Origin: Escherichia phage Wphi
Length of the DNA stretch: 32,684 bases
Reading direction: 5' to 3' (one strand)
Sequence record: AY135739
Part shown: positions 1 to 32,684 of the stretch, piece after piece
Layout of the letters: each line of letters starts with the position of its first letter
How positions within the stretch are numbered: the first letter of the stretch is position 1
The notes under the pieces: generated by a model
Told to the model about the DNA's origin: nothing
Seen by the model: the letters and a program-made list of their open reading frames with translations, nothing else
Databases searched by the model: none
Position numbers and translations under genes: made by a program

Positions 1-19
1 GGCGAGGCGGGGAAAGCAC
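1..19. other. cos: cos cohesive-end sequence (left end of packaged P2-like genome)
   Basis: Window begins GGCGAGGCGGGGAAAGCAC, which I recognise as the P2-type 19-nt cohesive end; it sits just outside the portal/terminase module as in P2. Confidence 0.5.
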
Positions 20-160
20 TGCGCGCTGGCGGTGGTGCTGATTTTATTTTTTCAGCGTCTCAGCGCGTCGTGACGGCACTTAGTCTGCCCGTTGAGGCGT
101 TGTGTGTCTGCGGGCTGTTTTGTGCGGTGGTGAGCGTGTGAGGGTGTGATGACGGGGTGT

Positions 161-183
161 AAAAAAGCCGCCCGCAGGCGGCG
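161..183 (-). terminator. putative rho-independent terminator of leftward Q-P late transcript
   Basis: On the minus strand, GC-rich hairpin GCCGCC-TGC-GGGCGGC followed by TTTTTT, immediately downstream of the Q stop codon. Confidence 0.45.
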
Positions 184-187
184 ATGT

Positions 188-1222
188 TCAGCCGTTGTCA
201 GTGTCCAGTGAGTAGTTTTTAAAGCGGATGACCTCCTGACCGAGCCAGCCGTTTATTTCCCGAATCCTGTCCTGTAACGGGATAAGCTCATTGCGGACAA
301 AGACCTTTGCCACTTTCTCAATATCACCCAGCGACCCGACGTTCTCCGGCTTGCCGCCCATCAACTGAAAGGGGATGCGGTGCGCGTCCAGCAGGTCAGC
401 GGCGCTGGCTTTTTTGATATTAAAAAAATCGTCCTTCGTTGCGACTTCACTGAGCGGGATAATTTTAATGCCGTCGGCTTTCCCCTGTGGGGCATAGAGA
501 AACAGATTTTTAAAGTTGTTGCGGCCTTTCGACTTCACCATGTTTTCGCGAAGCATTTCGATATCGTTGCGATCCTGCACGGCATCGGTAACGTACATGA
601 TGTATCCGGCATGTGCGCCGTTTTCGTAATACTTGCGGCGGAACAGCGTGGCCGACTCATTCAGCCAGGCAGAGTTAAGGGCGCTGAGATATTCCGGCAG
701 GCCGTACAGCTCCTGATTAATATCCGGCTCCAGCAGGTGAAACACGGAGCCGGGCGCGAAGGCTGTCGGCTCGTTGAAGGACGGCACCCACCAGTAAACA
801 TCCTCTTCCACACCACGGCGGGTATATTTTGCCGGTGAGGTTTCCAGTCTGATGACTTTACCGGTAGTGCTGTAACGCTTTTCCAGAAACGCATTACCGA
901 ACACCAGAAAATCCAGCACAAAGCGGCTGAAATCCTGCTGGGACAGCCACGGATGCGGGATAAATGTCGAGGCCAGAATATTGCGTTTGACGTAAATCGG
1001 GGAGCTGTGATGCACGGCAGCACGCAGGCTTTTTGCCAGACCGGTAAAGCTGATTGGTGGCTCATACCATCTGCCGTTACTGATGCATTCGACGTAATCC
1101 AGAATGTCACGGCGGTCGAGTACCGGCACCGGTTCGCCAAAGGTGAATGCCTCCATTTTCGGGGCGCTGGCGGTCATTTTTTTTGCCGCAGGTTGCAGTG
1201 TTTTCCCTTTTTTCTTGCTCAT
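188..1222 (-). CDS. Q: portal (capsid portal vertex) protein
   Basis: 344-aa ORF; position and size match P2 gpQ next to the terminase; start ATG overlaps P stop (TGATG); GGAG upstream. Confidence 0.88.
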   Translation of the reverse strand: MSKKKGKTLQPAAKKMTASAPKMEAFTFGEPVPVLDRRDILDYVECISNGRWYEPPISFTGLAKSLRAAVHHSSPIYVKRNILASTFIPHPWLSQQDFSRFVLDFLVFGNAFLEKRYSTTGKVIRLETSPAKYTRRGVEEDVYWWVPSFNEPTAFAPGSVFHLLEPDINQELYGLPEYLSALNSAWLNESATLFRRKYYENGAHAGYIMYVTDAVQDRNDIEMLRENMVKSKGRNNFKNLFLYAPQGKADGIKIIPLSEVATKDDFFNIKKASAADLLDAHRIPFQLMGGKPENVGSLGDIEKVAKVFVRNELIPLQDRIREINGWLGQEVIRFKNYSLDTDNG

Positions 1223-2994
1223 CAGTAAAACTCCAGAATGGTGGATGTCAGCGGTGTGCTGATACCGGCGGTGAGTGGCTCATTTAACAGGGCGTGCATG
1301 GTCGCCCAGGCGAGGTCGGCGTGGCTGGCTTCCTCGCTGCGGCTGGCCTCATAGGTGGCGCTGCGTCCGCTGCTGGTCATGGTCTTGCGGATAGCCATAA
1401 ACGAGCTGGTGATGTCGGTGGCGCTGACGTCATATTCCAGACAGCCACGGCGGATGACGTCTTTTGCCTTGAGCACCATTGCGGTTTTCATTTCCGGCGT
1501 GTAGCGGATATCGCGCGCGGCGGGATAGAACGAGCGCACGAGCTGGAACACGCCGACACCGAGGCCGGTGGCATCAATACCGATGTATTCGACGTTGTAT
1601 TTTTCGGTGAGTTTGCGGATGGATTCCGCCTGAGTGGCAAAGTCCATGCCTTTCCACTGGTGACGCTCAAGTATTCTGAATTTGCCACCGGCCACCACCG
1701 GCGGTGCCAGTACCACGCATCCGGCGCTGTCGCCACGGTGTGACGGGTCGTAACCAATCCAGACCGGGCGGGAGCCGAACGGATTGGCGGCAAACGGCGC
1801 ATAGTCTTCCCATTCTTCCAGCGTGTCGACCATGCAGCGTTGCAGCTCCTCGAACGGGAATACCGACGCCTTGTCGTCAACAAATTCACACATGAACAGG
1901 TTTTTAAAATCGTCGGCGCTGTTTTCGCGTTTAAGCTGCTCAATGTCGAACAATGTGCAGCCACCTTTCAGGGCGTCCTCAATGGTGACAATCTGCCGCC
2001 ACTGGCCGTCCGCACAGAGAAGACCTCCGGCAAGGGCGTTATGACTGACGTCGATTTCCACGCGTTCGGCGGCGCTGGCGCGTCCCCGGTTAAACAGTTC
2101 ACCGGACCAGAACGGATAGGCGTCGTGCGCCAGCGTGGACGGGGTGGAGAAATAGGTCGAGCGCAGGTGACTCTGTGAGGCCATACCTGATGCCACCTTA
2201 CGCAGTACCTGAAAATTCGGGATCCAGAAAATCTCGTCGACGTACAGGTCGCCGTTATGGCTCTGTGCGGTGTTGGAGTTGGTGCCGAGAAAAATCAGTT
2301 TTGCGCCGTTATTGCCCAGGACAATCGGGTCACCGGTCAGGTCAACGTCAACCAGCCGGGCAAAGGCGATGATGTATTCACGGAACACATACGCCTGCGT
2401 TTTACTGGCCGACAGAAAAATCTGGTTATGACCGGTTTTCAGGGCGCGCAGCAGCGCCTCGCGGGAAAAATAAAACGTCGCGCCAATCTGGCGGGATTTC
2501 AGGATATCGCGGATGCGGTGCTCAAGCCCGGCGCGATACCAGTGCAACTGATATTCGAAAGACTGCTCAAAGAAAATCTGCTCCAGCTTTTCGATGGCCT
2601 CGTCACTGAAAAAATTCTTTTTCGGTTTGCGACGCCCGCCTTTGTTGCGGTTAGCGACGTTCGGATTAAGGTCTGCCTCGTTGCCGGTCTGACTGTAACG
2701 GTTGACCCGTGCCAGTCGTTCAATCTGGCGTCCGAGCAGGTCAATTTCCTTGAAGTCACCGCCGGTTTTCTGCGGTTTGATGATGAGCTGGGTCAGCCGC
2801 GCTTCCAGACTCATTTCGACACGGCTGATGGGGGCAACGCTGTCCCAGCCGTCGCGCTGTTTCCAGCTCTGCACCGTCGGGCGTTTCATCTGCAACATGG
2901 CGGCAATCTGCGGCACGGAAAACCCCTGCCAGTACAGCAGCGCCGCCTGACGACGCGGGTCGTGTAAAAGAGTGGTGTCTGTGGTGATGGTCAT
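1222..2994 (-). CDS. P: terminase large (ATPase) subunit
   Basis: ORF track gives 636 aa from 3132; I place the start at the internal ATG at 2992-2994 (MTITTDTTLL...), giving about 590 aa as expected for P2 gpP; large terminase position next to portal. Confidence 0.88.
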   Translation of the reverse strand: MTITTDTTLLHDPRRQAALLYWQGFSVPQIAAMLQMKRPTVQSWKQRDGWDSVAPISRVEMSLEARLTQLIIKPQKTGGDFKEIDLLGRQIERLARVNRYSQTGNEADLNPNVANRNKGGRRKPKKNFFSDEAIEKLEQIFFEQSFEYQLHWYRAGLEHRIRDILKSRQIGATFYFSREALLRALKTGHNQIFLSASKTQAYVFREYIIAFARLVDVDLTGDPIVLGNNGAKLIFLGTNSNTAQSHNGDLYVDEIFWIPNFQVLRKVASGMASQSHLRSTYFSTPSTLAHDAYPFWSGELFNRGRASAAERVEIDVSHNALAGGLLCADGQWRQIVTIEDALKGGCTLFDIEQLKRENSADDFKNLFMCEFVDDKASVFPFEELQRCMVDTLEEWEDYAPFAANPFGSRPVWIGYDPSHRGDSAGCVVLAPPVVAGGKFRILERHQWKGMDFATQAESIRKLTEKYNVEYIGIDATGLGVGVFQLVRSFYPAARDIRYTPEMKTAMVLKAKDVIRRGCLEYDVSATDITSSFMAIRKTMTSSGRSATYEASRSEEASHADLAWATMHALLNEPLTAGISTPLTSTILEFY

Positions 2995-3167
2995 GAATAC
3001 CTCGCCGTGATGAATCCATGGCAAGGCTACTGAGTCGCGCCCCGCGATTCGGTAAGGTGCTGTTGTGGCAGTGATAAGCCATCCGGGACTGATGGCGGAG
3101 GATGCGCATCGTCGGGAAACTGATGCCGACATGTGACTCCTCTAATCACTATTCAGGACTCCTGACA
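2995..3167. promoter_or_regulatory. divergent late promoter region (P_P leftward / P_O rightward) expected by P2 synteny
   Basis: 173-bp non-coding gap between divergently transcribed P and O; exact -10/-35 or Ogr dyad not confidently identified by eye. Confidence 0.35.
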
Positions 3168-4022
3168 ATGGCAAAAAAAGTCTCAAAATTCTTTCGTATC
3201 GGCGTTGAGGGTGACACCTGTGACGGGCGTGTCATCAGTGCGCAGGATATTCAGGAAATGGCCGAAACCTTTGACCCGCGAGTCTATGGTTGCCGCATTA
3301 ACCTGGAACATCTGCGCGGCATCCTGCCTGACGGTATTTTTAAGCGTTATGGCGATGTGGCCGAACTGAAGGCCGAAAAGATTGACGATGATTCGGCGCT
3401 GAAAGGCAAATGGGCGCTGTTTGCGAAAATCACCCCGACCGATGACCTTATCGCGATGAACAAGGCCGCGCAGAAGGTCTATACCTCAATGGAAATTCAG
3501 CCGAACTTTGCCAACACCGGCAAATGTTATCTGGTGGGGCTGGCCGTCACCGATGACCCGGCAAGCCTCGGCACGGAATACCTGGAATTCTGCCGCACGG
3601 CAAAACACAACCCCCTGAACCGCTTCAAATTAAGCCCTGAAAACCTGATTTCAGTGGCAACGGCGGTTGAGCTGGAATTTGAAGACCTGCCTGAAACCGT
3701 GTTCACAGCCCTGACCGAAAAGGTGAAATCCATTTTTGGCCGCAAACAGGCCAGCGATGACGCCCGTCTGAATGACGTGCATGAAGCGGTGACCGCTGTC
3801 GCTGAGCATGTGCAGGAAAAACTGAGCGCCACTGAGCAGCGCCTTGCTGAGATGGAAACCGCCTTTTCCGCACTTAAGCAGGATGTGACTGACAGGGCGG
3901 ATGAAACCAGTCAGGCATTCACCCGCCTGAAAAACAGTCTCGACCACACCGAAAGTCTGACCCAGCAGCGCCGCAGCAAAGCCACCGGCGGTGGCGGTGA
4001 CGCCCTGATGACGAACTGCTGA
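3168..4022 (+). CDS. O: capsid scaffolding protein
   Basis: Internal ATG at 3168 (MAKKVSKFF...) gives 284 aa, the size of P2 gpO; lies between terminase and major capsid gene. Confidence 0.85.
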   Translation: MAKKVSKFFRIGVEGDTCDGRVISAQDIQEMAETFDPRVYGCRINLEHLRGILPDGIFKRYGDVAELKAEKIDDDSALKGKWALFAKITPTDDLIAMNKAAQKVYTSMEIQPNFANTGKCYLVGLAVTDDPASLGTEYLEFCRTAKHNPLNRFKLSPENLISVATAVELEFEDLPETVFTALTEKVKSIFGRKQASDDARLNDVHEAVTAVAEHVQEKLSATEQRLAEMETAFSALKQDVTDRADETSQAFTRLKNSLDHTESLTQQRRSKATGGGGDALMTNC

Positions 4023-4080
4023 CCGGCGTCAGTCAGTCCGGGAAAACCTTCACGATTAACCCTTAATTTCAGGAAAAACT

Positions 4081-5154
4081 ATGCGCCAGGAAACCCGCTT
4101 TAAATTTAATGCCTACCTGTCCCGTGTTGCCGAACTGAACGGCATCGACGCCGGTGATGTGTCGAAAAAATTCACCGTTGAACCGTCGGTCACCCAGACC
4201 CTGATGAACACCATGCAGGAGTCCTCTGACTTTCTGACCCGGATCAACATTGTGCCGGTCAGCGAAATGAAAGGGGAAAAAATTGGTATTGGTGTCACCG
4301 GCTCCATCGCCAGCACCACCGACACCGCCGGTGGCACCGAGCGTCAGCCGAAGGACTTCTCGAAGCTGGCGTCAAACAAGTACGAATGCGACCAGATTAA
4401 CTTCGATTTTTATATCCGCTACAAAACGCTGGACCTGTGGGCGCGTTATCAGGATTTCCAGCTCCGTGTCCGTAACGCCATTATCAAACGCCAGTCCCTT
4501 GATTTAATCATGGCCGGTTTTAACGGCGTGAGGCGTGCCGAAACCTCTGACCGCAGCAGTAACCAGATGCTGCAGGATGTGGCGGTCGGCTGGCTGCAGA
4601 AATACCGCAATGAAGCCCCGGCGCGCGTGATGAGCAAGGTCACTGACGAGGAAGGTCACACGACCTCTGAGGTCATCCGCGTGGGTAAGGGGGGTGATTA
4701 TGCCAGCCTCGATGCACTGGTGATGGATGCGACCAACAACCTGATTGAGCCGTGGTATCAGGAAGACCCTGACCTTGTGGTGATTGTGGGGCGTCAGCTG
4801 CTGGCGGACAAATATTTCCCCATCGTCAACAGGGAGCAGGACAACAGCGAAATGCTGGCCGCTGACGTCATCATCAGCCAGAAACGCATCGGTAACCTGC
4901 CGGCGGTACGCGTCCCGTACTTCCCGGCGGATGCGATGCTCATCACGAAGCTGGAAAACCTGTCCATCTACTACATGGATGACAGCCATCGCCGCGTGAT
5001 TGAGGAAAACCCGAAACTCGACCGCGTGGAGAACTACGAGTCAATGAACATTGATTACGTGGTGGAAGACTACGCCGCCGGTTGTCTGGTGGAAAAAATT
5101 AAGGTCGGTGATTTCTCCACACCGGCTAAAGCGACCGCAGAGCCGGGAGCGTAA
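4081..5154 (+). CDS. N: major capsid protein
   Basis: 357-aa ORF in P2 gpN position and size; follows scaffold gene. Confidence 0.9.
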   Translation: MRQETRFKFNAYLSRVAELNGIDAGDVSKKFTVEPSVTQTLMNTMQESSDFLTRINIVPVSEMKGEKIGIGVTGSIASTTDTAGGTERQPKDFSKLASNKYECDQINFDFYIRYKTLDLWARYQDFQLRVRNAIIKRQSLDLIMAGFNGVRRAETSDRSSNQMLQDVAVGWLQKYRNEAPARVMSKVTDEEGHTTSEVIRVGKGGDYASLDALVMDATNNLIEPWYQEDPDLVVIVGRQLLADKYFPIVNREQDNSEMLAADVIISQKRIGNLPAVRVPYFPADAMLITKLENLSIYYMDDSHRRVIEENPKLDRVENYESMNIDYVVEDYAAGCLVEKIKVGDFSTPAKATAEPGA

Positions 5155-5157
5155 CCG

Positions 5158-5901
5158 ATGACGAGTCCCGCACAGCGCCACATGATGCGGGTCTCGGCAG
5201 CGATGACCGCGCAGCGGGAAGCCGCCCCGCTGCGACATGCAACTGTCTATGAGCAGATGCTGGTTAAGCTCGCCGCAGACCAGCGCACACTGAAAGCGAT
5301 TTATTCAAAAGAGCTTAAGGCCGCGAAAAAACGCGAACTGCTGCCGTTCTGGTTGCCGTGGGTGAACGGCGTGCTGGAGCAGGGCAAAGGTGCACAGGAT
5401 GACATTCTGATGACGGTCATGCTGTGGCGTCTGGATACCGGCGATATTGCCGGTGCGCTGGAGATTGCCCGTTATGCCCTGAAGTACGGTCTGACCATGC
5501 CGGGTAAACACCGCCGCACCCCGCCGTACATGTTCACCGAGGAGGTGGCGCTTGCGGCCATGCGCGCCCACGCTGCCGGTGAGTCTGTGGATACCCGCCT
5601 GCTGACGGAGACCCTTGCACTGACCGCCACGGCAGACATGCCTGATGAAGTGCGCGCAAAGCTGCACAAAATCACCGGTCTGTTTCTGCGTGACGCTGGT
5701 GATGCCGCCGGTGCGCTGGCTCACCTGCAACGTGCGACACAGCTCGACTGTCAGGCAGGCGTCAAAAAAGAGATTGAACGACTGGAGCGGGAGCTGAAAC
5801 CGAAGCCGGAGCCGCAGCCCAAAGCGGCCACCCGCGCCCTGCGTAAGACCCGGAGCGTGACACCGGCAAAACGTGGACGCCCGAAAAAGAAAGCCAGTTA
5901 A
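5158..5901 (+). CDS. M: terminase small (endonuclease) subunit
   Basis: 247-aa ORF directly after N, matching P2 gpM position and size; basic K/R-rich C-terminus. Confidence 0.85.
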   Translation: MTSPAQRHMMRVSAAMTAQREAAPLRHATVYEQMLVKLAADQRTLKAIYSKELKAAKKRELLPFWLPWVNGVLEQGKGAQDDILMTVMLWRLDTGDIAGALEIARYALKYGLTMPGKHRRTPPYMFTEEVALAAMRAHAAGESVDTRLLTETLALTATADMPDEVRAKLHKITGLFLRDAGDAAGALAHLQRATQLDCQAGVKKEIERLERELKPKPEPQPKAATRALRKTRSVTPAKRGRPKKKAS

Positions 5902-6000
5902 CAACCGAATGCGCCCCGCGCCAGGGCGGCACGCCGGTCAGTGAGGGTGAATCACCTGACGCTGTACCGGCGTCCACCGCCCGACTTTTCAGAGGTAGTC

Positions 6001-6510
6001 ATGATGACGCTGATTATTCCGCGAAAGGAGGCTCCCGTGTCCGGTGAGGGTACGGTGGTCATCCCGCAACCGGCAGGCGACGAGCCGGTGATTAAAAACA
6101 CGTTCTTTTTTCCCGATATCGACCCGAAGCGCGTCCGGGAACGTATGCGCCTTGAGCAGACCGTCGCCCCCGCCCGTCTGCGTGAGGCCATCAAGTCAGG
6201 CATGGCGGAGACGAATGCGGAGCTGTACGAGTACCGCGAACAGAAAATTGCCGCCGGTTTTACGCGTCTGGCGGACGTTCCGGCGGACGACATCGACGGT
6301 GAAAGCATCAAAGTTTTTTACTACGAGCGCGCCGTGTGTGCGATGGCGACCGCGTCGCTTTATGAGCGTTACCGCGGCGTGGATGCCAGTGCGAAAGGCG
6401 ACAAGAAGCCTGACAGCATTGACAGCACCATTGATGAGCTGTGGCGGGATATGCGCTGGGCGGTGGCGCGTATCCAGGACAAGCCGCGCTGCATCGTGAG
6501 TCAAATCTGA
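6001..6510 (+). CDS. L: head completion/stabilisation protein
   Basis: ATG at 6001 preceded by GAGGTAG gives 169 aa (P2 gpL size); ORF-track start at 5941 lacks an RBS. Confidence 0.8.
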   Translation: MMTLIIPRKEAPVSGEGTVVIPQPAGDEPVIKNTFFFPDIDPKRVRERMRLEQTVAPARLREAIKSGMAETNAELYEYREQKIAAGFTRLADVPADDIDGESIKVFYYERAVCAMATASLYERYRGVDASAKGDKKPDSIDSTIDELWRDMRWAVARIQDKPRCIVSQI

Positions 6511-6713
6511 TGAAGACCTTTGCGCTACAGGGCGACACGCTCGACGCCATTTGTGTCCGGTATTACGGGCGCACTGAGGGCGTGGTCGAGGCCGTGCTCG
6601 CCGCAAATCCGGGACTGGCTGAACTGGGTGCGGTGCTGCCACACGGCACCGCCGTCGAACTGCCCGACGTTCAGACCGCGCCCGTGGCTGAAACTGTCAA
6701 TCTGTGGGAGTAA
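6510..6713 (+). CDS. X: tail protein X (LysM-like)
   Basis: ATG at 6510 overlaps the L stop (ATGA...); 67-aa product MKTFALQGDTLDAICVRYYGRTEGV... matches P2 gpX size and position. Confidence 0.75.
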   Translation: MKTFALQGDTLDAICVRYYGRTEGVVEAVLAANPGLAELGAVLPHGTAVELPDVQTAPVAETVNLWE

Positions 6714-6716
6714 CGC

Positions 6717-6998
6717 ATGACAGCAGAAGAAAAAAGCGTCCTGTCGCTTTTCATGATTGGGGTGCTGATTGTTGTCGGCAAGGTGCTTGCCGGTGGTGAA
6801 CCCATCACCCCGCGTCTGTTTATCGGGCGCATGTTGCTCGGTGGTTTTGTCTCGATGGTTGCCGGTGTTGTTCTGGTGCAGTTTCCTGACCTGTCACTGC
6901 CTGCGGTGTGCGGCATCGGCTCCATGCTGGGTATCGCCGGTTATCAGGTGATTGAGATTGCCATTCAGCGCCGTTTTAAGGGCAGGGGGAAACAGTAA
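6717..6998 (+). CDS. Y: holin
   Basis: 93-aa protein with hydrophobic transmembrane segments and a charged C-terminus (RRFKGRGKQ); first gene of the lysis cassette as in P2. Confidence 0.8.
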   Translation: MTAEEKSVLSLFMIGVLIVVGKVLAGGEPITPRLFIGRMLLGGFVSMVAGVVLVQFPDLSLPAVCGIGSMLGIAGYQVIEIAIQRRFKGRGKQ

Positions 6999-7495
6999 TG
7001 CCGGTAATTAACACGCATCAGAATATCGCCGCCTTTCTCGACATGCTGGCAGTGTCCGAAGGGACGGCGAATCATCCGCTGACGAAAAACCGGGGCTATG
7101 ACGTGATAGTCACCGGACTGGACGGGAAGCCGGAAATTTTCACCGACTACAGTGACCACCCGTTCGCGCATGGCCGACCGGCGAAGGTGTTTAACTGTCG
7201 CGGTGAAAAATCCACGGCCTCCGGTCGCTATCAGCAGCTTTACCTGTTCTGGCCGCATTACCGCAAACAGCTTGCCCTGCCGGATTTCAGTCCGTTGTCA
7301 CAGGACAGACTCGCCATTCAGTTGATCCGCGAACGCGGTGCGCTGGATGACATCCGGGCGGGACGCATTGAGCGCGCCATTTCACGCTGTCGCAATATCT
7401 GGGCGTCCCTGCCGGGTGCCGGTTACGGTCAGCGTGAGCATTCACTGGAAAAACTGGTCACCGTCTGGCGTACCGCTGGCGGCGTACCGGCTTAA
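6998..7495 (+). CDS. K: endolysin (lysozyme-like)
   Basis: 165-aa ORF starting at TAATG overlap with Y; position and size of P2 gpK. Confidence 0.85.
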   Translation: MPVINTHQNIAAFLDMLAVSEGTANHPLTKNRGYDVIVTGLDGKPEIFTDYSDHPFAHGRPAKVFNCRGEKSTASGRYQQLYLFWPHYRKQLALPDFSPLSQDRLAIQLIRERGALDDIRAGRIERAISRCRNIWASLPGAGYGQREHSLEKLVTVWRTAGGVPA

Positions 7496-7509
7496 ACGGA
7501 GTAAACACC

Positions 7510-7935
7510 ATGAAGAAATTATCCCTTTCACTGATGCTGAACGTGTCGCTGGCGCTGATGCTGGCACTGTCCCTGATTTACCCGCAGAGCGTGGCCGTCA
7601 AGTTTGTCTGCACCTGGGCGATTCTGGCGACGGTTATCTGTGTGGTTGCCGGTGGTGTCGGCGTGTATGCCACTGAGTATGTGCTGGAACGCTACGGGCG
7701 GGAGCTGCCGCCTGAATCGCTTGCCGTGAAGATTGTCACGTCGTTGTTTTTGCAGCCGGTGCCGTGGCGCAGACGGGCGGCGGCTCTGGTGGTGATGGTG
7801 GCGACGTTTATCTCGCTGGTCGCTGCCGGGTGGATTTTTACCGCGCTGATTTACCTCGTGGCGTCGCTGTTCTTCCGGCTGATACGTACGGCCTGTCGTC
7901 AGCGTTTTGAGGGGCGGGAACCATGTCAAAGCTGA
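7510..7935 (+). CDS. lysA: lysis accessory membrane protein (putative antiholin)
   Basis: 141-aa strongly hydrophobic protein with multiple predicted TM helices; P2 lysA position and size. Confidence 0.7.
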   Translation: MKKLSLSLMLNVSLALMLALSLIYPQSVAVKFVCTWAILATVICVVAGGVGVYATEYVLERYGRELPPESLAVKIVTSLFLQPVPWRRRAAALVVMVATFISLVAAGWIFTALIYLVASLFFRLIRTACRQRFEGREPCQS

Positions 7936-8348
7936 TGATTGTGATGGTTGTGTTGTTATCGCTGGCGGTGGCGGGGCTGTTTCTGGCGAAGCATGAAAAC
8001 GCCAGCCTGCGCGCCTCGCTGGACAGGGTGAACAACGTCGCCAGTGAACAGCAGACGACCATCACCATGCTGAAAAATCAGCTTCATGTTGCCCTCACCA
8101 GGGCAGACAAAAACGAGCTGGCGCAGGTGGCACTGCGTCAGGAACTGGAGAACGCCGCGAAGCGTGAAGCACAGCGCGAGAAAACCATCACGAGGTTACT
8201 GAATGAAAACGAAGATTTTCGCCGCTGGTATGGTGCTGGCCTGCCTGATGCTGTGCGCCGGTTGCACCAGCGCCCGGCCTGCACAGACGCCAGTGATTGT
8301 CGCCAACGCCTGCCCGAAAGTGAGCCTTTGCCAGATGCCGGGCAGTGA
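7923..8348 (+). CDS. lysB: inner-membrane spanin component (Rz-like)
   Basis: 141 aa; N-terminal TM helix followed by a charged, helical (coiled-coil-like) region; P2 lysB position. Confidence 0.7.
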   Translation: MSKLMIVMVVLLSLAVAGLFLAKHENASLRASLDRVNNVASEQQTTITMLKNQLHVALTRADKNELAQVALRQELENAAKREAQREKTITRLLNENEDFRRWYGAGLPDAVRRLHQRPACTDASDCRQRLPESEPLPDAGQ

Positions 8349-8493
8349 CCCGGAGACGAACGGCGATTTAAGTGCCGATATCCGACAGCTTGAGAACGCG
8401 CTGGCACGCTGTGCCAGCCAGGTAAAAATGATTAAACACTGTCAGGACGAAAACGATGCTCAAACCCGACAGCCTGCGCAGGGCGCTGACTGA
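8203..8493 (+). CDS. lysC: outer-membrane lipoprotein spanin component (Rz1-like), embedded out of frame in lysB
   Basis: 96-aa ORF in a different frame inside lysB; signal peptide ending in lipobox-like LCAGC; GAGG RBS about 7 nt upstream of the ATG. Confidence 0.65.
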   Translation: MKTKIFAAGMVLACLMLCAGCTSARPAQTPVIVANACPKVSLCQMPGSDPETNGDLSADIRQLENALARCASQVKMIKHCQDENDAQTRQPAQGAD

Positions 8494-8923
8494 TGCCGTC
8501 ACGGTGCTGAAAACCAGTCCCGAGATGCTGCGGATATTCGTTGATAACGGGAGTATTGCCTCCACGCTGGCGACGTCGTTGTCATTCGAAAAGCGTTACA
8601 CGCTCAATGTGATTGTGACCGACTTTACCGGTGATTTTGACCTGCTCATTGTGCCGGTGCTGGCGTGGCTGCGGGAAAATCAGCCCGACATCATGACCAC
8701 CGACGCAGGCCAGAAAAAGGGCTTCACGTTTTATGCAGACATCAACAATGACAGCAGCTTTGATATCAGCATCAGCCTGATGCTGACCGAGCGCACGCTG
8801 GTCAGTGAGGTGGACGGCGCACTGCATGTGAAGAATATCCCGGAACCCCCGCCGCCGGAGCCGGTCACCCGCCCGGTGGAGCTTTATATCAATGGCGAAC
8901 TGGTGAGCAAGTGGGATGAATGA
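8456..8923 (+). CDS. R: tail completion protein
   Basis: 155-aa ORF; P2 gpR position and size. Confidence 0.8.
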   Translation: MLKPDSLRRALTDAVTVLKTSPEMLRIFVDNGSIASTLATSLSFEKRYTLNVIVTDFTGDFDLLIVPVLAWLRENQPDIMTTDAGQKKGFTFYADINNDSSFDISISLMLTERTLVSEVDGALHVKNIPEPPPPEPVTRPVELYINGELVSKWDE

Positions 8924-9368
8924 GTTTAAGCGTTTTGAAGACCGGCTGACCGGACTGATTGAATCGCTGTCACCGTCAGGGCGTCGGCGACTGAGTGCCG
9001 AACTGGCGAAGCGTCTGCGGCAGAGTCAGCAGCGTCGGGTGATGGCACAGAAAGCCCCGGACGGCACACCCTACGCGCCACGTCAGCAGCAGAGCGCCAG
9101 AAAAAAGACCGGTCGCGTTAAGCGAAAAATGTTTGCGAAACTTATCACCAGTCGTTTTTTGCATATCCGCGCCAGCCCTGAACAGGCCTCAATGGAGTTT
9201 TACGGCGGAAAGTCACCGAAAATCGCCAGTGTGCATCAGTTCGGTCTGTCGGAAGAAAACCGGAAAGACGGTAAGAAGATTGATTATCCGGCGCGTCCTC
9301 TGCTCGGCTTTACCGGTGAGGATGTGCAGATGATTGAAGAGATTATCCTGGCTCACCTCGACCGTTAG
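8916..9368 (+). CDS. S: tail completion protein
   Basis: 150-aa ORF overlapping the R end; P2 gpS position and size. Confidence 0.8.
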   Translation: MNEFKRFEDRLTGLIESLSPSGRRRLSAELAKRLRQSQQRRVMAQKAPDGTPYAPRQQQSARKKTGRVKRKMFAKLITSRFLHIRASPEQASMEFYGGKSPKIASVHQFGLSEENRKDGKKIDYPARPLLGFTGEDVQMIEEIILAHLDR

Positions 9369-9434
9369 TTGTGCCATTCCCGACACCTCATCGTCACATT
9401 GCCGCCGGTATGACCCGGCGGCATCCTTCCCGTT
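9369..9434 (+). promoter_or_regulatory. putative late promoter P_V region
   Basis: Short non-coding gap before V; contains TGT-N12-ACC, a near match to the TGT-N12-ACA dyad described for P2 late promoters. Confidence 0.3.
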
Positions 9435-10070
9435 ATGAACACTCTCGCAAATATTCAGGAACTCGCGCGCGCACTGCGCAACATGATTCGCACCGGCATT
9501 ATCGTCGAAACCGACCTTAACGCCGGTCGCTGCCGTGTGCAGACCGGCGGCATGTGCACCGACTGGCTTCAGTGGCTGACCCATCGCGCCGGGCGTTCGC
9601 GCACATGGTGGGCACCGTCCGTGGGGGAACAGGTGCTGATTCTGGCCGTGGGCGGTGAACTCGACACGGCGTTCGTTCTGCCGGGGATTTATTCCGGTGA
9701 TAACCCCGCGCCGTCTGCGTCGGCGGATGCCCTGCATATCCGTTTCCCTGACGGGGCGGTGATTGAGTATGAACCCGAAACCAGTGCACTCACGGCAAGC
9801 GGAATTAAAACGGCCAGCGTGACAGCTTCCGGTTCTGTTACTGCCACGGTGCCGGTGGTCACGGTGAAAGCGTCAACCCGTGTCACCCTGGACACACCGG
9901 AAGTGGTCTGCACCAACAAACTGACTACCGGCACGCTGGAAGTGCAGAAGGGCGGGACGATGCGCGGCAACATCGCGCATACCGGCGGTGAACTCTCATC
10001 AAACGGTAAGGTACTGCATACCCATAAACACCCCGGCGACAGCGGCGGCACAACCGGGGGACCTCTATGA
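9435..10070 (+). CDS. V: baseplate spike/assembly protein
   Basis: 211-aa ORF; P2 gpV position and size. Confidence 0.85.
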   Translation: MNTLANIQELARALRNMIRTGIIVETDLNAGRCRVQTGGMCTDWLQWLTHRAGRSRTWWAPSVGEQVLILAVGGELDTAFVLPGIYSGDNPAPSASADALHIRFPDGAVIEYEPETSALTASGIKTASVTASGSVTATVPVVTVKASTRVTLDTPEVVCTNKLTTGTLEVQKGGTMRGNIAHTGGELSSNGKVLHTHKHPGDSGGTTGGPL

Positions 10071-10414
10071 CTGCGCGTTATCTCGGAATGAATCGCAGTG
10101 ATGGCCTGACTGTCACTGACCTTGAGCATATCAGCCAGAGTATCGGCGATATCCTGCGCACGCCGGTCGGCTCACGGGTGATGCGTCGTGATTACGGTTC
10201 GTTGCTGGCGTCAATGATTGACCAGCCGCAGACCCCGGCGCTTGAGTTGCAGATTAAAGTCGCCTGTTACATGGCGGTGCTGAAATGGGAACCCCGCGTC
10301 ACCCTGTCATCCGTCACCACGGCGCGCAGTTTTGACGGGCGAATGACGGTCACGTTAACCGGCCAGCACACCGATACCGGCCAGCCACTTTCGTTAACCA
10401 TCCCTGTGAGTTGA
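10067..10414 (+). CDS. W: baseplate wedge protein (gp25-like)
   Basis: 115-aa ORF, ATGA overlap with V; P2 gpW position and size. Confidence 0.85.
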   Translation: MTARYLGMNRSDGLTVTDLEHISQSIGDILRTPVGSRVMRRDYGSLLASMIDQPQTPALELQIKVACYMAVLKWEPRVTLSSVTTARSFDGRMTVTLTGQHTDTGQPLSLTIPVS

Positions 10415-10418
10415 AATC

Positions 10419-11327
10419 ATGCCGATTATCGACCTGAACCAGCTACCCGCACCGGATGTGGTCGAGGAGCTGGACTTTGAAACCATTCTCGCCGAACGCA
10501 AGGCGACACTGATTTCCCTTTACCCGGAAGACCAGCAGGAGGCGGTCGCCCGTACCCTGACGCTGGAATCCGAGCCTCTCGTCAAACTGCTGGAGGAAAA
10601 TGCTTATCGTGAGCTTATCTGGCGTCAGCGTGTGAATGAGGCTGCACGGGCGGTGATGCTGGCCTGTGCCGCCGGTAATGACCTTGATGTGATTGGTGCC
10701 AATTACAACACCACACGCCTGATTATCACCCCGGCAGATGATTCGACCATCCCGCCGACACCGGCCGTGATGGAATCTGACACCGATTATCGTCTGCGTA
10801 TTCAGCAGGCGTTTGAAGGCTTAAGCGTCGCCGGGTCAGTGGGAGCCTATCAGTATCATGGTCGCAGTGCTGACGGGCGTGTCGCCGATATTTCTGTCAC
10901 CAGTCCGTCTCCTGCCTGTGTCACCATCTCTGTGCTGTCACGTGAAAATAACGGCGTCGCATCCGAAGACCTGCTGGCTGTGGTGCGTAACGCCCTTAAT
11001 GGTGAGGACGTCAGGCCGGTGGCCGACCGCGTGACCGTGCAGTCTGCCGCCATCGTTGAATATCAGATAAACGCCACGCTTTACCTTTACCCTGGTCCCG
11101 AAAGCGAACCCATTCGCGCTGCCGCTGTGAAAAAGCTGGAAGCGTATATCACGGCACAGCACCGGCTGGGGCGCGACATCCGTCTGTCTGCCATTTATGC
11201 CGCTTTGCATGTGGAAGGCGTGCAGCGTGTCGAGCTGGCCGCACCACTGGCCGACATTGTGCTCAACAGTACGCAGGCGTCTTTCTGTACTGAATACCGC
11301 GTCGTGACCGGAGGCTCGGATGAGTGA
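10419..11327 (+). CDS. J: baseplate protein J
   Basis: 302-aa ORF; P2 gpJ position and size. Confidence 0.85.
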   Translation: MPIIDLNQLPAPDVVEELDFETILAERKATLISLYPEDQQEAVARTLTLESEPLVKLLEENAYRELIWRQRVNEAARAVMLACAAGNDLDVIGANYNTTRLIITPADDSTIPPTPAVMESDTDYRLRIQQAFEGLSVAGSVGAYQYHGRSADGRVADISVTSPSPACVTISVLSRENNGVASEDLLAVVRNALNGEDVRPVADRVTVQSAAIVEYQINATLYLYPGPESEPIRAAAVKKLEAYITAQHRLGRDIRLSAIYAALHVEGVQRVELAAPLADIVLNSTQASFCTEYRVVTGGSDE

Positions 11328-11850
11328 TTCGCGACTGCTGCCGACCGGCTCATCACCGCTTGAAGTTGCCGCCGCAAAAGCCTGTGCGGAAATTGAAAAA
11401 ACGCCGGTCAGGATTCGTGAACTGTGGAACCCGGACACCTGCCCGGCAAATCTGCTGCCGTGGCTGGCGTGGGCGTTTTCGGTCGACAGGTGGGATGAAA
11501 AGTGGCCGGAAGCGACCAAACGTGCCGTTATCCGCGATGCCTATTTCATCCACTGTCATAAAGGCACTATCGGCGCAATCCGGCGTGTGGTGGAGCCGCT
11601 CGGCTATCTCATTAACGTGACGGAGTGGTGGGAAAACAGTGACCCGCCAGGCACCTTCCGGCTTGATATTGGTGTACTGGAAAGCGGTATCACAGAGGCA
11701 ATGTATCAGGAAATGGAACGGCTGATTGCTGATGCCAAACCTGCAAGCCGCCACCTTATTGGCCTGAACATTACCCGGGACATTCCCGGCTACCTGTTCG
11801 CCGGTGGTGTGGCTTATGACAACGATATAATTACGGTTTACCCCGGATAA
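11320..11850 (+). CDS. I: baseplate protein I
   Basis: 176-aa ORF overlapping the J end; P2 gpI position and size. Confidence 0.8.
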   Translation: MSDSRLLPTGSSPLEVAAAKACAEIEKTPVRIRELWNPDTCPANLLPWLAWAFSVDRWDEKWPEATKRAVIRDAYFIHCHKGTIGAIRRVVEPLGYLINVTEWWENSDPPGTFRLDIGVLESGITEAMYQEMERLIADAKPASRHLIGLNITRDIPGYLFAGGVAYDNDIITVYPG

Positions 11851-11860
11851 GTGAGGAATA

Positions 11861-13870
11861 ATGAGCACAAAATTCAAAACCGTTATCACCACTGCCGGTG
11901 CAGTAAAGCTGGCAGCGGCAACCGCGCCGGGAGGGCGGAAGGTCAACATTACCACGATGGCCGTCGGGGATGGCGGTGGTAAATTGCCTGTCCCGGATGC
12001 CGGACAGACCGGGCTTATCCACGAAGTCTGGCGACATGCGCTGAACAAAATCAGCCAGGACAAACGAAACAGTAATTATATTATCGCAGAGCTGGTTATT
12101 CCGCCGGAGGTGGGCGGTTTCTGGATGCGAGAGCTTGGCCTGTACGATGATGCGGGAACGTTAATTGCCGTGGCGAACATGGCCGAAAGTTATAAACCTA
12201 CCCTTGCCGAAGGCTCAGGGCGTTCGCAGACCTGCCGCATGGTCATCATCGTCAGCAGTGTGGCCTCAGTGGAGCTGACCATTGACACCACAACGGTGAT
12301 GGCGACGCAGGATTACGTTGATGACAAAATTGCAGAGCATGAACAGTCACGACGTCACCCGGATGCCTCGCTGACCGCAAAAGGTTTTACTCAGTTAAGC
12401 AATGCGACCAACAGCACGTCTGAAACACTGGCCGCAACGCCGAAAGCGGTTAAGGCCGCATATGACCTTGCTAACGGGAAATATACCGCACAGGACGCCA
12501 CCACCGCGCGAAAAGGCCTTGTCCAGCTCAGTAGCGCGACTAACAGCACGTCTGAAACGCTCGCCGCAACACCAAAAGCCGTTAAGACGGTAATGGATGA
12601 AACGAACAAGAAAGCGCCATTAAACAGCCCTGCACTGACCGGAACGCCAACGACGCCAACTGCGCGACAGGGAACGAATAATACTCAGATCGCAAACACG
12701 GCTTTCGTTATGGCCGCGATTGCCGCCCTTGTAGACTCGTCGCCTGACGCACTGAATACGCTGAACGAGCTGGCGGCGGCGCTGGGCAATGACCCGAATT
12801 TTGCTACCACCATGACTAATGCGCTTGCGAGTAAGCAACCGAAAGATGCCACTTTGACGGCGCTGGCGGGGCTTGCTACTGCGGCAGACAGGTTTCCGTA
12901 TTTTACGGGGAATGATGTTGCCAGCCTGGCGACCCTGACAAAAGTCGGGCGGGATATTCTGGCTAAATCGACCGTTGCCGCCGTTATCGAATATCTCGGT
13001 TTGCAGGAAACGGTAAACAGGGCCAGGAACGCGGTGCAAAAGAATGGCGATATCTTGTCCGGCGGAATTACTTTTGAAAACGACTCAATCCTTGCCTGGA
13101 TTCGAAATACTGACTGGGCGAAGATTGGATTTAAAAATGATGCCGATGGTGACGCTGATTCATACATGTGGTTTGAAACGGGGGATAACGGCAATGAATA
13201 TTTCAAATGGAGAAGCCGCCAGAGTACCACAACAAAAGACCTGATGACGCTGAAATGGGATGCACTAAATATTCTTGTTAATGCCGTCATTAATGGCTGT
13301 CTTGGAGTTGGTACGACGAATGCACTAGGTGGTAGCTCTATTGTCCTTGGTGATAATGATACCGGATTTAAACAGAATGGAGACGGTATTCTTGATGTTT
13401 ATGCTAACAGTCAGCGTGTATTCCGTTTTCAGAATGGAGTGGCTATTGCTTTTAAAAATATTCAGGTAGGGGATAGTAAAAAGTTCTCGCTATCCAGCTC
13501 TAACACATCCACGAAGAATATTACCTTTAATTTATGGGGTGCTTCCAACCGTCCAGTGGTTGCAGAGTTAGGCGATGAGTCCGGATGGCATTTCTATAGC
13601 CAGCGAAATACAGATAACTCGGTAATATTTGCTGTTAACGGTCAGATGCAACCCAGCAACTGGGGAAATTTTGATTCCCGCTATGTGAAAGATGTTCGCC
13701 TGGGTACGCGAGTTGATCAATTGATGGCGCGAGGTGGTCGTTATGAAAAAGCCGGACACACGATTACCGGATTAAGAATCATTGGTGAAGTTGATGGCGA
13801 TGATGAAGCCATCGTCAGGCCAATACAAAAATACATCAATGGCACATGGTATATCGTCGCACAGGTGTAA
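11861..13870 (+). CDS. H: tail fibre protein
   Basis: 669-aa ORF after the baseplate genes; internal repeated motif NSTSETLAATPKAVK; AT-rich C-terminal third (putative receptor-binding part). Confidence 0.85.
   Translation: MSTKFKTVITTAGAVKLAAATAPGGRKVNITTMAVGDGGGKLPVPDAGQTGLIHEVWRHALNKISQDKRNSNYIIAELVIPPEVGGFWMRELGLYDDAGTLIAVANMAESYKPTLAEGSGRSQTCRMVIIVSSVASVELTIDTTTVMATQDYVDDKIAEHEQSRRHPDASLTAKGFTQLSNATNSTSETLAATPKAVKAAYDLANGKYTAQDATTARKGLVQLSSATNSTSETLAATPKAVKTVMDETNKKAPLNSPALTGTPTTPTARQGTNNTQIANTAFVMAAIAALVDSSPDALNTLNELAAALGNDPNFATTMTNALASKQPKDATLTALAGLATAADRFPYFTGNDVASLATLTKVGRDILAKSTVAAVIEYLGLQETVNRARNAVQKNGDILSGGITFENDSILAWIRNTDWAKIGFKNDADGDADSYMWFETGDNGNEYFKWRSRQSTTTKDLMTLKWDALNILVNAVINGCLGVGTTNALGGSSIVLGDNDTGFKQNGDGILDVYANSQRVFRFQNGVAIAFKNIQVGDSKKFSLSSSNTSTKNITFNLWGASNRPVVAELGDESGWHFYSQRNTDNSVIFAVNGQMQPSNWGNFDSRYVKDVRLGTRVDQLMARGGRYEKAGHTITGLRIIGEVDGDDEAIVRPIQKYINGTWYIVAQV
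12404..12588 (+). repeat. intragenic direct repeat (two roughly 50-bp copies 132 bp apart) inside H
   Basis: Near-identical copies starting at 12404 and 12536, in frame, encoding ATNSTSETLAATPKAVK twice; also mirrored as a repeated peptide in the antisense ORF 12391..12609. Confidence 0.6.
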
Positions 13871-13873
13871 TTT

Positions 13874-14401
13874 ATGCAGCATTTAAAGAATATTACTGCG
13901 GGTAATCCAAAAACTGTTGCCCAATATCATCTGACAAAAAATTTTGATGTTATCTGGTTATGGTCCGAAGAGGGAAAAAACTGGTATGAGGAAGTAAGTA
14001 AGTTTCAGGAAGACACGATAAAGATTGTTTACGATGAAAATAATATTATTGTCGCCATCACCAGAGATGCTTCAACGCTTAATCCTGAAGGTTTTAGCGT
14101 CGTTGAGGTTCCTGATATTACTTCCAACCGGCGTGCTGATGACTCTGGTAAATGGATGTTTAAGGATGGTGCTGTGGTTAAACGGATTTATACGGCAGAT
14201 GAACAGCAACAACAGGCAGAATCACAAAAGGCCGCGTTACTTTCCGAAGCGGAAAGCGTTATTCAGCCACTGGAACGCGCTGTCAGGCTGAATATGGCGA
14301 CGGATGAGGAACGTGCACGACTGGAGTCATGGGAACGCTACAGCGTTCTGGTCAGCCGTGTGGATCCTGCAAATCCTGAATGGCCGGAAATGCCGCAATA
14401 A
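13874..14401 (+). CDS. G: tail fibre assembly (chaperone) protein
   Basis: 175-aa ORF immediately after H; P2 gpG position and size. Confidence 0.8.
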
Positions 14402-14439
14402 GTTGTATGAGCTCTAGTGTGGGCTTACATATCTATGGC

Positions 14440-14478
14440 ACAGAGTAAAGCCTAATCTGACAGTCCACTCTGTGCCAG
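14440..14478. repeat. perfect 10-bp inverted repeat (GGCACAGAGT ... ACTCTGTGCC) with 19-nt spacer
   Basis: Read directly from sequence; lies between G and the cargo gene; no flanking T-tract on either strand, so not a canonical intrinsic terminator. Confidence 0.55.
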
Positions 14479-14616
14479 AGGTGGGCATTGCTGATGTCAT
14501 AAAATATTATGCCAGCAGCCGTCTTAGGGGAGTGTTTACATTTCAATGATCGGGTATGATCTCGGCATGTTAATGGTTTATTACTAAATGCTTGCGCCTA
14601 TCTTTATGGAGGAGTA

Positions 14617-15516
14617 ATGAGTGGTATTCGTATAACTCAGGCTATTGATAACAATCAGATTTTAGTAAATGTAAATACTTTTAATTATAGTGTTAATCCC
14701 TATCCACTCAAATGTCCTGACCCAAATTGCTCTGCTCATTTGGTGTATGTCAAAAGCCATATTCGTCGGAGTTTTAATAAAACCTTGCATATCCCCGCCT
14801 TCTTTAGACTGGAAAAAAATTTCACGCATGACAAATTATGTCAGTATGGAACTTCAGGATTGAATACAATTTATGCAAGTGATTCCAGTCATGATATCAG
14901 CCGTGCGCTTGCCACAGGTAATAATATATTCCGTATACATATACTCGATGAAGATGATATCTCTAAATTAAGCAGAAAAGCTGCAGCTATGCAGGCAAAT
15001 CCACCTTCTGATACTACAGACCGCGTTTATGTCAAGAGAGGTCGGAAAGCCCCCTATGTGAAGAACATGGATAGCTTACGGGAGATCTATGAATATGGAA
15101 AAGCTCACCCCAACAAGAGAAACAGCATAAAAATTGTTACTGGAACAAGTACTGTAACGTGGTCTGATTTTTTCTATGAAACAACGCAGTTAGAACGATT
15201 GTCAACTTACCTCCAGAAAGTAAAAATAGCTCAGGTTGCTGTAATTATGAAAGTGCATGTGGCGAGAATCCCTATGGCGAAATTTAATTATCGACACTTC
15301 ATTGAAGGTTCGCCAATGAGGATAAAAGGGGGCTTTAATATATATCCTACGATTCAATTAGGAAATGTTACTCCAAAATTATTTCCGTTGAGTAGCATTG
15401 TCATGGTACTCGGTAAATTTACTATTCCAACAAATAGAAAAATGATAATGGATCCAACATTTGAGCGTGAAGTCAGAACCATAGTTTCTAGTGAAGAGCA
15501 AGTGCTAATTCTTTGA
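14617..15516 (+). CDS. hypothetical protein, accessory (moron) gene in the Z/fun slot between G and FI
   Basis: 299-aa ORF with strong RBS (GGAGGAGTA-ATG); markedly AT-rich versus flanking tail genes; flanked by 215-bp and 319-bp non-coding gaps; no family recognised. Confidence 0.7.
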   Translation: MSGIRITQAIDNNQILVNVNTFNYSVNPYPLKCPDPNCSAHLVYVKSHIRRSFNKTLHIPAFFRLEKNFTHDKLCQYGTSGLNTIYASDSSHDISRALATGNNIFRIHILDEDDISKLSRKAAAMQANPPSDTTDRVYVKRGRKAPYVKNMDSLREIYEYGKAHPNKRNSIKIVTGTSTVTWSDFFYETTQLERLSTYLQKVKIAQVAVIMKVHVARIPMAKFNYRHFIEGSPMRIKGGFNIYPTIQLGNVTPKLFPLSSIVMVLGKFTIPTNRKMIMDPTFEREVRTIVSSEEQVLIL

Positions 15517-15710
15517 AATCAAGAGGATTTGGCTCGGATGATTATGTGCGGCTTATAACCATAACGTAATGAGCGGATTTTTCTACTGCTTTTTATCATT
15601 TTGGTTAACTAAAACTAACCTCTGCTCCTCGCTCAAAGCAGACTGTCAGATTTGATAGCGTTTTGGCTATGTAAATTGTCAGTCGGAAAATGAGTGAGTA
15701 CAAATCAGGA

Positions 15711-15740
15711 CAGGCGGGCGAATTGCCTGCCTTTTCTTTA
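15711..15740 (+). terminator. weak putative terminator after the cargo gene
   Basis: Short stem CAGGC/GCCTG with 9-nt loop followed by CCTTTTCTTTAT; marginal. Confidence 0.3.
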
Positions 15741-15835
15741 TCTGTTGTTTCATCCACTGACCAGCCAGGTCAAATAGCGTCTCATGCACTGCCCAACAGA
15801 AAATAGTTGCACCCATTAACCACGGAGTTAAACGG
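15741..15835 (+). promoter_or_regulatory. putative late promoter P_F region upstream of FI
   Basis: By P2 synteny the fourth late promoter precedes FI; motif not confidently resolved by eye. Confidence 0.3.
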
Positions 15836-17026
15836 ATGAGTGACTATCATCACGGCGTGCAGGTGCTGGAGATTAACGAGGGCACCCGCGTCATTTCCAC
15901 CGTATCCACCGCCATTGTTGGCATGGTCTGCACGGCCAGCGATGCGGATGCGGAAATCTTCCCCCTCAATAAACCGGTACTGATTACCAATGTGCAGAGT
16001 GCAATTGCAAAGGCCGGTAAAAAAGGCACGCTGGCGGCGTCGTTGCAGGCTATCGCCGACCAGTCAAAACCGGTCACCGTTGTCGTACGTGTGGAAGACG
16101 GCACCGGCGAAGACGAAGAAACGAAACTCGCGCAGACCGTTTCCAATATCATCGGCACCACTGACGAAAACGGTCAGTACACCGGACTGAAGGCCCTGCT
16201 GGCGGCAGAGTCGGTAACCGGTGTTAAACCGCGTATTCTCGGCGTGCCGGGACTGGACACCAAAGAGGTGGCTGTTGCACTGGCATCAGTCTGTCAGAAG
16301 CTGCGCGCTTTCGGGTATATCAGCGCATGGGGCTGTAAAACCATTTCCGAGGTGAAAGCCTACCGCCAGAATTTCAGCCAGCGTGAGCTGATGGTCATCT
16401 GGCCGGATTTCCTCGCATGGGATACGGTCGCCAGTACCACCGCCACCGCGTATGCCACCGCCCGTGCGCTGGGTCTGCGCGCTAAAATCGACCAGGAGCA
16501 GGGCTGGCATAAAACGCTGTCCAACGTCGGGGTGAACGGTGTTACCGGCATCAGCGCGTCCGTATTCTGGGATTTGCAGGAGTCCGGCACCGATGCTGAC
16601 CTGCTTAACGAGTCAGGCGTCACAACGCTGATTCGCCGTGACGGTTTCCGCTTCTGGGGTAACCGTACCTGCTCTGATGATCCGCTGTTCCTCTTTGAAA
16701 ACTACACCCGCACCGCGCAGGTGCTGGCCGACACGATGGCTGAGGCGCACATGTGGGCGGTGGACAAGCCCATCACCGCAACGCTGATTCGCGACATCGT
16801 TGACGGCATCAATGCCAAATTCCGTGAGCTGAAAACAAACGGCTATATCGTGGATGCGACCTGCTGGTTCAGCGAAGAGTCCAACGATGCGGAAACCCTC
16901 AAGGCCGGAAAACTGTATATCGACTACGACTATACCCCGGTGCCTCCTCTTGAAAATCTGACCCTGCGCCAGCGCATTACCGATAAATACCTGGCAAATC
17001 TGGTCACTTCGGTTAACAGCAATTAA
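15836..17026 (+). CDS. FI: contractile tail sheath protein
   Basis: 396-aa ORF, GGAG RBS; P2 gpFI position and size. Confidence 0.9.
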   Translation: MSDYHHGVQVLEINEGTRVISTVSTAIVGMVCTASDADAEIFPLNKPVLITNVQSAIAKAGKKGTLAASLQAIADQSKPVTVVVRVEDGTGEDEETKLAQTVSNIIGTTDENGQYTGLKALLAAESVTGVKPRILGVPGLDTKEVAVALASVCQKLRAFGYISAWGCKTISEVKAYRQNFSQRELMVIWPDFLAWDTVASTTATAYATARALGLRAKIDQEQGWHKTLSNVGVNGVTGISASVFWDLQESGTDADLLNESGVTTLIRRDGFRFWGNRTCSDDPLFLFENYTRTAQVLADTMAEAHMWAVDKPITATLIRDIVDGINAKFRELKTNGYIVDATCWFSEESNDAETLKAGKLYIDYDYTPVPPLENLTLRQRITDKYLANLVTSVNSN

Positions 17027-17038
17027 GGAGCCTGACCG

Positions 17039-17557
17039 ATGGCAATGCCGCGCAAACTCAAGTTAATGAACGTCTTTCTGAACGGCTACAGCTATCAGGG
17101 CGTTGCAAAGTCCGTCACGCTGCCAAAACTGACCCGTAAGCTCGAAAACTATCGCGGTGCGGGGATGAACGGCAGCGCACCGGTAGACCTCGGCCTTGAT
17201 GACGATGCGCTGTCAATGGAGTGGTCGCTCGGTGGCTTCCCGGATTCAGTTATCTGGGAGCTTTACGCCGCAACCGGTGTGGATGCTGTGCCGATTCGTT
17301 TTGCAGGCTCTTACCAGCGTGACGATACCGGCGAAACGGTGGCCGTCGAAGTGGTCATGCGTGGACGTCAGAAAGAAATCGACACCGGCGAGGGCAAACA
17401 GGGAGAAGACACCGAGTCGAAAATCTCCGTGGTCTGCACCTATTTCCGGCTGACGATGGACGGTAAGGAGCTGGTCGAAATCGACACCATCAACATGATT
17501 GAGAAGGTGAACGGCGTCGACCGGCTGGAGCAACACCGCCGCAATATCGGCCTGTGA
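17039..17557 (+). CDS. FII: tail tube protein
   Basis: 172-aa ORF directly after the sheath gene; P2 gpFII position and size. Confidence 0.9.
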   Translation: MAMPRKLKLMNVFLNGYSYQGVAKSVTLPKLTRKLENYRGAGMNGSAPVDLGLDDDALSMEWSLGGFPDSVIWELYAATGVDAVPIRFAGSYQRDDTGETVAVEVVMRGRQKEIDTGEGKQGEDTESKISVVCTYFRLTMDGKELVEIDTINMIEKVNGVDRLEQHRRNIGL

Positions 17558-17613
17558 TTTTCATCCGGTCAGCCTGGCTGACCGGTTAACCCCGATTCAG
17601 AAGTGAGAAAACC

Positions 17614-17889
17614 ATGAACAAAGAAAATGTGATTACCCTGGACAATCCGGTCAAGCGTGGTGAGCAGGTTATCGAACAGGTCACGCTGATGAAACCCAAT
17701 GCCGGGACGCTGCGCGGTGTCAGTCTGGCTGCGGTCGCAAACTCCGAAGTCGATGCGCTGATTAAGGTGCTGCCGCGCATGACGGCACCAATGCTGACCG
17801 AGCAGGAGGTCGCCGCGCTGGAACTGCCTGACCTTGTGGCGCTGGCCGGTAAGGTGGTCGGTTTTTTGTCGCCGAACTCGGTGCAGTGA
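17614..17889 (+). CDS. E: tail assembly chaperone E
   Basis: 91-aa ORF between tube and tape-measure genes; contains slippery GGTTTTTTG near its 3' end. Confidence 0.8.
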   Translation: MNKENVITLDNPVKRGEQVIEQVTLMKPNAGTLRGVSLAAVANSEVDALIKVLPRMTAPMLTEQEVAALELPDLVALAGKVVGFLSPNSVQ

Positions 17890-18041
17890 CGTTCCCGAAA
17901 AATTTCTCGGTCGATGACCTGATGGCGGATGTGGCAGTGATATTTCACTGGCCGCCATCAGAACTGTATCCCATGAGCCTGACCGAACTCATCACATGGC
18001 GCGAAAAGGCGCTCCGGCGAAGCGGAAACACGAATGAGTGA
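17614..18041 (+). CDS. E': tail assembly chaperone E+E' (programmed -1 frameshift product)
   Basis: Slippery heptamer T_TTT_TTG at 17862-17868 in E frame; -1 frame is open from 17868 to TGA at 18039-18041, giving 85+57=142 aa; extension ends just inside the T start, as known for P2 E+E'. Confidence 0.6.
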
Positions 18042-20481
18042 CAATGTAAAATTACAGGTATTGCTCAGGGCTGTTGACCAGGCATCCCGCCCGTTTAAAT
18101 CCATCCGTACAGCGAGCAGGTCGCTGTCGGGTGATATCCGGGAAACACAAAAATCACTGCGCGAGCTGAACGGTCAGGCATCCCGTATTGAGGGATTCCG
18201 CAAGACCAGTGCACAGCTCGCCGTGACTGGTCATGCACTTGAAAAGGCACGGCAGGAGGCCGAAGCCCTTGCCACACAGTTTAAAAACACCGAGCGTCCG
18301 ACCCGTGCTCAGGCGAAAGTGCTGGAATCCGCAAAGCGAGCAGCGGAGGACTTACAGGCGAAATATAACCGCCTGACGGATTCCGTTAAACGCCAGCAGC
18401 GGGAACTGGCTGCTGTGGGAATTAATACCCGCAATCTTGCACATGATGAGCAGGGGCTGAAAAACCGTATCAGTGAAACCACCGCGCAGCTTAACCGGCA
18501 GCGTGACGCGCTGGCGCGTGTCAGTGCGCAACAGGCAAAACTTAACGCAGTAAAACAGCGTTATCAGGCCGGAAAGGAACTGGCCGGAACTATGGCCTCA
18601 GTGGGCGCTGCCGGTGTGGGGATTGCGGCGGCGGGAACGATGGCCGGTGTTAAGTTGCTGATGCCCGGTTATGAGTTTGCGCAGAAAAACTCAGAATTGC
18701 AGGCCGTGCTCGGCGTGGCAAAAGACTCCGCCGAAATGGCCGCACTCCGCAAGCAGGCGCGCCAGCTCGGTGACAATACTGCCGCCTCGGCGGATGATGC
18801 AGCCGGTGCACAGATTATCATTGCGAAAGCCGGTGGAGATGCTGCGGCTATTCAGGCGGCAACGCCGGTCACGCTGAATATGGCACTGGCGAATCAGCGG
18901 TCGATGGAAGAAAACGCGCAACTGTTGCTGGGGACTAAGGCATCCTTTCAACTGTCAAATGATGATGTCAGTCATGTGGGCGACGTGTTGTCGGCAACGA
19001 TGAATAAGTCGGCGGCTGATTTTCAGGGACTCAGTGATGCACTGACTTATCTCGGCCCGGTTGCGAAGACGGCAGGTGTAAGTCTTGAGCAGGCAGCAGC
19101 CATGACAGGTGTGCTGCATGACAATAACATCAGGGGGTCAATGGCGGGTACGGGTAGCAGTGCCGTTGTCACCCGATTACAGGCTCCGACAGGGAAAGCA
19201 TGGGATGCACTCAAAGAGCTTGGCGTTAAAACCTCGGACAAAAAGGGAAATATGCGCCTGTTGTTCACCATTCTGAAAGAGATTCAGGCCAGCTTTGATA
19301 AACACAAGCTGGGAACGTCTCAGAAGGGGGAATACCTTAAAACCATTTTTGGTGAGGAAGCCCTGAAATCAGCGAACGTTTTACTGGCAGCGGCAGCAAG
19401 CGGAAAACTGGATACGCTGACCGCCACGCTGAAAGCCTCGGACGGTAAAACGGAAGAGCTGGTTAAAATCATGCAGGATAACCTCGGCGGTGACTTTAAG
19501 GAGTTTCAGTCCGCTTATGAGGCGGTGGGGACTGACCTGTTTGACCAGCAGGAAGGCGCACTGCGTAAGCTCACACAGACGGCCACAAAGTATGTGTTAA
19601 AACTCGACGGCTGGATCCAGAAAAACAAATCACTGGCGTCAACCATCGGCCTCATTGTCGGTGGCGCACTGGCGCTGACTGGCGTCATCGGTGCCATTGG
19701 CCTCGTAGCCTGGCCGGTTATCACCGGCATCAATGCCATCATCGCGGCAGCAGGCGCAATGGGGGCAATCTTCACGACGGTTGGCAGTGCTGTTATGACG
19801 GCCATCGGGGCGATTAGCTGGCCGGTTGTTGCCGTGGTGGCCGCCATTGTCGCCGGGGCGTTGCTTATTCGTAAATACTGGGAGCCTGTCAGCGCATTCT
19901 TTGGCGGTGTGGTGGAAGGGCTGAAAGCGGCATTTGCGCCGGTGGGGGAACTGTTCACGCCACTTAAGCCGGTGTTTGACTGGCTGGGCGAAAAGTTACA
20001 GGCCGCGTGGCAGTGGTTTAAAAACCTGATTGCCCCGGTCAAAGCCACCCAGGACACCCTGAACCGTTGCCGTGACACGGGTGTCATGTTCGGGCAGGCA
20101 CTGGCTGACGCGTTGATGCTGCCGCTTAATGCGTTCAACAAACTGCGCAGTGGTATTGACTGGGTACTGGAAAAACTCGGTGTCATCAACAAAGAGTCAG
20201 ACACACTTGACCAGACCGCCGCAAGGACTAATGCCGCCACGTATGGCACCGGTGGTTATATTCCGGCGACCAGCTCTTATGCAGGCTATCAGGCTTATCA
20301 GCCGGTCACGGCACCGGCTGGCCGCTCTTATGTGGACCAGAGTAAAAACGAATATCACATCAGCCTGACCGGTGGTACTGCGCCGGGGACACAGCTTGAC
20401 CGCCAGTTACAGGATGCGCTCGAAAAATACGAGCGGGATAAACGTGCGCGCGCCCGTGCCAGCATGATGCATGACGGTTAA
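18034..20481 (+). CDS. T: tail tape measure protein
   Basis: 815-aa ORF, Ala/Gly-rich with hydrophobic segments; P2 gpT position and size. Confidence 0.9.
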   Translation: MSDNVKLQVLLRAVDQASRPFKSIRTASRSLSGDIRETQKSLRELNGQASRIEGFRKTSAQLAVTGHALEKARQEAEALATQFKNTERPTRAQAKVLESAKRAAEDLQAKYNRLTDSVKRQQRELAAVGINTRNLAHDEQGLKNRISETTAQLNRQRDALARVSAQQAKLNAVKQRYQAGKELAGTMASVGAAGVGIAAAGTMAGVKLLMPGYEFAQKNSELQAVLGVAKDSAEMAALRKQARQLGDNTAASADDAAGAQIIIAKAGGDAAAIQAATPVTLNMALANQRSMEENAQLLLGTKASFQLSNDDVSHVGDVLSATMNKSAADFQGLSDALTYLGPVAKTAGVSLEQAAAMTGVLHDNNIRGSMAGTGSSAVVTRLQAPTGKAWDALKELGVKTSDKKGNMRLLFTILKEIQASFDKHKLGTSQKGEYLKTIFGEEALKSANVLLAAAASGKLDTLTATLKASDGKTEELVKIMQDNLGGDFKEFQSAYEAVGTDLFDQQEGALRKLTQTATKYVLKLDGWIQKNKSLASTIGLIVGGALALTGVIGAIGLVAWPVITGINAIIAAAGAMGAIFTTVGSAVMTAIGAISWPVVAVVAAIVAGALLIRKYWEPVSAFFGGVVEGLKAAFAPVGELFTPLKPVFDWLGEKLQAAWQWFKNLIAPVKATQDTLNRCRDTGVMFGQALADALMLPLNAFNKLRSGIDWVLEKLGVINKESDTLDQTAARTNAATYGTGGYIPATSSYAGYQAYQPVTAPAGRSYVDQSKNEYHISLTGGTAPGTQLDRQLQDALEKYERDKRARARASMMHDG

Positions 20482-20495
20482 GGAGGTGACGAAAA

Positions 20496-20975
20496 ATGAT
20501 GCTCGCGTTAGGTATGTTTGTTTTTATGCGCCAGACGCTGCCACACCAGACCATGCAGCGCGAATCAGATTATCGCTGGCCGTCAAATTCCCGTATCGGT
20601 AAACGGGATGCCTTTCAGTTTCTCGGTGTGGGTGAGGAAAACATGACGCTGGCCGGCGTGCTTTATCCCGAACTGACCGGCGGGAAGCTGACGATGACCA
20701 CGCTCAGGCTGATGGCAGAGGAAGGGCGGGCGTGGCCGTTGCTGGATGGCACCGGCATGATTTACGGCATGTATGTCATCAGCAGGGTGAGTGAAACAGG
20801 GAGTATTTTCTTTGCAGACGGCACACCCCGGAAAATTGATTTTACGTTGTCGCTCACCCGCGTTGATGAATCACTGGCCGCGCTTTATGGCGATATCGGT
20901 AAACAGGCGGAATCGCTCATCGGTAAGGCTGGCAGTATGGCGACTAAATTCACGGGTATGACGGGGGCGGGATAA
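20496..20975 (+). CDS. U: tail protein U
   Basis: 159-aa ORF with AGGAGG RBS; P2 gpU position and size. Confidence 0.85.
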   Translation: MMLALGMFVFMRQTLPHQTMQRESDYRWPSNSRIGKRDAFQFLGVGEENMTLAGVLYPELTGGKLTMTTLRLMAEEGRAWPLLDGTGMIYGMYVISRVSETGSIFFADGTPRKIDFTLSLTRVDESLAALYGDIGKQAESLIGKAGSMATKFTGMTGAG

Positions 20976-22138
20976 TGCTGGACGCGCTGACATTTGATGC
21001 AGGCAGTACGCTGACGCCGGATTACATGCTGATGCTCGACAGCAGGGATATTACCGGCAATATCAGCGACCGTCTGATGAGCATGACCCTGACGGATAAC
21101 CGGGGCTTTGAGGCTGACCAGCTTGATATTGAACTGAACGATGCCGACGGGCAGGTCGGGCTGCCGGTTCGTGGCGCTGTCCTGACGGTGTATATCGGCT
21201 GGAAAGGTTTTGCCCTAGTATGCAAAGGGAAATTCACCGTTGATGAGGTTGAACACCGGGGCGCGCCGGATGTGGTCACCATCCGCGCCCGGAGTGCAGA
21301 TTTCCGCGGGACGCTCAATTCCCGCCGTGAAGGCTCCTGGCATGACACCACGCTCGGTGCGATTGTTGAGGCGATAGCCTCCCGTAACAGACTGGAAGCC
21401 AGTGTCGCTCCGTCACTGGCCGGAATTAAAATCCCGCACATCGACCAGTCGCAGGAGTCTGATGCGAAATTCCTGACCCGTCTTGCAGAACGCAACGGCG
21501 GTGAGGTCTCTGTAAAAATGGGAAAACTGTTGTTTCTCAAAGCGGGGCAGGGGGTGACGGCCAGTGGTAAAAAAATCCCGCAGATTACCATCACCCGCAG
21601 CGACGGCGACCGTCATCATTTTGCGATTGCTGACCGTGGAGCTTACACCGGCGTAACGGCAAAGTGGTTACACACAAAAGACCCGAAGCCGCAAAAGCAG
21701 AAGGTAAATCTGAAACGCAAAAAGAAAGAGAAACACCTGCGCGCACTGGAGCACCCGAAAGCGAAACCAGTCACGCAGAAGAAAGCGCCAAAAGTACCGG
21801 AAGCGCGCGAAGGTGAATACATGGCAGGTGAGGCTGACAACGTTTTTGCCCTGACCACGGTATATGCCACGAAAGCGCAGGCCATGCGCGCCGCTCAGGC
21901 GAAGTGGGATAAGCTGCAACGGGGCGTTGCGGAGTTCTCCATCAGTCTGGCTACTGGTCGGGCAGATATTTACACGGAAACGCCGGTCAAAGTATCAGGC
22001 TTTAAGCGCGTCATAGACGAGCAGGACTGGACAATCACTAAGGTGGCACATTTTCTCAATAATAGCGGCTTCACGACGTCCTTAGAGCTTGAGGTCAGGC
22101 TTTCTGATGTGGAGTACGAAACAGAAGGTGATGAGTAA
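20975..22138 (+). CDS. D: tail protein D (late gene D)
   Basis: 387-aa ORF, TAATG overlap with U; contains a lysine-rich low-complexity linker; P2 gpD position and size. Confidence 0.85.
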   Translation: MLDALTFDAGSTLTPDYMLMLDSRDITGNISDRLMSMTLTDNRGFEADQLDIELNDADGQVGLPVRGAVLTVYIGWKGFALVCKGKFTVDEVEHRGAPDVVTIRARSADFRGTLNSRREGSWHDTTLGAIVEAIASRNRLEASVAPSLAGIKIPHIDQSQESDAKFLTRLAERNGGEVSVKMGKLLFLKAGQGVTASGKKIPQITITRSDGDRHHFAIADRGAYTGVTAKWLHTKDPKPQKQKVNLKRKKKEKHLRALEHPKAKPVTQKKAPKVPEAREGEYMAGEADNVFALTTVYATKAQAMRAAQAKWDKLQRGVAEFSISLATGRADIYTETPVKVSGFKRVIDEQDWTITKVAHFLNNSGFTTSLELEVRLSDVEYETEGDE

Positions 22139-22219
22139 AGTGTTTCTTTTATCTGTTTGTTTTATAAGGGTAATTTAACTAAAATGGCACCATCAACAAA
22201 ACCGGAAGAGGTGCTCGCG

Positions 22220-22438
22220 ATGTTTCATTGTCCTTTATGCCAGCATGCCGCACATGCGCGTACAAGCCGCTATATCACTGACACGACAAAAGAGCGTTAT
22301 CATCAGTGCCAGAACGTGAATTGCAGTGCCACGTTCATCACTTATGAGTCGGTACAGCGATACATCGTGAAGCCGGGAGAAGTCCACGCCGTAAGGCCGC
22401 ACCCGTTGCCGTCAGGGCAGCAAATTATGTGGATGTGA
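22220..22438 (+). CDS. ogr: late gene transcriptional activator, Cys4 zinc-finger
   Basis: Internal ATG at 22220 gives 72 aa MFHCPLCQHAAHARTSRY...CQNVNC with a C-x2-C...C-x4-C motif; GGAAGAGG RBS; matches P2 Ogr size and position after D. Confidence 0.85.
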   Translation: MFHCPLCQHAAHARTSRYITDTTKERYHQCQNVNCSATFITYESVQRYIVKPGEVHAVRPHPLPSGQQIMWM

Positions 22439-22448
22439 TCACAAAAAT

Positions 22449-22476
22449 AGCCCCTCAGTTGAGGGGCTTTATTTAT
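22449..22476 (+). terminator. rho-independent terminator downstream of ogr
   Basis: Perfect hairpin AGCCCCTC-AGTT-GAGGGGCT followed by TTATTTAT, 10 nt after the ogr stop. Confidence 0.65.
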
Positions 22477-22481
22477 GGTCG

Positions 22482-22505
22482 ATGTGGACGCTATGTGGAC
22501 AGTGG
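22482..22505 (+). repeat. tandem ATGTGGAC repeats, putative integrase arm-type binding sites (one arm of attP)
   Basis: ATGTGGACGCTATGTGGACAGTGG read from sequence; a related tandem copy occurs at 22679-22698. Confidence 0.45.
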
Positions 22506-22565
22506 TTGATATAAATCCATTTATATCATCAGGTTAGGTGCTTTTTTGTGACACCATCCCTGTCT

Positions 22566-22593
22566 TCCCCCACATGATGTGGGGGTTTTTTTT
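22566..22593 (+). terminator. hairpin plus T8 tract, terminator-like element inside the attP region
   Basis: CCCCCA-CATGATG-TGGGGG followed by TTTTTTTT; no phage gene ends here, so it may be the phage-borne copy of a host target-gene 3' end and terminator. Confidence 0.45.
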
Positions 22594-22678
22594 ATCAATC
22601 ACTTACATCGGTTTCCGTAAGAAAACAGTAACTTAAGAAAACCTATAAGGGACTGGAAGGGCTACAAAGTTCTGAGAG

Positions 22679-22698
22679 TGTGGACACTATGTGGACAC
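22679..22698 (+). repeat. tandem TGTGGACA repeats, putative integrase arm-type binding sites (other arm of attP)
   Basis: TGTGGACACTATGTGGACAC immediately downstream of the int stop codon; same motif as 22482-22505. Confidence 0.45.
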
Positions 22699-22711
22699 TC
22701 AGAAGGGAAAT

Positions 22712-23692
22712 TTATAACGTCACTCCGCCTTTTAGAGGATTCAGCGCGACGGCATTTTGCAGGTAGTCAGGCGCAAGGTGCGCATAGGCCATCGTCTGCT
22801 GAATGCTCGCATGTCCCAGAATCTGTTGCAGTGCGATTATATTGCCCCCATTCATCATGAAATGGCTTGCGAATGTATGCCGCAGGATGTGGGTTGCCTG
22901 ATTGGGTGGTATATCTGGCTTCACTCTGCGTAAAATCCCGCAAAACTTCTCATAATCAACTTTGAATAATTTAGCGCTGGCCTCCTCTTTAACTTTTTTC
23001 TCCAGTTCCTCAGAAATCGGCACGGTTCGCTTTTTACCGTTTTTGGTTTTCAGGAAGGTAACCCTGCAATTTGTAATCTGTGCTGGTTTTAGCGTGGCAA
23101 CTTCCGTCCATCTTCCTCCAGTGCTCAGACATAAAAGTGCGACAAGTAAGTCATCACCAGCCAAAACATTTAACAGTTTTTCGATTTCTGCTTTTTCCAG
23201 GAACGTCATTTCAGGGTTGGCCTCCGCCAGTGGCGGCAGTCCGTGAATTGGGTGTTGCCCGGAAAATTCATCCAATTGAATTAATTTTGTGAACATGCCG
23301 GATAATCGGTACATGTCACGGTTTATCGTTGCGGCACTGATACCATCACGTAGTCGCATGGAACGATAATCCATCAAAGCTCTTTTGCTCATCCGGCTCA
23401 CTGGTATATCACCTATGCCGCTGATGGTTTTGAGCAGATGATTAAACTCTTTTGTTCCATGCTCGTGGTTTTGCCCGTGATATTTCCACCAGATGTCCAG
23501 CAACTCACTCAAAGTTCGGCGATCTGCTCGCTGACCTGCCCATTCTTTCTGGCTGGCGTAGGCGATTGTGTATCGCTCAAATGCTACAGCCTCAGCTTTT
23601 CTTTCAAATTTCCTGCGGATGCGTTTTCCGTCGCGACCGCGAGGTCTAATGTCCACTTCATAGCGTCCATCATCGAGCTTCTTAATTGACAT
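22712..23692 (-). CDS. int: tyrosine integrase (P2-type)
   Basis: Start placed at ATG 23690-23692 (MSIKKLDDGRYEVDIRP...) with GAGGG RBS, 326 aa; the ORF-track start at 23722 (336 aa) is the alternative; C-terminal ...HILRHTFASHFMMNGGNIIALQQILGHASIQQTMAYAHL... is the tyrosine recombinase catalytic region. Confidence 0.85.
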   Translation of the reverse strand: MSIKKLDDGRYEVDIRPRGRDGKRIRRKFERKAEAVAFERYTIAYASQKEWAGQRADRRTLSELLDIWWKYHGQNHEHGTKEFNHLLKTISGIGDIPVSRMSKRALMDYRSMRLRDGISAATINRDMYRLSGMFTKLIQLDEFSGQHPIHGLPPLAEANPEMTFLEKAEIEKLLNVLAGDDLLVALLCLSTGGRWTEVATLKPAQITNCRVTFLKTKNGKKRTVPISEELEKKVKEEASAKLFKVDYEKFCGILRRVKPDIPPNQATHILRHTFASHFMMNGGNIIALQQILGHASIQQTMAYAHLAPDYLQNAVALNPLKGGVTL

Positions 23693-23761
23693 AAGAAAGC
23701 CCTCTGACGCTGTGTTCACCATCTTGGTAACAAATGGTGAAAATGTAATGTTTATAGAGTG

Positions 23762-24055
23762 TTAACCAGTCTGTTTTTCGGAGTGGTCTGATTCTGTTGG
23801 TTTTTGCCCAATGTGTGCGAGAGCCGGCGCGATCTGACCAGCTTGTGGTGACGTATCACCAGTCATTAACCAGAGCGTATATTTTTTAAATAAAGGCGTA
23901 TTTGTGACTCGCATAACGATGCTGAGACCAGGGTCTTTATGCCCACTTTCGTAATTTTTGACTGTTCCTAGAGCTATCCCGCTAATTTCGCTGAATTTCG
24001 CCTGTGTTAAGCCTTCTGCTTTCCTAATCGCTTTCAGTTTTTCGAATGTCTGCAT
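23762..24055 (-). CDS. C: immunity repressor C
   Basis: 97-aa ORF transcribed leftward just upstream of int; N-terminal helix-turn-helix-like segment; position and size as P2 C. Confidence 0.75.
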   Translation of the reverse strand: MQTFEKLKAIRKAEGLTQAKFSEISGIALGTVKNYESGHKDPGLSIVMRVTNTPLFKKYTLWLMTGDTSPQAGQIAPALAHIGQKPTESDHSEKQTG

Positions 24056-24207
24056 TTGACAGTAACCTATTGGTGACTTATATTCCCGTCAAAAGGTTGT
24101 GTATTGGTGACCTTTTGAGTGTGTTAGCCAGTCCCTAGAAAGGACAGGGGCGACCTAGAAGGGACTGGATCTAATAAGGGTAACACGAAAGCAAAAAGGG
24201 CTAATCA
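24056..24207. promoter_or_regulatory. C/cox developmental switch region (divergent Pc/Pe promoters and operators)
   Basis: 152-bp gap between divergent C and cox containing a 10-bp direct repeat TATTGGTGAC (24068-24077 and 24103-24112) and an 8-bp inverted repeat CCAGTCCC...GGGACTGG flanking two CTAGAA copies (about 24122-24162). Confidence 0.45.
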
Positions 24208-24480
24208 ATGGAAGTCAATGACTATGTGATTCAGTACCCGATTGATGCGGTACATACGGTTAAGTTTGCAGAGTTACTTGGTAAGCCAGAAACGGCTGTA
24301 GTCAAGATGGTAAAAGAGAATAAATTGCCAGTTATTGAGCTTCGTGATCCAAGTAAGCCGAACGCTCGTGTCGGTGAGAAGTGGGTTTTCATTCCAGAGT
24401 TTAATCGCGCTGTACGAGAGGCGTTTTATAACCGACCAGTTGAACAGCGTGATGCATGGCTTTTGTGGATGGGGTTGTGA
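24208..24480 (+). CDS. cox: Cox excisionase/repressor of Pc
   Basis: 90-aa ORF, first rightward early gene opposite C, as P2 cox. Confidence 0.7.
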   Translation: MEVNDYVIQYPIDAVHTVKFAELLGKPETAVVKMVKENKLPVIELRDPSKPNARVGEKWVFIPEFNRAVREAFYNRPVEQRDAWLLWMGL

Positions 24481-24482
24481 TT

Positions 24483-24653
24483 ATGAGTGAACCGCGTTGT
24501 ATTGCTCAGTTACTGCGTAACGAAAGCCCCAGGGCGATTGACTTCACCATCACCCACGGTAAGGGGCGTAAGGGAATCATTATCCGCACCAAAAAACAGA
24601 GTCCGGTAAAAAAGGCTCTGACCTTTCTGAAAAGCCGGAGGGTCTGGAAATGA
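24483..24653 (+). CDS. hypothetical early protein (P2 orf78 position)
   Basis: ATG at 24483 right after the cox stop (MSEPRCIAQLL...), 56 aa, basic; stop overlaps the B start (ATGA). Confidence 0.45.
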   Translation: MSEPRCIAQLLRNESPRAIDFTITHGKGRKGIIIRTKKQSPVKKALTFLKSRRVWK

Positions 24654-25150
24654 CAGTGATGACGCTCAATCTCGTTGAAAAACAGCCAGCAGCTATGCGC
24701 CGGATAATTGGTAAGCATCTGGCCGTCCCTCGCTGGCAGGAGACATGCGATTATTATAATCAGATGATGGAACGCGAACGGCTAACGGTTTGCTTTCATG
24801 CGCAGTTAAAACAACGTCACGCAACGATGCGTTTTGAAGAAATGAACGACGTCGAACGTGAACGGCTGGTTTGTGCAATTGATGAATTGCGTGGGGCATT
24901 CTCAAAACGCCGTCAGGTTGGCGCAAGTGAGTATGCATATATTAGTTTTTTAACAGTCAGTCAGCGCCGTACTTTATTTATGCACGCACGACTGACAGAA
25001 AAAGAATTTAACCAGCCATACTGGCGAATTAATGAAGAGTCATGTTACTGGCGTGATGCTTTATTCCGTGCATTACGTGAATTATTCAGTCTGTTTGAGT
25101 ATGCACCGACAATTCTGACGTCGGTAAAACCAGAGCAATATCTGCATTAA
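24650..25150 (+). CDS. B: replication protein B (helicase-loader-like)
   Basis: 166-aa ORF in P2 gene B position and size in the early operon. Confidence 0.8.
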   Translation: MTVMTLNLVEKQPAAMRRIIGKHLAVPRWQETCDYYNQMMERERLTVCFHAQLKQRHATMRFEEMNDVERERLVCAIDELRGAFSKRRQVGASEYAYISFLTVSQRRTLFMHARLTEKEFNQPYWRINEESCYWRDALFRALRELFSLFEYAPTILTSVKPEQYLH

Positions 25151-25213
25151 GTAATTAACCAGAGTTTTTAACGCACTTAATCGTGCGGGGCTTCTTTTTG
25201 CCTGGAGAAAGTC

Positions 25214-25438
25214 ATGCATACAGTTTCTGAAAATCAGTGCGGTAAATTCGCATTACTGCTGCAACAGGCCAGAACCGAAGCACAGGCCGACGCTGCGACG
25301 CGCTTTTCTTCTCATCTTGACGCCATGATTCGCCACATCACAAAGGCGGAGTTATCCCGCGTGGAGATAGTCGAGCTGCTCAGTCAGGAGTCGGAAAAAT
25401 TTCACAACATCGGATTGTCTCGCGGGGAGGTGCTTTGA
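25214..25438 (+). CDS. hypothetical early protein (P2 orf80 position)
   Basis: 74-aa ORF with GGAGAAAGTC-ATG RBS. Confidence 0.5.
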
Positions 25439-25740
25439 TGTCCTGTTCTCATTCAGTTGTATTACTGAACAATGCCTTAAAAATCGCCGTTATGAAAAAT
25501 GGCGATTTGTCTCTTATTCAACTTGGTCTTGATAAAGAAAAACGCGAAATAACTGAATCTGTTATCGCGATTTATCAGAGTGAATTAAACCTCCTGTCTG
25601 ATGTGGTCAATTTACTTGTTAAACGCGCTGTATTTCACAAGCAAATTTCCTCCGTGGATGAACTGACGAAATTAACGACAGAAATCGCCAGCTATTGCGC
25701 TGATGAATTTAAAAAACTGAACGACAAAAGGAACTGGTAA
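25438..25740 (+). CDS. hypothetical early protein (P2 orf81 position)
   Basis: ORF-track start 25435 is TTG; the ATG at 25438 overlaps the upstream stop (TGATG), giving 100 aa. Confidence 0.5.
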   Translation: MSCSHSVVLLNNALKIAVMKNGDLSLIQLGLDKEKREITESVIAIYQSELNLLSDVVNLLVKRAVFHKQISSVDELTKLTTEIASYCADEFKKLNDKRNW

Positions 25741-25964
25741 TGCCGGACAACGTAGATTTCATTCAGGAACAACAGGCTGAATTACTGGAGCGCCAGATTA
25801 ACGCGGCAAGGGTAAAACATTGTGGTGCTTCTGCGCTGGTTTGCGAAGAGTGTGACGCGCCAATACCTGCTGCCCGTCGTGCAGCTTATCCGTCAGCCAC
25901 GCGTTGTGTTTCCTGCCAGTCAGTCTTTGAAGCAAAAAACAAGCATTACCGGAGAATGGCATGA
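25740..25964 (+). CDS. TraR/DksA-family C4 zinc-finger protein (P2 orf82 position)
   Basis: 74 aa with CGASALVCEEC...CVSC (C-x7-C-x2-C...C-x2-C) near the C-terminus, the TraR/DksA-type finger arrangement. Confidence 0.6.
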   Translation: MPDNVDFIQEQQAELLERQINAARVKHCGASALVCEECDAPIPAARRAAYPSATRCVSCQSVFEAKNKHYRRMA

Positions 25965-26236
25965 GTATTCGTATCGAAATTGGCGAACGTTATGTCGTTA
26001 CCAGTGACAGCTTTCAGTTTATTCTCCACGAGAAAAAGAGAGCGGAAAGCGGTAAAAACGCCGGTCAGGAATGGCTGGCGGTGGTTGGTTATTACCCGAA
26101 ATTAAGCCAGCTCGTTTCCGGCCTGATGCATCACGATATTCTGACCGGAAGCGCAAAGTCTTTTGCTGATTTAAACGCGCAGGTTGAGCAACTCAGCAAG
26201 CGTTGTTCAGAGGCTTTTGGCTCATATGGCCGTTAA
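25961..26236 (+). CDS. hypothetical early protein (P2 orf83 position)
   Basis: 91-aa ORF, ATGA overlap with the preceding gene; 3' end overlaps the A start. Confidence 0.45.
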   Translation: MSIRIEIGERYVVTSDSFQFILHEKKRAESGKNAGQEWLAVVGYYPKLSQLVSGLMHHDILTGSAKSFADLNAQVEQLSKRCSEAFGSYGR

Positions 26237-28511
26237 AGCCTCCGGGCGTTTTGTCCCTCCGTCAGCATTTGCCGCAGGCACCGGTAAGGCGTTTACCGGT
26301 GCTTATGCATGGAACGCGCCACGCGAGGCTGTCGGGCGCGAAAGACCCCTTACACGTGACGAGATGCGTCAGGTGCAAGGTGTTTTATCCACGATTAACC
26401 GCCTGCCTTACTTTTTGCGCTCGCTGGTTACTTCACGCTATGACTACATCCGGCGCAATAAAAGCCCGGTGCACGGGTTTTATTTCCTTACATCCACTTT
26501 TCAGCGTCGTTTATGGCCGCGCATTGAGCGCGTGAATCAGCGCCATGAAATGAACACCGACGCGTCGTTGCTGTTTCTGGCAGAGCGTGACCATTATGCG
26601 CGCCTGCCTGGAATGAATGACAAGGAGCTGAAAAAGTTTGCTGCCCGTATCTCATCGCAGCTTTTCATGATGTATGAGGAACTCTGCGATGCATGGGTTG
26701 ATGCTCATGGCGAAAAAGAATCGCTGTTTACGGATGAGGCGCAGACTCACCTGTATGGTCATGTTGCTGGCGCTGCACGTGCTTTCAATATTTCCCCGCT
26801 CTACTGGAAAAAATACCGTAAAGGGCAGATGACCACGAGGCAGGCATATTCTGCCATTGCCCGCCTGTTTAACGATGAGTGGTGGACTCATCAGCTTAAA
26901 GGCCAGCGTATGCGCTGGCATGAGGCGTTACTGATTGCTGTCGGGGAGGTCAATAAAGACCGTTCTCCTTATGCCAGTAAACATGCCATTCGTGATGTGC
27001 GTGCGCGCCGCCAGGCAAATCTGGAATTTCTTAAATCGTGTGACCTTGAAAACAAGGAAACCGGCGAGCGCATCGACCTTATCAGTAAGGTGATGGGCAG
27101 TATTTCTAATCCAGAAATTCGCCGGATGGAGCTGATGAACACCATCGCCGGTATTGAGCGTTACGCCGCCGCAGAGGGTGATGTGGGGATGTTTATCACG
27201 CTGACCGCGCCGTCAAAGTATCACCCGACACGTCAGGTCAGAAAAGGCGAAAGTAAAACCGTCCAGCTAAATCACGGCTGGAACGATGAGGCATTTAATC
27301 CAAAGGATGCGCAGCGTTATCTCTGCCGTATCTGGAGCCTGATGCGCACGGCATTCAAGGATAATGATTTACAGGCCTACGGTTTGCGTGTTGTTGAACC
27401 ACACCACGACGGAACGCCGCACTGGCATATGATGCTTTTTTGTAATCCACGCCAGCGTAACCAGATTATTGAAATCATGCGTCGCTATGCGCTCAAAGAG
27501 GATGGCGACGAAAGAGGAGCCGCGCGAAACCGTTTTCAGGCAAAACACCTTAACCGGGGCGGTGCTGCGGGATATATCGCGAAATACATCTCAAAAAACA
27601 TCGACGGCTATGCACTGGATGGTCAGCTCGATAATGATACCGGCAGGCTGCTGAAAGACACTGCAGCGGCTGTTACCGCATGGGCGTCTACGTGGCGCAT
27701 TCCGCAATTTAAAACGGTTGGCCTGCCGACAATGGGGGCTTACCGTGAGCTACGCAAATTGCCTCGCGGCGTCAGCATTGCTGATGAGTTTGACGAACGC
27801 GTCGAGGCTGCACGCGCCGCCGCAGACAGTGGTGATTTTGCGCTGTATATCAGCGCGCAGGGCGGGGCAAATGTCCCGCGCGATTGTCAGACTGTCAGGG
27901 TCGCCCGTAGCCCGTCGGATGACGTTAACGAGTACGAGGAAGAAGTCGAGAGAGTGGTAGGCATTTACGCGCCGCATCTCGGCGCGCGTCATATTCATAT
28001 CACCAGAACGACGGACTGGCGCATTGTGCCGAAAGTTCCGGTCGTTGAGCCTTTGACTTTAAAAAGCGGCATCGCCGCGCCTCGGAGTCCTGTCAATAAC
28101 TGTGGAAAGCCTGCCAGCAGTGATAATTCGTTACCGGCTCCCACGCCTTCTGAGCACGCCGCAGCAGTGCTTAATCTGGTTGATGACGGTGTTATCGAAT
28201 GGAATGACCCGGAGGTCGTGAGGGCGCTCAGGGGCGCATTAAAACACGGGCTGAGAACACCAAATCGTCAGCAGAGAAACGGAAGCCCGTTAAAAACACA
28301 TGAAATTGCACCGTCGGCCAGACTGACCCGGTCGGAACGAATGCAAATTACCCGTATCCGCGTTGACCTCGCTCAGAACGGTATCAGGCCGCAGCGATGG
28401 GAGCTTGAGGCGCTGGCGCGTGGCGCGACCGTAAATTATGACGGGAAAAAATTCACGTATCCAGTCGCTGATGAGTGGCCGGGATTCTCAACAGTAATGG
28501 AGTGGACATGA
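26226..28511 (+). CDS. A: rolling-circle replication initiator endonuclease
   Basis: Start placed at ATG 26226 (MAVKASGRFVPPS...), 761 aa as for P2 gpA; contains HUH-like HWHMMLF and catalytic-tyrosine region GYIAKYISKN. Confidence 0.88.
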   Translation: MAVKASGRFVPPSAFAAGTGKAFTGAYAWNAPREAVGRERPLTRDEMRQVQGVLSTINRLPYFLRSLVTSRYDYIRRNKSPVHGFYFLTSTFQRRLWPRIERVNQRHEMNTDASLLFLAERDHYARLPGMNDKELKKFAARISSQLFMMYEELCDAWVDAHGEKESLFTDEAQTHLYGHVAGAARAFNISPLYWKKYRKGQMTTRQAYSAIARLFNDEWWTHQLKGQRMRWHEALLIAVGEVNKDRSPYASKHAIRDVRARRQANLEFLKSCDLENKETGERIDLISKVMGSISNPEIRRMELMNTIAGIERYAAAEGDVGMFITLTAPSKYHPTRQVRKGESKTVQLNHGWNDEAFNPKDAQRYLCRIWSLMRTAFKDNDLQAYGLRVVEPHHDGTPHWHMMLFCNPRQRNQIIEIMRRYALKEDGDERGAARNRFQAKHLNRGGAAGYIAKYISKNIDGYALDGQLDNDTGRLLKDTAAAVTAWASTWRIPQFKTVGLPTMGAYRELRKLPRGVSIADEFDERVEAARAAADSGDFALYISAQGGANVPRDCQTVRVARSPSDDVNEYEEEVERVVGIYAPHLGARHIHITRTTDWRIVPKVPVVEPLTLKSGIAAPRSPVNNCGKPASSDNSLPAPTPSEHAAAVLNLVDDGVIEWNDPEVVRALRGALKHGLRTPNRQQRNGSPLKTHEIAPSARLTRSERMQITRIRVDLAQNGIRPQRWELEALARGATVNYDGKKFTYPVADEWPGFSTVMEWT

Positions 28512-28789
28512 TGGCAAAAATTCACGAGGTAAAGCTGCACGCAAAATATTTCGACCTTGTGCTGGAAGGAAAGAAACGCGCAGAGTTTCGGAAAAATGAC
28601 CGTAATTATGAGCGCGGGGACACGTTGATTTTGCATGAATGGGTACAGGGTGTGTTTACGGGGCGAAAGGTTGAAGCCCGGATAACAGATGTTACTGACC
28701 TGTCAGACTGGCTGGAAGATTATGTCTTGCTAAGTATTGAGCTGCTTAATACAGGCGTATATGAGATTGTGAACTGGAAAGAAACTTAG
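28508..28789 (+). CDS. hypothetical protein, ASCH/DUF3850-like (P2 orf91 position)
   Basis: ATG at 28508 overlaps the A stop (ATGA); about 93 aa MMAKIHEVKLHAKYFDLVLEGKKRAEFRKNDRNYERGD... Confidence 0.55.
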   Translation: MMAKIHEVKLHAKYFDLVLEGKKRAEFRKNDRNYERGDTLILHEWVQGVFTGRKVEARITDVTDLSDWLEDYVLLSIELLNTGVYEIVNWKET

Positions 28790-28828
28790 TGAGCCGTGGC
28801 TTGGTATTCAGAAATTAATCATGAAATT

Positions 28829-29023
28829 ATGCATCAGCTCGGCCTTGCTGTTATGTATGAACCAGAGACGGGGATGTCTGGCGGGGCAATGGTTGCCACG
28901 GATGGAGCATGGAACTATTCAGATGAACAGATGGAGCCGTGCACAGCAAAACGGGTGGCTTGGATAATGCACAGAATACCAGGCGAGATACCCGCACCCA
29001 TAAAACTAAAAATATCAAGCTGA
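28829..29023 (+). CDS. questionable small ORF at the accessory-island boundary
   Basis: ORF-track start 28796 is GTG; first ATG at 28829 has no convincing RBS; 64 aa, no recognisable features. Confidence 0.2.
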   Translation: MHQLGLAVMYEPETGMSGGAMVATDGAWNYSDEQMEPCTAKRVAWIMHRIPGEIPAPIKLKISS

Positions 29024-29380
29024 TGGCTATTGTTCAGCGTTTACCAGCGGATTATGGTCAACGAAAATCTGACGCCCGATGAGCTGGTCGGGTGTGCCGA
29101 AATAGTCCGGGATAATTACGGGCGGTTTAACCATATCGGTCAGTCCAGAGTTGCGCCACCACAACGCAGACGATAGAGAACGCCGCCAGTCGTGAAACTT
29201 GTTTTCAGGGCTGGCGGGGTTGAATAACGAGTGTCGCGAGGCGTTAGTTTGAGCTTACAATTAAACCTATTGAAAATTAATGAGAAGTCAATTTTATCTT
29301 TTTCTCGTTAAAGATGGCCACAACTACTAAAACGTGAGAATATCAAGACTTGGCAAAATCTAGCTTTTCCCAACGGGGTG

Positions 29381-29418
29381 TTTCGCTATAATACGCGGTC
29401 GGTTTTTAGGAGGGGTCA
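29381..29418 (+). promoter_or_regulatory. putative promoter -10 element and RBS for the methyltransferase gene
   Basis: Consensus TATAAT at 29387-29392; AGGAGG at 29407-29412, 6 nt before the ATG; no good -35 seen. Confidence 0.4.
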
Positions 29419-30357
29419 ATGCCAACTGTAGTTTCACTTTTTTCTGGATGTGGTGGTTCTGATGCGGGAGTTTTGAACGCAGGTTTCAATGTGCTTATGG
29501 CAAATGATATTTTGCCTTACGCAAGGGACGTTTACTTAGAAAACCATCCTGAAACTGACTACATTTTGGGCGATATCTCAGGGCTCCAGTCGTTCCCTTC
29601 TGCTGAGTTGCTCATCGGATGCTATCCTTGCCAAGGATTTAGTCAAGGTGGGGCAAGGAAGGCAGATAGAAAGATTAATACACTATATTTAGAGTTTGCC
29701 CGTGCTTTGAGTAAAATTAAGCCAAAAGCATTCATTGTAGAGAATGTCTCTGGTATGGTAAGGCGTAACTTTGAGCATTTATTAAAGGATCAATTCAAAG
29801 TTTTCGAAGAAGCAGGTTATACAGTAAGCTCGCAAATTCTGAATGCGTCCCATTATGGGGTATCCCAAGATAGGAAGCGAATCTTTATCGTAGGAATACG
29901 AAAGGACTACGGTATTACATACAAATTTCCAAAACCAACACATGGTGATGGTTTGACACCATATTCCACAATTCGTGATGCTATTGGGCATATGCCTGTT
30001 TGGCCTGTTGGCGAGTTTTATGACGCCGATTTTCATTGGTATTATCTATCGCGAAACCGTAGGCAAGATTGGGATCAGATATCTAAAACAATTGTTGCAA
30101 ATCCTAGACATATGCCTCTACATCCAATAAGTCCAACATTAGAAAAATTGGGACCTGATAAGTGGCAATTTACTTCGGATGCACCAGCTCGTAGGTTTAG
30201 CTATCGAGAGGCTGCTATTTTACAAGGTTTTGGAGATTTAATTTTCCCAGAAACTGAACGGGCTTCTATTAATATGAAATATACTGTGGTAGGTAATGCA
30301 GTACCGCCTCCATTGTTTGAGGCGGTTGCTAGAAACCTTCCAGATTTATGGGATTAA
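29419..30357 (+). CDS. DNA (cytosine-5)-methyltransferase
   Basis: 312 aa with C5-MTase motifs in canonical order: FSGCGG (motif I), PCQGFS (motif IV, catalytic Cys), ENV (motif VI), QDRKR (motif VIII), GNAVPPPL (motif X); AT-rich gene. Confidence 0.85.
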   Translation: MPTVVSLFSGCGGSDAGVLNAGFNVLMANDILPYARDVYLENHPETDYILGDISGLQSFPSAELLIGCYPCQGFSQGGARKADRKINTLYLEFARALSKIKPKAFIVENVSGMVRRNFEHLLKDQFKVFEEAGYTVSSQILNASHYGVSQDRKRIFIVGIRKDYGITYKFPKPTHGDGLTPYSTIRDAIGHMPVWPVGEFYDADFHWYYLSRNRRQDWDQISKTIVANPRHMPLHPISPTLEKLGPDKWQFTSDAPARRFSYREAAILQGFGDLIFPETERASINMKYTVVGNAVPPPLFEAVARNLPDLWD

Positions 30358-31391
30358 GCAGCGATCGCGCTGGAAGGATCAAGGATGATATCTAGATAGC
30401 TAATATTTTGACTGTGATCAATATTATCAGATGCTCTGGTTAAATTGATTAATCTTAGGCGATCAACAAAAATAGCATCGCCTAACTTATTTTTATGTGC
30501 CCACTCACCATCTATCCATCGTAGATCTTGAGGTAAGAAATAATAAGTTGCCCATCGGTGAGCTACGGGGAATTTACTGTAGAGCATCGCAGGTGAGGCC
30601 TCAAGCTGCTTCGCTTCCCACTCTTCTTGAGAACAGCCACACTGAACAAAAGAAATAGGGATGGCATCTCGTTGATCTCCCATTGGATGCCAGGCAATTA
30701 TGTCAAGGCCTCCGTCACCACTATTTCCTCGACTGAAATCTCGTTCTTTGAAGTTCGCTGTGCAACGGATATCGGAAGCAATACTCTTAAATTTATTATA
30801 TAGAGTTCCAGTGTAAGGGGCCGCTTGACCACCAGAAGCCCAGCATGCTTTTATTATGCTACCGCTAGGCATTAGGCTTTCAAAAATAGGTAAACTAATT
30901 AGTTCAAAACTGCGCGTTATCTCTCTTCTGCTCATTATGTTGACATATTTTATGTTAGCACAGATTAGTAAAGCTAAATATAGTCTTTCTAAATGTTCCA
31001 GTGGCTTTTCTGATATATCACGTAACTCTACAGTATCGTTGTCTTCTGATAAAGTAAAAGGGTAACTATCCCCAAATAAATCAATGCGTTGTCGTATGAA
31101 GCCTATCGCATAGCTCCACTTTCTGTCAGTATATGCTCGACTAACACTTCGTTTTGTTCTCTTGCGTACAGGCGTATCATTTTCATCATCAACATCATAA
31201 ACGCCCTCTTCTTCTGCTTCATCTGTTTCAGCTAGTACTGCTTCGGGTTGAGCTTGCAGTGTGCTATATAGGTCTCCTCGACTGAATGACCTGTCGATAT
31301 TAGTTAAGGCCAATATCTCAATATAATCAGCCCATAAATAAGGCTCATTAGAAGGCATTGAATCAAGATTTGTAATCATAATCTCAATCAT
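30354..31391 (-). CDS. hypothetical protein, second gene of leftward operon, convergent with the methyltransferase
   Basis: Start assigned to ATG 31389-31391 abutting GGGAGG (alternative ATG 31377-31379), about 345 aa; acidic tract ETDEAEEEGVYDVDDEND; stop codon overlaps the MTase stop (TTAA); AT-rich. Confidence 0.6.
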   Translation of the reverse strand: MIEIMITNLDSMPSNEPYLWADYIEILALTNIDRSFSRGDLYSTLQAQPEAVLAETDEAEEEGVYDVDDENDTPVRKRTKRSVSRAYTDRKWSYAIGFIRQRIDLFGDSYPFTLSEDNDTVELRDISEKPLEHLERLYLALLICANIKYVNIMSRREITRSFELISLPIFESLMPSGSIIKACWASGGQAAPYTGTLYNKFKSIASDIRCTANFKERDFSRGNSGDGGLDIIAWHPMGDQRDAIPISFVQCGCSQEEWEAKQLEASPAMLYSKFPVAHRWATYYFLPQDLRWIDGEWAHKNKLGDAIFVDRLRLINLTRASDNIDHSQNISYLDIILDPSSAIAA

Positions 31392-32457
31392 CCTCCCTTT
31401 TGCTTCTGATCTGATTTCTAATATTTTTTGACATCTCAAAAATTTCAGATGCAGCCTCTTCATGCTCTAATGTTAATTCTTTAGCTTTAAGTAGCATATC
31501 CCAAACTACTCTTAATTTAACACTAGCTGCGTTTAGTGCTTTATCTAATGCTTCTCTTTCTCCGCTGGTATATAGATATGCTTCATCCAAGTTTGAACTT
31601 TTCATGAGAATTTCAATTGCTTCGGGTTTCTCAACCACTGCTGCAATATCTTTTATTCTTCGAGACTCACCGATGATGGTTCTACCTTGTTGGTCAGGCA
31701 CAAAAAACCAAGAGAATAAACGCTTAAGGTTTTCTTCATTTAAATTTGGGTCTAAAAAATCCTTTTTATCCTGTAGACCTAACCAGTTTGTGATTTTTGA
31801 ATATCCCAAAGCTGTGGTTATATATGAAAATTCCACGTCAGAAGCCTTCATGGGTAAATTAAAAAACTCATGGTCATGCGCGACTTCATATAAGTTCAGT
31901 GCAGTGAGAAGTGTTGCAACATAATGTGGTTTACTCCCAATCTCACGAGCCAGATTTTTTAATACTATCTCTTTAGGTTCATGTGAATAAAAAGTATCAC
32001 ATAACTCTTTAAGGTATTTGGCTTTAGATAATGAGTCCCATTCTTTGACCCCAGTTATATGACGATAACCGATATATCTCAGTACATCCTCTCGGTTTTC
32101 ATAAATGATGCAGGGAAGCTTCTTAGGTTTATTGGTAGTATCATCAATGATTTCTTGCACACCTTTAAGTTTTCTTTTTGGAGGAAGCAGATCTCCATTG
32201 AGCAACTTTACAGCAGCTAAGCGTCTGTTTCCCTCAACCACGATGTAGTTTCCATTGCTTTTTACTGCCAATAAAGGTTCTCCAGGAAAGTAACCTTGCT
32301 GACCGATTGATAGCATTAGATCGTGGACACTTTCGTCATCTAACATTTCCTCAATGACTGTTGCAGCGTTACTGGCATCATTGAGACGAAAGAAACGTGG
32401 GTTTTTAGGGTCAAAATCAAGCTTATTTGTCTCAATTTCTACGATTTTGTTATCCAT
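31384..32457 (-). CDS. ParB/Srx-fold (ParB N-terminal domain-like) protein
   Basis: Start assigned to ATG 32455-32457 with GAGG RBS about 5 nt upstream (357 aa; ORF-track maximum 401 aa); ParB-box-like FDPKNPRF and VVEGNRRLAAVKLL; overlaps downstream gene by 8 nt. Confidence 0.65.
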   Translation of the reverse strand: MDNKIVEIETNKLDFDPKNPRFFRLNDASNAATVIEEMLDDESVHDLMLSIGQQGYFPGEPLLAVKSNGNYIVVEGNRRLAAVKLLNGDLLPPKRKLKGVQEIIDDTTNKPKKLPCIIYENREDVLRYIGYRHITGVKEWDSLSKAKYLKELCDTFYSHEPKEIVLKNLAREIGSKPHYVATLLTALNLYEVAHDHEFFNLPMKASDVEFSYITTALGYSKITNWLGLQDKKDFLDPNLNEENLKRLFSWFFVPDQQGRTIIGESRRIKDIAAVVEKPEAIEILMKSSNLDEAYLYTSGEREALDKALNAASVKLRVVWDMLLKAKELTLEHEEAASEIFEMSKNIRNQIRSKREDD

Positions 32458-32684
32458 CTTAACCTCATGGGATGATGTAAATATCTTTTGGGGGATGCTT
32501 GATAAAACATCCATATTTGATCGTTTGCAGCGCATTTGATACATCGAAGTGTACAAAAATGCTGGGCATAACTCTGCATTAAAATGCATTCACATTCAAA
32601 GCACTATTTTCTCGTTGGACATTTAGCCTAAGAGAGTTTGGACGGCTTTTGGAATTGCATCAAAACCGACCCATGAAGCGGGCG

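Follow-up and report, generated by a model that had tools for sequence, protein, structure and literature searches.

The window (the whole stretch of DNA analysed here, 32,684 bp) opens with a cohesive-end sequence of the P2 type, followed by a non-coding interval, a terminator and the leftward packaging genes Q and P, with the small terminase gene M further along.

1–19, plus strand: cosL, the 19-nt cohesive-end sequence, by identity with P2 1–19 and P4 1–19
20–26, plus strand: right flank of the 55-bp cos core, TGCGCGC, kept in P2, 186 and P4 (CGCGCGC in P4)
27–156, no strand: non-coding G/T-rich spacer from the cos core to the end of the Q operon
157–182, minus strand: tQ, rho-independent terminator of the leftward P-Q operon (stem 167–182, T-run to about 157)
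188–1222, minus strand: Q, portal protein, 344 aa (Pfam Phage_portal; TIGR01540, 4e-74)
1222–2994, minus strand: P, large terminase (ATPase/nuclease) subunit, 590 aa (Terminase_5 (gpP-like), Terminase_6N and Terminase_6C)
5158–5901, plus strand: M, small terminase/endonuclease subunit, acting on cos with P (Pfam Phage_term_smal, 4.5e-48)

The first 19 nucleotides, GGCGAGGCGGGGAAAGCAC, are the same as the annotated cosL of P2 (AF063097, 1–19) and the first 19 nt of P4. They have a single match in the window on both strands, even with up to three mismatches allowed, and the 19-mer was found in 0 of 100 dinucleotide-preserving shuffles used as controls. The cohesive end of phage 186 differs from it at 2 positions. 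The ends of P2, P4 and 186 were determined experimentally; in the annotation of the 186 record they are 5' protruding, with the equivalent position described as 'top strand cut at 5' end and bottom strand cut at 3' end'. By homology with P2, 186 and P4, bases 1–19 would protrude as a 5' single strand from the left end of the virion DNA. The initial annotation had placed a P2-type 19-nt cohesive end at the opening of the window, with the leftward Q-P packaging genes next to it, and both statements hold: identity to P2 and P4 is exact over 1–19 and unique in the window, while Q and P are recognised on the minus strand by Pfam and NCBIfam models.

Across 1–187, 182 of the 187 positions are identical to P2 1–186. 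Similarity to P4 ends after position 26, falling to 0.33 identity over 27–56, a stretch with 0.93 identity to P2. The spacer (27–156) is partially conserved in 186, is without counterpart in P4 or in the second E. coli W prophage, Wphi2, and has no ORF of at least 80 aa starting within it. The P2-type spacer is widespread, a 101-bp query (40–140) being 98% identical in many E. coli genomes. On the minus strand the terminator reads GCCGCC-TGCG-GGCGGC, then TTTTTT, and its RNA folds at -17.7 kcal/mol (z = -2.1). Its homologue in P2 is the tQ annotated at 160–181, and the stop codon of Q lies at 188. Collinear P2 counterparts exist for gpQ (187–1221) and gpP (1221–2993), with gpM at 5157–5900, and the block containing P and Q (window 1–9370) has 97.5% DNA identity to P2. 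The terminase subunits gpM and gpP and the portal gpQ are all encoded in the window, as identified by Pfam.

At the opposite end, gene A is followed by an accessory region that runs up to the other part of the cos core. An ORF at the Z/fun locus is listed alongside it.

14617–15516: 299-aa ORF at the P2 Z/fun locus, differing from P2 (phrog_7195)
26226–28511: A
28732–32655, no strand: cos-proximal accessory cargo in place of P2 tin/old, with no similarity to P2
29419–30357, plus strand: C5 cytosine methyltransferase (Pfam, 1e-61; PADLOC DruM/MTase_II)
30354–31391, minus strand: hypothetical protein (phrog_3984; no Pfam match)
31384–32457, minus strand: ParB-N-like protein (PADLOC PD-Lambda-5_A N-terminus, 3e-24; PDC-M38A, 9e-25)
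32656–32684, plus strand: left half (29 bp) of the 55-bp cos core, TGCATCAAAACCGACCCATGAAGCGGGCG

The methyltransferase gene converges on a two-gene minus-strand operon for the hypothetical and ParB-N-like proteins. A Pfam search of these two proteins (30354–31391 and 31384–32457) found no family, while a PDB sequence search with both gave marginal ParB/Spo0J N-terminal matches (E about 0.03) and nothing else credible. For roughly one in four P2-like hotspots, Rousset et al. (2022, PMC9122126) mention genes for 'putative plasmid partitioning', which may be the same as those of the cargo operon. Z/fun is a second locus at which accessory content differs from P2, and its 299-aa ORF (14617–15516) has no match in Pfam, PADLOC or NCBIfam. 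With regard to composition, the whole window is strongly depleted in GATC (30 observed against 129 expected under a second-order Markov model) and depleted in CCWGG (38 against 91), with GGCC mildly low (118 against 178).

The final bases of the window, ...TGCATCAAAACCGACCCATGAAGCGGGCG, stop one base short of where the 19-mer begins in the circular form. The last 23 nt, AAAACCGACCCATGAAGCGGGCG, align to P2 33552–33574, directly before the right-end 19-mer of P2. In the P2 record the homologous ...TGCATTAAAACCGCCCCGTGAAGCGGGCG directly adjoins this right-end copy (33575–33593, annotated cosR), and the window therefore stops on the base preceding cos. Joining 32656–32684 to 1–26 gives a 55-bp core laid out as 29 bp on the left, the 19-mer and 7 bp on the right, which is identical at 52 of 55 positions to P2 and at 49 of 55 to both P4 and 186. 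Conservation with P4 stops at both borders, the 30-bp blocks flanking the core having 0.33–0.37 identity. The core match, together with this drop, fits the 55-bp cos common to P2 and P4 as described in two papers that cite Ziermann and Calendar (1990) (PMC9594776; PMC2231350). In the circular form, cos lies at the junction between A (26226–28511) with the cargo (28732–32655) and Q (188–1222), an A-cos-Q interval known as a hotspot (Rousset et al. 2022, PMC9122126).

The junction between 32684 and 1 is unbroken in the E. coli W prophage. A rebuilt cos junction of 600 bp is found unbroken in 103 complete E. coli genomes; among the matches listed, the top ones are all chromosomal and carry the label 'ParB N-terminal domain protein | phage portal protein'. 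The records of HQ103, R18C, P4 and 186 start and end at the same nucleotides as the window. In the records of P2 and L-413C the 19-mer stands a second time, at the right end, whereas the window gives it once.

Further features bearing on the form of the molecule are found near the middle of the window, around the attachment site.

22220–22438, plus strand: ogr, late-gene activator, 72 aa, last gene before attP (NF007241 full length, 4.6e-53; Pfam Ogr_Delta)
22482–22697, no strand: attP, comprising P-arm repeats, 47-bp core and P'-arm repeats
22482–22501: P-arm direct repeats ATGTGGAC..ATGTGGACA
22550–22596: 47-bp att core GACACCATCCCTGTCTTCCCCCACATGATGTGGGGGTTTTTTTTATC
22678–22697: P'-arm repeats GTGTGGACA..ATGTGGACA
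22712–23722, minus strand: int, tyrosine integrase (Pfam Int_N and Phage_integrase)
23762–24480, no strand: immunity switch, with C repressor, Pe/Pc operator region and cox
23762–24055, minus strand: C repressor (HTH_3)
24208–24480, plus strand: cox (Phage_Cox)

By analogy with the P2 annotation, the arm repeats of attP are putative Int arm sites. The start codon of int may alternatively lie at 23692, as in the E. coli W annotation. The int gene matches 'phage integrase' at 100% in many E. coli chromosomes, with the match beginning at window 22550, and a query across ogr-attP-int gives E. coli chromosome matches only from 22550 rightwards. It had been stated at the outset that ogr, attP and int are contiguous, and that an integrated form would be split at attP with int at one end and ogr at the other. 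The contiguity is confirmed (22220–22438 on the plus strand, 22482–22697, and 22712–23722 on the minus strand), and the split form is seen in E. coli W: a search of host genomes for a divided attP core found a prophage there that is split exactly at the 47-bp core.

In E. coli W (NC_017635.1) this prophage lies between cpxP and fieF, with int adjoining cpxP, ogr adjoining fieF and cos internal. Its order is int, C, cox, B, A, methyltransferase, two unknown genes, cos, Q, P, O ... D, ogr. The prophage at this position was named 'Wphi1' (Archer et al., PMC3032704), and the coordinates of its E. coli W sequence are given here as L003, those of Wphi2 being L011. By BLAST, window 22550–32684 corresponds to L003 3342–13469 at 99.89% and window 1–22596 to L003 13470–36066 at 99.66%. 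Base 32684 of the window is L003 13469 and base 1 is L003 13470; as these are neighbouring bases in the prophage, nothing lies between them. The two matching segments overlap by 47 bp, hence the att core is duplicated at attL and attR. The core was defined by this overlap and checked with attL, attR and attB. It is present at both Wphi1 ends with the expected host and phage flanks, and attP is composed of the ogr-side flank of attR, the core and the int-side flank of attL. Rotation of Wphi1 to a start at cos gives 32,678 bp, and these align to the window over its entire length at 99.73%. The empty attB of K-12 carries the core with 1 mismatch at NC_000913.3 4106344–4106390, and the host sequence on either side is the same. 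Table 1 of PMC3448106 places the WΦ site at 4104392 of MG1655, an offset of about 2 kb that probably comes from a different MG1655 coordinate version.

At the host locus, the att core (1345–1391 in the K-12 locus coordinates, L006, equal to NC_000913.3 4106344–4106390) covers the final 44 nt of cpxQ, an sRNA gene annotated as 58 nt long (4106330–4106387); this part is the cpxP terminator hairpin. Integration rebuilds the 3' end of the sRNA at attL from phage DNA, with one loop base being A in place of the C of K-12. Other P2-like prophages of E. coli W are also located at sRNA genes, rybB and cyaR (Archer et al., PMC3032704). A tRNA scan of the whole window found none, placing the att core outside any tRNA, and an Rfam scan of the whole window at gathering thresholds found no curated RNA family.

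Identity with WΦ was addressed through published sequences. All five WΦ oligonucleotides (PMC1904263) are found exactly in the window within 23726–24161, namely the 56-nt Pe promoter/operator oligonucleotide at 24056–24111 and four primers (two C-gene, two operator) at 23726, 24018, 24030 and 24143. In collinear comparison with P2, orf30 between S and V is missing from the window, and WΦ is described as being without orf30 (Lavigne et al., PMC2771037). The window shares with WΦ (RefSeq NC_005056, as cited in PMC3448106 and PMC2771037) the immunity region (C, Pe/Pc), the cpxP-fieF attachment site and the absence of orf30. Among phage records, queries with 1–3200, 28500–32684 and 1–25000 found none identical to the window; the nearest matches were at 97.7–97.9% overall (HQ103), and the right-end cargo by itself matches OU784549 at 99.5%.

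P2 (AF063097/NC_001895) is collinear with the window at 94–97.5% over approximately 78% of the genome, has the same 19-nt cohesive end and tQ, and likewise harbors cos between an accessory hotspot and Q. In the core, three substitutions separate the window from P2, all within the left half, and 186 shares two of these with the window. However, P2 carries another attP core-int-C-cox module, and therefore attB and immunity differ; its cargo at the Z/fun and tin/old loci is unlike that of the window, and orf30 is present in P2. Satellite P4 (NC_001609) shares the 19-mer and the core, with no similarity beyond the 55 bp, and is without its own terminase or portal, using the core for packaging by a P2-type terminase (PMC9122126; PMC2231350).

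The P2 record spans 33,593 bp, of which the unit length is 33,574 bp (33593-19), making the window 890 bp shorter. Comparison of collinear blocks distributes this difference as follows.

orf30 region: -874 bp
Z/fun locus (smaller cargo): -941 bp
attP core-int-C-cox module: +6 bp
A-to-cos cargo (larger): +918 bp
small indels: +1 bp
total: -890 bp

Internal indels thus account for the whole 890 bp, and no truncation is needed. On these grounds we hold with high confidence that the 32,684 bp of the window make up the entire unit-length genome of a temperate myovirus of the P2 type, set out as the linear molecule of the virion; the same confidence extends jointly to the phage being WΦ of E. coli W, or an isolate almost identical to it, and to base 1 lying at the top-strand terminase nick. 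The packaged, cos-linear orientation proposed in the initial annotation, as opposed to prophage order, is supported by the intact attP and by the E. coli W counterpart, which is split at the att core and has cos inside it.

The same annotation had placed a further 1 kb or so, up to the right cos end, beyond the window. This estimate arose from comparison with the 33.6 kb of P2, and the window is indeed about 0.9 kb shorter than that reference record (32,684 against 33,593 bp). However, 19 bp of the P2 record are the repeated cohesive end, and the remaining shortfall is wholly internal. In addition, the window closes with the left half of the cos core, 29 bases that run up to the exact point at which the right-end 19-mer of P2 begins. 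Bases 32684 and 1 adjoin each other in the E. coli W prophage, and the junction is contiguous in the 103 genomes. The P2 length sum, the abutment in the prophage and the end-to-end alignment with the rotated prophage rule out a truncated genome, whose probability is close to nil. Equally negligible is the proposal that the window is a piece of host chromosome, an integrated prophage beginning by chance at its internal cos. Every integrated P2-like prophage does have cos internally, but such a piece should carry cpxP-side and fieF-side host flanks, as in E. coli W, and the window contains zero host genes. Moreover, ogr-attP-int is unbroken with one copy of the core, and both ends fall on the cos nick to the base, as a random cut would not. 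This origin is ruled out by the intact attP, the abutting ends and the comparison with attL and attR.

A different question is whether the sequence was obtained from a prophage or circular assembly that was excised in silico, circularised and rotated to cos by convention. Of the closest phage records, approximately half begin at cos and the rest at arbitrary points, implying that the start is partly the depositor's choice, and the window is 99.7% identical to a chromosomal prophage. On the other side, it differs from the E. coli W assembly at 87 alignment columns, has O and K in intact frames, and shows a single att core with exact unit length. The 87 differences and intact O and K indicate that the window was not derived from the E. 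coli W assembly. We consider rotation by convention possible but on the unlikely side; if true, the complete genome and the P2-position cos still stand, and only the provenance of the ends changes.

The differences between the window and Wphi1 (87 alignment columns) are clustered. The 40-bp patch 61–101 beside cos is P2-type in the window and replaced in Wphi1; in the capsid gene N, 11 consecutive variants (4431–4713) carry the Wphi2 allele; and seven single-base indels relative to Wphi1 fall within 28784–29044. A total of 36 positions are unique to the window, Wphi1 and Wphi2 agreeing with each other there. Recombination between Wphi1 and Wphi2 could account for this clustering, as could sequencing or assembly error. 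Archer et al. (PMC3032704) name Wphi1 and Wphi2 as the most difficult part of their E. coli W assembly. The genes O (scaffold, 3168–4022) and K (endolysin, 6998–7495), intact in the window, are annotated as frameshifted pseudogenes in E. coli W (L003 16638–17491 and 20467–20965), their frames being broken by single-base indels at window positions 3806 and 7049. These frameshifts are probably homopolymer errors in the 2011 assembly rather than signs of a defective prophage.

Wphi2, located by walking the E. coli W chromosome, has accessory genes for an AAA-family ATPase and a hypothetical protein between cos and Q (L011 about 33558–35826, NC_017635.1 about 2328558–2330826), which is the opposite side of cos from the cargo of the window and P2. 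It is without a homologue of window 27–241, the cos core alone being common. As only the core is shared and the cargo of Wphi2 lies across cos, either cos flank can take cargo.

Phage exclusion has historically been ascribed to 'prophage W'. It is doubtful, when the two are taken jointly, that the sequenced phage is a mosaic rather than a plain Wphi1 copy and, as a separate matter, that the cos-adjacent trio of methyltransferase, hypothetical protein and ParB-N-like protein is the determinant of this exclusion. Were the mosaic reading true and no artefact, it would show directly that P2-like prophages resident in one host undergo gene conversion, also beside the cohesive end, a process on which Rousset et al. 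(2022, PMC9122126) have speculated.

A pathway from virion to prophage can be proposed on the model of P2, 186 and P4. The terminase subunits gpM (5158–5901) and gpP (1222–2994) would recognise the cos core, which forms only when 32656–32684 is joined to 1–26, and would nick it with a 19-bp stagger to leave complementary 5' single strands of 19 nt on the packaged DNA, with the portal gpQ (188–1222) as the entry vertex. After injection the ends would anneal and be ligated, restoring the circle. Int (22712–23722), with host IHF, would recombine the attP core (22550–22596) with attB at the cpxP/cpxQ terminator. The resulting prophage would have the order of the window in rotated form, with int and ogr at the two ends and cos internal. 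Since some 22.5 kb separates cos from attP, the map of the virion, given by the window, is a circular permutation of that of the prophage in E. coli W. For this phage, the cleavage chemistry, 5' polarity, closed-circle substrate and IHF dependence are presumed from the biology of P2, 186 and P4, while identity with these phages suggests that virion cleavage to 5'-protruding 19-nt ends occurs at these nucleotides.

Phage lambda offers the familiar parallel, in which a sequence-specific terminase makes staggered nicks and the complementary 5' single-stranded ends re-anneal after injection. There too, att and cos lie at different places, and hence the maps of prophage and virion are permutations of each other. 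The two systems differ in that the lambda overhang has 12 nt of unrelated sequence, in contrast to 19 nt in the P2 type, and in that the terminase and portal genes follow cos in lambda, whereas in this phage they flank it divergently. Furthermore, lambda packages concatemers, while the 19-nt ends of P2 and P4 are cut from closed circular monomers, which are then packaged (PMC2231350).

The cos site and the phage are already known, and knowledge of P2-type packaging is unchanged. What follows is that the window is a complete, circularisable genome whose two ends have to be read together: each holds a part of the cos core, and the cargo operon of the right end lies about 200 bp from the Q terminator of the left. 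No biology should be rested on a supposed missing kilobase, and the virion and prophage maps form a clean worked example of cos/att permutation.

Follow-up and report, generated by a model that had tools for sequence, protein, structure and literature searches.

The Fun(Z) protein of phage P2 is associated with exclusion of phage T5 and with sensitivity to FUdR. It is a product of 527 aa (NP_046777), encoded on the minus strand of an insert of about 2.1 kb between the genes G and FI, and is a non-essential lysogenic-conversion cargo. The fun locus was described by Vassallo et al. as a second defence-enriched hotspot of P2, with three of their systems located there (PMC9519451), and by Egorov et al. 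as a mixed-purpose hotspot (bioRxiv 10.1101/2024.10.15.618418); the subject of Rousset et al. was the old/tin hotspot (PMC9122126). According to a 2026 preprint, known complete systems are present in 49% of P2-like elements, and many P2-like cargos are therefore unexplained. The single-gene or small defence cargos of the P2 hotspots (e.g., PD-T4-5, PD-T4-10, PD-lambda-5, CmdTAC/PD-T4-9, DUF4238, Tin, and Old) are AT-rich, swappable, and prophage-borne, and they have relatives in chromosomal defence islands as well. P2 hotspots hold many comparable candidate genes.

Two further groups of proteins are relevant for the fold described below. An OB fold is combined with a zinc module in the MCM10 internal domain, RPA70 DBD-C, and the MCM N-terminal domain, all of which bind ssDNA and have their zinc ligands after the OB barrel or inserted in it. 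Class IIb aminoacyl-tRNA synthetases (AspRS, AsnRS, and LysRS) have an N-terminal anticodon-binding OB domain (Pfam tRNA_anti).

The G/FI junction of Escherichia phage Wphi (sequence record AY135739) was analyzed here. The window, i.e., the whole stretch of DNA under analysis, is 32,684 nucleotides long and has the properties of a whole P2-like phage genome. The initial annotation, made from the sequence alone, had placed a single AT-rich gene for a 299-aa protein between G and FI and had treated the junction as the known Z/fun cargo hotspot; the former was confirmed, and the latter agrees with the publications above (PMC9519451; bioRxiv 10.1101/2024.10.15.618418). A PADLOC search, a structure prediction, and an alignment to other hotspot cargos, which had been suggested along with it, were all carried out.

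The insert and its flanking sequences

The region 14402–15835 was 100% identical to the prophage found in E. coli W and in strains derived from it, and 99.8–99.9% identical to Yersinia phage HQ103 and one isolate named 'Peduovirus P2'. Its features are listed in Table 1. The ORF had a GC content of 0.371 and the insert one of 0.372, as compared to 0.517 for the full sequence, and only 2.3% of the sliding windows of equal length were this AT-rich.

Table 1. Features of the G/FI junction in the window (positions from the first nucleotide of the window).
Feature	Position	Strand	Description
G	13874-14401		Pfam Caudo_TAP, 1.8e-36
P2 backbone left of the insert	14402-14484	+	Identity 96% (P2) and 94% (P2-EC67) up to 14477/14484
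Imperfect inverted repeat, left arm	~14425-14482	+	GenBank 'left inverted repeat' of AJ512685
Left-backbone hairpin	14430-14483	+	Strong; -21.6 kcal/mol, z -2.5
Candidate sigma-70 promoter of the cargo gene	14482-14510	+	TGGGCA-17-TATTAT; weak, 9/12 in consensus scan
Variable cargo insert	~14485-15617	+	1.13 kb, 37% GC
Shine-Dalgarno sequence	14608-14614	+	GGAGGAG, 2 nt before ATG, read from sequence
Cargo gene	14617-15516	+	299 aa, ATG; WP_000014362.1 'hypothetical protein'; phrog_7195
Predicted C2HC zinc site	14713-14841	+	C33, C38, H71, C75 in a beta-rich N-terminal module
Approximate C-terminal beta-barrel, putative OB fold	15226-15513	+	Residues ~204-299; strands 205-217, 228-231, 241-248, 261-269, 283-290
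Imperfect inverted repeat, right arm; conserved backbone begins	15618-15674	+	'Right inverted repeat' in AJ512685; kept in P2 and P2-EC67
Terminator-like hairpin and T-run	15712-15742	+	Hairpin and T-run 15712-15732; -17.9 kcal/mol, z -3.9
Late promoter pF region, backbone	15743-15835	+	Activator site ~15743-15768, transcription start ~15810-15812, FI ribosome-binding site
FI	15836-17026		Phage_sheath_1, 1e-33

In BLASTN comparisons, the similarity to P2 (NC_001895) and to the Z region of P2-EC67 (AJ512685) ended at 14477–14484 and restarted at 15617–15618. Because the similarity breaks at these points, the swapped insert is about 1.13 kb and not 1.43 kb in size. The insert of 1.4 kb that had initially been proposed was too long: 14402–14484 and 15618–15835 are conserved backbone, 85–96% identical to P2 and P2-EC67. 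The two arms of the inverted repeat bordering the insert were paired by three collinear inverted matches (14454–14465 with 15641–15652, 14476–14482 with 15618–15624, and 14425–14431 with 15668–15674). The locus resembles that of Fun(Z), with variable DNA placed inside the same conserved flanks and inverted repeats and carried by some of the junction-bearing phages only, but it differs from it in the orientation of the gene (plus strand) and the size of the insert.

Orthology to Fun(Z), which had been considered possible, was rejected: the best BLASTP match had an E-value of 3.5, and no alignment exceeded 31 residues. ORF1 of P2-EC67 (303 aa), which occupies the same site, was also compared and was unrelated to the cargo protein.

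A possible weak terminator had been assigned to the cargo DNA. The hairpin followed by a T-run at 15712–15732 is indeed present and is a good one, but it lies in the conserved backbone; P2 and P2-EC67 have the hairpin as well, with some stem positions substituted. It probably ends the transcripts coming from G and from the cargo gene. The pF features downstream of it were positioned by alignment to the annotation of P2 (NC_001895), i.e., by homology.

The candidate promoter at 14482–14510 was the sole plus-strand match upstream of the cargo ATG in the consensus scan, and P2-EC67 has annotated -35 and -10 signals at the equivalent place, directly inside the left repeat. No convincing terminator was found between G and the cargo gene in the hairpin and terminator scan, and so the gene may be read both from this weak site and by read-through from the late operon.

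The cargo protein and its family

The strong ribosome-binding site reported initially was confirmed (Table 1), and all 12 close homologs begin with MSGI(R/K)ITQA, which supports the ATG start. Pairwise comparisons of six enterobacterial homologs gave dN/dS values of 0.07–0.23 with dS saturated; the gene is real, and it is under purifying selection. The product, a member of a family that has no name, is basic (pI 9.76), has a mass of 34 kDa, and is taken to be cytoplasmic. It was sequenced years ago, is annotated merely as hypothetical, and has no name in any of the libraries searched.

Searches with the cargo protein gave no Pfam or NCBIfam match, and no catalytic or effector domain was recognized in it. 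The models of PADLOC 2.0.0, which comprise known and candidate defence systems, should cover the published systems of the P2 hotspots; none of the 5027 models matched the protein at E ≤ 10. Against PDB sequences, only chance matches to a de novo TIM barrel were obtained (E 0.1 and 1.1). The protein matched phrog_7195 of PHROGs v4 over residues 1–299 of 299 (E 5.8e-218). It is a member of that family, showing no difference from it, and the family, listed with function unknown, gives no functional information. The literature searched by accession, including the supplements of DefensePredictor and Vassallo et al., did not contain WP_000014362.

A word-indexed search yielded 12 clusters at ≥ 65% identity, all of about 299 aa; they came from Escherichia, Serratia, Morganella, Leclercia, and Proteus, and the length was constant across the genera. 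With an exhaustive profile search, 151 clusters at 50% identity were found (E ≤ 1e-3), mostly of 300–330 aa, and those members whose source was named were mostly from Pseudomonas. Further members were detected by tblastn on plasmids of Vibrio, Pseudoalteromonas, Klebsiella, and Bacillus.

The family alignment was built from 80 diverse members having 16–49% identity to the cargo protein. All 80 relatives matched phrog_7195; they shared no common Pfam family, no PADLOC model matched more than one of them, and the PDB search with the family profile was empty. Exactly four columns were invariant: C33, C38, H71, and C75. Near-invariant positions were F63, Y147, W182, F185, and Q295; numerous conserved positions, R64 and R106 among them, were basic, and aromatic residues were conserved across the family as well. 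No family-wide acidic or catalytic constellation was conserved in this alignment, and no fused effector domains were found in the longer family members. Two of these (P0079 and P0082) have a C-terminal extension of ~140 aa without a Pfam match, and the NeuB/SAF fusion of a third (P0087) looks like an unrelated chimera.

Predicted zinc site and barrel

A Cys/His cluster near the N-terminus had been noted initially as a possible zinc-binding element. The cluster was retained, with one correction: H41, which had been listed in it, is not conserved. The invariant residues form two pairs, C33-x4-C38 and H71-x3-C75, and because all four candidate ligands are invariant, a small predicted zinc site is strongly supported. 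Strands 41–45, 48–52, 55–59, and 62–65 of the AlphaFold2 model fall between the two pairs. None of the curated zinc-finger families matched the cargo protein; two relatives had sub-threshold matches to zf-C3HC (18.4 and 14.1 bits, cut-off 22.2).

AlphaFold2 gave a confident model when run on the 80-sequence alignment (pLDDT 91.9, pTM 0.76); with 13 close homologs as the input, the pLDDT was 45.9. The top matches in the fold search were all OB folds (MCM N-terminal domains, MCM10 with ssDNA, RPA, CST/Ten1, POT1, and AIM2 HIN), aligned over ~85–135 of the 299 residues with a TM of ~0.2–0.25. Foldseek was in agreement (best E 8e-4, AspRS), and BFVD returned weak OB or SSB-like matches only. The model contains a five-stranded barrel that is superposable on OB folds. 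Since the fold matches came without residue-level alignments, they were mapped through the secondary structure, from which we infer that they correspond to the C-terminal barrel of residues ~204–299. The OB match spans about a third of the protein, and no fold was assigned to the zinc module at the N-terminus or to the middle region of alpha/beta structure.

The likeness to MCM10, RPA70, and MCM is a fold-level analogy and not family membership, the identity being 6–16%. In contrast to these proteins, the cargo protein has its predicted zinc ligands ~130–170 residues before the barrel, contains the extra alpha/beta middle region, and is bacterial and phage-borne, outside the replisome. It also differs from the class IIb synthetases, having neither a Pfam tRNA_anti match nor a synthetase catalytic domain; by analogy with them, tRNA binding is only a possibility. 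The model, together with the high pI and the conserved basic and aromatic residues, suggests that the cargo protein may bind nucleic acids.

Distribution of the cassette and neighborhoods of the relatives

The junction flanks were present in 1033 of the 5426 complete E. coli genomes, and the full cassette in 115 of these 1033, so that about 89% of the junction-bearing genomes are without the gene. Such a distribution is not that of a structural protein conserved in all P2-like phages, a possibility that the initial annotation had named as an alternative. Among the phage records, 4 of 68 had the cassette.

Seven P2-like contigs in IMG/VR carried cargo that was 99–100% identical, with H proteins of 85–99% and G proteins of 87–95% identity. 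Near-identical cargo on diverged backbones means that cassettes are exchanged between the backbones. In homologous cassettes, DNA similarity reaches no farther than ~70 nt beyond the ORF on the upstream side and ~120 nt on the downstream side, and the mobile unit is therefore essentially the gene. The cargo gene is foreign and swappable and travels as a lone cassette. A homolog of 88% identity was found in a lambdoid phage, flanked on one side by genes for replication protein P, MT-A70, DUF968, and GIY-YIG, and on the other side by an HNH gene.

When the neighborhoods of the relatives were tallied locus by locus, known defence systems recurred at distances of up to ~10 kb, in genomes that are unrelated to each other. 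The Serratia relative has JukA directly upstream, along with hsdS/DUF4268/hsdR, in an integrase island; in Morganella, a retron I-B RT and an ATPase-Toprim gene adjoin a prophage integrase. The genes AbiJ_NTD3, AAA_15/21 with HNH, HamA with a helicase, and BrnTA are nearby in P. putida, and HEPN_LA2681 with a UvrD helicase, AbiH, QatB/QueC, and Tmn at other Pseudomonas loci. A contig scan with the alignment of the Pseudomonas clade added 13 further Pseudomonas loci, the neighbors of which included four proteins matching GajA, four to five matching GajB, a strong LmuB match, ABC-3C MC3, and an OLD-like TOPRIM protein. The family member on a Vibrio megaplasmid is near AbiH, HEPN-associated, and GIY-YIG genes. 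Overall, the island neighbors include Juk, type I R-M, retron I-B, AbiH, Tmn, Gabija, Hachiman, Septu-like, and Qat systems. A recognized defence gene was absent in three contexts: Proteus (near colicin/pyocin genes), Leclercia, and the Bacillus plasmid. The enterobacterial loci had no common neighbor gene.

Discussion

With somewhat more confidence than doubt, we read the cargo gene as a stand-alone prophage anti-phage gene whose family is new and has no name, and whose product would bind single-stranded nucleic acid through its zinc module and OB fold. The anti-phage role is credible on account of the genomic context, and this argument from guilt by association is considered strong. Like the defence cargos of the P2 hotspots, the gene is AT-rich, swappable, and prophage-borne, and its relatives are found in chromosomal defence islands. 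Unlike them, its product has no match in PADLOC 2.0.0 and no recognizable enzymatic or toxin domain, and the gene is a candidate only.

In the lysogen, the gene would be transcribed from a promoter that lies directly inside the left repeat; read-through of the late G operon may contribute as well. The protein would then shield the lysogen from other phages, as a case of lysogenic conversion or superinfection defence. Its zinc module and OB fold may bind single-stranded nucleic acid arising in the infection, either ssDNA intermediates of phage replication and recombination or RNA/tRNA. Such binding might sequester or occlude the nucleic acid and in this way inhibit phage replication directly, which is proposed because no enzymatic effector domain was recognizable. 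A defence role as such is more likely than this specific mechanism.

Several observations count against the defence reading. A missing effector or catalytic domain is unusual in single-gene defence, no PADLOC model was matched, three contexts had no defence gene, and the promoter is weak (9/12). The lambdoid homolog adjoins replication genes, a setting in which accessory genes of DNA metabolism are found as well. The small extent of the OB match, its low TM, and the missing fold assignment of the N-terminal and middle parts also count against the reading.

The leading alternative, which we regard as unlikely, keeps the defence role and makes the protein an enzyme: residues ~1–200 would conceal a nuclease or some other toxic function, targeted or activated by the OB fold and resulting in abortive infection. 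Most single-gene defences carry an effector, and two thirds of the protein are without a fold match in which one might reside. Within the enterobacterial clade, D89, S90, S91, H92, D111, D113, D114, and E188 are invariant, and across the family an acidic residue is kept at alignment position 91 in 54 of the 80 members and at position 188 in 56 of the 80.

Slightly less probable is an accessory nucleic-acid binder that serves the mobile element and not the defence of its host. It could be an SSB-like helper in recombination or replication, or a counter-defence factor that protects the DNA of the element against the nucleases of the host or hides a trigger of its immunity. Proteins of replication and recombination (MCM10, RPA70, and MCM N-terminal domains) typically combine an OB fold with a zinc module, the lambdoid homolog adjoins replication protein P, the MT-A70 methylase, and DUF968, and the cargo gene is co-oriented with the late operon with no clear terminator ahead of it. 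However, many relatives reside in defence islands of chromosomes or plasmids, flanked by Gabija, Hachiman, Juk, R-M, Tmn, or AbiH, with phage structural genes not nearby; moreover, the gene is dispensable for P2-like phages, most junction-bearing E. coli genomes being without it, and the locus is published as a site of defence cargo.

It is quite improbable that the protein is half of a two-component system, i.e., a sensor or adaptor that is inert alone and needs an AbiH-like protein or a host factor as a partner. A protein with no recognizable effector domain would fit such a role. AbiH is found 60–135 bp downstream in the same orientation at two Pseudomonas loci, in a truncated form at a third, and, on the Vibrio plasmid, ~600 bp upstream of a family member that is fragmented; in P. 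putida, a 285-aa gene of unknown function, which is unrelated to AbiH and non-recurrent, follows the homolog after 48 bp. Neither AbiH nor the 285-aa gene adjoins the family member at any of the 13 further and two other Pseudomonas loci, and AbiH is therefore not an obligate partner: it adjoins the family member only in one Pseudomonas sub-clade and on the Vibrio plasmid. Nor was such a two-gene module found at the cargo locus, where the gene sits alone between G and FI. The enterobacterial loci share no neighbor, and the DNA flanks of the cassettes diverge directly outside the ORF.

That the ORF is a passenger of a recombination hotspot, in decay or devoid of function, as the hypothetical annotation and the missing known domain could suggest, is very improbable, being contradicted by the dN/dS values and at odds with the constant length of 299 aa across genera, the zinc ligands invariant in 80 sequences, the confident AlphaFold model, and the widespread family.

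As a prophage-borne anti-phage gene, the cargo gene would be of interest beyond this phage. Roughly one in five of the complete E. coli genomes has the junction and thus a P2-like prophage, and the P2 hotspots are proven sources of immune systems. With a family of 151 clusters, a confident model, and a consistent defence-island context across genera, the gene is a cheap and well-defined candidate for plaque assays. If it is not protective, it warns against equating hotspot cargo with defence. If it is protective, it would represent a new defence family without an obvious effector domain and would bear on immunity by non-enzymatic nucleic-acid binders.

Our most specific proposal is a tentative and rather unlikely one: the family would be a new enzyme-free stand-alone anti-phage system, in which a zinc/OB protein halts the infection solely by binding and sequestering a single-stranded nucleic acid that arises in it, possibly phage ssDNA intermediates or a tRNA of phage or host. 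If this is true, its immune logic would resemble that of the eukaryotic OB-fold (HIN-type) nucleic-acid sensors, and the gene would be a plug-in cassette that P2-like phages and lambdoid phages share with the defence islands of Enterobacterales, Pseudomonas, Vibrio, and Bacillus.

Boundaries of the cargo insert

The tail-fibre genes H and G lie beside the hotspot. In the seven P2-like contigs that carry the identical cargo gene (L017-L023), the identity was 97.7-100% for J, I, FI, and FII, and only 85-99% for H and 87-95% for G. The GC content was also lowered (0.42-0.48) in the 3' part of H and G, which, together with the H/G divergence, indicates that tail-fibre modules are swapped beside the hotspot.

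Directly 3' of the G stop codon, the conserved left repeat contains an interrupted 16-bp hairpin (-21.6 kcal/mol, z -2.5). Because this hairpin lacks a T-run, it does not qualify as a classical terminator; it may serve in recombination or RNA processing at the hotspot boundary. On the right flank, two small minus-strand ORFs were found largely on backbone DNA that is conserved with P2 and P2-EC67 and contains the right inverted repeat, a terminator hairpin, and the pF promoter. The 45-aa ORF has the annotation "hypothetical protein" in Yersinia phage HQ103; both ORFs are likely to be spurious gene calls.

Features in Wphi and in loci with relatives of the cargo protein
Feature	Sequence	Position	Strand	Source
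Genes H and G	Wphi	11861-14401
Hairpin after G	Wphi	14430-14483
Small ORF	Wphi	15679-15816	-
Small ORF	Wphi	15605-15757	-
Second hotspot	Wphi	~28517-32457
DUF3850 gene	Wphi	within ~28517-32457		E. coli W annotation
DNA cytosine methyltransferase	Wphi	29419-30357	+	E. coli W annotation
Convergent pair: 345-aa hypothetical and ParB-N-terminal-domain protein	Wphi	30354-32457	-	E. coli W annotation
AbiH-family gene	L013, Pseudomonas	10993-11889
AbiH-family gene	L015, Pseudomonas	11069-11965
AbiH-family gene	L006, Pseudomonas	10991-11611
AbiH-family gene	L040, Vibrio plasmid	6551-7414
285-aa gene	L004, P. putida	10984-11841
88% homolog of cargo protein	L024, lambdoid phage	5001-5897

Second hotspot

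The other P2 hotspot, which lies between the replication gene A and the portal gene Q, is AT-rich too and includes the GC minimum of the Wphi genome (near 30871). Its gene content (see table) resembles the "putative partition system" cargo of Rousset et al. (PMC9122126).

Family members and their genomic neighbours

Two long members of the family, P0079 (448 aa) and P0082 (467 aa), have a C-terminal extension of approximately 140 aa past the OB barrel, for which Pfam gave no match and which may be an added module.

In one Pseudomonas sub-clade, family members are directly adjoined by an AbiH-family gene, intact at two loci and truncated at one, and the Vibrio tubiashii plasmid pFP31 has AbiH ~600 bp upstream of a family member that is fragmented. 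This adjacency could reflect either two single-gene cassettes that were co-mobilised or a functional link. In P. putida, the family member is followed after 48 bp, in the same orientation, by a 285-aa gene that had no match in Pfam or PADLOC, is not related to AbiH, and was not found at other loci.

At L007 5740-7663 in Serratia fonticola, a 73% homolog is placed directly 3' of JukA and a 370-aa gene, the latter with no match in PADLOC. The pair follows a type I R-M operon that is split by a DUF4268 gene, and together with the homolog these genes are a compact defence island adjoining an integrase.

The 88% homolog in the lambdoid phage (IMGVR_UViG_3300007747_000136) is preceded by genes for replication protein P, an MT-A70 methylase, a DUF968 protein, and a GIY-YIG protein, and followed by an HNH_2 protein gene. 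The same cassette therefore fills accessory slots of unrelated temperate phages.

What the first reader, a model, noticed from the sequence alone, without database searches (positions are those of the whole stretch)
14440..14478. Perfect 10-bp inverted repeat upstream of the Z/fun-slot cargo gene
GGCACAGAGT and its exact reverse complement, separated by 19 nt, lie between the G stop and the cargo gene. There is no T-tract after the stem on either strand, so it looks less like an intrinsic terminator and more like a protein-binding palindrome or a structured RNA element that could regulate the cargo gene. A possible sigma70-like promoter (TTTACA ... TATGAT, short spacer) lies about 60 bp downstream.
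Basis: seen in the sequence. Interest (0 to 1): 0.4.

Follow-up and report, generated by a model that had tools for sequence, protein, structure and literature searches.

The report
Hairpin inside P2 cargo-slot inverted repeat
The palindrome is real, but it is a conserved stem-loop inside the already described inverted repeats that bracket the swappable "Z/fun" defence-gene slot of P2-like phages (repeats that look like the ends of a transposase-less mobile cassette), not a switch tailored to the gene next to it.

Summary
The palindrome exists, slightly off the stated coordinates: an 11-bp perfect stem, 14436-14446 / 14467-14477, with a 20-nt loop. One such repeat per window is expected by chance, so its weight comes from conservation.

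It lies in a ~90-bp block (14404-14492) that follows the G stop in all P2-type phages sampled, whatever the cargo (44 cargo types, either strand). An inverted copy (15617-15702) closes the slot.

GenBank records from Nilsson et al. 2004 already annotate this block as the "left inverted repeat" of the P2 Z region.

New here:
- Homologous arms also bracket other cargos in lambdoid Stx/cdtI phages and in conjugative plasmids.
- Their outer tips (TGTATTAGCTCAG...) are flanked by 7-bp target duplications of differing sequence: five perfect, and 5/7 in this window. No transposase lies between them.
- P2 relatives in other genera have an empty site, with the G stop followed at once by the late-operon terminator. 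In this window that terminator sits at 15711-15742.

The stem is 94.5% paired across 58 diverse arms, with two compensatory positions. Its loop is the best conserved part of the arm.

Verdict: a structural element of a known cassette end, not a cargo-specific regulator and not a terminator. Its molecular role is unresolved.

The parts
13874..14401 (+). Gene G (tail fibre assembly), last gene of the late V operon. Context only.
   Evidence: ORF list. Annotated as GpG in 97%-identical phage HQ103 and other Peduovirus records.
14397..14403 (.). Left copy of the degenerate 7-bp target-site duplication (AATAAGT). It includes the G stop codon.
   Evidence: Matches AATCAGG at 15703-15709 in 5 of 7 positions. 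Relatives in other elements have perfect 7-bp duplications at the same position.
14404..14492 (+). Left arm, the 'left inverted repeat' of the P2 Z region. It runs from the tip TGTATGAGCTC to the inner end ...GGTGGGC-ATT.
   Evidence: Conserved in all P2-type loci regardless of cargo. Annotated as repeat_region 'left inverted repeat' in AJ512676/AJ512681. nhmmer arm profile hit at 14425-14491, E = 7e-19.
14436..14477 (+). Hairpin A, the finding itself. 5' arm 14436-14446 (TGGCACAGAGT), loop 14447-14466 (AAAGCCTAATCTGACAGTCC), 3' arm 14467-14477 (ACTCTGTGCCA).
   Evidence: Across arms from other elements it is 94.5% paired, with compensatory GC>CG and GC>AU changes. Diversity is 0.065-0.11, against 0.239 at synonymous sites of G.
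14463..14486 (+). Hairpin B (GTCCACT / GGTGGGC; consensus GTCCGCT-N10-AGCGGAC). It overlaps the 3' arm of hairpin A and is only weakly supported.
   Evidence: The window and the Stx-phage copy show compensated variants. Over 58 arms it is 80.3% paired and no better than shuffles (78/500). Its 3' arm is as variable as synonymous sites.
14493..15616 (.). Cargo region, holding the ORF 14617-15516 (+, 299 aa, no family match).
   Evidence: Homology among P2-type phages breaks at both ends of this region. No Pfam or PADLOC hit.
15617..15702 (-). Right arm, the inverted copy. It holds the same loop motif AATCTGACAGTC (15652-15641 on the - strand) inside its own hairpin (15630-15637 with 15651-15660), plus a hairpin B counterpart (15621-15626 / 15637-15642). 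The tip is ...GAGTACA.
   Evidence: The 12-mer occurs exactly twice in the window, in inverted orientation. Alignment of left against reverse-complemented right gives z = 5.9. nhmmer hit at 15675-15617, E = 4e-14. The right-arm hairpin is 89% Watson-Crick in 48 variants.
15703..15709 (.). Right copy of the degenerate target-site duplication (AATCAGG).
15711..15742 (+). Intrinsic terminator (AGGCGGGCGAATTGCCTGCCT followed by TTTTCTTT). This is the original terminator of the V operon, displaced from the G stop by the cassette.
   Evidence: Terminator scan. In P2-like prophages of other genera the same hairpin follows the G-like stop codon within 2-10 nt, and no cassette is present.
15836..17026 (+). 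Gene FI (tail sheath). Context only.

Best explanation
Shown:
- The palindrome is the internal stem-loop of the ~90-bp left arm of a pair of inverted repeats that bracket the variable Z/fun slot.
- The arms are kept while the cargo between them is exchanged.
- The arm pair with its cargo sits between the G stop codon and the original late-operon terminator, which is now 1.3 kb away.
- Homologous arm pairs bracket other cargos in lambdoid phages and conjugative plasmids. There the outer tips (5'-TGTATTAGCTCAG...) are flanked by 7-bp direct duplications of differing sequence, and no transposase lies inside.

Inferred:
- The arms are the terminal inverted repeats of a non-autonomous, transposon-like cassette. 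In P2 it has become a fixed docking slot: the tips have decayed and the duplication matches only 5/7. Cargos are probably swapped by homologous recombination through the arms.
- The stem-loop is a working part of that end. It holds the most conserved stretch of the arm (loop ...AATCTGACAG...) between complementary flanks. The right arm keeps a hairpin around the same motif with a different stem sequence.
- Most likely (about 0.4 within this picture) it is an architectural or recognition element for whatever acts on the ends, meaning an unknown transposase or host factor, possibly on a transiently single-stranded, folded form.

Because it lies in the 3' UTR of G, it will also fold in late read-through RNA. 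It is not a regulator designed for the neighbouring cargo gene.
For: Backbone, not cargo:
- The sequence is identical or near-identical from the G stop through the stem in 10 annotated and about 115 IMG/VR P2-type loci carrying 44 cargo clusters. Homology is lost just after the arm.
- The right border is equally sharp and is the reverse complement of the left.

Already annotated as 'left/right inverted repeat' in AJ512676-82, and cited as such in PMC8987985.

Empty sites in other genera: G stop, then terminator, then P_F promoter, then FI.

Same arms elsewhere:
- Stx1a/Stx2c phages, between xis and int.
- Phage cdtI.
- Yersinia and Serratia conjugative plasmids, and Klebsiella plasmids.
- Other phages, after DUF4376 tail-fibre chaperone genes.

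Target duplications:
- Perfect 7/7: TATCAGG, ATTAAAT, CCTGAGG, TTTCATG, AATAATT.
- 6/7 in two loci.
- 5/7 in the window.

No transposase was found among 70 + 10 cargo ORFs.

Stem under selection:
- 94.5% of cells paired, with 0/500 shuffles reaching that value, and slid controls at 56% or less.
- Compensatory GC>CG in 5 sequences and GC>AU in 4. The closing pair is UG 36 / CG 16 / UA 2.
- The right-arm hairpin is 89% Watson-Crick and has three compensated differences relative to the left.
- Diversity of stem and loop is 0.065-0.11, against 0.239 at synonymous sites of G.
Against: - No transposase or other protein that recognises the arms was identified, so mobility is inferred only from duplications and from the spread of contexts.
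- In this window the duplication is only 5/7, and the right tip (TGTACTCAC...) has diverged from the left (TGTATGAGC...).
- Most stem positions hardly vary, so the covariation rests on two or three pairs among related sequences.
- G.U versus A.C mismatches show no strand bias (12 vs 16, p = 0.57), so RNA, ssDNA and dsDNA readings are not separated.
- How new cargos first get between the arms is unexplained. There is no duplication at the inner junctions.
- The published view, seen only second-hand, is site-specific recombination rather than transposition.
Confidence: 0.7

Rival explanations
1. RNA-level insulator or 3'-end structure. Late V-operon transcripts must read past the G stop into the arm, because the terminator has been displaced. 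The hairpin folds in that RNA. It would protect the G mRNA 3' end from exonucleases and/or damp read-through and translation into a possibly toxic defence cargo. The mirror-image arm would do the same for leftward transcripts.
For: - The hairpin starts 35 nt after the G stop, and the only intrinsic terminator is beyond the cargo.
- In nearly all contexts the arms begin 0-5 nt after the stop codon of an upstream gene.
- Left and right arms keep complementarity with different stem sequences.
- In the right arm, G.U pairs are favoured on the outside-in strand (20 vs 3 and 43 vs 18).
- The closing pair of hairpin A is U.G in 36 of 58 copies.
Against: - No U-tract and a 20-nt loop.
- The loop is the most conserved part, which a simple RNA clamp does not need.
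- There is no strand bias of wobbles in the nine core pairs of hairpin A.
- No transcript data were available.
Confidence: 0.3
2. A site for a site-specific recombinase, which is the published reading of the Z-region inverted repeats. Under this view the hairpin, or the GTCCGCT/AGCGGAC dyad, is a core site at which cargo cassettes are exchanged between phages and bacteria.
For: - Cargo borders are sharp, within about 3 nt of AGCGGAC-RTT on both sides for 44 cargos.
- Nilsson et al. 2004, as cited in PMC8987985, say so.
- An Enterobacter MAG shows arm ends back to back (GGAC ATTACTAA GTCCGC), which looks like an empty core.
Against: - No recombinase is linked to the arms. There is one Phage_integrase and one DDE transposase among 70 cargo ORFs.
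- There is no shared overlap sequence or duplication at the inner junctions.
- No cargo was found in both orientations.
- The outer flanks carry duplications of differing sequence, which is typical of transposition.
- Hairpin B is no better than shuffles, and its 3' arm is poorly conserved.
Confidence: 0.15
3. One reading: an operator or riboregulator that controls the adjacent cargo gene.
For: It lies 140 nt upstream of the cargo start codon, on the same strand, near promoter-like hexamers.
Against: - The same element sits in front of 44 unrelated cargos, many on the opposite strand, and is duplicated in inverted form beyond the cargo.
- The cargo ORF has no recognisable DNA-binding domain.
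- Nilsson's records place the cargo promoters downstream of the repeat.
Confidence: 0.05
4. Rho-independent terminator of the V (V-W-J-I-H-G) operon.
For: A stable stem (-21 kcal/mol) directly downstream of the last late gene.
Against: - A 20-nt loop, no T-tract, and no call from the scan.
- The ancestral terminator is identifiable elsewhere, at 15711-15742.
- In canonical P2 the annotated putative terminator is a different hairpin, next to fun(Z).
Confidence: 0.05
5. A relic with no present function. The complementarity would be left over from an internal inverted duplication in the ancestral arm, and would be conserved only because the sampled elements are closely related.
For: Most stem positions are invariant, and a 10-bp palindrome of this kind is expected about once per window by chance.
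Against: - Diversity in the stem and loop is 2-4 times lower than at synonymous sites of the adjacent gene in the same genomes.
- The stem persists in arms about 20-25% diverged overall, from plasmids and lambdoid phages, with compensatory changes.
Confidence: 0.1

Closest known systems
Inverted repeats flanking the Z/fun region of P2-like coliphages (Nilsson, Karlsson & Haggard-Ljungquist 2004; GenBank AJ512676-AJ512682)
   Same: The same locus and the same sequence. Window 14425-14492 aligns at 89-95% to the stretch annotated 'left inverted repeat', and the right repeat matches too. This is membership, not just resemblance.
   Different: The records annotate only the repeats. The internal stem-loop, its covariation, the tips with 7-bp duplications of differing sequence, and the occurrence in plasmids and after tail-fibre chaperone genes of other phages were worked out here. 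I could not read the 2004 paper, so some of this may already be in it. Its proposed mechanism (site-specific recombination) differs from the transposition signature seen here.
Non-autonomous transposable elements with passenger genes (mobile insertion cassettes, MITE-like elements). Concept from general knowledge of IS biology.
   Same: Terminal inverted repeats, a target-site duplication of fixed length and differing sequence, no transposase inside, many insertion contexts, and passenger genes between the ends.
   Different: The cognate transposase and its family are unknown. The arms are long (~90 bp) and internally structured. Cargo turnover between fixed arms is extreme. The P2 copy looks immobilised.
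Intrinsic (rho-independent) terminators
   Same: A stable stem directly after the last gene of an operon.
   Different: A 20-nt loop and no U-tract. The true terminator of this operon is the GGCGGGC...GCCYGCC-T-tract hairpin at 15711-15742.
IS66-family insertion sequence ends
   Same: In Klebsiella and Pantoea plasmids the arm starts at the stop codon of an IS66 tnpC gene.
   Different: That IS has its own IRR (GTAAGCG...) and a perfect 8-bp duplication 2.7 kb further on. The arm and fhuE are passengers inside it. ISCro1 has normal ends with no arm. This is not the same thing.
ERIC/IRU and other enterobacterial intergenic imperfect palindromes (recalled from memory, not tested)
   Same: Dispersed, about 100-nt, hairpin-forming, transcribed intergenic repeats next to stop codons. 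Short shared strings (GAGCTTACAT, TGAGCGAGGA) were noticed.
   Different: No alignment was made, and no such family matched in Rfam. As I recall, ERIC elements are single palindromic units that do not bracket cargo.

Membership tests
P2 Z-region inverted repeats (Nilsson et al. 2004) | Lies between G (tail fibre assembly) and FI (sheath) of a P2-like phage, flanking variable non-essential ORFs | tested here: met
P2 Z-region inverted repeats (Nilsson et al. 2004) | Sequence homologous to the annotated 'left inverted repeat' | tested here: met
   blastn hits to AJ512676/79/81/82 at 88-96% lie under the feature 'left inverted repeat'; feature tables
P2 Z-region inverted repeats (Nilsson et al. 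2004) | An inverted partner on the other side of the cargo | tested here: met
   (15617-15702, - strand)
Transposon-like element (TIR + TSD) | Terminal inverted repeats with defined tips | tested here: met
   Tips TGTATTAGCTCAGATTTGA are identical 19/19 on both ends in L221. In the window they are TGTATGAGC / TGTACTCAC, i.e. decayed.
Transposon-like element (TIR + TSD) | Target-site duplication of constant length and differing sequence | tested here: met
   Five perfect 7-bp duplications and two at 6/7 in relatives. In the window itself only 5/7 (inconclusive on its own).
Transposon-like element (TIR + TSD) | Encoded or identifiable transposase | tested here: not met
   None in 80 cargo ORFs. 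The element would therefore be non-autonomous, and its partner is unknown.
Transposon-like element (TIR + TSD) | Empty sites in related genomes | tested here: met
   P2-like prophages of Yersinia, Kosakonia, Scandinavium, Citrobacter and others: G-like stop, then terminator, then FI
Transposon-like element (TIR + TSD) | Demonstrated movement | not testable with these tools
   Needs a transposition assay
Intrinsic terminator | Short loop (3-8 nt) and a U-tract after a G+C-rich stem | tested here: not met
   20-nt loop, no T run, no scan hit
IS66-family terminal repeat | GTAAGCG... terminus, IRL/IRR similarity, 8-bp duplication at the arm end | tested here: not met
Integron attC / cassette array | Recombination sites in direct orientation with R''/R' core sites (GTTRRRY) and a linked IntI | tested here: not met
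   The arms are inverted. RTT follows GGAC, but no consistent GTTRRRY is present. No integrase is linked.
Invertible segment (Gin/Hin-type) | The same segment found in both orientations between inverted repeats | tested here: not met
   0 reverse-orientation matches among 106 cargos
Any curated RNA family (Rfam 15) | Covariance-model match | tested here: not met
   Only two chance-level hits (E = 0.65 and 1.1) elsewhere in 13800-16000
Cargo-specific operator | Co-occurrence with one cargo or regulator | tested here: not met
   Same element with 44 cargo clusters

The most novel reading that the evidence does not exclude
The 'inverted repeats' of the P2 Z/fun hotspot are the ends of a widespread family of transposase-less, structured-arm transposable cassettes in Enterobacterales. 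These cassettes have tips TGTATTAGCTCAG..., a 7-bp target duplication, and insert right after stop codons. They deliver and exchange anti-phage defence cargo among P2-like phages, lambdoid Stx/cdt phages, other tailed phages and conjugative plasmids. The conserved hairpin, with its loop AATCTGACAG kept in both arms with different stems, would be the recognition structure for the still unknown mobilising enzyme, possibly acting on folded single-stranded DNA. This would replace the 'site-specific recombination' reading and give a concrete mechanism for how one phage defence hotspot is filled.
Probability: 0.4. Interest if true: 0.65.

Novelty: already known. Interest (0 to 1): 0.35.

Why it matters
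The Z/fun slot of P2-like prophages is one of the best known reservoirs of anti-phage systems, but how it is filled has been left open.

This palindrome belongs to conserved, hairpin-bearing arms. Those arms also bracket cargo in Stx/cdt phages and in plasmids, and they carry transposition-type target duplications. That turns 'hotspot' into a testable mechanism: portable arms that act as transposon ends and as homology handles.

For annotation, the arms (about 90 nt each) are a precise marker of cargo boundaries. The arrangement also shows that the late-operon terminator has been displaced, so late transcripts must enter the cassette. That matters for the expression of possibly toxic defence genes during lytic growth.

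As a stand-alone item, the palindrome is an ordinary part of a described repeat.

Tried and rejected
1. **IS66 end.** The arm begins at the tnpC stop in three plasmid IS66 copies. Rejected: the Klebsiella IS66 has its own IRR and a perfect 8-bp duplication further on, with the arm and fhuE inside it. ISCro1 is normal.
2. **Inversion switch.** No cargo was seen in both orientations.
3. **Duplication or overlap sequence at the inner (cargo-side) junctions.** None; same-locus pairs share no more k-mers than random pairs.
4. **attC-like core sites.** Not consistent.
5. **Hairpin B as an attenuator or terminator partner of hairpin A.** It has attractive compensations in the window and in the Stx phage. 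Over 58 arms, however, it is no better than shuffles, and its 3' arm is poorly conserved.
6. **Strand of action from G.U versus A.C mismatches.** No bias in hairpin A. There is a bias only in the right arm and in the closing pair.
7. **Rfam.** Nothing.
8. **Autonomous copy.** A viral-contig scan with the tip and Pfam on the cargo ORFs found no transposase.
9. **Literature.** Rousset 2022 and the iLund4u preprint do not mention the repeats. Nilsson 2004 and Odegrip 2006 are not held. Sequence-string searches found nothing relevant.
10. **Cargo protein.** No Pfam or PADLOC match; not pursued.

Full report
**1. Observation**

The window is a P2-like (Peduovirus) genome. It is 97% identical across this region to Yersinia phage HQ103 and to a 'Peduovirus P2' record. 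G (tail fibre assembly) ends at 14401, a 299-aa ORF occupies 14617-15516, and FI (sheath) starts at 15836.

The reported arms are at 14437-14446 (GGCACAGAGT) and 14467-14476 (ACTCTGTGCC), with 20 nt between them. That is 3 nt upstream of the stated coordinates, and the spacer is one base longer. The perfect stem is 11 bp (14436-14446 / 14467-14477). Canonical P2 has the same stem with a 19-nt loop.

The hairpin folds at -21 kcal/mol on the + strand (z = -3.5) and -25.3 kcal/mol on the - strand (z = -4.7). No T-tract follows on either strand, and the terminator scan does not call it.

By itself it is not beyond chance. About one perfect inverted repeat of at least 10 bp with a 3-30 nt loop is expected per shuffled window, and the window has three.

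**2. It is backbone, not cargo**

In ten annotated Peduovirus genomes with different genes in the G-FI slot, on either strand, the sequence from the G stop through the palindrome is conserved. Similarity stops a few bases beyond it.

120 IMG/VR loci were collected with a 17-mer from the end of G, so they were not selected on the hairpin. Apart from six chance matches to the 17-mer outside P2-like phages, all show the same pattern. The consensus is TATCTATGGCACAGAGTAAAGCCTAATCTGACAGTCCGCTCTGTGCCARGAGCGGACRTT, followed by unrelated sequence. The 106 loci that reach FI carry 44 cargo clusters. Their ORFs are typical defence genes: AAA_15/AAA_21 with DUF4435, DarT/Macro, AbiGi, TIR, Cap15, SMEK, RES and others.

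The right border is equally sharp. Read on the other strand, it is the same sequence: AATCTGACAGTCTGCTTTGAGCGARGAGCGGACRTT. The 12-mer AATCTGACAGTC occurs exactly twice in the window, in inverted orientation. Left against reverse-complemented right aligns with z = 5.9.

**3. Already described**

blastn of 14425-14492 against phage records hits the 'proviral Z-region' entries AJ512676-AJ512682 of Nilsson et al. There, exactly this stretch is annotated as repeat_region 'left inverted repeat' (positions 3-115), and a 91-nt 'right inverted repeat' is annotated on the other side.

[quoted passage not shown] 2004 (PMC8987985). I could not read the 2004 paper. Recent hotspot papers do not mention the repeats.

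The finding is therefore a sub-structure of a known feature.

**4. What the arms are**

A scan of one genome per species with the FI protein shows that most P2-like prophages outside Escherichia have an empty site. There, the G-like stop codon is followed within 2-10 nt by the intrinsic terminator GGCGGGC-N4-GCCCGCC-TTTTCTTT, then by the late P_F promoter and FI. In the window that terminator is at 15711-15742. The segment 14404-15702 is therefore an insertion between G and its terminator.

Homologous arms occur outside P2:
- In 24 Stx1a/Stx2c phages, between an excisionase-like gene and int, around a 517-aa ORF.
- In phage cdtI, between xis and int, around a different ORF.
- In 59-221 plasmid records of Klebsiella, Escherichia, Pantoea, Salmonella, Yersinia, Serratia and others.
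- In other phage contigs, after DUF4376 tail-fibre chaperone genes.

An nhmmer profile finds + / - arm pairs around cargo in these loci.

The outer tips are crisp (5'-TGTATTAGCTCAGATTTGA; 19/19 identical at both ends of the Serratia element). They are flanked by 7-bp direct repeats of differing sequence:

| Locus | Left / right repeat | Match |
|---|---|---|
| L221 | TATCAGG | 7/7 |
| L242 | ATTAAAT | 7/7 |
| L245 | CCTGAGG | 7/7 |
| L235 | TTTCATG | 7/7 |
| L229 | AATAATT | 7/7 |
| L217 | TGTAAAG / TATAAAG | 6/7 |
| Stx phage (L215) | AGTAATA / AGTAACA | 6/7 |
| Window | AATAAGT (14397-14403) / AATCAGG (15703-15709) | 5/7 |

No transposase lies between the arms.

This is the signature of a non-autonomous transposable cassette. 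The differing duplications argue against recombination at a single fixed site. In P2 the tips have diverged (TGTATGAGC against TGTACTCAC) and the duplication has decayed, so the copy is probably fixed. The shared ~90-bp arms would then serve as homology for swapping cargo. That last step is inference. One observation fits it: a P2 left-arm variant carries a Stx-type 3' part.

**5. The hairpin itself**

On 58 diverse left-type arms (alignment A2), the 10 pairs form standard pairs in 94.5% of cells. No shuffle out of 500 reaches this, and controls with the partners slid by 1-3 columns give 56% or less. Two pairs show changes on both sides: GC>CG in five sequences and GC>AU in four. The closing pair is U.G 36, C-G 16, U-A 2.

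The right arm has a hairpin at the homologous place around the same loop motif, but with a different stem (CGCT-AT-CAAA / TTTGAGCG). It is 89% Watson-Crick in 48 variants and has three compensated differences from the left stem.

Within 71 P2-type haplotypes, nucleotide diversity is as follows:

| Region | Diversity |
|---|---|
| Third codon positions of G | 0.239 |
| First and second codon positions of G | 0.061 |
| Hairpin A stem arms | 0.08-0.11 |
| Hairpin A loop | 0.065 |

The stem-loop is therefore under constraint, and the loop is the most constrained part.

A second, overlapping hairpin (GTCCGCT-N10-AGCGGAC) looked attractive, because it has compensated variants in the window and in the Stx phage. 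It is no better than shuffles over the 58 arms (80.3%, 78/500), and its 3' arm is as variable as synonymous sites.

G.U versus A.C mismatches show no strand bias in the nine core pairs of hairpin A (12 vs 16). They do favour the outside-in strand in the right arm. RNA, single-stranded DNA and duplex readings therefore remain open.

**6. Mechanism**

Shown: the element is part of a conserved cassette end that is independent of cargo, and it is not a terminator.

Inferred, in order of preference:
- (a) An architectural or recognition element of the cassette end for an unidentified transposase or host factor. The supporting pattern is a conserved loop motif held between complementary flanks of differing sequence in both arms.
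- (b) A hairpin acting on late read-through RNA from G, either stabilising the 3' end or insulating the cargo. This is plausible because the terminator is displaced and the arms nearly always start right after a stop codon.
- (c) A site for a site-specific recombinase, as in the literature.
- (d) A relic with no present function.

**7. Leads that failed**

- An apparent link to IS66 ends. The arm starts at the tnpC stop in three plasmids. It dissolved when the Klebsiella IS66 turned out to have its own IRR and a perfect 8-bp duplication, with the arm and fhuE as passengers.
- No inversion of cargo.
- No duplication at the inner junctions.
- No Rfam family.
- No autonomous copy.

**8. Verdict**

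The feature is already known as part of the P2 Z-region left inverted repeat. The transposon-like signature and the wider distribution of the arms are the parts worth following up.

Noticed in passing
window 15711-15742: The strong intrinsic terminator upstream of P_F/FI is the ancestral terminator of the V operon. In P2-like prophages of other genera it directly follows the G-like stop codon. In this window it is separated from G by the 1.3-kb cassette, so late transcripts must cross the cargo to reach it.
   Followed up: yes
window 14617-15516: The 299-aa cargo ORF has no Pfam or PADLOC match. Its N-terminus has a C-x4-C...H-rich stretch. The same ORF occurs in phage HQ103 and in one 'Peduovirus P2' record, annotated as hypothetical.
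   Followed up: partly
window 14489-14519: A second imperfect hairpin just inside the cargo (GCTGATGTCAT-AAAATATT-ATGCCAGCAGC, 9 of 11 pairs). It overlaps the promoter-like TGGGCA-17-TATTAT hit at 14482-14510.
   Followed up: no
window 14413-14424: A 12-nt insertion/deletion polymorphism in the outer part of the left arm (GAGCT[CTAGTGTGGGCT]TACA). It is absent in L004/L006-type phages.
   Followed up: no
window 15680-15817 (- strand): A small ORF annotated as a hypothetical protein in several relatives. It overlaps the terminator and the P_F promoter region and is probably not a gene.
   Followed up: no
window 17919-17961 and 26278-26302: The two other perfect 10-bp inverted repeats with short loops in the window: CTGATGGCGG with a 23-nt loop, and GCACCGGTAA with a 5-nt loop.
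   Followed up: no
L219 / L247 (Klebsiella pneumoniae plasmid pINF078-VP, NZ_CP032832.1): An IS66-family element with a perfect 8-bp duplication (ATCAGGTC). Between tnpC and its IRR it carries a solo left-type arm and the siderophore receptor gene fhuE as passengers. No right arm was detected.
   Followed up: partly
L150 ~7750-7860 (Enterobacter MAG, upstream of FI): A right-type hairpin, a left-type hairpin and 'GGAC ATTACTAA GTCCGC' lie back to back. This could be tandem or emptied cassettes.
   Followed up: no
L217 4964-5517 (Yersinia massiliensis conjugative plasmid, downstream of traM): The smallest arm pair seen, about 550 bp with only ~360 nt between the arms and a 66-aa ORF. It looks like a near-empty, MITE-like form of the cassette.
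   Followed up: partly
L215, L218, L216, L225, L237, window: The arms start within 0-5 nt of the stop codon of the upstream gene (G, excisionase, DUF4376 chaperone, a hypothetical gene, IS66 tnpC), and many duplications contain TAA. This could be a target preference or the result of selection.
   Followed up: partly
L132 440-467 (canonical P2, NC_001895 15639-15666): The record's 'putative rho-independent terminator for V operon' lies inside the cargo, next to the fun(Z) stop. It is neither the conserved arm hairpin nor the ancestral terminator.
   Followed up: partly

Follow-up and report, generated by a model that had tools for sequence, protein, structure and literature searches.

The tail operon of Escherichia phage Wphi (FI-FII-E-E'-T-U-D) contains, with a probability that we put at about 95%, a P2-type programmed -1 ribosomal frameshift by which a minor fusion protein, gpE+E', is made beside the major product gpE. 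This reading is based on the anatomy of the locus, the family assignments of its two parts and the conservation of both the slippery heptamer and the -1 ORF, which are direct results of our analysis, together with the shift of P2, for which we draw on the literature and GenBank. The sequence contains nothing that speaks against it. The analysis supports an E/E+E' frameshift that is real and strongly conserved, and that has already been described and already annotated for Wphi; frameshifts of this kind are textbook phage biology and confirmation of this one adds no new knowledge. The window, by which we mean the whole 32,684-nt stretch of record AY135739, is a complete P2-type genome as judged from its ORF map and GC profile.

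Anatomy and family assignment of the E/E' pair

The pair and its neighbours consist of the following features, each with the evidence used to define it.

17039..17557, + strand: FII, the tail tube gene and upstream neighbour (Pfam PF04985 Phage_tube, E = 2.3e-60)
17614..17889, + strand: gene E, whose zero-frame product is the 91-aa tail assembly chaperone (ORF, translation)
17862..17868, + strand: slippery heptamer T_TTT_TTG, the -1 slip site (phase verified by script)
17868..18041, + strand: E', the -1 frame extension of 57 codons plus TGA (translation, Pfam PF06528)
18034..20481, + strand: T, the tape-measure gene, an 815-aa ORF (ORF; Pfam PF10145)

Direct reading and translation place the start of gene E at ATG 17614 and its stop at TGA 17887-17889, giving 91 aa. 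Codons 83-85 read GGT TTT TTG and TTTTTTG is therefore in X_XXY_YYZ phase, the phase required for tandem -1 slippage; T_TTT_TTG at 17862-17868 is the sole in-frame XXXYYYZ heptamer within E. Past TTG the zero frame continues for six sense codons (SPNSVQ) with the stop as the seventh codon, so that the heptamer does lie seven codons before the E stop, where the original prediction had placed it. Read from G17868, the -1 frame runs for 57 codons (VAELGAVTFPKNFSVDDLMADVAVIFHWPPSELYPMSLTELITWREKALRRSGNTNE) and closes at TGA 18039-18041, an extent and an end point that had both been predicted and that translation confirmed. Upstream of the slip site this frame is open for only 5 codons, reaching 37 nt back into E, and the -1 frame of P2 has the same 37-nt reach (PMC3931495). 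Joining 17614-17868 to 17868-18041 yields an E+E' of 142 aa (...KVVGFL/VAELGAV..., with the slash at the junction); this was the predicted fusion length, and the product agrees residue for residue with the gpE+E' on deposit for Wphi (AAN28243.1 / NP_878222.1). The further claim that the -1 stop falls a few nucleotides inside the tape-measure start also held, as the E+E' stop overlaps the T start at ATG 18034 by 8 nt (ATGAGTGA).

Both parts of the pair can be assigned to known families, taking a score above the Pfam gathering threshold as the criterion for membership. The E protein matches PF10109 Phage_TAC_7 with 47.0 bits against a cutoff of 25, and this family is described as 'tail assembly chaperone proteins, E, or 41 or 14'; the -1 extension matches PF06528 Phage_P2_GpE with 78.7 bits against a cutoff of 23 (E = 2e-22). 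Searching the solved structures by sequence gave no homologue. The pair sits between the tube gene FII (PF04985) and the tape-measure gene T (PF10145), with FII as the upstream neighbour that marks the canonical position of a chaperone pair, and Pfam matches give the order of the neighbourhood as sheath FI, tube FII, E, E', tape measure T, U and D.

Considered on sequence alone, the frameshift site is only moderately beyond chance, and chance has to be reckoned with: among mechanical ORFs of at least 80 aa, the window has 71 in-frame XXXYYYZ heptamers, and -1 runs of at least 57 codons are found at 2.5% of random in-frame positions. It is homology, in the form of the PF06528 match of the -1 extension and an arrangement that is family-wide, which sets the E/E+E' site apart from a chance occurrence.

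The closest comparison is with phage P2. The 1.6 kb around the site are 97.7% identical to P2 and 99.9% identical to Yersinia phage HQ103. P2 E is 98.9% identical to Wphi E, the product lengths are 91 aa and 142 aa in both phages, the heptamer and its flanks are identical at the nucleotide level, and both the operon position and the overlap with the T start are the same. The two phages differ trivially, by a small number of substitutions that are synonymous or conservative (N29 for S29 and F98 for L98 in Wphi) and in the E+E' stop codon, TGA in Wphi versus TAA in P2, which is the only nearby DNA difference in the alignment. The P2 GenBank record (AF063097) carries a joined CDS for E+E' with the note 'shares amino terminus with gpE; -1 frameshift; essential tail protein', as well as a feature 'site of -1 translational frameshift', and an identical ...GFLVAEL... 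junction is found in the deposited P2 product (AAD03292.1 / UniProt O64312 'Tail assembly protein E''). A -1 frameshift at TTTTTTG has been described for P2, giving a 91-aa E and a 142-aa E+E' from one start; the TTTTTTG site is conserved in the P2-like phages of Burkholderia, and no downstream hairpin was found within 60 nt in P2-like phages (PMC3091744). Production of the fusion by Wphi is expected by analogy with the published P2 work, as far as this is relayed by the papers that cite it (PMC3091744, PMC3931495).

Annotation of this locus is uneven. Yersinia phage HQ103 has E' annotated at 3887-4042 as a standalone 51-aa CDS that opens with GTG, with no joined E+E', and thousands of E. coli contigs have this 51-aa protein deposited as a 'GpE family phage tail protein'. 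The absence of the 142-aa fusion from much of the annotation of E. coli prophages is a widespread gap, and scans of the present type can be used to flag and correct it.

Conservation of the arrangement and routes to the E' domain

We examined conservation in two sets of relatives. A diverse set comprised 15 Peduoviridae, with E proteins that share 32-77% identity with that of Wphi. A prophage set was obtained by scanning one genome per bacterial species with a four-sequence alignment, which gave 78 enterobacterial loci with E proteins 57-100% identical. The matches from a scan of viral contigs were 99-100% identical and are uninformative for tests of conservation.

An in-frame heptamer is present near the end of E in all 15 Peduoviridae (TTTTTTG in 12, TTTTTTC in two and GGGAAAG in one), and in all 15 it is followed by a -1 ORF of 51-64 aa that closes at the T start or close to it. 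The E' motif (D/E)(D/E)xMADIAxxFHWxP...EL..WRExA..RSG is kept across the Peduoviridae, with DDLMADIAVIFHWPPSEL..EL..WREKA..RSG as the form kept in relatives, while the zero-frame tail of E past the heptamer has anything from 2 to 22 codons in these phages and is not conserved. Among the prophage loci the arrangement is kept in 76 of 78 (73 with TTTTTTG and three with TTTTTTA), with extensions of 54-62 aa; the two exceptions appear truncated or decayed. On a tree, L85 is the only one of the heptamer codons with synonymous changes, two in number, and G83 and F84 have none. The check originally proposed, conservation of the -1 ORF in related phages, thus came out positive in both sets, and the prediction that this is the conserved tail-assembly-chaperone frameshift is upheld by the identity of the site with that of P2, the Pfam families, the operon position and retention in relatives.

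Several individual loci deserve mention. In a locus from Erwinia tracheiphila (L152) the -1 frame passes from E' into tape-measure sequence without a stop, and this locus looks decayed. Two others look like decayed prophage copies, one with a truncated E (L174) and one in which the heptamer has been lost (L175; …GGWFLSPASAR). In Mannheimia phage vB_MhM_1127AP1, a lambda-type G_GGA_AAG (positions 1082-1088 of that locus) takes the place of T_TTT_TTG and is accompanied by a conserved E'-like -1 ORF; to judge from sequence, the slippery sequence has here been swapped within one protein family.

The E' domain could in principle be reached by other routes than a tandem ribosomal slip. One is that E' is a small gene in its own right, starting at GTG 17886 (51 aa) or at ATG 17922 and perhaps translated by termination-reinitiation. 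The mechanical ORF at 17886-18041 does open with GTG and overlaps the E stop as GTGA, and the standalone CDS of HQ103 and of automated pipelines, with its 51-aa protein from thousands of contigs, follows this model. However, GTG 17886 is present in only two of 75 related loci, relatives do not share a start codon that would serve E' by itself, and from the heptamer to the conserved domain most loci lack any start-type codon. Nor is there an SD (Shine-Dalgarno) sequence before GTG 17886 (-2.6 kcal/mol) or before ATG 17922 (-5.3 kcal/mol), and the latter has no conserved anti-SD peak. What every relative does have is a -1 frame that is open from the heptamer, often from just 2-5 codons ahead of it, with an E stop that varies in position, and for P2 the fusion has been reported in the literature. 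We therefore rejected independent initiation of E', on the rarity of the GTG, the scarcity of start-type codons and the lack of an SD, and regard it as very improbable. Slippage of RNA polymerase on the T6 run, adding one U to give an mRNA with E and E' in frame (...GFFVAEL...), has even less to recommend it. The site is a homopolymeric run, and a 142-aa protein with the FFV junction is recorded from one E. coli chromosome (QTN08932.1). Efficient transcriptional slippage in bacteria usually needs 7-9 or more residues, so that six is short; moreover the run is always in X_XXY_YYZ phase and has a Z base limited to G, A or C, and the non-homopolymeric G_GGA_AAG of the Mannheimia phage can function on the ribosome only. 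For these reasons (a run of T6 only, the invariant phase and GGGAAAG in one relative) we judged programmed transcriptional slippage to be unlikely in the extreme. The junction of QTN08932.1 is an observation in its own right, as it implies T7 in place of T6, either as a natural +1 T variant or as a homopolymer sequencing error; its existence indicates that a +1 T change yields a viable in-frame fusion.

A third possibility retains the ribosome as the agent but alters the slip, with the P-site tRNA-Phe shifting alone while the A site awaits Leu-tRNA(UUG), which would give a ...GFFVAEL... junction rather than ...GFLVAEL.... Re-pairing of tRNA-Phe from UUU to UUU is perfect whereas tRNA-Leu on UUU has a third-position mismatch, and G, A and C are all tolerated at the Z position in relatives, both of which favour such a slip. 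The sequences deposited for P2 and Wphi carry the Leu junction, although as the annotator's model and not as a measurement. We consider a P-site-only slip rather unlikely; the two slips differ in the expected tryptic junction peptide, VVGFLVAELGAVTFPK for tandem slippage (Leu85) versus VVGFFVAELGAVTFPK for the P-site-only event (Phe85).

Under tandem -1 slippage, most ribosomes would read GGU UUU UUG UCG ... and terminate at UGA 17887-17889 with the 91-aa gpE as their product. A minority would slip one base back on U_UUU_UUG with tRNA-Phe (UUU) in the P site and tRNA-Leu (UUG) in the A site, both of which would re-pair on UUU_UUU, and reading would probably resume as GUC GCC GAA ... for 57 more codons to produce the 142-aa gpE+E'. 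The logic of the pair matches that of lambda gpG/gpGT. There, a -1 shift at an X_XXY_YYZ heptamer, which lies close to the end of the gene before the tape-measure gene, gives two proteins with a common N-terminus; they are made in a fixed ratio and serve as chaperones for the tape-measure and tube proteins. The lambda chaperones have been the subject of work by Levin et al. 1993 and Xu et al. 2004, 2013 and 2014. The gpG:gpGT ratio is ~30:1; G binds to the tape measure, and the T domain brings in the tube protein (PMC5009743). By analogy, the shared N-terminal domain of gpE and gpE+E' would bind the tape-measure protein and the E' domain, present in the minor product only, would recruit the tube protein; chaperone roles of this kind seem probable for both proteins. 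Confinement of the E' domain to the minor product would mean that the mRNA itself prescribes a fixed E:E+E' ratio. Those features of a lambda G/GT-type pair that can be read from sequence are found at this locus, namely overlapping ORFs between the tube and tape-measure genes, a slippery heptamer six sense codons before the stop of the first ORF, a -1 ORF without its own initiation signal, and retention of heptamer and -1 ORF in relatives. Such a pair would also make its fusion at a low fixed ratio, need both products for tail assembly and have neither in the virion, for which reports exist on P2 in the literature and in GenBank notes. Lambda differs in that G/GT have no sequence similarity to E/E', the heptamer is G_GGA_AAG and the tail is non-contractile. 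The efficiencies also differ, with ~1:30 for lambda versus the about 10% that frameshifting reportedly reaches in P2 in the 2002 work of Christie et al., who are also said to have shown that E' is essential.

The shift may also bear on the expression of T. The SD of T itself is weak (-3.7 kcal/mol) and the T start overlaps the E+E' stop in nearly all of the prophage loci (by 8 nt in 47 and by 11 nt in 18), from which we infer translational coupling; translation of T may thus be partly coupled to shifted ribosomes.

Candidate signals flanking the heptamer

Two further elements, one on either side of the heptamer, were detected in the Wphi sequence.

17851..17859, + strand: SD-like AAGGTGGTC, a candidate frameshift modulator (predicted anti-SD duplex)
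17919..17961, + strand: hairpin inside E', a candidate RNA element (folding energy, stem conservation)

The SD-like element, which has the form AAGGTG(G/A)TC in the family, ends 2 nt before the heptamer with its core AAGGTG ending 5 nt before, and its duplex with the 3' tail of 16S rRNA has a predicted energy of -14 kcal/mol. Across 77 distinct loci no other anti-SD site between -300 and +260 is as strong, the true RBSs of E and T included; its mean is -11.5 kcal/mol, with 90% of loci at -8 or lower. Synonymous recoding of its codons gave a mean of -7.5 versus -12.6 as observed. Codon usage points the same way: the ratio of AAG to AAA at K80 is 64:2 whereas four other conserved Lys columns are near 1:1, and parsimony gives 2 changes at K80 versus 9-16 at other K columns. 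On a neighbour-joining tree, synonymous changes numbered 2 at K80 and 5 at V81, against medians of 10.5 for two-fold sites and 15 for sites that are at least three-fold. The element is under synonymous constraint and is a candidate modulator.

The hairpin at 17919-17961 has an outer stem of TGATGGCGG/CCGCCATCA and an inner stem of CAGTGA/TCACTG, starts about 52 nt past the heptamer and lies ~74 nt upstream of the T start. Its folding energy is -25.2 kcal/mol (z = -4.9, with 0 of 200 shuffles as stable). When its pairing was examined over 88 sequences, 87% of cells were paired but there was little true covariation; variable stem positions mostly switch between A and G opposite U. Synonymous changes in the stem are rare (L103 3, A105 3, V109 4, H112 0 and P114 3). 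Across the whole family, RNAalifold recovered neither the hairpin nor a consensus structure. Support for the hairpin comes only from within the Enterobacterales and mostly from conservation, not covariation, and it too is best viewed as a candidate RNA element.

The natural comparison for these elements is with dnaX, where a -1 slip takes place on a homopolymer-type heptamer (A_AAA_AAG) in an enterobacterial host, and an SD-like sequence and a hairpin are found near the Wphi site as well. The distances do not correspond. Stimulation of a -1 shift needs an internal SD 8-11 nt upstream, and closer SDs attenuate (PMC6321510), whereas the SD-like element is at 2-5 nt from the heptamer and so outside the dnaX-type spacing of 8-11 nt; likewise, the dnaX hairpin lies 5-9 nt downstream versus about 52 nt here. 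Thus, no classical stimulator was found at a classical position, the SD-like element being too close and the hairpin too far. The fold of the 92 nt that follow the heptamer is just marginally more stable than that of shuffled sequences (z = -1.8). A small CGCCG/CGGUG stem directly after the heptamer was discarded, as it is dual-coding and not kept in relatives. The short spacing, combined with the reported attenuation by close SDs, means that any effect of the SD-like element may be of either sign: unlike a dnaX-type stimulator, it could attenuate the shift or pause ribosomes. In the searchable literature there was no description of an SD-like element or a hairpin beside a TTTTTTG/T6G site.

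We tentatively propose that in enterobacterial P2-like phages the SD-like element and the hairpin may adjust either the ratio of E to E+E' or the coupled translation of T, an idea that we hold to be doubtful. If the elements are functional, flanking signals would give the phage a finer control over the stoichiometry of its chaperones, and possibly over expression of the tape measure, than a heptamer alone allows, and a very common family of phages would have a hitherto undescribed form of frameshift control.

Other loci in the genome

Several other parts of the genome attracted attention. Between G (the tail-fibre assembly gene) and FI (sheath) lies a 299-aa ORF (14617-15516, + strand) in an island of low GC content (about 38% versus about 56% in the flanks), at the position of the Z/fun cargo of P2. 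This ORF has no Pfam or PADLOC match and matches only phrog_7195, of unknown function; it could be a cargo or defence gene.

A low-GC block (about 40%) at the end of the genome, 29419-32589, is at the position of the old/tin cargo of P2. Within this block are a C5 cytosine DNA methyltransferase (29419-30357, + strand, PF00145), a 369-aa ORF on the opposite strand (30354-31463) that matches only phrog_3984, of unknown function, and a 401-aa ORF, also on the opposite strand (31384-32589), that matches the PADLOC models PD-Lambda-5_A and PDC-M38A. Finally, a 104-aa ORF with ASCH/DUF3850 domains (28475-28789, + strand) is situated right after the large replication-gene ORF.

Follow-up and report, generated by a model that had tools for sequence, protein, structure and literature searches.

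Organization of the ogr-int region

The DNA analyzed here (the window, that is, the whole stretch of 32,684 nucleotides) has the gene order of P2-type phages, with D followed by ogr, a 273-bp spacer, int, C and cox. A first-pass annotation of the spacer, made from the sequence alone, had described two clusters of tandem TGTGGAC(A/G) repeats and, between them, a strong hairpin followed by eight T residues. Both elements were found where they had been placed: the repeats form two + strand pairs with 11-bp spacing, 173 bp lie between the clusters, and a terminator scan locates the hairpin and its T-run in that interval. The features of the region are the following.

22220-22438, + strand: ogr, late-gene activator, the last gene before attP (Pfam Ogr_Delta, E = 1e-21; annotated as ogr in fiAA91-ss, WΦ and P2)
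22449-22475, + strand: rho-independent terminator of ogr and the F operon, outside the core (terminator scan, hairpin at 22449-22468; aligns with a P2-annotated terminator)
22483-22500, + strand: P arm, two direct TGTGGAC repeats 11 bp apart, predicted arm-type Int sites (aligns with the P2 protein_bind feature "Int P arm")
22507-22535, no strand: predicted P-side bending region, palindrome TGATATAAATCCATTTATATCA plus the IHF-like sequence TATCATCAGGTTA at 22523-22535 (aligns with the P2 IHF site)
22550-22596, + strand: 47-bp common core GACACCATCCCTGTCTTCCCCCACATGATGTGGGGGTTTTTTTTATC, identical in attP, attB, attL and attR (genome search; four-way comparison)
22554-22576, no strand: predicted strand-exchange (overlap) interval (right bound, a polymorphism at 22577; left bound, attP identity in a relative)
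22567-22593, + strand: cpxP/CpxQ rho-independent terminator, 8-bp stem, 3-nt loop, T8 (terminator scan; fold)
22593-22605, + strand: predicted IHF site at the right edge of the core, perfect consensus TATCAATCACTTA (one of only two matches in the window)
22606-22675, no strand: probable binding region of the excision factor Cox (aligns with the P2-annotated Cox site; sequence evidence)
22679-22696, + strand: P' arm, two direct TGTGGAC repeats 11 bp apart (aligns with the P2 feature "Int P' arm")
22712-23692, - strand: int, tyrosine integrase, 326 aa (Pfam Int_N, E = 3e-28; Phage_integrase, E = 1e-19)
23762-24055, - strand: C gene, between int and cox
24208-24480, + strand: cox, switch repressor and recombination directionality factor (Pfam Phage_Cox, E = 9e-24; annotated as cox in WΦ)

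The identity of the phage was established over 2.2 kb by comparison with record AJ245959.1 ("Bacteriophage WPhi ogr (partial), int, c and cox genes"). The two sequences match at 2216 of 2220 bases, and none of the four mismatches lies within 22439-22711. With only four differences per 2220 bases, the window must derive from WΦ or from a near-identical phage. The attP region by itself is 95-99% identical to that of many Peduovirus genomes; the locus for a WΦ-specific assignment is cpxP-fieF, in agreement with the published WΦ site (PMC3032704). WΦ belongs to the P2-like phages and encodes a tyrosine integrase of the heterobivalent kind; the gene for such an enzyme adjoins the spacer, as it does in attP regions of the lambda and P2 type.

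Arm-type repeats and the integrase

The copies of TGTGGAC lie at 22483-22489 and 22494-22500 (P pair) and at 22679-22685 and 22690-22696 (P' pair), all on the + strand. Four of the five copies present in the 32.7-kb window thus fall in the ogr-int spacer, and the two 19-nt repeat units are identical at 18 of 19 positions. The P' repeats are moreover bracketed by the inverted sequences CTGAGAG and CTCAGAA. When the region is aligned with P2 attP (AF063097), the repeats coincide column for column with the P and P' arms bound by P2 Int, which upholds the earlier proposal that they are arm-type Int sites flanking a core. As in other heterobivalent attP sites, they stand on both sides of the core and are unlike it in sequence. 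All four read TGTGGAC(A/G) and hence belong to the P2-type arm class and not to the 186-type, the published consensus sequences being tgTGGaCa and tgccGCCActt, respectively (PMC3448106).

The repeats are conserved well beyond closely related phages. Arms, IHF consensus and palindrome are retained in diverged prophages of Kosakonia, Yokenella, Citrobacter, Kluyvera and Pseudocitrobacter; the P arm repeats are kept in the attR of prophages from other genera, and across genera the diverged P' sides all keep TGTnGAC and ATGTnGACA. A joint change of both arms to TGTAGAC, seen in one Citrobacter element, would fit a single protein reading both of them.

The int gene is 981 nt long in the WΦ record. 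Its start at 23692 (MSIKKLDDGRYEV...) is the one used in that record and in RefSeq prophage annotations, and it aligns with residue 1 of P2 Int; the longer start at 23722, which the mechanical open reading frame (336 aa) would allow, is probably not used. WΦ Int is 52% identical to P2 Int overall, the figure for the N-terminal arm-binding stretch being 35 of 42 residues (83%). In P2-type integrases the N-terminal domain reads the arm sites, and a variable core-binding domain sets site specificity (PMC3448106). The N-terminal likeness of the two enzymes would fit this published mode of arm reading.

Further observations on repeats were made in passing. Over the whole window, tandem pairs of one 7-mer at 10-11 bp spacing number 13, against 4.8 expected (simulation maximum 16), and some of these pairs, besides the arm sites, may be other operator-type repeats. 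Two of the prophages compared (L048 and L096) carry a single TGTGGAC on the P' side, one 11-bp unit between the tandem repeats apparently having been lost; with a one-repeat P' arm, they may be incapable of excision.

The core duplicates the cpxP terminator and part of CpxQ

To look for a host counterpart of the core, as the first-pass annotation had proposed, the segment 22506-22678 was used as query against complete E. coli genomes. The search returned a 47-bp match past the stop codon of cpxP, present in all 5426 genomes. In K-12 the core begins 24 bp past that stop (24-70 nt) and lies inside the cpxP-fieF spacer; it is identical to the bacterial attB, again as in heterobivalent systems. 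The suggestion that the core would carry the terminator of a bacterial target gene could in this way be made specific, the gene being cpxP. The hairpin (22567-22585) has eight pairs, six of them G-C, and is followed by T8 at 22586-22593; its folding energy is -16.5 kcal/mol (z = -2.65).

The small RNA CpxQ spans almost the entire 3' UTR of cpxP (PMC9438474), and the core certainly overlaps it: it comprises the cpxP terminator and about the 3' two-thirds of CpxQ. The main seed, which is the 5' seed described for this RNA (PMC6755755), is outside the phage-borne part, on the host side, and the RNase E site of CpxQ likewise remains there. An Rfam scan of 22300-22900 gave no match to CpxQ, yielding solely sub-threshold, terminator-driven matches (Hrs1, 31.8 bits against a gathering threshold of 56.4). 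A 40-nt version of the core was found without mismatch in 116 DNA stretches from species-representative genomes of many genera, including Klebsiella, Citrobacter, Enterobacter, Kosakonia, Salmonella arizonae, Yokenella, Kluyvera and Mixta. The target is therefore conserved far beyond E. coli, and it is so because it consists of the CpxQ sRNA and its terminator.

A published link between the WΦ attB, or any phage attachment site, and CpxQ was not found in the literature. The explicit connection made here is a modest by-product of the analysis that may be absent from earlier work. Any functional consequence of the overlap is speculative. One could imagine that the core is not a neutral pad and that WΦ-type phages target and partly replace the CpxQ gene, rewriting the loop of K-12-type hosts from C to A, a change present in 152 natural lysogens, and releasing a phage copy of CpxQ by read-through. 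We regard this as improbable. The phage-borne 3' two-thirds of CpxQ lacks a promoter, includes the Hfq-binding terminator and lies downstream of ogr; if the idea were true, read-through of the late operon, in the lytic cycle or from attR, could yield an RNA that resembles CpxQ or titrates Hfq.

Integration products in bacterial genomes

Matches to attP occur in 790 of the 5426 complete E. coli genomes, in each of them at two or more places. None is intact: among the matches listed, one type covers query positions 1-157 (P arm and core) and the other 111-272 (core and P' arm), so that all 790 lysogens are split at positions 111-157, as prophage boundaries within attP would be. The attL side reads cpxP, core, P' arm and int, and the attR side ogr, P arm, core and fieF. 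The repeats thus appear at both prophage ends, the P arm by fieF and the P' arm by cpxP. The first-pass annotation had named two outcomes that would speak against an attP, namely the lack of a host core at prophage boundaries and the lack of the repeats in attL and attR; both were looked for, and neither was encountered. Overall, about 15% of complete E. coli genomes have a prophage or a remnant at the cpxP-fieF site.

For a comparison of attP, attB, attL and attR we took E. coli RL465, which contains a complete 33.6-kb prophage between cpxP and fieF (the attR of NZ_CP033635.1 is broken by IS4). The sequences switch partner exactly at the ends of the 47 bp.

Some occupied sites show decay or rearrangement. 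In NZ_CP033635.1 (L005, 3959-5305) the IS4 copy lies between ogr and fieF at attR, and in NZ_CP032237.1 (L128) all that is left between attL and attR is a 1.9-kb remnant comprising int, a truncated C and ogr. Citrobacter amalonaticus P55 (NZ_JBALIF010000010.1; L042, 1049-2926) carries between cpxP and fieF an integrase-free insert of 1.8 kb, delimited by two core copies, with complete P' and P arms of the variant TGTAGAC type and the conserved palindrome; its coding content is a 339-aa open reading frame without Pfam match and a 154-aa Fic/Doc protein, and nothing else. This insert could be a deletion remnant or a mini-element movable in trans by the Int of a helper phage. A hybrid is present in Kosakonia oryziphila (L009, about 5420-5780), where a single core has a TGTAGAC-type P arm on its left and a TGTGGAC-type P' arm on its right; to judge from the sequence, it looks like the junction of two different P2-like prophages arranged in tandem at cpxP.

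Position of the strand exchange

One position of the core, 22577 in the hairpin loop, distinguishes phage and host in part of the strains: hosts of the K-12 type carry C, and the phage window carries A. Its distribution was surveyed with 98-nt attL and attR queries carrying C. At attL, C was found in none of 739 genomes (0/223 with the P' side of the window type, 0/516 with a variant P' side). At attR, the host C was found in 152 of 646. Direct reading of strain M217 gave A at attL and C at attR. Phage records with C at this position number 0 of 43, and all 117 matches in the species-representative set, which includes a few E. coli records, carry A.

As the host C is confined to attR, strands must be exchanged to the left of 22577. 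It follows that at attL the phage supplies the cpxP/CpxQ terminator from the loop onward (loop, 3' stem half and T-run), and that the gene is regenerated unchanged; the regenerated terminator differs at one loop base, and only for hosts of the K-12 type. A left bound is offered by the attP of one relative (L096), which is identical to attB only from 22554 onward. Together, these bounds suggest that exchange takes place within 22554-22576. The only dyad with a 7-bp spacer available for this interval, GACA-CCATCCC-TGTC (22550-22564), is a candidate core site that we infer from sequence. This bound from population genomics is likewise a modest by-product and may be missing from the literature.

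Two other placements were considered and rejected. The hairpin stem might itself provide the Int core sites, with the loop as overlap (CCCCCA-CATGATG-TGGGGG); the polymorphism at 22577 segregates cleanly to attR and is thus outside the overlap. Alternatively, attR might owe its C to a phage allele if the crossover lay on the right side of the polymorphism; no phage record among the 43 has C, and attL never has it. A core with one mismatch is seen in about a quarter (~26%) of non-lysogen E. coli records, the checked K-12 strains included. The frequency of C in attR, 23.5%, is close to that of one-mismatch attB in these records, which also counts against the reverse reading of the polymorphism.

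Predicted IHF sites and candidate Cox-binding sequences

On the P side, the IHF-like sequence at 22523-22535 has one mismatch to WATCAANNNNTTR, and the palindrome block ATAAATCCnTTTAT is conserved in all P sides compared and aligns with the IHF-protected region of P2. On the P' side, eight diverged sequences were compared (two from E. coli phage or prophage, one each from Kosakonia and Yokenella, two from Citrobacter and two from further loci). ATCAAnnACTTA is invariant in all eight, and the invariant blocks of the set are T8-ATCAAnnACTTA, AAAnCA and the two arm repeats; the first of these blocks corresponds to the perfect IHF consensus at 22593-22605. The block AAAACAGTAACTTA at 22622-22635 (AAAnCA and a nearby CTTA) is kept, irrespective of Cox type, in the majority of the diverged P' sides and might possibly be a second host-factor site.

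The cox product, which is 45% identical to P2 Cox, should act on 22606-22675, to judge from the alignment. This interval contains 9-bp repeats TAAGAAAAC at 22618 and 22634, and it diverges in a prophage that has a 99% identical Int together with a different Cox (82% identical) and C (56% identical). At 22641-22657 lies the 17-nt motif ACCTATAAGGGACTGGA, which recurs with 16 of 17 identities in the Pe-Pc region, at 24153-24169, and is a candidate Cox box common to attP and the Pe-Pc switch. In the window, CTANAARGGAC occurs only at 22643, 24135 and 24155, all three in the attP or Pe-Pc regions. In the variant prophage CRE1493, a co-varying counterpart of the motif could be discerned only weakly.

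The Pe-Pc region itself, between C and cox, has at 24135-24169 an imperfect direct repeat, CCTAGAAAGGAC / CCTAGAAGGGAC, with 20-bp spacing, the second copy of which, when extended, matches attP 22641-22657. Cox probably uses these repeats as its operators in the developmental switch. In 2009, Ahlgren-Berg reportedly observed binding of WΦ Cox to an imperfect direct repeat of 12 nt at Pe-Pc and weaker binding to a repeat of 9 bp in attP. The latter would presumably correspond to the two TAAGAAAAC copies.

Alternative explanations

A chance arrangement of repeats and a hairpin in an intergenic spacer would be in keeping with the count of TGTGGAC, which is not over-represented as a 7-mer (5 observed in the window, 4.0 expected). 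The arrangement is another matter: in 500 first-order Markov simulations of the window, two tandem pairs of one 7-mer, spaced 10-11 bp and lying within 300 bp, never arose; by a looser criterion, any 7-mer four times within 250 bp, the figure was 15 of 500. Taken with the conservation of the elements across genera amid a diverged background, and with 790 natural integration products, this leaves chance with no credible part. Alternatively, the TGTGGAC repeats could be operators through which C, Cox or Ogr control int or ogr, and not Int arm sites. They do adjoin the 3' ends of ogr and int, and tandem direct repeats of 11 bp are also typical of the C and Cox operators of P2-type phages (PMC3936717). 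Yet they lie downstream of both genes and not at promoters, no promoter-like site being present in 22100-22900, and TGTGGAC is absent from the Pe-Pc switch region. They also coincide with the sites annotated as Int-bound in P2 and remain invariant where C (56%) and Cox (82%) diverge and Int is 99% identical. An operator function in place of arm sites is thus highly improbable.

The hairpin could also be, in the first place, a terminator of the phage that backs up the ogr terminator against read-through of ogr and the late operon, its match to the host being secondary. On the + strand it makes a good terminator, located 100 bp beyond that of ogr, and at attR it would have the further effect of protecting fieF from read-through out of the phage. 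However, identity with the host runs over 47 bp, well past the hairpin, and ends where attL and attR switch partner; the hairpin is the universal cpxP terminator of the Enterobacteriaceae (the 116 stretches and the 117 loop matches given above), and P2 carries an unrelated core in the same place. A primary function as a phage terminator is consequently unlikely, while a secondary role of the hairpin as a terminator in the phage is compatible with its being part of attP.

Assignment as the WΦ attP and proposed mechanism

With a probability of about 0.97, we assign 22479-22704 as the attP of coliphage WΦ or of a near-identical phage. Nothing contradictory to this assignment was met; binding by Int, IHF and Cox would follow from homology with the footprinted sites of P2. 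By the same homology, the N-terminal domain of Int would bind the four arm-type TGTGGAC repeats, and its core-binding and catalytic domains would act inside the 47-bp core. Bending of the DNA by IHF at one or two sites would allow the arm-bound Int to reach the core. The phage would then be inserted between cpxP and fieF by strand exchange at the identical 47 bp past the cpxP stop, and Cox, bound between the core and the P' arm, would direct excision.

The WΦ attP is an already characterized element, which the first-pass annotation had not recognized as a published site. The E. coli W genome paper places prophage Wphi1 (P2 type) at cpxP-fieF (PMC3032704), the integration site of WΦ was identified earlier, with MG1655 coordinate 4104392 (PMC3448106), and the pIT5 integration plasmids employ WΦ Int/att (PMC12765450). 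As this is a textbook-type attP, from an integration system with 25 years of study behind it and current use as an engineering tool, the present finding adds little to it. Its practical value is one of annotation, as it fixes the identity of the phage (WΦ) and its integration locus (cpxP-fieF).

Comparison with known systems

The closest reference is the WΦ attP, Int and Cox sequence deposited by the Haggård-Ljungquist laboratory (AJ245959). Its attP is identical and the cpxP-fieF locus is shared; nothing substantive differs, the four substitutions of the window being outside attP. Next come Yersinia phage L-413C, which is reported to have the WΦ core (PMC3448106), fiAA91-ss and other Peduovirus members with a WΦ-type core, whose attP regions are 95-99% identical. 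Among these phages the immunity and Cox modules vary, as does the Cox-binding spacer.

In P2 (AF063097) the P arm, the IHF site, a 27-bp core, the Cox sites and the P' arm lie between ogr and int. The window shares the order and orientation of these elements and has TGTGGAC arms at the same 10-11 bp spacing; its palindrome falls in the IHF-protected region of P2. The cores, in contrast, are unrelated in sequence, with 47 bp derived from the cpxP terminator in the window and 27 bp at locI in P2. The Cox region of the window is also unrelated to that of P2 and lacks the P2 cox-box consensus, and the perfect IHF consensus on the P' side of the core has no counterpart in P2.

As regards the target, WΦ resembles the phages that integrate at the 3' ends of sRNA and tRNA genes, such as P2 at cyaR, 186 at tRNA-Ile and Fels-2 at ssrA (for the tRNA and ssrA cases, PMC3448106; a P2-type prophage is listed at "cyaR RNA" in E. 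coli W, PMC3032704). In all of them the core copies the 3' end and terminator of a highly conserved RNA gene, and as this part is duplicated the gene is rebuilt after insertion. A distinguishing point is that the RNA targeted by WΦ is an sRNA derived from a 3' UTR, CpxQ, which shares its terminator with an mRNA.

Follow-up and report, generated by a model that had tools for sequence, protein, structure and literature searches.

The C–cox spacer of phage WΦ holds a known direct-repeat operator, a putative Cox target and two covarying inverted repeats

Judged by its sequence, the window analysed here (the whole stretch of DNA, 32,684 nucleotides in length) is phage WΦ (Peduovirus Wphi), and the region of interest within it is the WΦ lysis/lysogeny switch, which has been studied before. 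The direct repeat of TATTGGTGAC in this region is the WΦ C operator, already known and proven by experiment, and the finding of an initial annotation made from the letters of the DNA is a correct rediscovery of the known switch. We are highly confident in the overall explanation of the locus as a P2-type switch of WΦ, with two convergent promoters and two repressors. The WΦ operator was mapped, mutated and kinetically measured between 1999 and 2007, and a report on the WΦ Cox target followed in 2009; material that is possibly new is limited to a copy of a putative Cox box in attP and a pair of covarying hairpins. The case indicates that a sequence-only reading can recover a direct-repeat operator correctly.

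A megablast comparison of positions 23700–24500 returned record AJ245959.1 (‘Bacteriophage WPhi ogr (partial), int, c and cox genes’) at 100% identity. Over its 2220 bp this record has 4 mismatches to the window, all in ogr and int, and 0 from C through cox. The closest full-length relatives in the phage collection that we searched are 96–98% identical. The window begins with GGCGAGGCGGGGAAAGCAC, which we take to be a P2-type cohesive (cos) end, and would therefore be a complete linear P2-like phage genome. Positions 24056–24207 (152 bp) correspond exactly to the intergenic spacer between C and cox, two divergent genes, with the integrase gene to their left:

22712–23722, minus strand: int, tyrosine integrase, left of C (open reading frame, AJ245959.1 and Pfam)
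23762–24055, minus strand: C immunity repressor gene, 97 amino acids, with a helix-turn-helix (HTH) (open reading frame; ‘c’ in AJ245959.1)
24208–24480, plus strand: cox gene, 90 amino acids, repressor of Pc and excision directionality factor (open reading frame, Pfam and P2 homology)

The 97-residue C protein matches the Pfam family HTH_3 (E = 2e-8), and its residues 4–97 are homologous to the P2 C structures 2XCJ and 2L49 (E = 4.5e-25). The 90-residue Cox protein matches Phage_Cox (PF10743, E = 9.4e-24) and P2 Cox (4LHF, E = 2.5e-20). The locus thus has the features by which a P2-type C/Cox switch is recognized: a small HTH repressor, Cox as the first gene of the early operon, convergent promoters and a direct-repeat operator. 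It also has the sequence features of the WΦ immunity class, with C and the spacer identical to WΦ and 10-bp TATTGGTGAC half-sites that are 34 bp apart, centre to centre. WΦ represents immunity class III (PMC3448106).

Two promoters are annotated in this stretch:

24056–24084, plus strand (GenBank feature 24054–24090): early promoter Pe, with −35 TTGACA at 24056–24061, a 17-bp spacer and −10 TATATT at 24079–24084
24172–24208, minus strand: lysogenic promoter Pc (GenBank feature, AJ245959.1)

In a promoter scan, Pe matched the consensus at 11 of 12 positions. Pc probably has an extended −10 element, which we read as TGT-TACCCT at 24185–24177; the reading is based on a TGnTA(A/C)CCT motif that is kept in relatives. 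The region had been annotated initially as a divergent promoter region, but divergence is a property of the genes alone: because the promoter features map to 24054–24090 on the plus strand and to 24208–24172 on the minus strand, Pe and Pc are convergent and face each other (AJ245959.1; PMC1904263). The WΦ Pe and Pc transcripts overlap by 82 nt, and the operator half-site O2 described below lies 60 nt from the Pc start (PMC1904263). These two distances place Pe +1 at approximately 24090/24091 and Pc +1 at approximately 24171/24172.

The C operator consists of two half-sites:

24068–24077, plus strand: O1, TATTGGTGAC, inside the Pe spacer and 1 bp from the −10
24102–24111, plus strand: O2, TATTGGTGAC, at about +12 to +21 of Pe

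The two copies are 34 bp apart from start to start, with a gap of 24 bp; the repeat that had been annotated at this place is therefore real, although its spacing had been given as 35 bp. They share one orientation, are non-palindromic and flank the Pe −10, and neither strand of the 32.7-kb window contains a further exact copy. The annotation had proposed the repeat as a candidate C operator, and the proposal agrees with the published sequence and geometry: the O1 half-site is given as TATTGGTGAC, and mutation of O1 abolishes repression in vivo (PMC1904263), and the operator is described as two 10-bp direct repeats, 34 bp apart from centre to centre, on either side of the Pe −10 (PMC1904268). 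The operator withstands single point mutations, but a double mutant is no longer under C control (PMC1904268), and repression in vivo requires both half-sites (PMC1904263; PMC1904268). C is a dimer, the binding of which bends the operator by approximately 60 degrees (PMC1904263). The general statement that P2-type repressors use direct repeats rather than palindromes fits the co-oriented half-sites and the published operator of WΦ. A palindromic operator of the lambda or 186 type was considered and rejected, given that the half-sites have the same orientation and that the local inverted repeats are not C sites.

We regard it as virtually impossible that this repeat is a chance occurrence rather than the C operator. 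Beyond the general possibility, all that can be put forward for chance is that a perfect direct repeat of at least 10 bp appeared in 8 of 2,000 dinucleotide-preserving shuffles of the 152-bp spacer. The idea is already refuted by the literature, in which exactly these half-sites were tested by mutagenesis, EMSA and SPR (PMC1904263; PMC1904268), and it is also at odds with the uniqueness of the repeat in the genome and with its conservation along with the repressor.

That conservation can be followed through 91 loci that encode relatives of Cox, 36 of which form the WΦ C class, their C proteins having at least 99% identity to that of WΦ. Both half-sites are intact in 32 of the 36, and the other 3 operator variants (CATTGGTGAC, TGTTGGTGAC and AATTGGTGAC) differ in a single half-site, and there only at position 1 or 2. 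All 36 loci share an unchanged 8-bp core, TTGGTGAC, in both half-sites; the core is also present in vB_YpM_22. In the nearest other C class, the protein of which is 73% identical, direct repeats of the TTAGTGAC type occupy the same place, and more distant C classes have unrelated repeats. Because the sequence of the repeat tracks the class of the C protein, being invariant in its core where C is the same and different where C differs, the suggestion in the annotation that the pattern defines immunity specificity holds, and its proposal to look for conservation within the immunity group has a clear outcome in the invariant core. The sequence of the half-sites sets the immunity class.

In the published switch, C dimers on O1 and O2, which are about three helical turns apart, bracket the −10 and the start site and block the near-consensus Pe; transcription from Pe interferes with Pc, and Cox represses Pc and is required for excision. 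The order of events has been shown in part: an active Pe transcribes cox, its polymerases meet the weak Pc head-on at a distance of 82 bp, and Cox then shuts Pc off.

The candidate target for that last step lies to the right of the operator. Two CTAGAA motifs had been annotated in the region, and we found them at 24135 and 24155; the whole window has 3 on the plus strand and 1 on the minus strand. Each of the two forms the core of one copy of a 15-nt imperfect direct repeat that had been overlooked, CCTAGAAAGGACAGG / CCTAGAAGGGACTGG, whose copies have a spacing of 20:

24134–24148 (12-nt core 24134–24145), plus strand: putative Cox box 1, CCTAGAAAGGACAGG, a presumed copy of the WΦ Cox repeat
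24154–24168 (12-nt core 24154–24165), plus strand: putative Cox box 2, CCTAGAAGGGACTGG, at approximately +5 to +19 of Pc

The 12-nt cores CCTAGAAAGGAC (24134) and CCTAGAAGGGAC (24154) differ by 1 mismatch, are 20 bp apart and have the consensus CCTAGAA(A/G)GGAC. According to one article, the P2 cox-boxes are not bound by WΦ Cox, and its recognition element, for which Ahlgren-Berg et al. 2009 are cited, is a 12-nt direct repeat in the Pe–Pc region (PMC5009727). A full-text search of a literature collection for the sequence of the WΦ Cox 12-mer returned no relevant paper. An exhaustive listing of 12-mer direct repeats with at most 1 mismatch in the spacer yielded two, the C operator and CCTAGAA(A/G)GGAC. 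As the only such repeat besides the operator, the pair at 24134/24154 is, by elimination, the probable WΦ Cox target. The remaining elements of the region had been annotated as candidate Cox sites; for the CTAGAA motifs this was essentially right, as they mark the lone 12-nt candidate, but the published Cox element is a direct repeat and not a palindrome. Cox would repress Pc by binding the two copies, at approximately +5 to +39 of Pc, a position at which bound Cox would overlap the footprint of the polymerase; with a spacing of 20 bp, both boxes would lie on one side of the helix. Read by eye rather than from a computed count, YTARAA motifs at an interval of 20 bp are retained in relatives. 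AAGGG motifs are concentrated over the Pc −10 and −35 as well as in attP, and AAGGGCTA is confined to Pc and attP; this clustering is only suggestive of a relation to Cox.

A near-perfect copy of the putative Cox box is also found in attP, together with a short repeat:

22642–22656, plus strand: attP copy of the Cox box, CCTATAAGGGACTGG, matching box 2 at 14 of 15 positions
22618–22626 and 22634–22642, plus strand: 9-bp direct repeat TAAGAAAAC in attP, which shares AGAAA with the boxes of the switch

At up to 3 mismatches, CCTATAAGGGACTGG is the sole other match in the genome to the 15-mer of box 2, and it has the attP core on one side and the int-proximal Int arm sites (TGTGGACACTATGTGGACA, 22679–22697) on the other. 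A motif common to just Pc and attP is what would be expected of a Cox recognition element, because Cox must act at both places, and the attP copy would serve the second job of Cox, as an excision factor. This box, which may be new, would tie both functions of Cox to one motif. The TAAGAAAAC repeat adjoins the copy. A 9-bp attP repeat that shares 5 bp with the Pe–Pc repeat was reportedly noted by Ahlgren-Berg et al. in 2009, and TAAGAAAAC is a candidate match for it. The attP sites of R18C and P37 contain no copy of their own switch boxes within 4 mismatches; they have only a looser positional homologue, CTGTAAGGGTTTGG plus AGCGGTTT.

Two inverted repeats flank or overlap these protein sites:

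24089–24118, no strand: hairpin 1, TCAAAAGGT (24089–24097) / ACCTTTTGA (24110–24118), a perfect 9-bp inverted repeat
24128–24168, no strand: hairpin 2, CCAGTCCCT (24128–24136) / AGGGACTGG (24160–24168), a 9-bp inverted repeat with a 23-nt loop

Hairpin 2 corresponds to an annotated 8-bp perfect inverted repeat, which is real and perfect but is 9 bp long, having been recorded one base short in each arm. The 3′ part of Cox box 2 forms its right arm, and the Pc start precedes the whole element by 4 nt. The repeat of hairpin 1 was overlooked in that annotation and is unreported; it encloses most of O2, its loop holding positions 1–8 of the half-site and its 3′ arm the remaining two. From the published start sites, hairpin 1 begins at Pe +1, so that the Pe RNA folds with 0 unpaired nucleotides at its 5′ end, and the Pc leader folds as 4 unpaired nucleotides (AGAU) followed by the 9-bp stem of hairpin 2. 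Folding and comparative sequence analysis make predicted RNA hairpins, one at the 5′ end of each of the Pe and Pc transcripts, the most likely reading of the two repeats.

Hairpin 1 is predicted to fold at −9.9 kcal/mol on the plus strand (z = −3.3) and at −7.8 kcal/mol on the minus strand (z = −3.2). We evaluated its covariation in 26 heteroimmune relatives with a structure that we specified ourselves; RNAalifold on a MAFFT alignment recovered 4 pairs only. In this sample 85% of the cells are paired versus 73% in shuffles, 8 of 11 pairs have double changes versus 5.0 in shuffles (a value reached in 3 of 500) and the covariation score is 0.346 versus 0.135 in shuffles (reached in 0 of 500) and at most 0.138 when the partner is slid, in controls that for both hairpins overstate significance because the aligned sequences are related. 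Conservation by compensatory change thus appears clear for hairpin 1, and moderate for hairpin 2. A typical Pe start would, in some relatives, fall downstream of the lower stem of hairpin 1, and for this reason the complete hairpin may exist only in the leftward (C) mRNA.

That the repeat of hairpin 2 works as RNA, forming a stem-loop near the 5′ end of the C mRNA and also in the cox leader, and with hairpin 1 controlling transcript stability or the sense/antisense pairing of the 82-nt overlap, has in our estimate slightly less than an even chance. Hairpin 2 is predicted to fold at −17.4 kcal/mol on the plus strand (z = −2.6) and at −20.0 kcal/mol on the minus strand (z = −4.4), the latter fold together with the 4-nt tail making up the Pc leader. 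Its outer 6 bp are kept in heteroimmune relatives while both arms change, giving arm pairs such as CCAGTC/GACTGG, CCAGCC/GGCTGG, CCAACC/GGTTGG and CCAGCG/CGCTGG, with double changes at position 4 (G-C to A-T), position 5 (T-A to C-G) and position 6 (C-G to G-C or T-A). These counts come from an alignment of the arms only, comprising 24 distinct arm types and anchored on the invariant CCA and TGG, which weakens them as evidence for RNA; this alignment was adopted because MAFFT on the full hairpin gapped the left arm and was unusable for pair counts. The covariation score is 0.224 versus 0.143 in shuffles (reached in 0 of 500) and at most 0.110 with the partner slid; against this, the number of pairs with double changes, 6, does not exceed that in shuffles (114 of 500), and the relatedness of the sequences inflates all such comparisons. 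Covariation support for hairpin 2 therefore appears moderate. Judged by eye, the distance from hairpin 2 to the Pc −10 seems not to vary among relatives, and hairpin 1 follows the same logic more strongly. On the other side, counts of G-U versus A-C cells show no strand preference (14 versus 14 for hairpin 1 and 6 versus 9 for hairpin 2), so that they point to neither strand as the one that folds. A permissive Rfam scan of 23700–24600 gave no matching family, with chance-level matches only (E of at least 1.1, far below gathering scores), and the arrangement in P2 differs.

The repeat of hairpin 2 could instead be a DNA element for Cox, the left arm being an inverted partial Cox box, with three Cox sites in all and arms that would co-vary through differences in Cox specificity between phages. 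The right arm, as the 3′ part of both Cox box 2 and the attP copy, fits such an element, as does the precedent of P2, in which cox-boxes take both orientations in one target (PMC3936717). In several cases a different Cox sequence group goes with a different type of stem (CCAGT, CCAGC or CCAAC), and the clustering of AAGGG motifs over Pc and in attP points the same way. We nevertheless consider a Cox DNA element unlikely: the attP copy has no inverted partner, the published WΦ target is a direct repeat (PMC5009727), and similar Cox proteins are found with different stems, as in loci L052 (Cox 94% identical to that of WΦ; CCAGTC) and L072 (91%; CCAACC). It is distinctly improbable, in our view, that the repeat has no function and is a chance by-product of the G+C-rich Cox boxes, kept by common descent. 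An inverted repeat of at least 9 bp occurs in 61 of 2,000 shuffles of the spacer, which makes the repeat by itself just modestly unusual, and stem positions 7–9 are poorly kept in relatives, both of which would suit an element of no function; such an element would hardly account for loops that diverge almost completely while the outer stem survives changes on both arms.

Returning to the two repeats as RNA hairpins, our leading guess for their role is stabilization of mRNA: they might guard the transcripts from decay that depends on the 5′ end, or might govern pairing within the 82-nt overlap. Stabilizing stem-loops at the 5′ terminus are known on E. coli mRNAs, of which ompA is the type. As in that type, each WΦ hairpin lies 0–4 nt from a mapped transcript start; unlike it, the WΦ hairpins are in a region that is transcribed from both strands, and they overlap O2 and Cox box 2. 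A broader proposal, that WΦ-related switches of the P2 family carry an undescribed conserved RNA layer of two hairpins in the doubly transcribed region, is one that we put forward tentatively and hold to be rather doubtful; through such a layer, the two opposed transcripts would be adjusted in their stability, translation or antisense pairing. If functional, the hairpins give a textbook-style genetic switch a further, post-transcriptional level of control. In published reporter work, the output of Pe rose approximately 100-fold when vector DNA replaced the WΦ sequences flanking Pe and the operator, for which no explanation was given (PMC1904263); the loss of Pc and the loss of both hairpins might each be the cause.

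Compared with the WΦ switch as published (Liu & Haggard-Ljungquist 1999; AJ245959.1), the locus shows no difference: the half-sites, their spacing, Pe, Pc and the 82-nt overlap are the same. The P2 switch (AF063097) shares with it the order int–C–cox, homologous C and Cox proteins and convergent promoters, and in P2, as in WΦ, C acts on two direct repeats that flank the Pe −10, and Cox represses Pc and acts at attP. The half-sites of P2 are 8 bp long (O1 is given as GTTTAGAT) and 22 bp apart, whereas those of WΦ are 10 bp long and 34 bp apart, and the transcripts overlap by approximately 35 nt in P2 compared with 82 nt in WΦ (PMC1904263). The shorter overlap of P2 contains one inverted repeat, different from the WΦ pair, and the layout with two hairpins is therefore not general to the family. 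P2 Cox uses at least six 9-bp cox-boxes, TTAAA(G/C)NC(A/C), overlapping the −10 and −35 of Pc (PMC5009727, PMC3936717); the putative WΦ target, by contrast, comprises two 12-mers located downstream of where Pc transcription starts. WΦ Cox also differs from P2 Cox in that it does not activate P4 (PMC5009727, PMC3936717).

P2 Hy dis resembles WΦ in having a small C repressor that acts on two direct repeats at Pe (PMC1904268). Phage 186 has face-to-face lytic and lysogenic promoters, as WΦ does, and its Apl protein, a repressor and excisionase, is analogous to Cox (PMC3448106; PMC1904263). Its CI repressor, however, is a two-domain protein of 196 amino acids that binds inverted repeats and distal sites, and CII serves for establishment; WΦ has none of these. 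Among 5,426 complete E. coli genomes, 263 carry the WΦ switch at 95% identity or more.

Across relatives, the −10 region of the lysogenic promoter Pc reads TGnTA(A/C)(C/T)CT, with TGT-TACCCT as the WΦ version (window 24177–24185, − strand). From the sequence we infer an extended −10 element; the 37-nt promoter feature in GenBank implies a different hexamer. The + strand of the window contains 29 AAGGG motifs, and in one place only, over Pc, do three of them cluster within 50 bp (24159, 24176 and 24196); another three occur in the int-proximal arm of attP, the phage attachment site left of int (the two regions are 24159–24202 and 22647–22707). The sequence AAGGGCTA is found at two sites only, 22657 and 24196. 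On the basis of the distribution of AAGGG and AAGGGCTA, the −10 and −35 elements of Pc may also be contacted by Cox. Further elements lie in attP, among them a near-perfect copy of Cox box 2 (24154–24168, + strand), one copy of the putative Cox-binding direct repeat.

Features of attP (window coordinates)
22642–22656: copy of Cox box 2, 14/15 match, CCTATAAGGGACTGG
22618 and 22634: 9-bp direct repeat TAAGAAAAC
22483–22501 and 22679–22697: Int arm sites, TGTGGAC(G/A)CTATGTGGACA

The copy of Cox box 2 immediately follows the 9-bp direct repeat; the two together occupy 22618–22656.

At the early promoter Pe (+ strand), the transcript start is the beginning of an inverted repeat that extends around most of O2 (24102–24111), one of the two 10-bp half-sites of the C repressor operator.

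Inverted repeat around O2
24089–24118: perfect 9-bp inverted repeat, TCAAAAGGT/ACCTTTTGA

The loop holds O2 positions 1–8 and the 3′ arm holds the last two O2 bases. In 26 heteroimmune relatives, this repeat is kept as a hairpin, with compensatory changes present. Upstream of cox in several heteroimmune relatives (L003 (P37), L006, L007, L014 and L072, from the 91 collected loci that encode Cox relatives), the Pe −10 is flanked by inverted, not direct, repeats, which is unexpected given the direct-repeat binding described for the family.

Inverted repeats around the Pe −10 in heteroimmune relatives
L003 (P37) and L006: TTAATGAC ... GTCATTAA
L007: TGACGAC ... GTCGTCA

Within the C gene of WΦ itself, TATTTGTGAC (23899–23908) matches the C half-site at all but one position and lies 169 bp to the left of O1; isolated near-matches of this kind have been mentioned and judged unlikely to matter (PMC1904268).

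Matches restricted to cox, at around 85% nucleotide identity, were found in 443 E. coli genomes (hits H50–H68) and many phages (H24–H30). They begin at the cox start codon or no more than about 15 nt from it, and the genomes that carry them have another C and another operator. The switch edge at the cox start looks like a recombination boundary, with the Cox/Pc and C/Pe halves assorting separately. For some Cox relatives that are 59–81% identical (L008, L009, L015, L016, L064–L066, L076, L082, L085 and L086), the upstream region is quite different, lacks the P2-type C/Pe layout and contains GC-rich hairpins, such as CCGGGCAGGG…CCCGG, which suggests that Cox-like genes are also placed in another regulatory context.

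Phage fiAA91-ss (L005, KF322032.1; 2105–3604) has a C and an operator of the WΦ type; its homology to WΦ cox stops at around window position 24303, and an IS21 element (istA/istB) is annotated directly downstream of that end. In one subgroup (L006, L057, L059 and L061), the cox leader is longer by an extra segment of around 60–80 nt (…GAACTGACCTGCACGCCGAGATTTCGACGGGTCATTCATCGG…), which separates the Pc region from the start of cox.

Follow-up and report, generated by a model that had tools for sequence, protein, structure and literature searches.

Three AT-rich genes at the right end of the genome of Escherichia phage Wphi (AY135739) encode a C5 cytosine DNA methyltransferase (MTase), a protein with the ParB/Srx fold, and a partner protein of 345 amino acids. 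Judged by their linkage across genomes, these genes are one module and not chance neighbors. On balance, we favor the view that the trio is a restriction-modification-like (R-M-like) defense module, in which the ParB-fold protein is a subunit of the restriction arm. We analyzed the whole stretch of 32,684 nucleotides (the window), whose last part is laid out as follows.

29250..29418, + strand: left edge of the island and upstream region of the MTase gene (the backbone match stops at 29249)
29419..30357, + strand: C5 cytosine DNA methyltransferase, 312 amino acids (Pfam and PDB match)
30354..31391, - strand: partner protein, 345 amino acids as annotated (family alignment and structure model)
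31384..32457, - strand: ParB/Srx-fold protein, 357 amino acids (fold match and GxxRxxA motif)
32458..32684, - strand: upstream region of the ParB-partner operon, up to the cos end of the genome

Location and layout of the genes

The three open reading frames lie in the tin/old slot of P2, where a first-pass annotation had placed them, and their products are identical to RefSeq proteins from the prophage of E. coli W: WP_001143634 (MTase), WP_000570053 (345-amino-acid protein), and WP_000368931 (357 amino acids, titled "ParB N-terminal domain-containing"). The assignment to this slot, which is a proven defense hotspot, agrees with the neighboring genes: gpA (26184-28511) and a homologue of DUF3850/orf91 lie upstream of the island, and 415 bp past the start of the ParB gene, E. 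coli W has the portal gene Q. The island is AT-rich, as described earlier (39% G+C, as compared to 52% for the whole window). It does not begin at 29024, as first proposed. Positions 29024-29249 (226 nt) are conserved P2 backbone and are the only part that is matched by P2-like phages without the island, so the island begins near 29250. The earlier suggestion that the promoter of the operon and any further genes lie outside the window was also mistaken: the phage genome is complete and its cos end is the last position of the window, so the operon has no further hidden genes, and 227 nt of its upstream region are visible.

The MTase and partner genes are tail-to-tail with overlapping stop codons, as first reported, and one TTAA (30354-30357) holds both stops. 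The reported 8-nt overlap between the ParB and partner genes depends on the start codon of the latter. It holds for the annotated start (31391; the ParB stop codon is at 31384-31386), but if translation begins at Met5 (31379), which corresponds to the start in 39 members of the partner family, then the protein has 341 amino acids and there is a 4-nt gap after the ParB gene. The two genes are tightly coupled under either start.

Upstream of the MTase gene, we noticed by eye a candidate -10 box (TATAAT, 29387-29392), which is absent from the output of a consensus scan, and a reading of the sequence also gives a Shine-Dalgarno element (AGGAGGGG, 29408-15). A scan of the region for promoters and terminators gave matches that were no more numerous than in shuffled sequence, and we identified no promoter for the ParB-partner operon in 32458-32684.

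Conservation and linkage of the trio

We compared 19 independent loci from the chromosomes of Beta- and Gammaproteobacteria and from P2/186-like prophages. The trio of ParB, partner, and convergent MTase is intact in all 19; the MTase is adjacent and convergent in 18 of them and is 3.6 kb away in the other (L004). A Pseudomonas phage from the Peduoviridae carries the trio at a different position in its genome, with the same 4-nt convergent overlap. Among 5,426 complete E. coli genomes, 140 encode the MTase, together with either this operon (104 genomes) or a diverged homologous ParB-partner operon (36 genomes), and we found neither an orphan MTase nor an operon without the MTase. This strict linkage, in 19 of 19 loci and 140 of 140 MTase-carrying E. 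coli genomes, contradicts the earlier option that the MTase is a separate anti-restriction enzyme and the operon is unrelated to it. The conservation of the three genes in independent loci, along with the low dN/dS of the MTase (0.041 between two E. coli subtypes), also implies that they are more than chance open reading frames. By this ratio, the MTase is under purifying selection.

Across loci, identity is highest for the MTase (about 70%), lower for the ParB protein (about 55%), and lowest for the partner (about 43%). An MTase that is better conserved than the nuclease is the usual pattern in R-M systems. Also, in one locus, a vsr gene lies directly 3' of the partner gene, and genes for Vsr typically accompany m5C R-M systems.

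We saw about five natural knock-out events, all of them in the operon and none in the MTase gene: the partner gene was disrupted by an IS5 insertion or by a frameshift, IS2 lies upstream of the ParB gene in strain E2, and IS1 lies within the ParB gene of the sibling (diverged) operon. Given so few events, and an operon that is more than twice as long as the MTase gene, this bias is not statistically significant. We also considered a recent cassette swap of the sibling operon onto an identical MTase. We tempered this idea because the MTase alleles of the two E. coli operon subtypes differ by 7% at the DNA level and track the subtype perfectly, so any swap of operons must be old.

The cytosine methyltransferase

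The first-pass annotation had guessed at a C5 MTase and at a ParB/Srx fold, and both were borne out. The MTase matches DNA_methylase (PF00145) over its full length (9.9e-62) and M.HaeIII (PDB 1dct) over residues 4-307 (1.6e-48); the likeness to M.HaeIII spans the whole protein, including the target-recognition domain. It contains the PCQ motif (with the catalytic cysteine, C71) and the ENV motif, and its SRNR and PRH positions align with R225, R227, and R243 of HaeIII, which we take to be the DNA-contact arginines of M.HaeIII. The recognition domain is conserved among the 20 loci that we compared. Given the resemblance to M.HaeIII, the target is probably GGCC. We dropped the depletion of GGCC as a clue to specificity because it was uninformative (the ratio of observed to expected sites is 0.66 in the phage, and the island has 6 sites versus 6.1 expected). 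As the MTase probably makes m5C that is open to attack by McrBC or Mrr, cloning hosts should lack both of these.

The ParB-fold protein

By fold, the 357-amino-acid protein matches KorB, Spo0J, PadC, and Srx. It has a ParB-CTPase-type N-terminal domain, then helices that align with the helix-turn-helix (HTH) domain of ParB, and then a long helical C-terminus. The N-terminal domain includes the GxxRxxA phosphate-binding (P-) motif as EGNRRLAA, which is invariant in the family; the Box III motif is diverged (YRHITG). For such proteins, sequence predicts neither NTP binding nor the type of NTP, and AlphaFold3 does not predict the specificity either (PMC12704722). In PADLOC, the protein matches the N-terminal third of the PD-Lambda-5_A models and one candidate model (PDC-M38A), and nothing else. 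(PD-lambda-5 is a validated broad anti-phage system in E. coli, which its authors read as a compacted RM+Abi system; Vassallo et al. 2022.)

Partition is the best-known context of ParB proteins, and a putative plasmid-partition system is found in about a quarter of P2-like hotspots. The module might then have nothing to do with defense: the MTase would shield phage DNA against restriction by the host, and ParB with its partner would act in maintenance or partition of the prophage. We consider this very improbable. The protein is below the cutoffs for ParB_N from Pfam (15.3 bits versus 26.3) and for parB_part (TIGR00180; 30.5 versus 58.45), and there is no parA-type gene in the island or in loci L001 and L003-L008, so we rejected a partition function. 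Furthermore, the module also occurs in bacterial chromosomes outside of prophages, and its obligatory link to one type of MTase would be left without explanation.

The 345-amino-acid partner

Sequence searches with the partner protein against Pfam, NCBIfam, PADLOC, and PDB gave no match. Searches of Pfam with 40 members of its family and 10 remote representatives gave no usable match either (1 of the 40 members matched Mrr_cat, with E = 0.13). The family comprises about 1,470 clusters at 50% identity and lacks a Pfam model, so a function for it would annotate many genes.

A structure model of the partner (pLDDT 90.8) resembles a winged helix, followed by a C-terminal core that resembles MspJI, N.BspD6I, NgoMIV, Bse634I, Cfr10I, SdaI, AgeI, SgrAI, NucC, and EcoRI. 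A Foldseek search of the model against the PDB gave no significant match. The structure and HMM searches that had been recommended for the three proteins placed the MTase and the ParB fold and left the partner without a Pfam family. The model hints that the partner might combine an N-terminal winged helix with a C-terminal nuclease-like core of the PD-(D/E)xK (Mrr-like) type. Invariant residues in the family include E163, D226, D230, D239, Q250, K261, E264, H278, D289, and R291, and by eye the invariant pattern FE...GDGGxD...hhhhQ...VDxLxL is parallel to that of E. coli Mrr. Because hhalign gave a probability of just 13% for the partner family versus E. coli Mrr, and aligned the last strand and helix only, this likeness stays a by-eye observation.

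At the position of the canonical catalytic lysine (QxK), the partner family has an invariant glycine. This would fit an arrangement in which the ParB-fold protein is the DNase and the partner, shaped like a nuclease but without catalytic activity, reads DNA and senses the site or its methylation; its winged helix would be comparable to that of Mrr, a Type IV reader-nuclease. Anantharaman et al. 2013 count ParB among the four DNase folds of R-M systems and noted operons of "ParB nuclease plus DNA methylase." However, many invariant acidic and basic residues of the partner surround the predicted active-site strands, which would be unusual for a dead enzyme, and most of the characterized ParB-fold proteins are NTP switches or kinases, not nucleases (PMC12704722). 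We consider this arrangement to be improbable.

A proposed mechanism

The first-pass annotation offered an MTase-guarded restriction module and an R-M system with the 345-amino-acid protein as its endonuclease as separate options. The two jointly fit our results, with the partner as the likely nuclease and the ParB-fold protein as a predicted NTP-binding partner. In the explanation that we favor, for which we infer nuclease activity, NTP binding, a GGCC site, complex formation, and an anti-phage function, the trio would be cargo of the tin/old hotspot of P2. The MTase would modify a short site, probably GGCC, on host and prophage DNA. Since it has its own upstream region and lies downstream of the early operon of the phage (A, then orf91), it could be synthesized early after infection. 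The leftward operon would encode the restriction arm: the partner would grip or read DNA via its winged helix and cut it with the diverged PD-(D/E)xK core, and the ParB-fold protein would be an obligate partner that binds a nucleotide triphosphate via GxxRxxA and DNA via its HTH-like domain. This protein may be a switch or a clamp that permits the nuclease to act where DNA is unmethylated, and we propose this specific role only tentatively.

In a classical Type II R-M system, the partner alone would be the endonuclease, and the ParB-fold protein would be just a regulator, similar to C proteins or DndB, that times or limits the expression of the nuclease. The ParB-fold protein has an HTH-like region and is encoded first in the operon, as C proteins are, and an inverted repeat (TGCATT-AA-AATGCA, 32575-32588) lies upstream of its gene. 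There is a precedent in DndB, an ATP-dependent regulator of the ParB family for the Dnd modification system (PMC10853773), and Type II systems have already been found in the P2 and P4 hotspots. But this protein is 357 amino acids long, its nucleotide motif and many other columns over the whole length are invariant, it is more conserved than the nuclease (55% versus 43%), and it is retained in every locus, which is far beyond the needs of a repressor. Also, the fusion of the same ParB domain to an effector in PD-lambda-5 points to a role for ParB within an effector complex. We therefore view a mere regulator as rather unlikely.

The ParB domain shared with an "RM+Abi" system, together with the strict linkage and tight convergent packing that would suit an addiction module, could instead indicate abortive infection. 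The ParB-partner pair would be a latent toxin that degrades DNA, including that of the host, once an infection is sensed, and the MTase would be mainly an antidote or addiction factor that stabilizes the prophage. Yet searches of Pfam and PADLOC gave no HEPN domain or other RNase or Abi effector, the sequence gives no sign of a phage sensor, and a plain R-M system explains the architecture equally well. We consider this toxin-antidote scheme to be improbable.

A more ambitious version of our favored explanation is that the trio is the founding example of a class of R-M systems with a ParB-CTPase-fold protein as the nucleotide-driven subunit. We regard this as speculative and somewhat doubtful. 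The ParB-fold protein would load at unmethylated target sites and close as an NTP-dependent clamp, like ParB or KorB; the clamp would recruit or activate a dedicated Mrr-like nuclease, and a methylated cytosine at the loading site would prevent all of this. If true, this would be a third NTP engine for restriction, beside the helicase-type motors and the AAA+ GTPase McrB, and would also explain the ParB domain of PD-lambda-5.

The ease with which E. coli W accepts plasmids from K-12 speaks against a strong restriction barrier of the classical kind in this strain. The strain has been called restriction-minus, based on gene content only (Archer 2011).

The roles of ParB-CTPase-fold proteins outside of chromosome segregation are a current topic of research, and PD-lambda-5 is the one validated defense system with this fold. 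In the Wphi module, ParB and the putative effector are not fused, and the pair is strictly tied to one methylation specificity, probably a known one. The module is found in 140 complete E. coli genomes as well as in a phage that is easy to handle (the P2-like prophage of E. coli W). A role for ParB as a switch in restriction is directly testable with it.

Comparison with known systems

Classical Type II m5C systems (HaeIII/BspRI-type, GGCC) share with the trio a complete, M.HaeIII-like MTase that adjoins a putative restriction gene in tight convergence, an MTase that is more conserved than the nuclease, and (in one locus) vsr. An R-M system, EcoT38I, is known from the P2 hotspots. However, classical Type II enzymes have no counterpart of an obligate ParB-fold protein with a nucleotide-binding motif, and its presence in all 19 loci suggests that the trio works differently from a classical system. 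The nuclease-like protein also falls outside the described endonuclease families and has an atypical catalytic motif.

With E. coli Mrr, the partner shares the layout of a winged helix and an Mrr_cat-like core, as well as the FE helix, GDGGxD, a hydrophobic strand that ends in Q, and a C-terminal VDxxxL, a likeness that the hhalign result leaves statistically unsupported. Unlike the partner, Mrr works alone on modified DNA; the partner is missing the QxK lysine of the D...(Q/E)xK motif, and it lacks the Pfam match of Type IV enzymes with Mrr_cat.

GmrSD-type enzymes have an NTPase of the ParB/Srx fold; in GmrSD, BrxU, and SspE, a DUF262 NTPase is fused to a DUF1524 nuclease. In these enzymes and in McrBC (an NTPase with a PD-(D/E)xK nuclease), as proposed here, a nucleotide-driven subunit or domain controls a nuclease, but these enzymes depend on modification and lack a cognate MTase. 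The proteins of the window gave no match to DUF262, DUF1524, or McrB in Pfam, NCBIfam, or PADLOC.

In PADLOC, the 25 best matches of the MTase are to DruM, MTase_II, DrmMII, and oMTase models, and PD-Lambda-5_B is not among them. The matches to DruM models are strong (1e-110), but the island has no helicase or other Druantia gene, so it is not a Druantia type II system, in which DruM is joined by DruE, DruF, and DruG.

The first-pass annotation did not recognize the combination as any named system. This stands for PADLOC, which has no model for the partner, and for the literature, in which we found no paper that names or tests the trio of ParB, partner, and C5 MTase. It did overstate the novelty, given PD-lambda-5 and given that the arrangement is catalogued among the contents of P2 hotspots (Table S5 of Rousset et al. 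2022; their table of tested systems does not list it). The same table has a "DUF262 + DNA_methylase + HEPN" arrangement. Both this and the operons noted by Anantharaman et al. 2013 resemble the trio in the recurring set of a ParB-fold protein, a DNA methylase, and an effector, but their effector is a HEPN RNase and not a PD-(D/E)xK-like protein; both were described computationally only.

PD-lambda-5 is the closest validated relative, and the N-terminal domain of ParB is the only shared part. In both systems, a DNA methyltransferase is paired with a protein that bears this domain. The ParB protein of the window matches PD-Lambda-5_A with E = 2.5e-24, over residues 1-151 onto 1-158 of a 440-amino-acid model, and so falls short of a full-length match, whereas true members match most of the model (for Marinobacter phage AS1, 3-404 onto 4-381 of 473). 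The partner gave no match to the PD-Lambda-5 models in PADLOC. PD-lambda-5 combines the ParB domain and a HEPN-type C-terminus in a single fusion protein of about 450-500 amino acids. In the window, ParB has a different helical C-terminus, and the putative effector, which combines a winged helix with a PD-(D/E)xK-like core, is encoded by its own gene. The MTase of PD-lambda-5 is a Dam-like adenine enzyme, and in true members it matches PD-Lambda-5_B at 1e-103 to 1e-118, whereas the MTase of the window is a C5 cytosine enzyme. Finally, the genes of PD-lambda-5 are co-directional, whereas those of the window are convergent.

Setting and layout of the module

The window covers 32,684 bases, the complete genome of a P2-like phage from cos to cos. 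The region considered here matches, at 99.9-100%, a prophage present in E. coli W, KO11 and LY180 and in about 100 further complete E. coli genomes. The gene order in E. coli W is integrase, C, cox, B, ..., A, DUF3850 (orf91), a small ORF, a C5 methyltransferase (MTase), a 345-aa gene (the partner), a ParB gene, portal Q, and then the terminase and capsid genes. This identifies the region as the tin/old slot between gpA/orf91 and cos, which two independent studies have shown to be a defence hotspot. Both this order and our ORF listing agree with the first-pass annotation, which had placed three genes in the slot:

29419-30357, + strand: C5 MTase, 312 aa (ORF listing)
30354-31391, - strand: partner, 345 aa (ORF listing)
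31384-32457, - strand: ParB-like protein, 357 aa from the family-supported start

The convergent MTase and partner genes have a single TTAA in common at their 3' ends, which makes their stop codons overlap. An 8-nt overlap also joins the ParB stop to the annotated partner start, but because the position equivalent to Met5 is the start in 39 partner homologues, the true start of the partner gene may be at 31379. The island has a G+C content of 39%, versus about 52% for the whole window, and it starts near 29250, as P2-like phages without the island still match 29024-29249. It had also been suggested that the operon might continue beyond the window. This concern is unfounded, as portal Q comes next in the E. 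coli W prophage, at a distance of 415 bp from where ParB starts.

Several other features of the sequence were recorded. Over about 270 bp (28780-29050), six single-base insertions set the window apart from the E. coli W prophage. These split the DUF3850/orf91 homologue (a single 150-aa gene in E. coli W) into ORFs at 28475-28789 and 28796-29023, and reflect either errors in the record or a real pseudogene. GATC is scarce across the whole window (30 sites versus 129 expected under a Markov model; O/E 0.23), far below every other 4-base palindrome; GGCC is next lowest, at 0.66. An inverted repeat at 32575-32588 (TGCATT-AA-AATGCA), which lies upstream of ParB and about 120 nt from its start codon, could be an operator.

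The three genes form one unit

We gathered loci via the partner family: exact-protein look-up yielded four, and scanning a single genome of each species yielded thirteen. The 19 independent loci derive from Oryzomicrobium, Ramlibacter, Methylotenera, Methylomonas, Gallionella, Sulfurimicrobium, Aquabacterium, Porticoccus, Dechloromonas, Intestinirhabdus, a Raoultella MAG, and P2/186-like prophages with an Enterobacter-type partner protein. The order ParB, partner, convergent C5 MTase was kept in all 19 independent loci, and in 18 of them the MTase lies a few to a few hundred bases from the partner. In the remaining locus, from Ramlibacter, the distance is 3.6 kb, and vsr and a 1,044-aa gene lie between. 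Identity to the window's proteins is highest for the MTase (66-84%), followed by ParB (51-64%) and the partner (41-53%). A third, more distant version is found in a Pseudomonas Peduoviridae phage (MTase 63%, ParB 39%, partner 30%), at another position in the genome and likewise with a 4-nt convergent overlap.

In two of these loci we noted additional genes. In Ramlibacter sp. (6915-11589 of the locus), the first gene after the partner is vsr (very-short-patch repair), and the 1,044-aa protein, which has no Pfam match, is encoded between vsr and the distant MTase (44% identical). One P2/186-like prophage, on a metagenome scaffold, has two further genes beside gpA (10512-12376), one of the PAPS-reductase family and one for a D12-class adenine methylase, in addition to the three-gene module.

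Linkage is also strict within E. coli. The MTase is present in 140 of 5,426 complete genomes: 104 have this operon, with the MTase at 99% or more, and 36 have a sibling, a diverged homologous ParB-partner operon, with the MTase at 93%. At the protein level, the sibling's ParB and partner are just 32% and 25% identical to the window's, while the MTase is 98% identical. Among the 5,426 genomes we found neither an orphan MTase nor an operon without the MTase. This excludes the proposal that an independent anti-restriction MTase happens to lie beside an unrelated two-gene defence operon, as all 140 genomes with the MTase carry an operon. ParB, partner and MTase are one unit.

The methyltransferase

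The MTase matches Pfam DNA_methylase (1e-61), and the solved structure of M.HaeIII matches it over its full length, including the target-recognition domain (1.6e-48). The motif SRNR...PRH aligns onto HaeIII R225, R227 and R243, which we take to be the residues that contact the guanines of GGCC in the HaeIII-DNA structure. Because it depends on those contacts, GGCC is a target that we infer. The recognition domain is almost unchanged in all 20 loci examined, and between the two E. coli subtypes dN/dS is 0.041 (at dS = 0.32). The MTase appears to be functional and under constraint, with a single specificity throughout the family.

The partner and the ParB-fold protein

The partner has no match in Pfam, NCBIfam, PADLOC or PDB sequences, and its PHROGs class is "unknown." It nevertheless belongs to a real family: it has 203 close homologues, and an exhaustive profile search found 1,472 clusters at 50% identity. 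All members stand alone and are 300-370 aa long, and none of the ten that we scanned contains a Pfam domain. The invariant columns are E163, GDGGxD (225-230), D239, Q250-C-G-C-S, K261, E264, H278, D289, R291 and D310-R-x-R. By eye, these align with the FE helix, GDGGID, VQAK and VDGERL of E. coli Mrr, which likewise combines a winged helix with a nuclease. However, aligning the partner family to Mrr with hhalign recovered the last element only (13% probability), and where Mrr has the QxK lysine, the partner has an invariant glycine. We therefore consider the partner to be a probable, not a proven, atypical PD-(D/E)xK nuclease. With that lysine replaced, one could also imagine a dead partner and a ParB-fold protein that is itself the DNase; given the other invariant columns, this seems distinctly improbable.

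In the ParB-fold protein, the phosphate-binding motif EGNRRLAA is invariant and Box III is diverged (YRHITGxKxWD). Families of the ParB-CTPase fold bind CTP, ATP or GTP, and the specificity is not predictable (2025 survey, PMC12704722). In PADLOC, residues 1-151 match PD-Lambda-5_A (2.5e-24) and residues 41-327 match the candidate model PDC-M38A (6.5e-25).

Natural knock-outs and remnants

IS5 lies within the partner gene in two genomes, another genome has a stop or frameshift in the partner gene, another has IS2 upstream of ParB, and three clonal genomes have IS1 within the sibling ParB gene. All of these inactivations affect the restriction arm (the ParB-partner operon), and the MTase is intact each time. 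Restriction-modification (R-M) logic predicts this direction, but the pattern does not reach statistical significance, given that there are about five events and that the operon is over twice the length of the MTase. Yersinia phage L-413C has a lone, apparently truncated 330-aa ParB-like gene in the same slot (207-1199 of the locus; 34% identical over residues 8-290), whose end overlaps orf91. Both partner and MTase are absent from that slot, and the gene looks like a deletion remnant of the module.

Proposed mechanism

The best-supported reading, which we favor with modest confidence, is that the module is an R-M-like defence. This part of the first-pass interpretation stands; the independent MTase does not survive the strict linkage. 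The MTase would mark self DNA, and unmarked DNA would be attacked jointly by the ParB-fold protein and the nuclease-like partner. Judging from gene order, the position of the MTase gene downstream of the early operon would allow the enzyme to be the first to act when a new host is infected. ParB might license the nuclease as an NTP-dependent switch or clamp. This role is unproven and we propose it tentatively, because of the invariant nucleotide motif, the strong conservation, and the direct fusion to an effector in PD-lambda-5; given the same observations, a mere regulator seems unlikely.

The ease with which E. coli W is transformed counts against a strong classical restriction barrier, as does its description as restriction-minus. 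That description was made from gene content only: the strain is without hsdRMS, mcrBC and mrr (Archer et al. 2011), and so would tolerate the prophage's predicted m5C methylation. An Abi or addiction module, a rival to the R-M-like reading, is very improbable. The module is widespread and the R-M-like reading is readily testable.

Relation to known systems

The combination had been thought not to correspond to a named system, and we agree: our literature search found no paper that names or tests the trio. Anantharaman et al. 2013 count ParB among four DNase folds of R-M systems and record operons that pair a ParB nuclease with a DNA methylase. Rousset et al. 2022 include this arrangement and the sibling in their table of P2-hotspot contents, as "DNA_methylase + hypothetical + ParBc," and their table of tested systems includes neither. 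In their Table S5, only 16 of the 27 listed loci with this ParB and MTase give the partner as WP_000570053; another accession, for example WP_001350076, stands in the remainder.

PD-lambda-5 came out of a functional screen. Its authors label it "ParB/HEPN, methyltransferase" and view it as an RM+Abi system in a compacted, prophage-borne version; cloning it required an mrr-deleted host (Vassallo et al. 2022). Marinobacter phage AS1 and Vibrio phage ValB1MD-2 each proved to have a true PD-lambda-5 locus, with genes that run in one direction. Protein A covers most of the length of the PD-Lambda-5_A models, and protein B is a Dam-like adenine MTase. In ValB1MD-2 (2923-5362), A is split between two genes, one for the ParB part (252 aa) and one for the C-terminal part (265 aa), and the Dam-like MTase follows. 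This is a natural precedent for parting the ParB module from its effector. We ruled out membership of the window's system in PD-lambda-5: the C-terminus of its ParB protein differs, its effector is a separate protein and not of HEPN type, its MTase is a C5 enzyme, and its genes converge. As only the ParB N-terminal domain is in common, the two systems are parallel builds on the same ParB module.

Follow-up and report, generated by a model that had tools for sequence, protein, structure and literature searches.

The stretch of DNA analysed here (hereafter, the window) comprises 32,684 nucleotides of Escherichia phage Wphi (AY135739) and carries, in the variable tin/old hotspot of P2-like phages, between the replication gene A and the portal gene Q, three genes that we call M, N and P. 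M (29419..30357, + strand) is an open reading frame running from ATG to TAA that, as indicated by Pfam, alignment and motifs, codes for a 312-residue C5 cytosine DNA methyltransferase of the HaeIII type. On the opposite strand lie N (30354..31391), which codes for a nuclease-like protein of 345 residues (341 with a start at 31379, which matches most homologues), and P (31384..32457), which codes for a ParB/KorB-like protein of 357 residues. The stop codons of M (TAA, 30355-30357, + strand) and N (TAA, 30354-30356, − strand) overlap convergently by 4 bases (30354..30357); many distant loci show the same arrangement, or else a few bases separate the two stops. Additionally, the stop codon of P either overlaps the start of N or lies right next to it, and translation of both genes may therefore be coupled.

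M matches the Pfam family PF00145 with an E-value of 9.9e-62 (209.7 bits, for a cutoff of 22 bits), with residues 3-307 covering positions 2-322 of the 324 in the profile, and the NCBIfam dcm model TIGR00675 with an E-value of 1.8e-54 (185.6 bits, for a cutoff of 100.65 bits). In agreement with the first-pass annotation, which described an intact enzyme with all the core motifs in order, direct reading of the sequence locates six of them in the canonical succession: I (FSGCGG, residues 8-13, 29440-29457), IV (PCQ, residues 70-72, 29626-29634, including the catalytic Cys71), VI (ENV, residues 108-110, 29740-29748), VIII (QDRKR, of the form QxRxR, residues 150-154, 29866-29880), IX (REAAILQGF, residues 263-271, 30205-30231) and X (GNAVP, residues 292-296, 30292-30306). 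M is an intact and active-looking C5 methyltransferase, and C5 methyl transfer is predicted for it. Disruption of M in relatives that keep its neighbours had been named beforehand as an observation that would tell against it; among 140 E. coli genomes, M was found in all 140 as one full-length piece, unbroken by any large insertion or deletion. The annotation also called the enzyme compact. It is indeed short, with 108 residues separating motifs VIII and IX, but it is not unusual, as its 312 residues are only about 5% fewer than those of M.HaeIII (330) and M.HhaI (327), and its size is within the normal range of single-specificity C5 enzymes. In fact, M is identical to the RefSeq protein WP_001143634.1 of E. 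coli W; it is a routine and correctly annotated HaeIII-type enzyme, which was already known and, by itself, changes nothing.

As the first-pass annotation had proposed, the target-recognition region, which in M includes the sequence SRNR (30049-30060), was compared with those of characterised methyltransferases. The alignment with M.HaeIII (PDB 1dct_A) is continuous, pairs residues 4-307 of M with 3-320 (E 1.6e-48) and covers this region, while for other solved C5 enzymes with similar scores, M.HhaI and 3g7u, it is confined to the N-terminal 170-215 residues or so. The catalytic Cys71 occupies an equal position in M and in M.HaeIII, a GGCC-specific C5 enzyme (PDB 1dct/3ubt) with isospecific relatives such as M.BspRI; by contrast, M is some 18 residues shorter, and S79 and R87, which contact phosphates in M.HaeIII, are changed. 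The bases of the site are contacted in M.HaeIII by S219, S224, R225, R243 and Q244, with R225 reading the first G (PMC11879396, Table 2). Three of these five residues (S224, R225 and R243) are kept in the alignment as S211, R212 and R230 of M, while the other two, S219 and Q244, are replaced by His. Consequently, M is predicted from this comparison to methylate a site with a GGCC core, the exact sequence of which may differ from the target of M.HaeIII. One GenBank record names the gene bspRIM. No methylomes of E. coli W or of other carriers were found in the literature.

Site avoidance was considered as a further line of evidence on the target and was dropped. The window holds 118 GGCC sites, for an observed to expected ratio of 0.66, and a single TGGCCA in its 32,684 bases, where a Markov model predicts 12.3. 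However, when 100 kb of the E. coli W chromosome served as a control, palindromic NGGCCN hexamers were equally depleted (observed against expected: TGGCCA, 8/24; CGGCCG, 9/20; AGGCCT, 3/13; GGGCCC, 0/10), so this depletion is a generic, host-like bias and is not counted as evidence for the target of M.

Regarding the expression of M, the strong ribosome binding site that had been proposed is clearly recognisable, as a Shine-Dalgarno sequence, AGGAGG (29408..29413, + strand), lies 5 nt from the ATG. The promoter that had also been assigned to the gene fared less evenly. A TATAAT hexamer, its putative −10 element, is found at 29387..29392 (+ strand) and is conserved at a fixed spacing in relatives, but no acceptable −35 hexamer was found 16-19 nt upstream of it, and because this element is missing, a scan for consensus promoters upstream of M called none. 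A lone TATAAT, by itself, carries no significance. Among 94 dereplicated relatives of M, TATAAT is the commonest hexamer upstream of the gene, being found within the last 60 nt in 42 of them and starting between −30 and −33 from the ATG in 35, while the sequence that flanks it diverges; such a fixed spacing amid diverging sequence supports the hexamer as a real −10 element. As regards the Shine-Dalgarno sequence, TAGGAGGGG is kept in most enterobacterial relatives. From these patterns, a promoter belonging to M is credible, and expression of the gene independently of the phage operons would be plausible.

Another upstream element may be relevant to regulation. The only TGGCCA of the window is found within a near-palindrome, GATGGCCACA (29313..29322, + strand), about 104 nt upstream of the ATG of M. 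TGGCCA is present in 26 of the 94 dereplicated regions upstream of M, in 18 of them between −101 and −105, versus only 3 of the 101 regions upstream of P, and in some relatives it coincides partly with the −35 or comes right after the −10. Its rarity and its conservation make GATGGCCACA a candidate regulatory or operator site. Elsewhere in the window, TRTGGCCAYA is not enriched (5 matches, allowing one mismatch, against 3.4 expected).

The products of the two facing genes are less familiar. N matches no Pfam family, belongs to a Pfam-less family of 1487 clusters at 50% identity, and gave no significant match when its model was compared with the PDB by Foldseek. The model combines an N-terminal winged-helix-like part with a C-terminal core of the restriction-endonuclease-like (PD-(D/E)xK) type, and the protein carries conserved acidic and lysine residues, so the fold suggests an enzyme that may cleave DNA. 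An acidic insertion (about residues 47-90; 31122-31253 in the window) is found only in the clade from E. coli, Citrobacter and Morganella. In P, an N-terminal domain with the ParB/sulfiredoxin fold is followed by a ParB-type helix-turn-helix region, and the C-terminus is helical. The N-terminal domain contains an invariant EGNRRLAA, the counterpart of the GERRxRA nucleotide-binding box of ParB, and P would be expected to use nucleotides.

M is not a free-standing phage gene, but the modification part of a cassette formed by M, P and N. When 80 IMG/VR loci with methylases 68-100% identical to M were collected, N and P were found to directly adjoin the methylase gene in all the 77 that had enough flanking DNA. 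Additionally, among 72 GTDB loci collected through N, P lies immediately upstream of N, on the same strand, in every contig that extends far enough, a C5 methylase gene adjoins the pair in about 50, and in 5 more such a gene is 3.2 kb away, with a Vsr gene between them in the single example of this arrangement that is annotated (L003). This strict synteny strongly backs the proposal of the first-pass annotation that M is the modification half of the adjacent locus. The cassette is also found in chromosomal contexts unrelated to phages, for instance in Methylotenera and Ramlibacter, and it survives in prophage remnants that are otherwise heavily decayed, where gpA and the portal gene are truncated. 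No C5 methylase accompanies six distant P-N pairs, which adjoin, instead, DndC-like and/or DndD-like genes. The parts of the cassette differ in how they vary and in how they are lost. Compared with the window, phage vB_EcoM-12474III has an M that is 97.8% identical, while identity falls to 23.7% for N and to 32% for P; moreover, an IS5 copy breaks N in 2 of 104 E. coli genomes, and IS2 is inserted upstream of P in one further genome. The asymmetry of these losses, with M intact and N broken by insertion sequences, is what would be predicted for a restriction-modification pair.

The cassette had already been catalogued, a fact of which the first-pass annotation was unaware. Rousset et al. (2022, Cell Host Microbe, PMC9122126) recorded 1136 occurrences of it under the name of “RM-like system”, which makes it number 2 in the P2 hotspot, and offered no mechanism for it. 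The three proteins of the window are identical to those of their construct pFR107, derived from E. coli ATCC 9637 (M in full length, N starting at MITNLDS and P at MDNKIVEIE), and the genes share their place between gpA and gpQ; it is the same element, and nothing differs (PMC9122126). In that work, the only functional test of the cassette, K-12 MG1655 carrying pFR107 with its native promoters was challenged with eight phages; no anti-phage activity was recorded, and the construct is listed solely in Table S2B, with the “additional tested systems”, and not among the validated defences (PMC9122126). This result is confounded because MG1655 has McrBC and Mrr, and methylation of the type expected from M is probably toxic in a McrBC+/Mrr+ K-12 host such as this one. 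Literature searches by RefSeq accession, on GGCC methylomes of E. coli and on ParB/CTP defence yielded no study of the mechanism of the cassette; a Tn-seq preprint on Pectobacteriaceae that was considered as a source concerns other restriction-modification systems.

We consider it probable, with moderate confidence, that M is the HaeIII-type modification component of this conserved RM-like cassette and that it works as follows. M would be expressed from its own weak, and probably constitutive, promoter, with a conserved −10 and no −35, and the TGGCCA palindrome near it may confer sensitivity to methylation or to a repressor. The enzyme would methylate a GGCC-core site on the chromosome of the lysogen and on the prophage. 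The convergent operon would produce P, as a nucleotide-dependent DNA-binding protein, and N, as a PD-(D/E)xK-like nuclease, which together would act as the restricting or toxic arm. On self DNA, methylation by M would restrain this arm and, hence, protect that DNA against N and P. The cassette would then serve as an anti-phage defence or as an addiction module.

Several observations sit uneasily with this mechanism. A classical type II enzyme recognising GGCC would be expected to strongly restrict lambda and T7, and pFR107 was not validated. Likewise, if N has to recognise the site of M, its divergence in vB_EcoM-12474III next to an almost unchanged M is unexpected. Two of five base contacts are changed and the −35 is missing, as described above.

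Some of these data could also be understood if P senses modification. P would then either read the methyl mark or load at the TGGCCA palindrome and license a largely non-specific N, in the style of SspE, DndI and PD-lambda-5, and the resulting defence would be narrow, abortive or host-dependent. The lack of recorded activity of pFR107 against eight unmethylated phages (PMC9122126) is consistent with this possibility, and so are the divergence of N (24% identity, against 98% for M), the specificity of the TGGCCA motif for the promoter region of M, and the N-terminal 150 residues that P shares with PD-Lambda-5_A. Additionally, the ParB-like DUF262 ATPase of DndI is stimulated by phosphorothioate-modified DNA (PMC11662687), and six distant P-N pairs are found beside DndC- or DndD-like genes. 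This adjacency, however, could be a coincidence within defence islands, and P has neither the DGQQR motif of DUF262 nor any Pfam match to DndB or GmrSD. We regard sensing of this kind as possible, but rather unlikely. A broader proposal, which we put forward only tentatively and think unlikely too, is that P and N work as a portable restriction module, indifferent to the type of modification and associated mostly with C5 methylation and elsewhere with phosphorothioation (DndC/DndD-like genes). P would be a nucleotide-gated DNA clamp in the style of KorB and ParB; it would read the modification, or load at the TGGCCA palindrome, and would govern a nuclease, N, of low specificity. M would provide a self-marker for a sliding sensor and not a site-by-site antidote.

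The cassette could, alternatively, be mainly a selfish module that stabilises the prophage through post-segregational killing, with little or no anti-phage benefit. Type II restriction-modification systems are known to act as addiction modules (PMC4722110), no defence was recorded for pFR107 (PMC9122126), and the persistence of an intact cassette in heavily decayed prophage remnants would also be explained. By contrast, the hotspot is dominated by defence systems, the relative PD-lambda-5 defends broadly, and addiction and defence can coexist, and we give addiction as the main function a low probability. It is far less probable that M acts without any tie to its neighbours, as a solitary anti-restriction or epigenetic methylase that pre-methylates phage or host DNA against GGCC-type host enzymes. 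Orphan methylases are common on phages, and M, with a promoter that seems to be its own, is encoded on the strand opposite to N and P. However, N and P flank all 77 of its close relatives with enough flanking DNA, the linkage spans phyla and non-phage contexts, the M and N stops overlap by 4 nt, and the chromosomal variant L003 includes a Vsr gene, which is typical of m5C restriction-modification systems. Thus, protection of phage DNA from host restriction by M as a stand-alone methylase is not supported, as its close relatives are never solitary and the cassette also occurs outside phages. Finally, the best PADLOC match of M is DruM2 (PDLC00027, E 1e-110), but a DruM of a type II Druantia system is practically discarded, as only this model matches, no DruE, DruF, DruG or large helicase gene is found in the window or in the 152 loci, the neighbours of M are N, P and then the phage portal gene, and the match is most likely due to the resemblance that C5 methylases share in general.

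The cassette is of somewhat greater interest than M by itself. By the count of Rousset et al., the cassette is the second commonest cargo of the P2 defence hotspot (PMC9122126), and learning what P does would explain a common prophage cargo and would link PD-lambda-5, SspE/DndI and the ParB-type nucleotide switches. It would also tell whether DNA is in fact methylated and restricted in E. coli W, which is used in industry and has been described as “restriction minus”. If the portable module outlined above were real, it would represent a restriction mechanism built from ParB-type clamps.

Among known systems, those of the M.HaeIII type rely on one classical endonuclease, and the partner genes of M differ from that. 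As in type II restriction-modification, the methylase gene is linked to a nuclease-like gene (in 77/77 viral loci and in most of the 72 genomic ones), and occurrence without a partner, as expected from solitary methyltransferases, is not observed in close relatives of M. Restriction-modification genes are well established as cargo of such hotspots: the P2 hotspot holds type III restriction endonucleases, and the P4 hotspot, type II and type III systems. EcoT38I, which is among the weak structural matches to N, is reportedly located on a P2-like prophage. However, EcoT38I and the classical restriction-modification systems of the hotspot have one endonuclease gene and no ParB-like partner, while the cassette has P.

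With SspE, DndI and GmrSD, the cassette shares a logic that combines a nucleotide-dependent module of the ParB superfamily, a nuclease and a DNA modification. In those proteins, a ParB-like DUF262 NTPase, with DGQQR, is fused to a DUF1524 HNH nuclease, whereas P and N are separate, P has EGNRR, and N is PD-(D/E)xK-like and not HNH; in line with this, neither P nor N has Pfam matches to GmrSD_N or GmrSD_C, and P has none to DUF262. PD-lambda-5 consists of a ParB/HEPN protein and a methyltransferase with a proven broad defence (Vassallo et al. 2022, Nat Microbiol, PMC9519451), and its cloning required a host without the mrr region, as its methylation was not tolerated otherwise (PMC9519451). It is found on an intact prophage, and its authors termed it a compacted prophage RM+Abi system (PMC9519451). 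The cassette is not PD-lambda-5, as the class of the methylase differs (PD-lambda-5B is a Dam-like MethyltransfD12, PF02086, that modifies N6-adenine, while M belongs to PF00145 and is a C5 enzyme) and P has no HEPN fusion: PD-lambda-5 has two genes, with the HEPN effector fused to the ParB-like protein, and the cassette has three, with a separate PD-(D/E)xK-like N. In any case, the ParB-like N-terminal domain of PD-lambda-5 is homologous to P (PADLOC E 3e-24) and, as in the cassette, it comes with a methyltransferase attached.

The first-pass annotation suggested that M, the 312-aa C5 cytosine methyltransferase encoded at 29419-30357 on the plus strand, might act as the modification half of the adjacent locus, and this proposal proved right. 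The linkage of M to its neighbors, N (a protein with a predicted restriction-endonuclease-like fold) and P (a ParB/KorB-like protein), was examined both ways, starting from M in IMG/VR and from N in GTDB. The first search gave 80 viral loci encoding methylases 68-100% identical to M, and N and P were directly adjacent in all 77 with enough flanking sequence (77/77), the other three ending at contig edges. From N, 72 GTDB loci were recovered across phyla (Proteobacteria, Campylobacterota, Bacteroidota, Chloroflexota, Acidobacteriota, Armatimonadota and Verrucomicrobiota), with P directly upstream of N, on the same strand, wherever the contig extends far enough, and a C5 methylase adjoining in about 50 of the 72. 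In most proteobacteria the methylase is in convergent orientation; Bacteroidota and Chloroflexota have it downstream and co-directional, and Stenotrophomonas has it upstream. Five further GTDB loci (L029-L032 and L040) present a 3.2-kb gap before the methylase, the same spacing as in a chromosomal locus of Ramlibacter (L003), the annotated example, where N is separated from a 361-aa C5 methylase, only 44% identical to M, by genes for a Vsr mismatch endonuclease and for a 1044-aa protein weakly similar to N6-methylases. Non-phage chromosomal contexts of the cassette formed by M, N and P are found in Ramlibacter and in Methylotenera. Given the 77 viral loci and the synteny observed in GTDB, the sampled methylases of the M clade are never orphans, and M is very probably functionally coupled to N and P.

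The order of the ORFs in the window (portal, terminase, capsid, tail, integrase, C/cox, B and the gpA replication protein, which matches PF05840 with an E-value of 3e-122) shows that it is a complete P2-like (Peduovirus) genome. The M region is located between gene A and the portal gene Q, that is, in the tin/old position of P2, a known hotspot for defence cargo (PMC9519451; PMC9122126). Over the final 3.5 kb, identity is 99.9-100% to a GenBank record named "Peduovirus P2" and to a prophage carried by E. coli W and about 100 other E. coli chromosomes. Just upstream of the cassette, at 28475-29176, there are a DUF3850/ASCH gene and a small DUF7415 ORF; the E. coli W RefSeq annotation of this stretch differs, giving a 150-aa DUF3850 protein and a 68-aa protein. 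DUF3850/ASCH is listed alongside the cassette in the tables of Rousset et al., and the gene may belong to the backbone or be accessory. Separately, GATC is strongly depleted over the whole window (30 observed vs. 129 expected).

M itself is an ordinary, correctly annotated methylase. Its uninterrupted 312-codon ORF matches Pfam PF00145 nearly end to end (E-value 9.9e-62), as well as TIGR00675, and all the diagnostic motifs reported in the first-pass annotation were located in canonical order: FSGCGG at residues 8-13, PCQ at 70-72 (including Cys71), ENV at 108-110, QDRKR at 150-154, REAAILQGF at 263-271 and GNAVP at 292-296. The description of the enzyme as compact holds only in part, as M is small but falls only about 5% short of the length of M.HaeIII (330 aa) or M.HhaI (327 aa). 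Among complete E. coli genomes, 140 of 140 carriers have M as one full-length piece. M is very probably a functional C5 methylase.

When the target-recognition region was compared with those of characterized methyltransferases, M.HaeIII, which modifies GGCC, was the only distinct solved enzyme that aligned with M over its full length, variable region included (E-value 1.6e-48). Among the solved C5 enzymes listed, M.HhaI and 3g7u reached comparable scores, with alignments limited to the N-terminal ~170-215 residues. The DNA-contact residues of M.HaeIII (PMC11879396) were transferred onto the alignment: S224, R225 and R243 are kept in M, while S219 and Q244 are both replaced by His. Loss of R225 is known to abolish the readout of the first G (PMC11879396). 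From this alignment and residue mapping, a GGCC core is our best guess for the target of M, and the chances that the site would be exactly GGCC appear evenly balanced. In one GenBank record the gene carries the label bspRIM. Site statistics were also considered as target evidence, as the phage has fewer GGCC and palindromic NGGCCN sites than expected. However, the same NGGCCN depletion was found in 100 kb of the E. coli W chromosome taken as a control, so it reflects host-like bias and is no signature of the cassette, and this evidence was rejected. In passing, CGGCCA/TGGCCG is over-represented, while every palindromic NGGCCN hexamer is depleted in both phage and host chromosome (L163/L164).

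The expression signals ascribed to M have also been partially confirmed. TATAAT (29387-29392, plus strand) and an AGGAGG Shine-Dalgarno (29408-29413, plus strand), 5 nt before the ATG, are present, but there is no -35 hexamer at a usable spacing from the TATAAT, and a consensus scan called no promoter there. As one TATAAT by itself carries little weight, the 130 nt before the ATG were aligned for 61 distinct relatives, and 94 dereplicated 150-nt regions were then compared. The commonest hexamer in the latter was TATAAT, found within the last 60 nt in 42 of the 94 and starting at -30 to -33 in 35, with flanks diverged beyond recognition in many. As judged from this conservation amid diverged flanks, the putative -10 element and the Shine-Dalgarno are under selection; a promoter of its own for M is credible, and it would probably be weak or factor-dependent. 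Further upstream, 104 nt before the start codon of M, the 32.7-kb window has its sole TGGCCA, at 29315 within GATGGCCACA. It is part of a near-palindrome (29313-29322), upstream of the M promoter, that is conserved in relatives: TGGCCA is present in 26 of the 94 regions, at -101 to -105 in 18 of these, whereas the 101 regions upstream of P, which have a similar G+C content, contain it in just 3 cases. Elsewhere among the relatives, the hexamer overlaps the -35 position or sits immediately after the -10. The near-palindrome looks like a putative regulatory site with a GGCC core; it might serve as a switch sensitive to methylation, or M or P might use it as an operator.

N (30354-31391, minus strand) and P (31384-32457, minus strand) converge on M; the M and N stop codons overlap by 4 nt, and the P stop codon overlaps or abuts the N start. 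N had no match in Pfam, NCBIfam or PADLOC and is assigned to a PHROG of unknown function. Its homologues, of about 305 aa, are widespread: there are 203 word-indexed matches, and an exhaustive profile search gave 1487 50%-identity clusters at E <= 1e-3, 455 of them at E <= 1e-30. G225-D226-G227, D230, Q250, G252-C253 and K261, among others, are invariant, and E264 nearly so. Foldseek against the PDB found nothing significant, the top matches again being restriction enzymes. That N is a nuclease is a reasonable inference. At about residues 47-90 (31122-31253, minus strand), N carries a strongly acidic insertion, after which comes a basic patch (EAVLAETDEAEEEGVYDVDDENDTPVRKRTKRS); the insertion is exclusive to the E. 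coli/Citrobacter/Morganella clade and missing from the about 300-aa homologues found elsewhere.

P is described in RefSeq as a ParB N-terminal domain protein; its EGNRRLAA box is invariant and corresponds to the nucleotide-binding motif GERRxRA of ParB. Its most conserved block is LRY(I/L)GYRHITG (residues about 126-136; 31990-32080, minus strand), which matches the pattern R-x5-H and lies in a loop modelled with low confidence (pLDDT below 50 at 131-138). The inverted repeat TGCATT-TT-AATGCA (32575-32588, minus strand), located where the P-N operon has its putative promoter, may be a candidate operator; TTGCAT/ATGCAA is the commonest non-A/T-run hexamer upstream of P in relatives (27/101).

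Among natural knockouts, IS5 splits N in two E. coli carriers (L008 and L009; JXZ9A32M and FXCREC123), and in E. coli E2 (L010) an IS2 is found between P and what is left of the portal gene. In these three loci the prophage is badly decayed, with gpA and portal truncated, but the cassette survives, with M and P intact. An intact M against an interrupted N is the asymmetry expected of an antidote methylase to a linked toxic activity, seen here in small numbers and among carriers many of which are clonal. The partners of M diverge as well. For instance, phage vB_EcoM-12474III (L002), compared with 29419-32457, shows 97.8% protein identity in M, 23.7% in N and 32% in P, the break falling where the stop codons of M and N meet. 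Across viral loci, N profile scores form three classes (roughly 1e-140, 1e-80 and 1e-35), with M at least 70% identical throughout; about three divergence classes of N and P partners are seen behind a conserved M. Such comparisons point to a modular exchange, or fast evolution, of the putative restriction arm, and either very different N proteins would read the same site or N would not read that site at all.

Roughly nine N-P loci with enough flanking sequence lack a C5 methylase, and in six of them (L072, L074, L078, L080, L081 and L082, from Campylobacterota, Alteromonadales and relatives in GTDB) a DndD-like SMC-type ATPase and/or a DndC-like PAPS-reductase gene lies within a few kb, an assignment confirmed by Pfam for L078 and made by eye from the translations for the others. 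SspE and DndI are ParB-superfamily NTPases fused to nucleases that act as sensors of phosphorothioate modification (PMC11662687). This hints that P-N might be a portable module for restriction that can pair with self-marking chemistries of different kinds, here phosphorothioation instead of methylation. GmrSD, Mrr or HEPN genes are often near the same pairs, and the proximity to Dnd-like genes could also be a defence-island coincidence.

The cassette has already been catalogued, cloned and tested once, and defence was not recorded for it. Rousset et al. (2022) list the arrangement as P2 hotspot system number 2, an "RM-like system" with 1136 occurrences (Table S5B; PMC9122126), and their pFR107 ("RM-like", P2, 3 genes, E. 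coli ATCC 9637; Table S2) encodes proteins identical letter for letter to M, N and P. It appears in Table S2B, "additional tested systems", outside the "validated defense systems" of Table S2A, and three other P2 systems are the only ones named active in the main text (PMC9122126). The constructs, with native promoters in a pSC101 vector, were challenged by eight phages in K-12 MG1655 (PMC9122126). E. coli W, the natural host, is devoid of hsd, mcrBC and mrr (PMC3032704), and Vassallo et al. required an MG1655 derivative without the mrr region for PD-lambda-5 (PMC9519451). The outcome of pFR107 in MG1655 is confounded, and the construct may have been silenced or mutated there. Classical restriction of unmethylated DNA by the cassette is plausible, if slightly on the doubtful side. 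The nearest validated relative is PD-lambda-5, and the possibility that both are the same system was rejected: P shares with PD-lambda-5A only the ParB-like N-terminal 150 residues, and the methylase of PD-lambda-5 is of a different class from M, so the two are relatives with distinct methylases.
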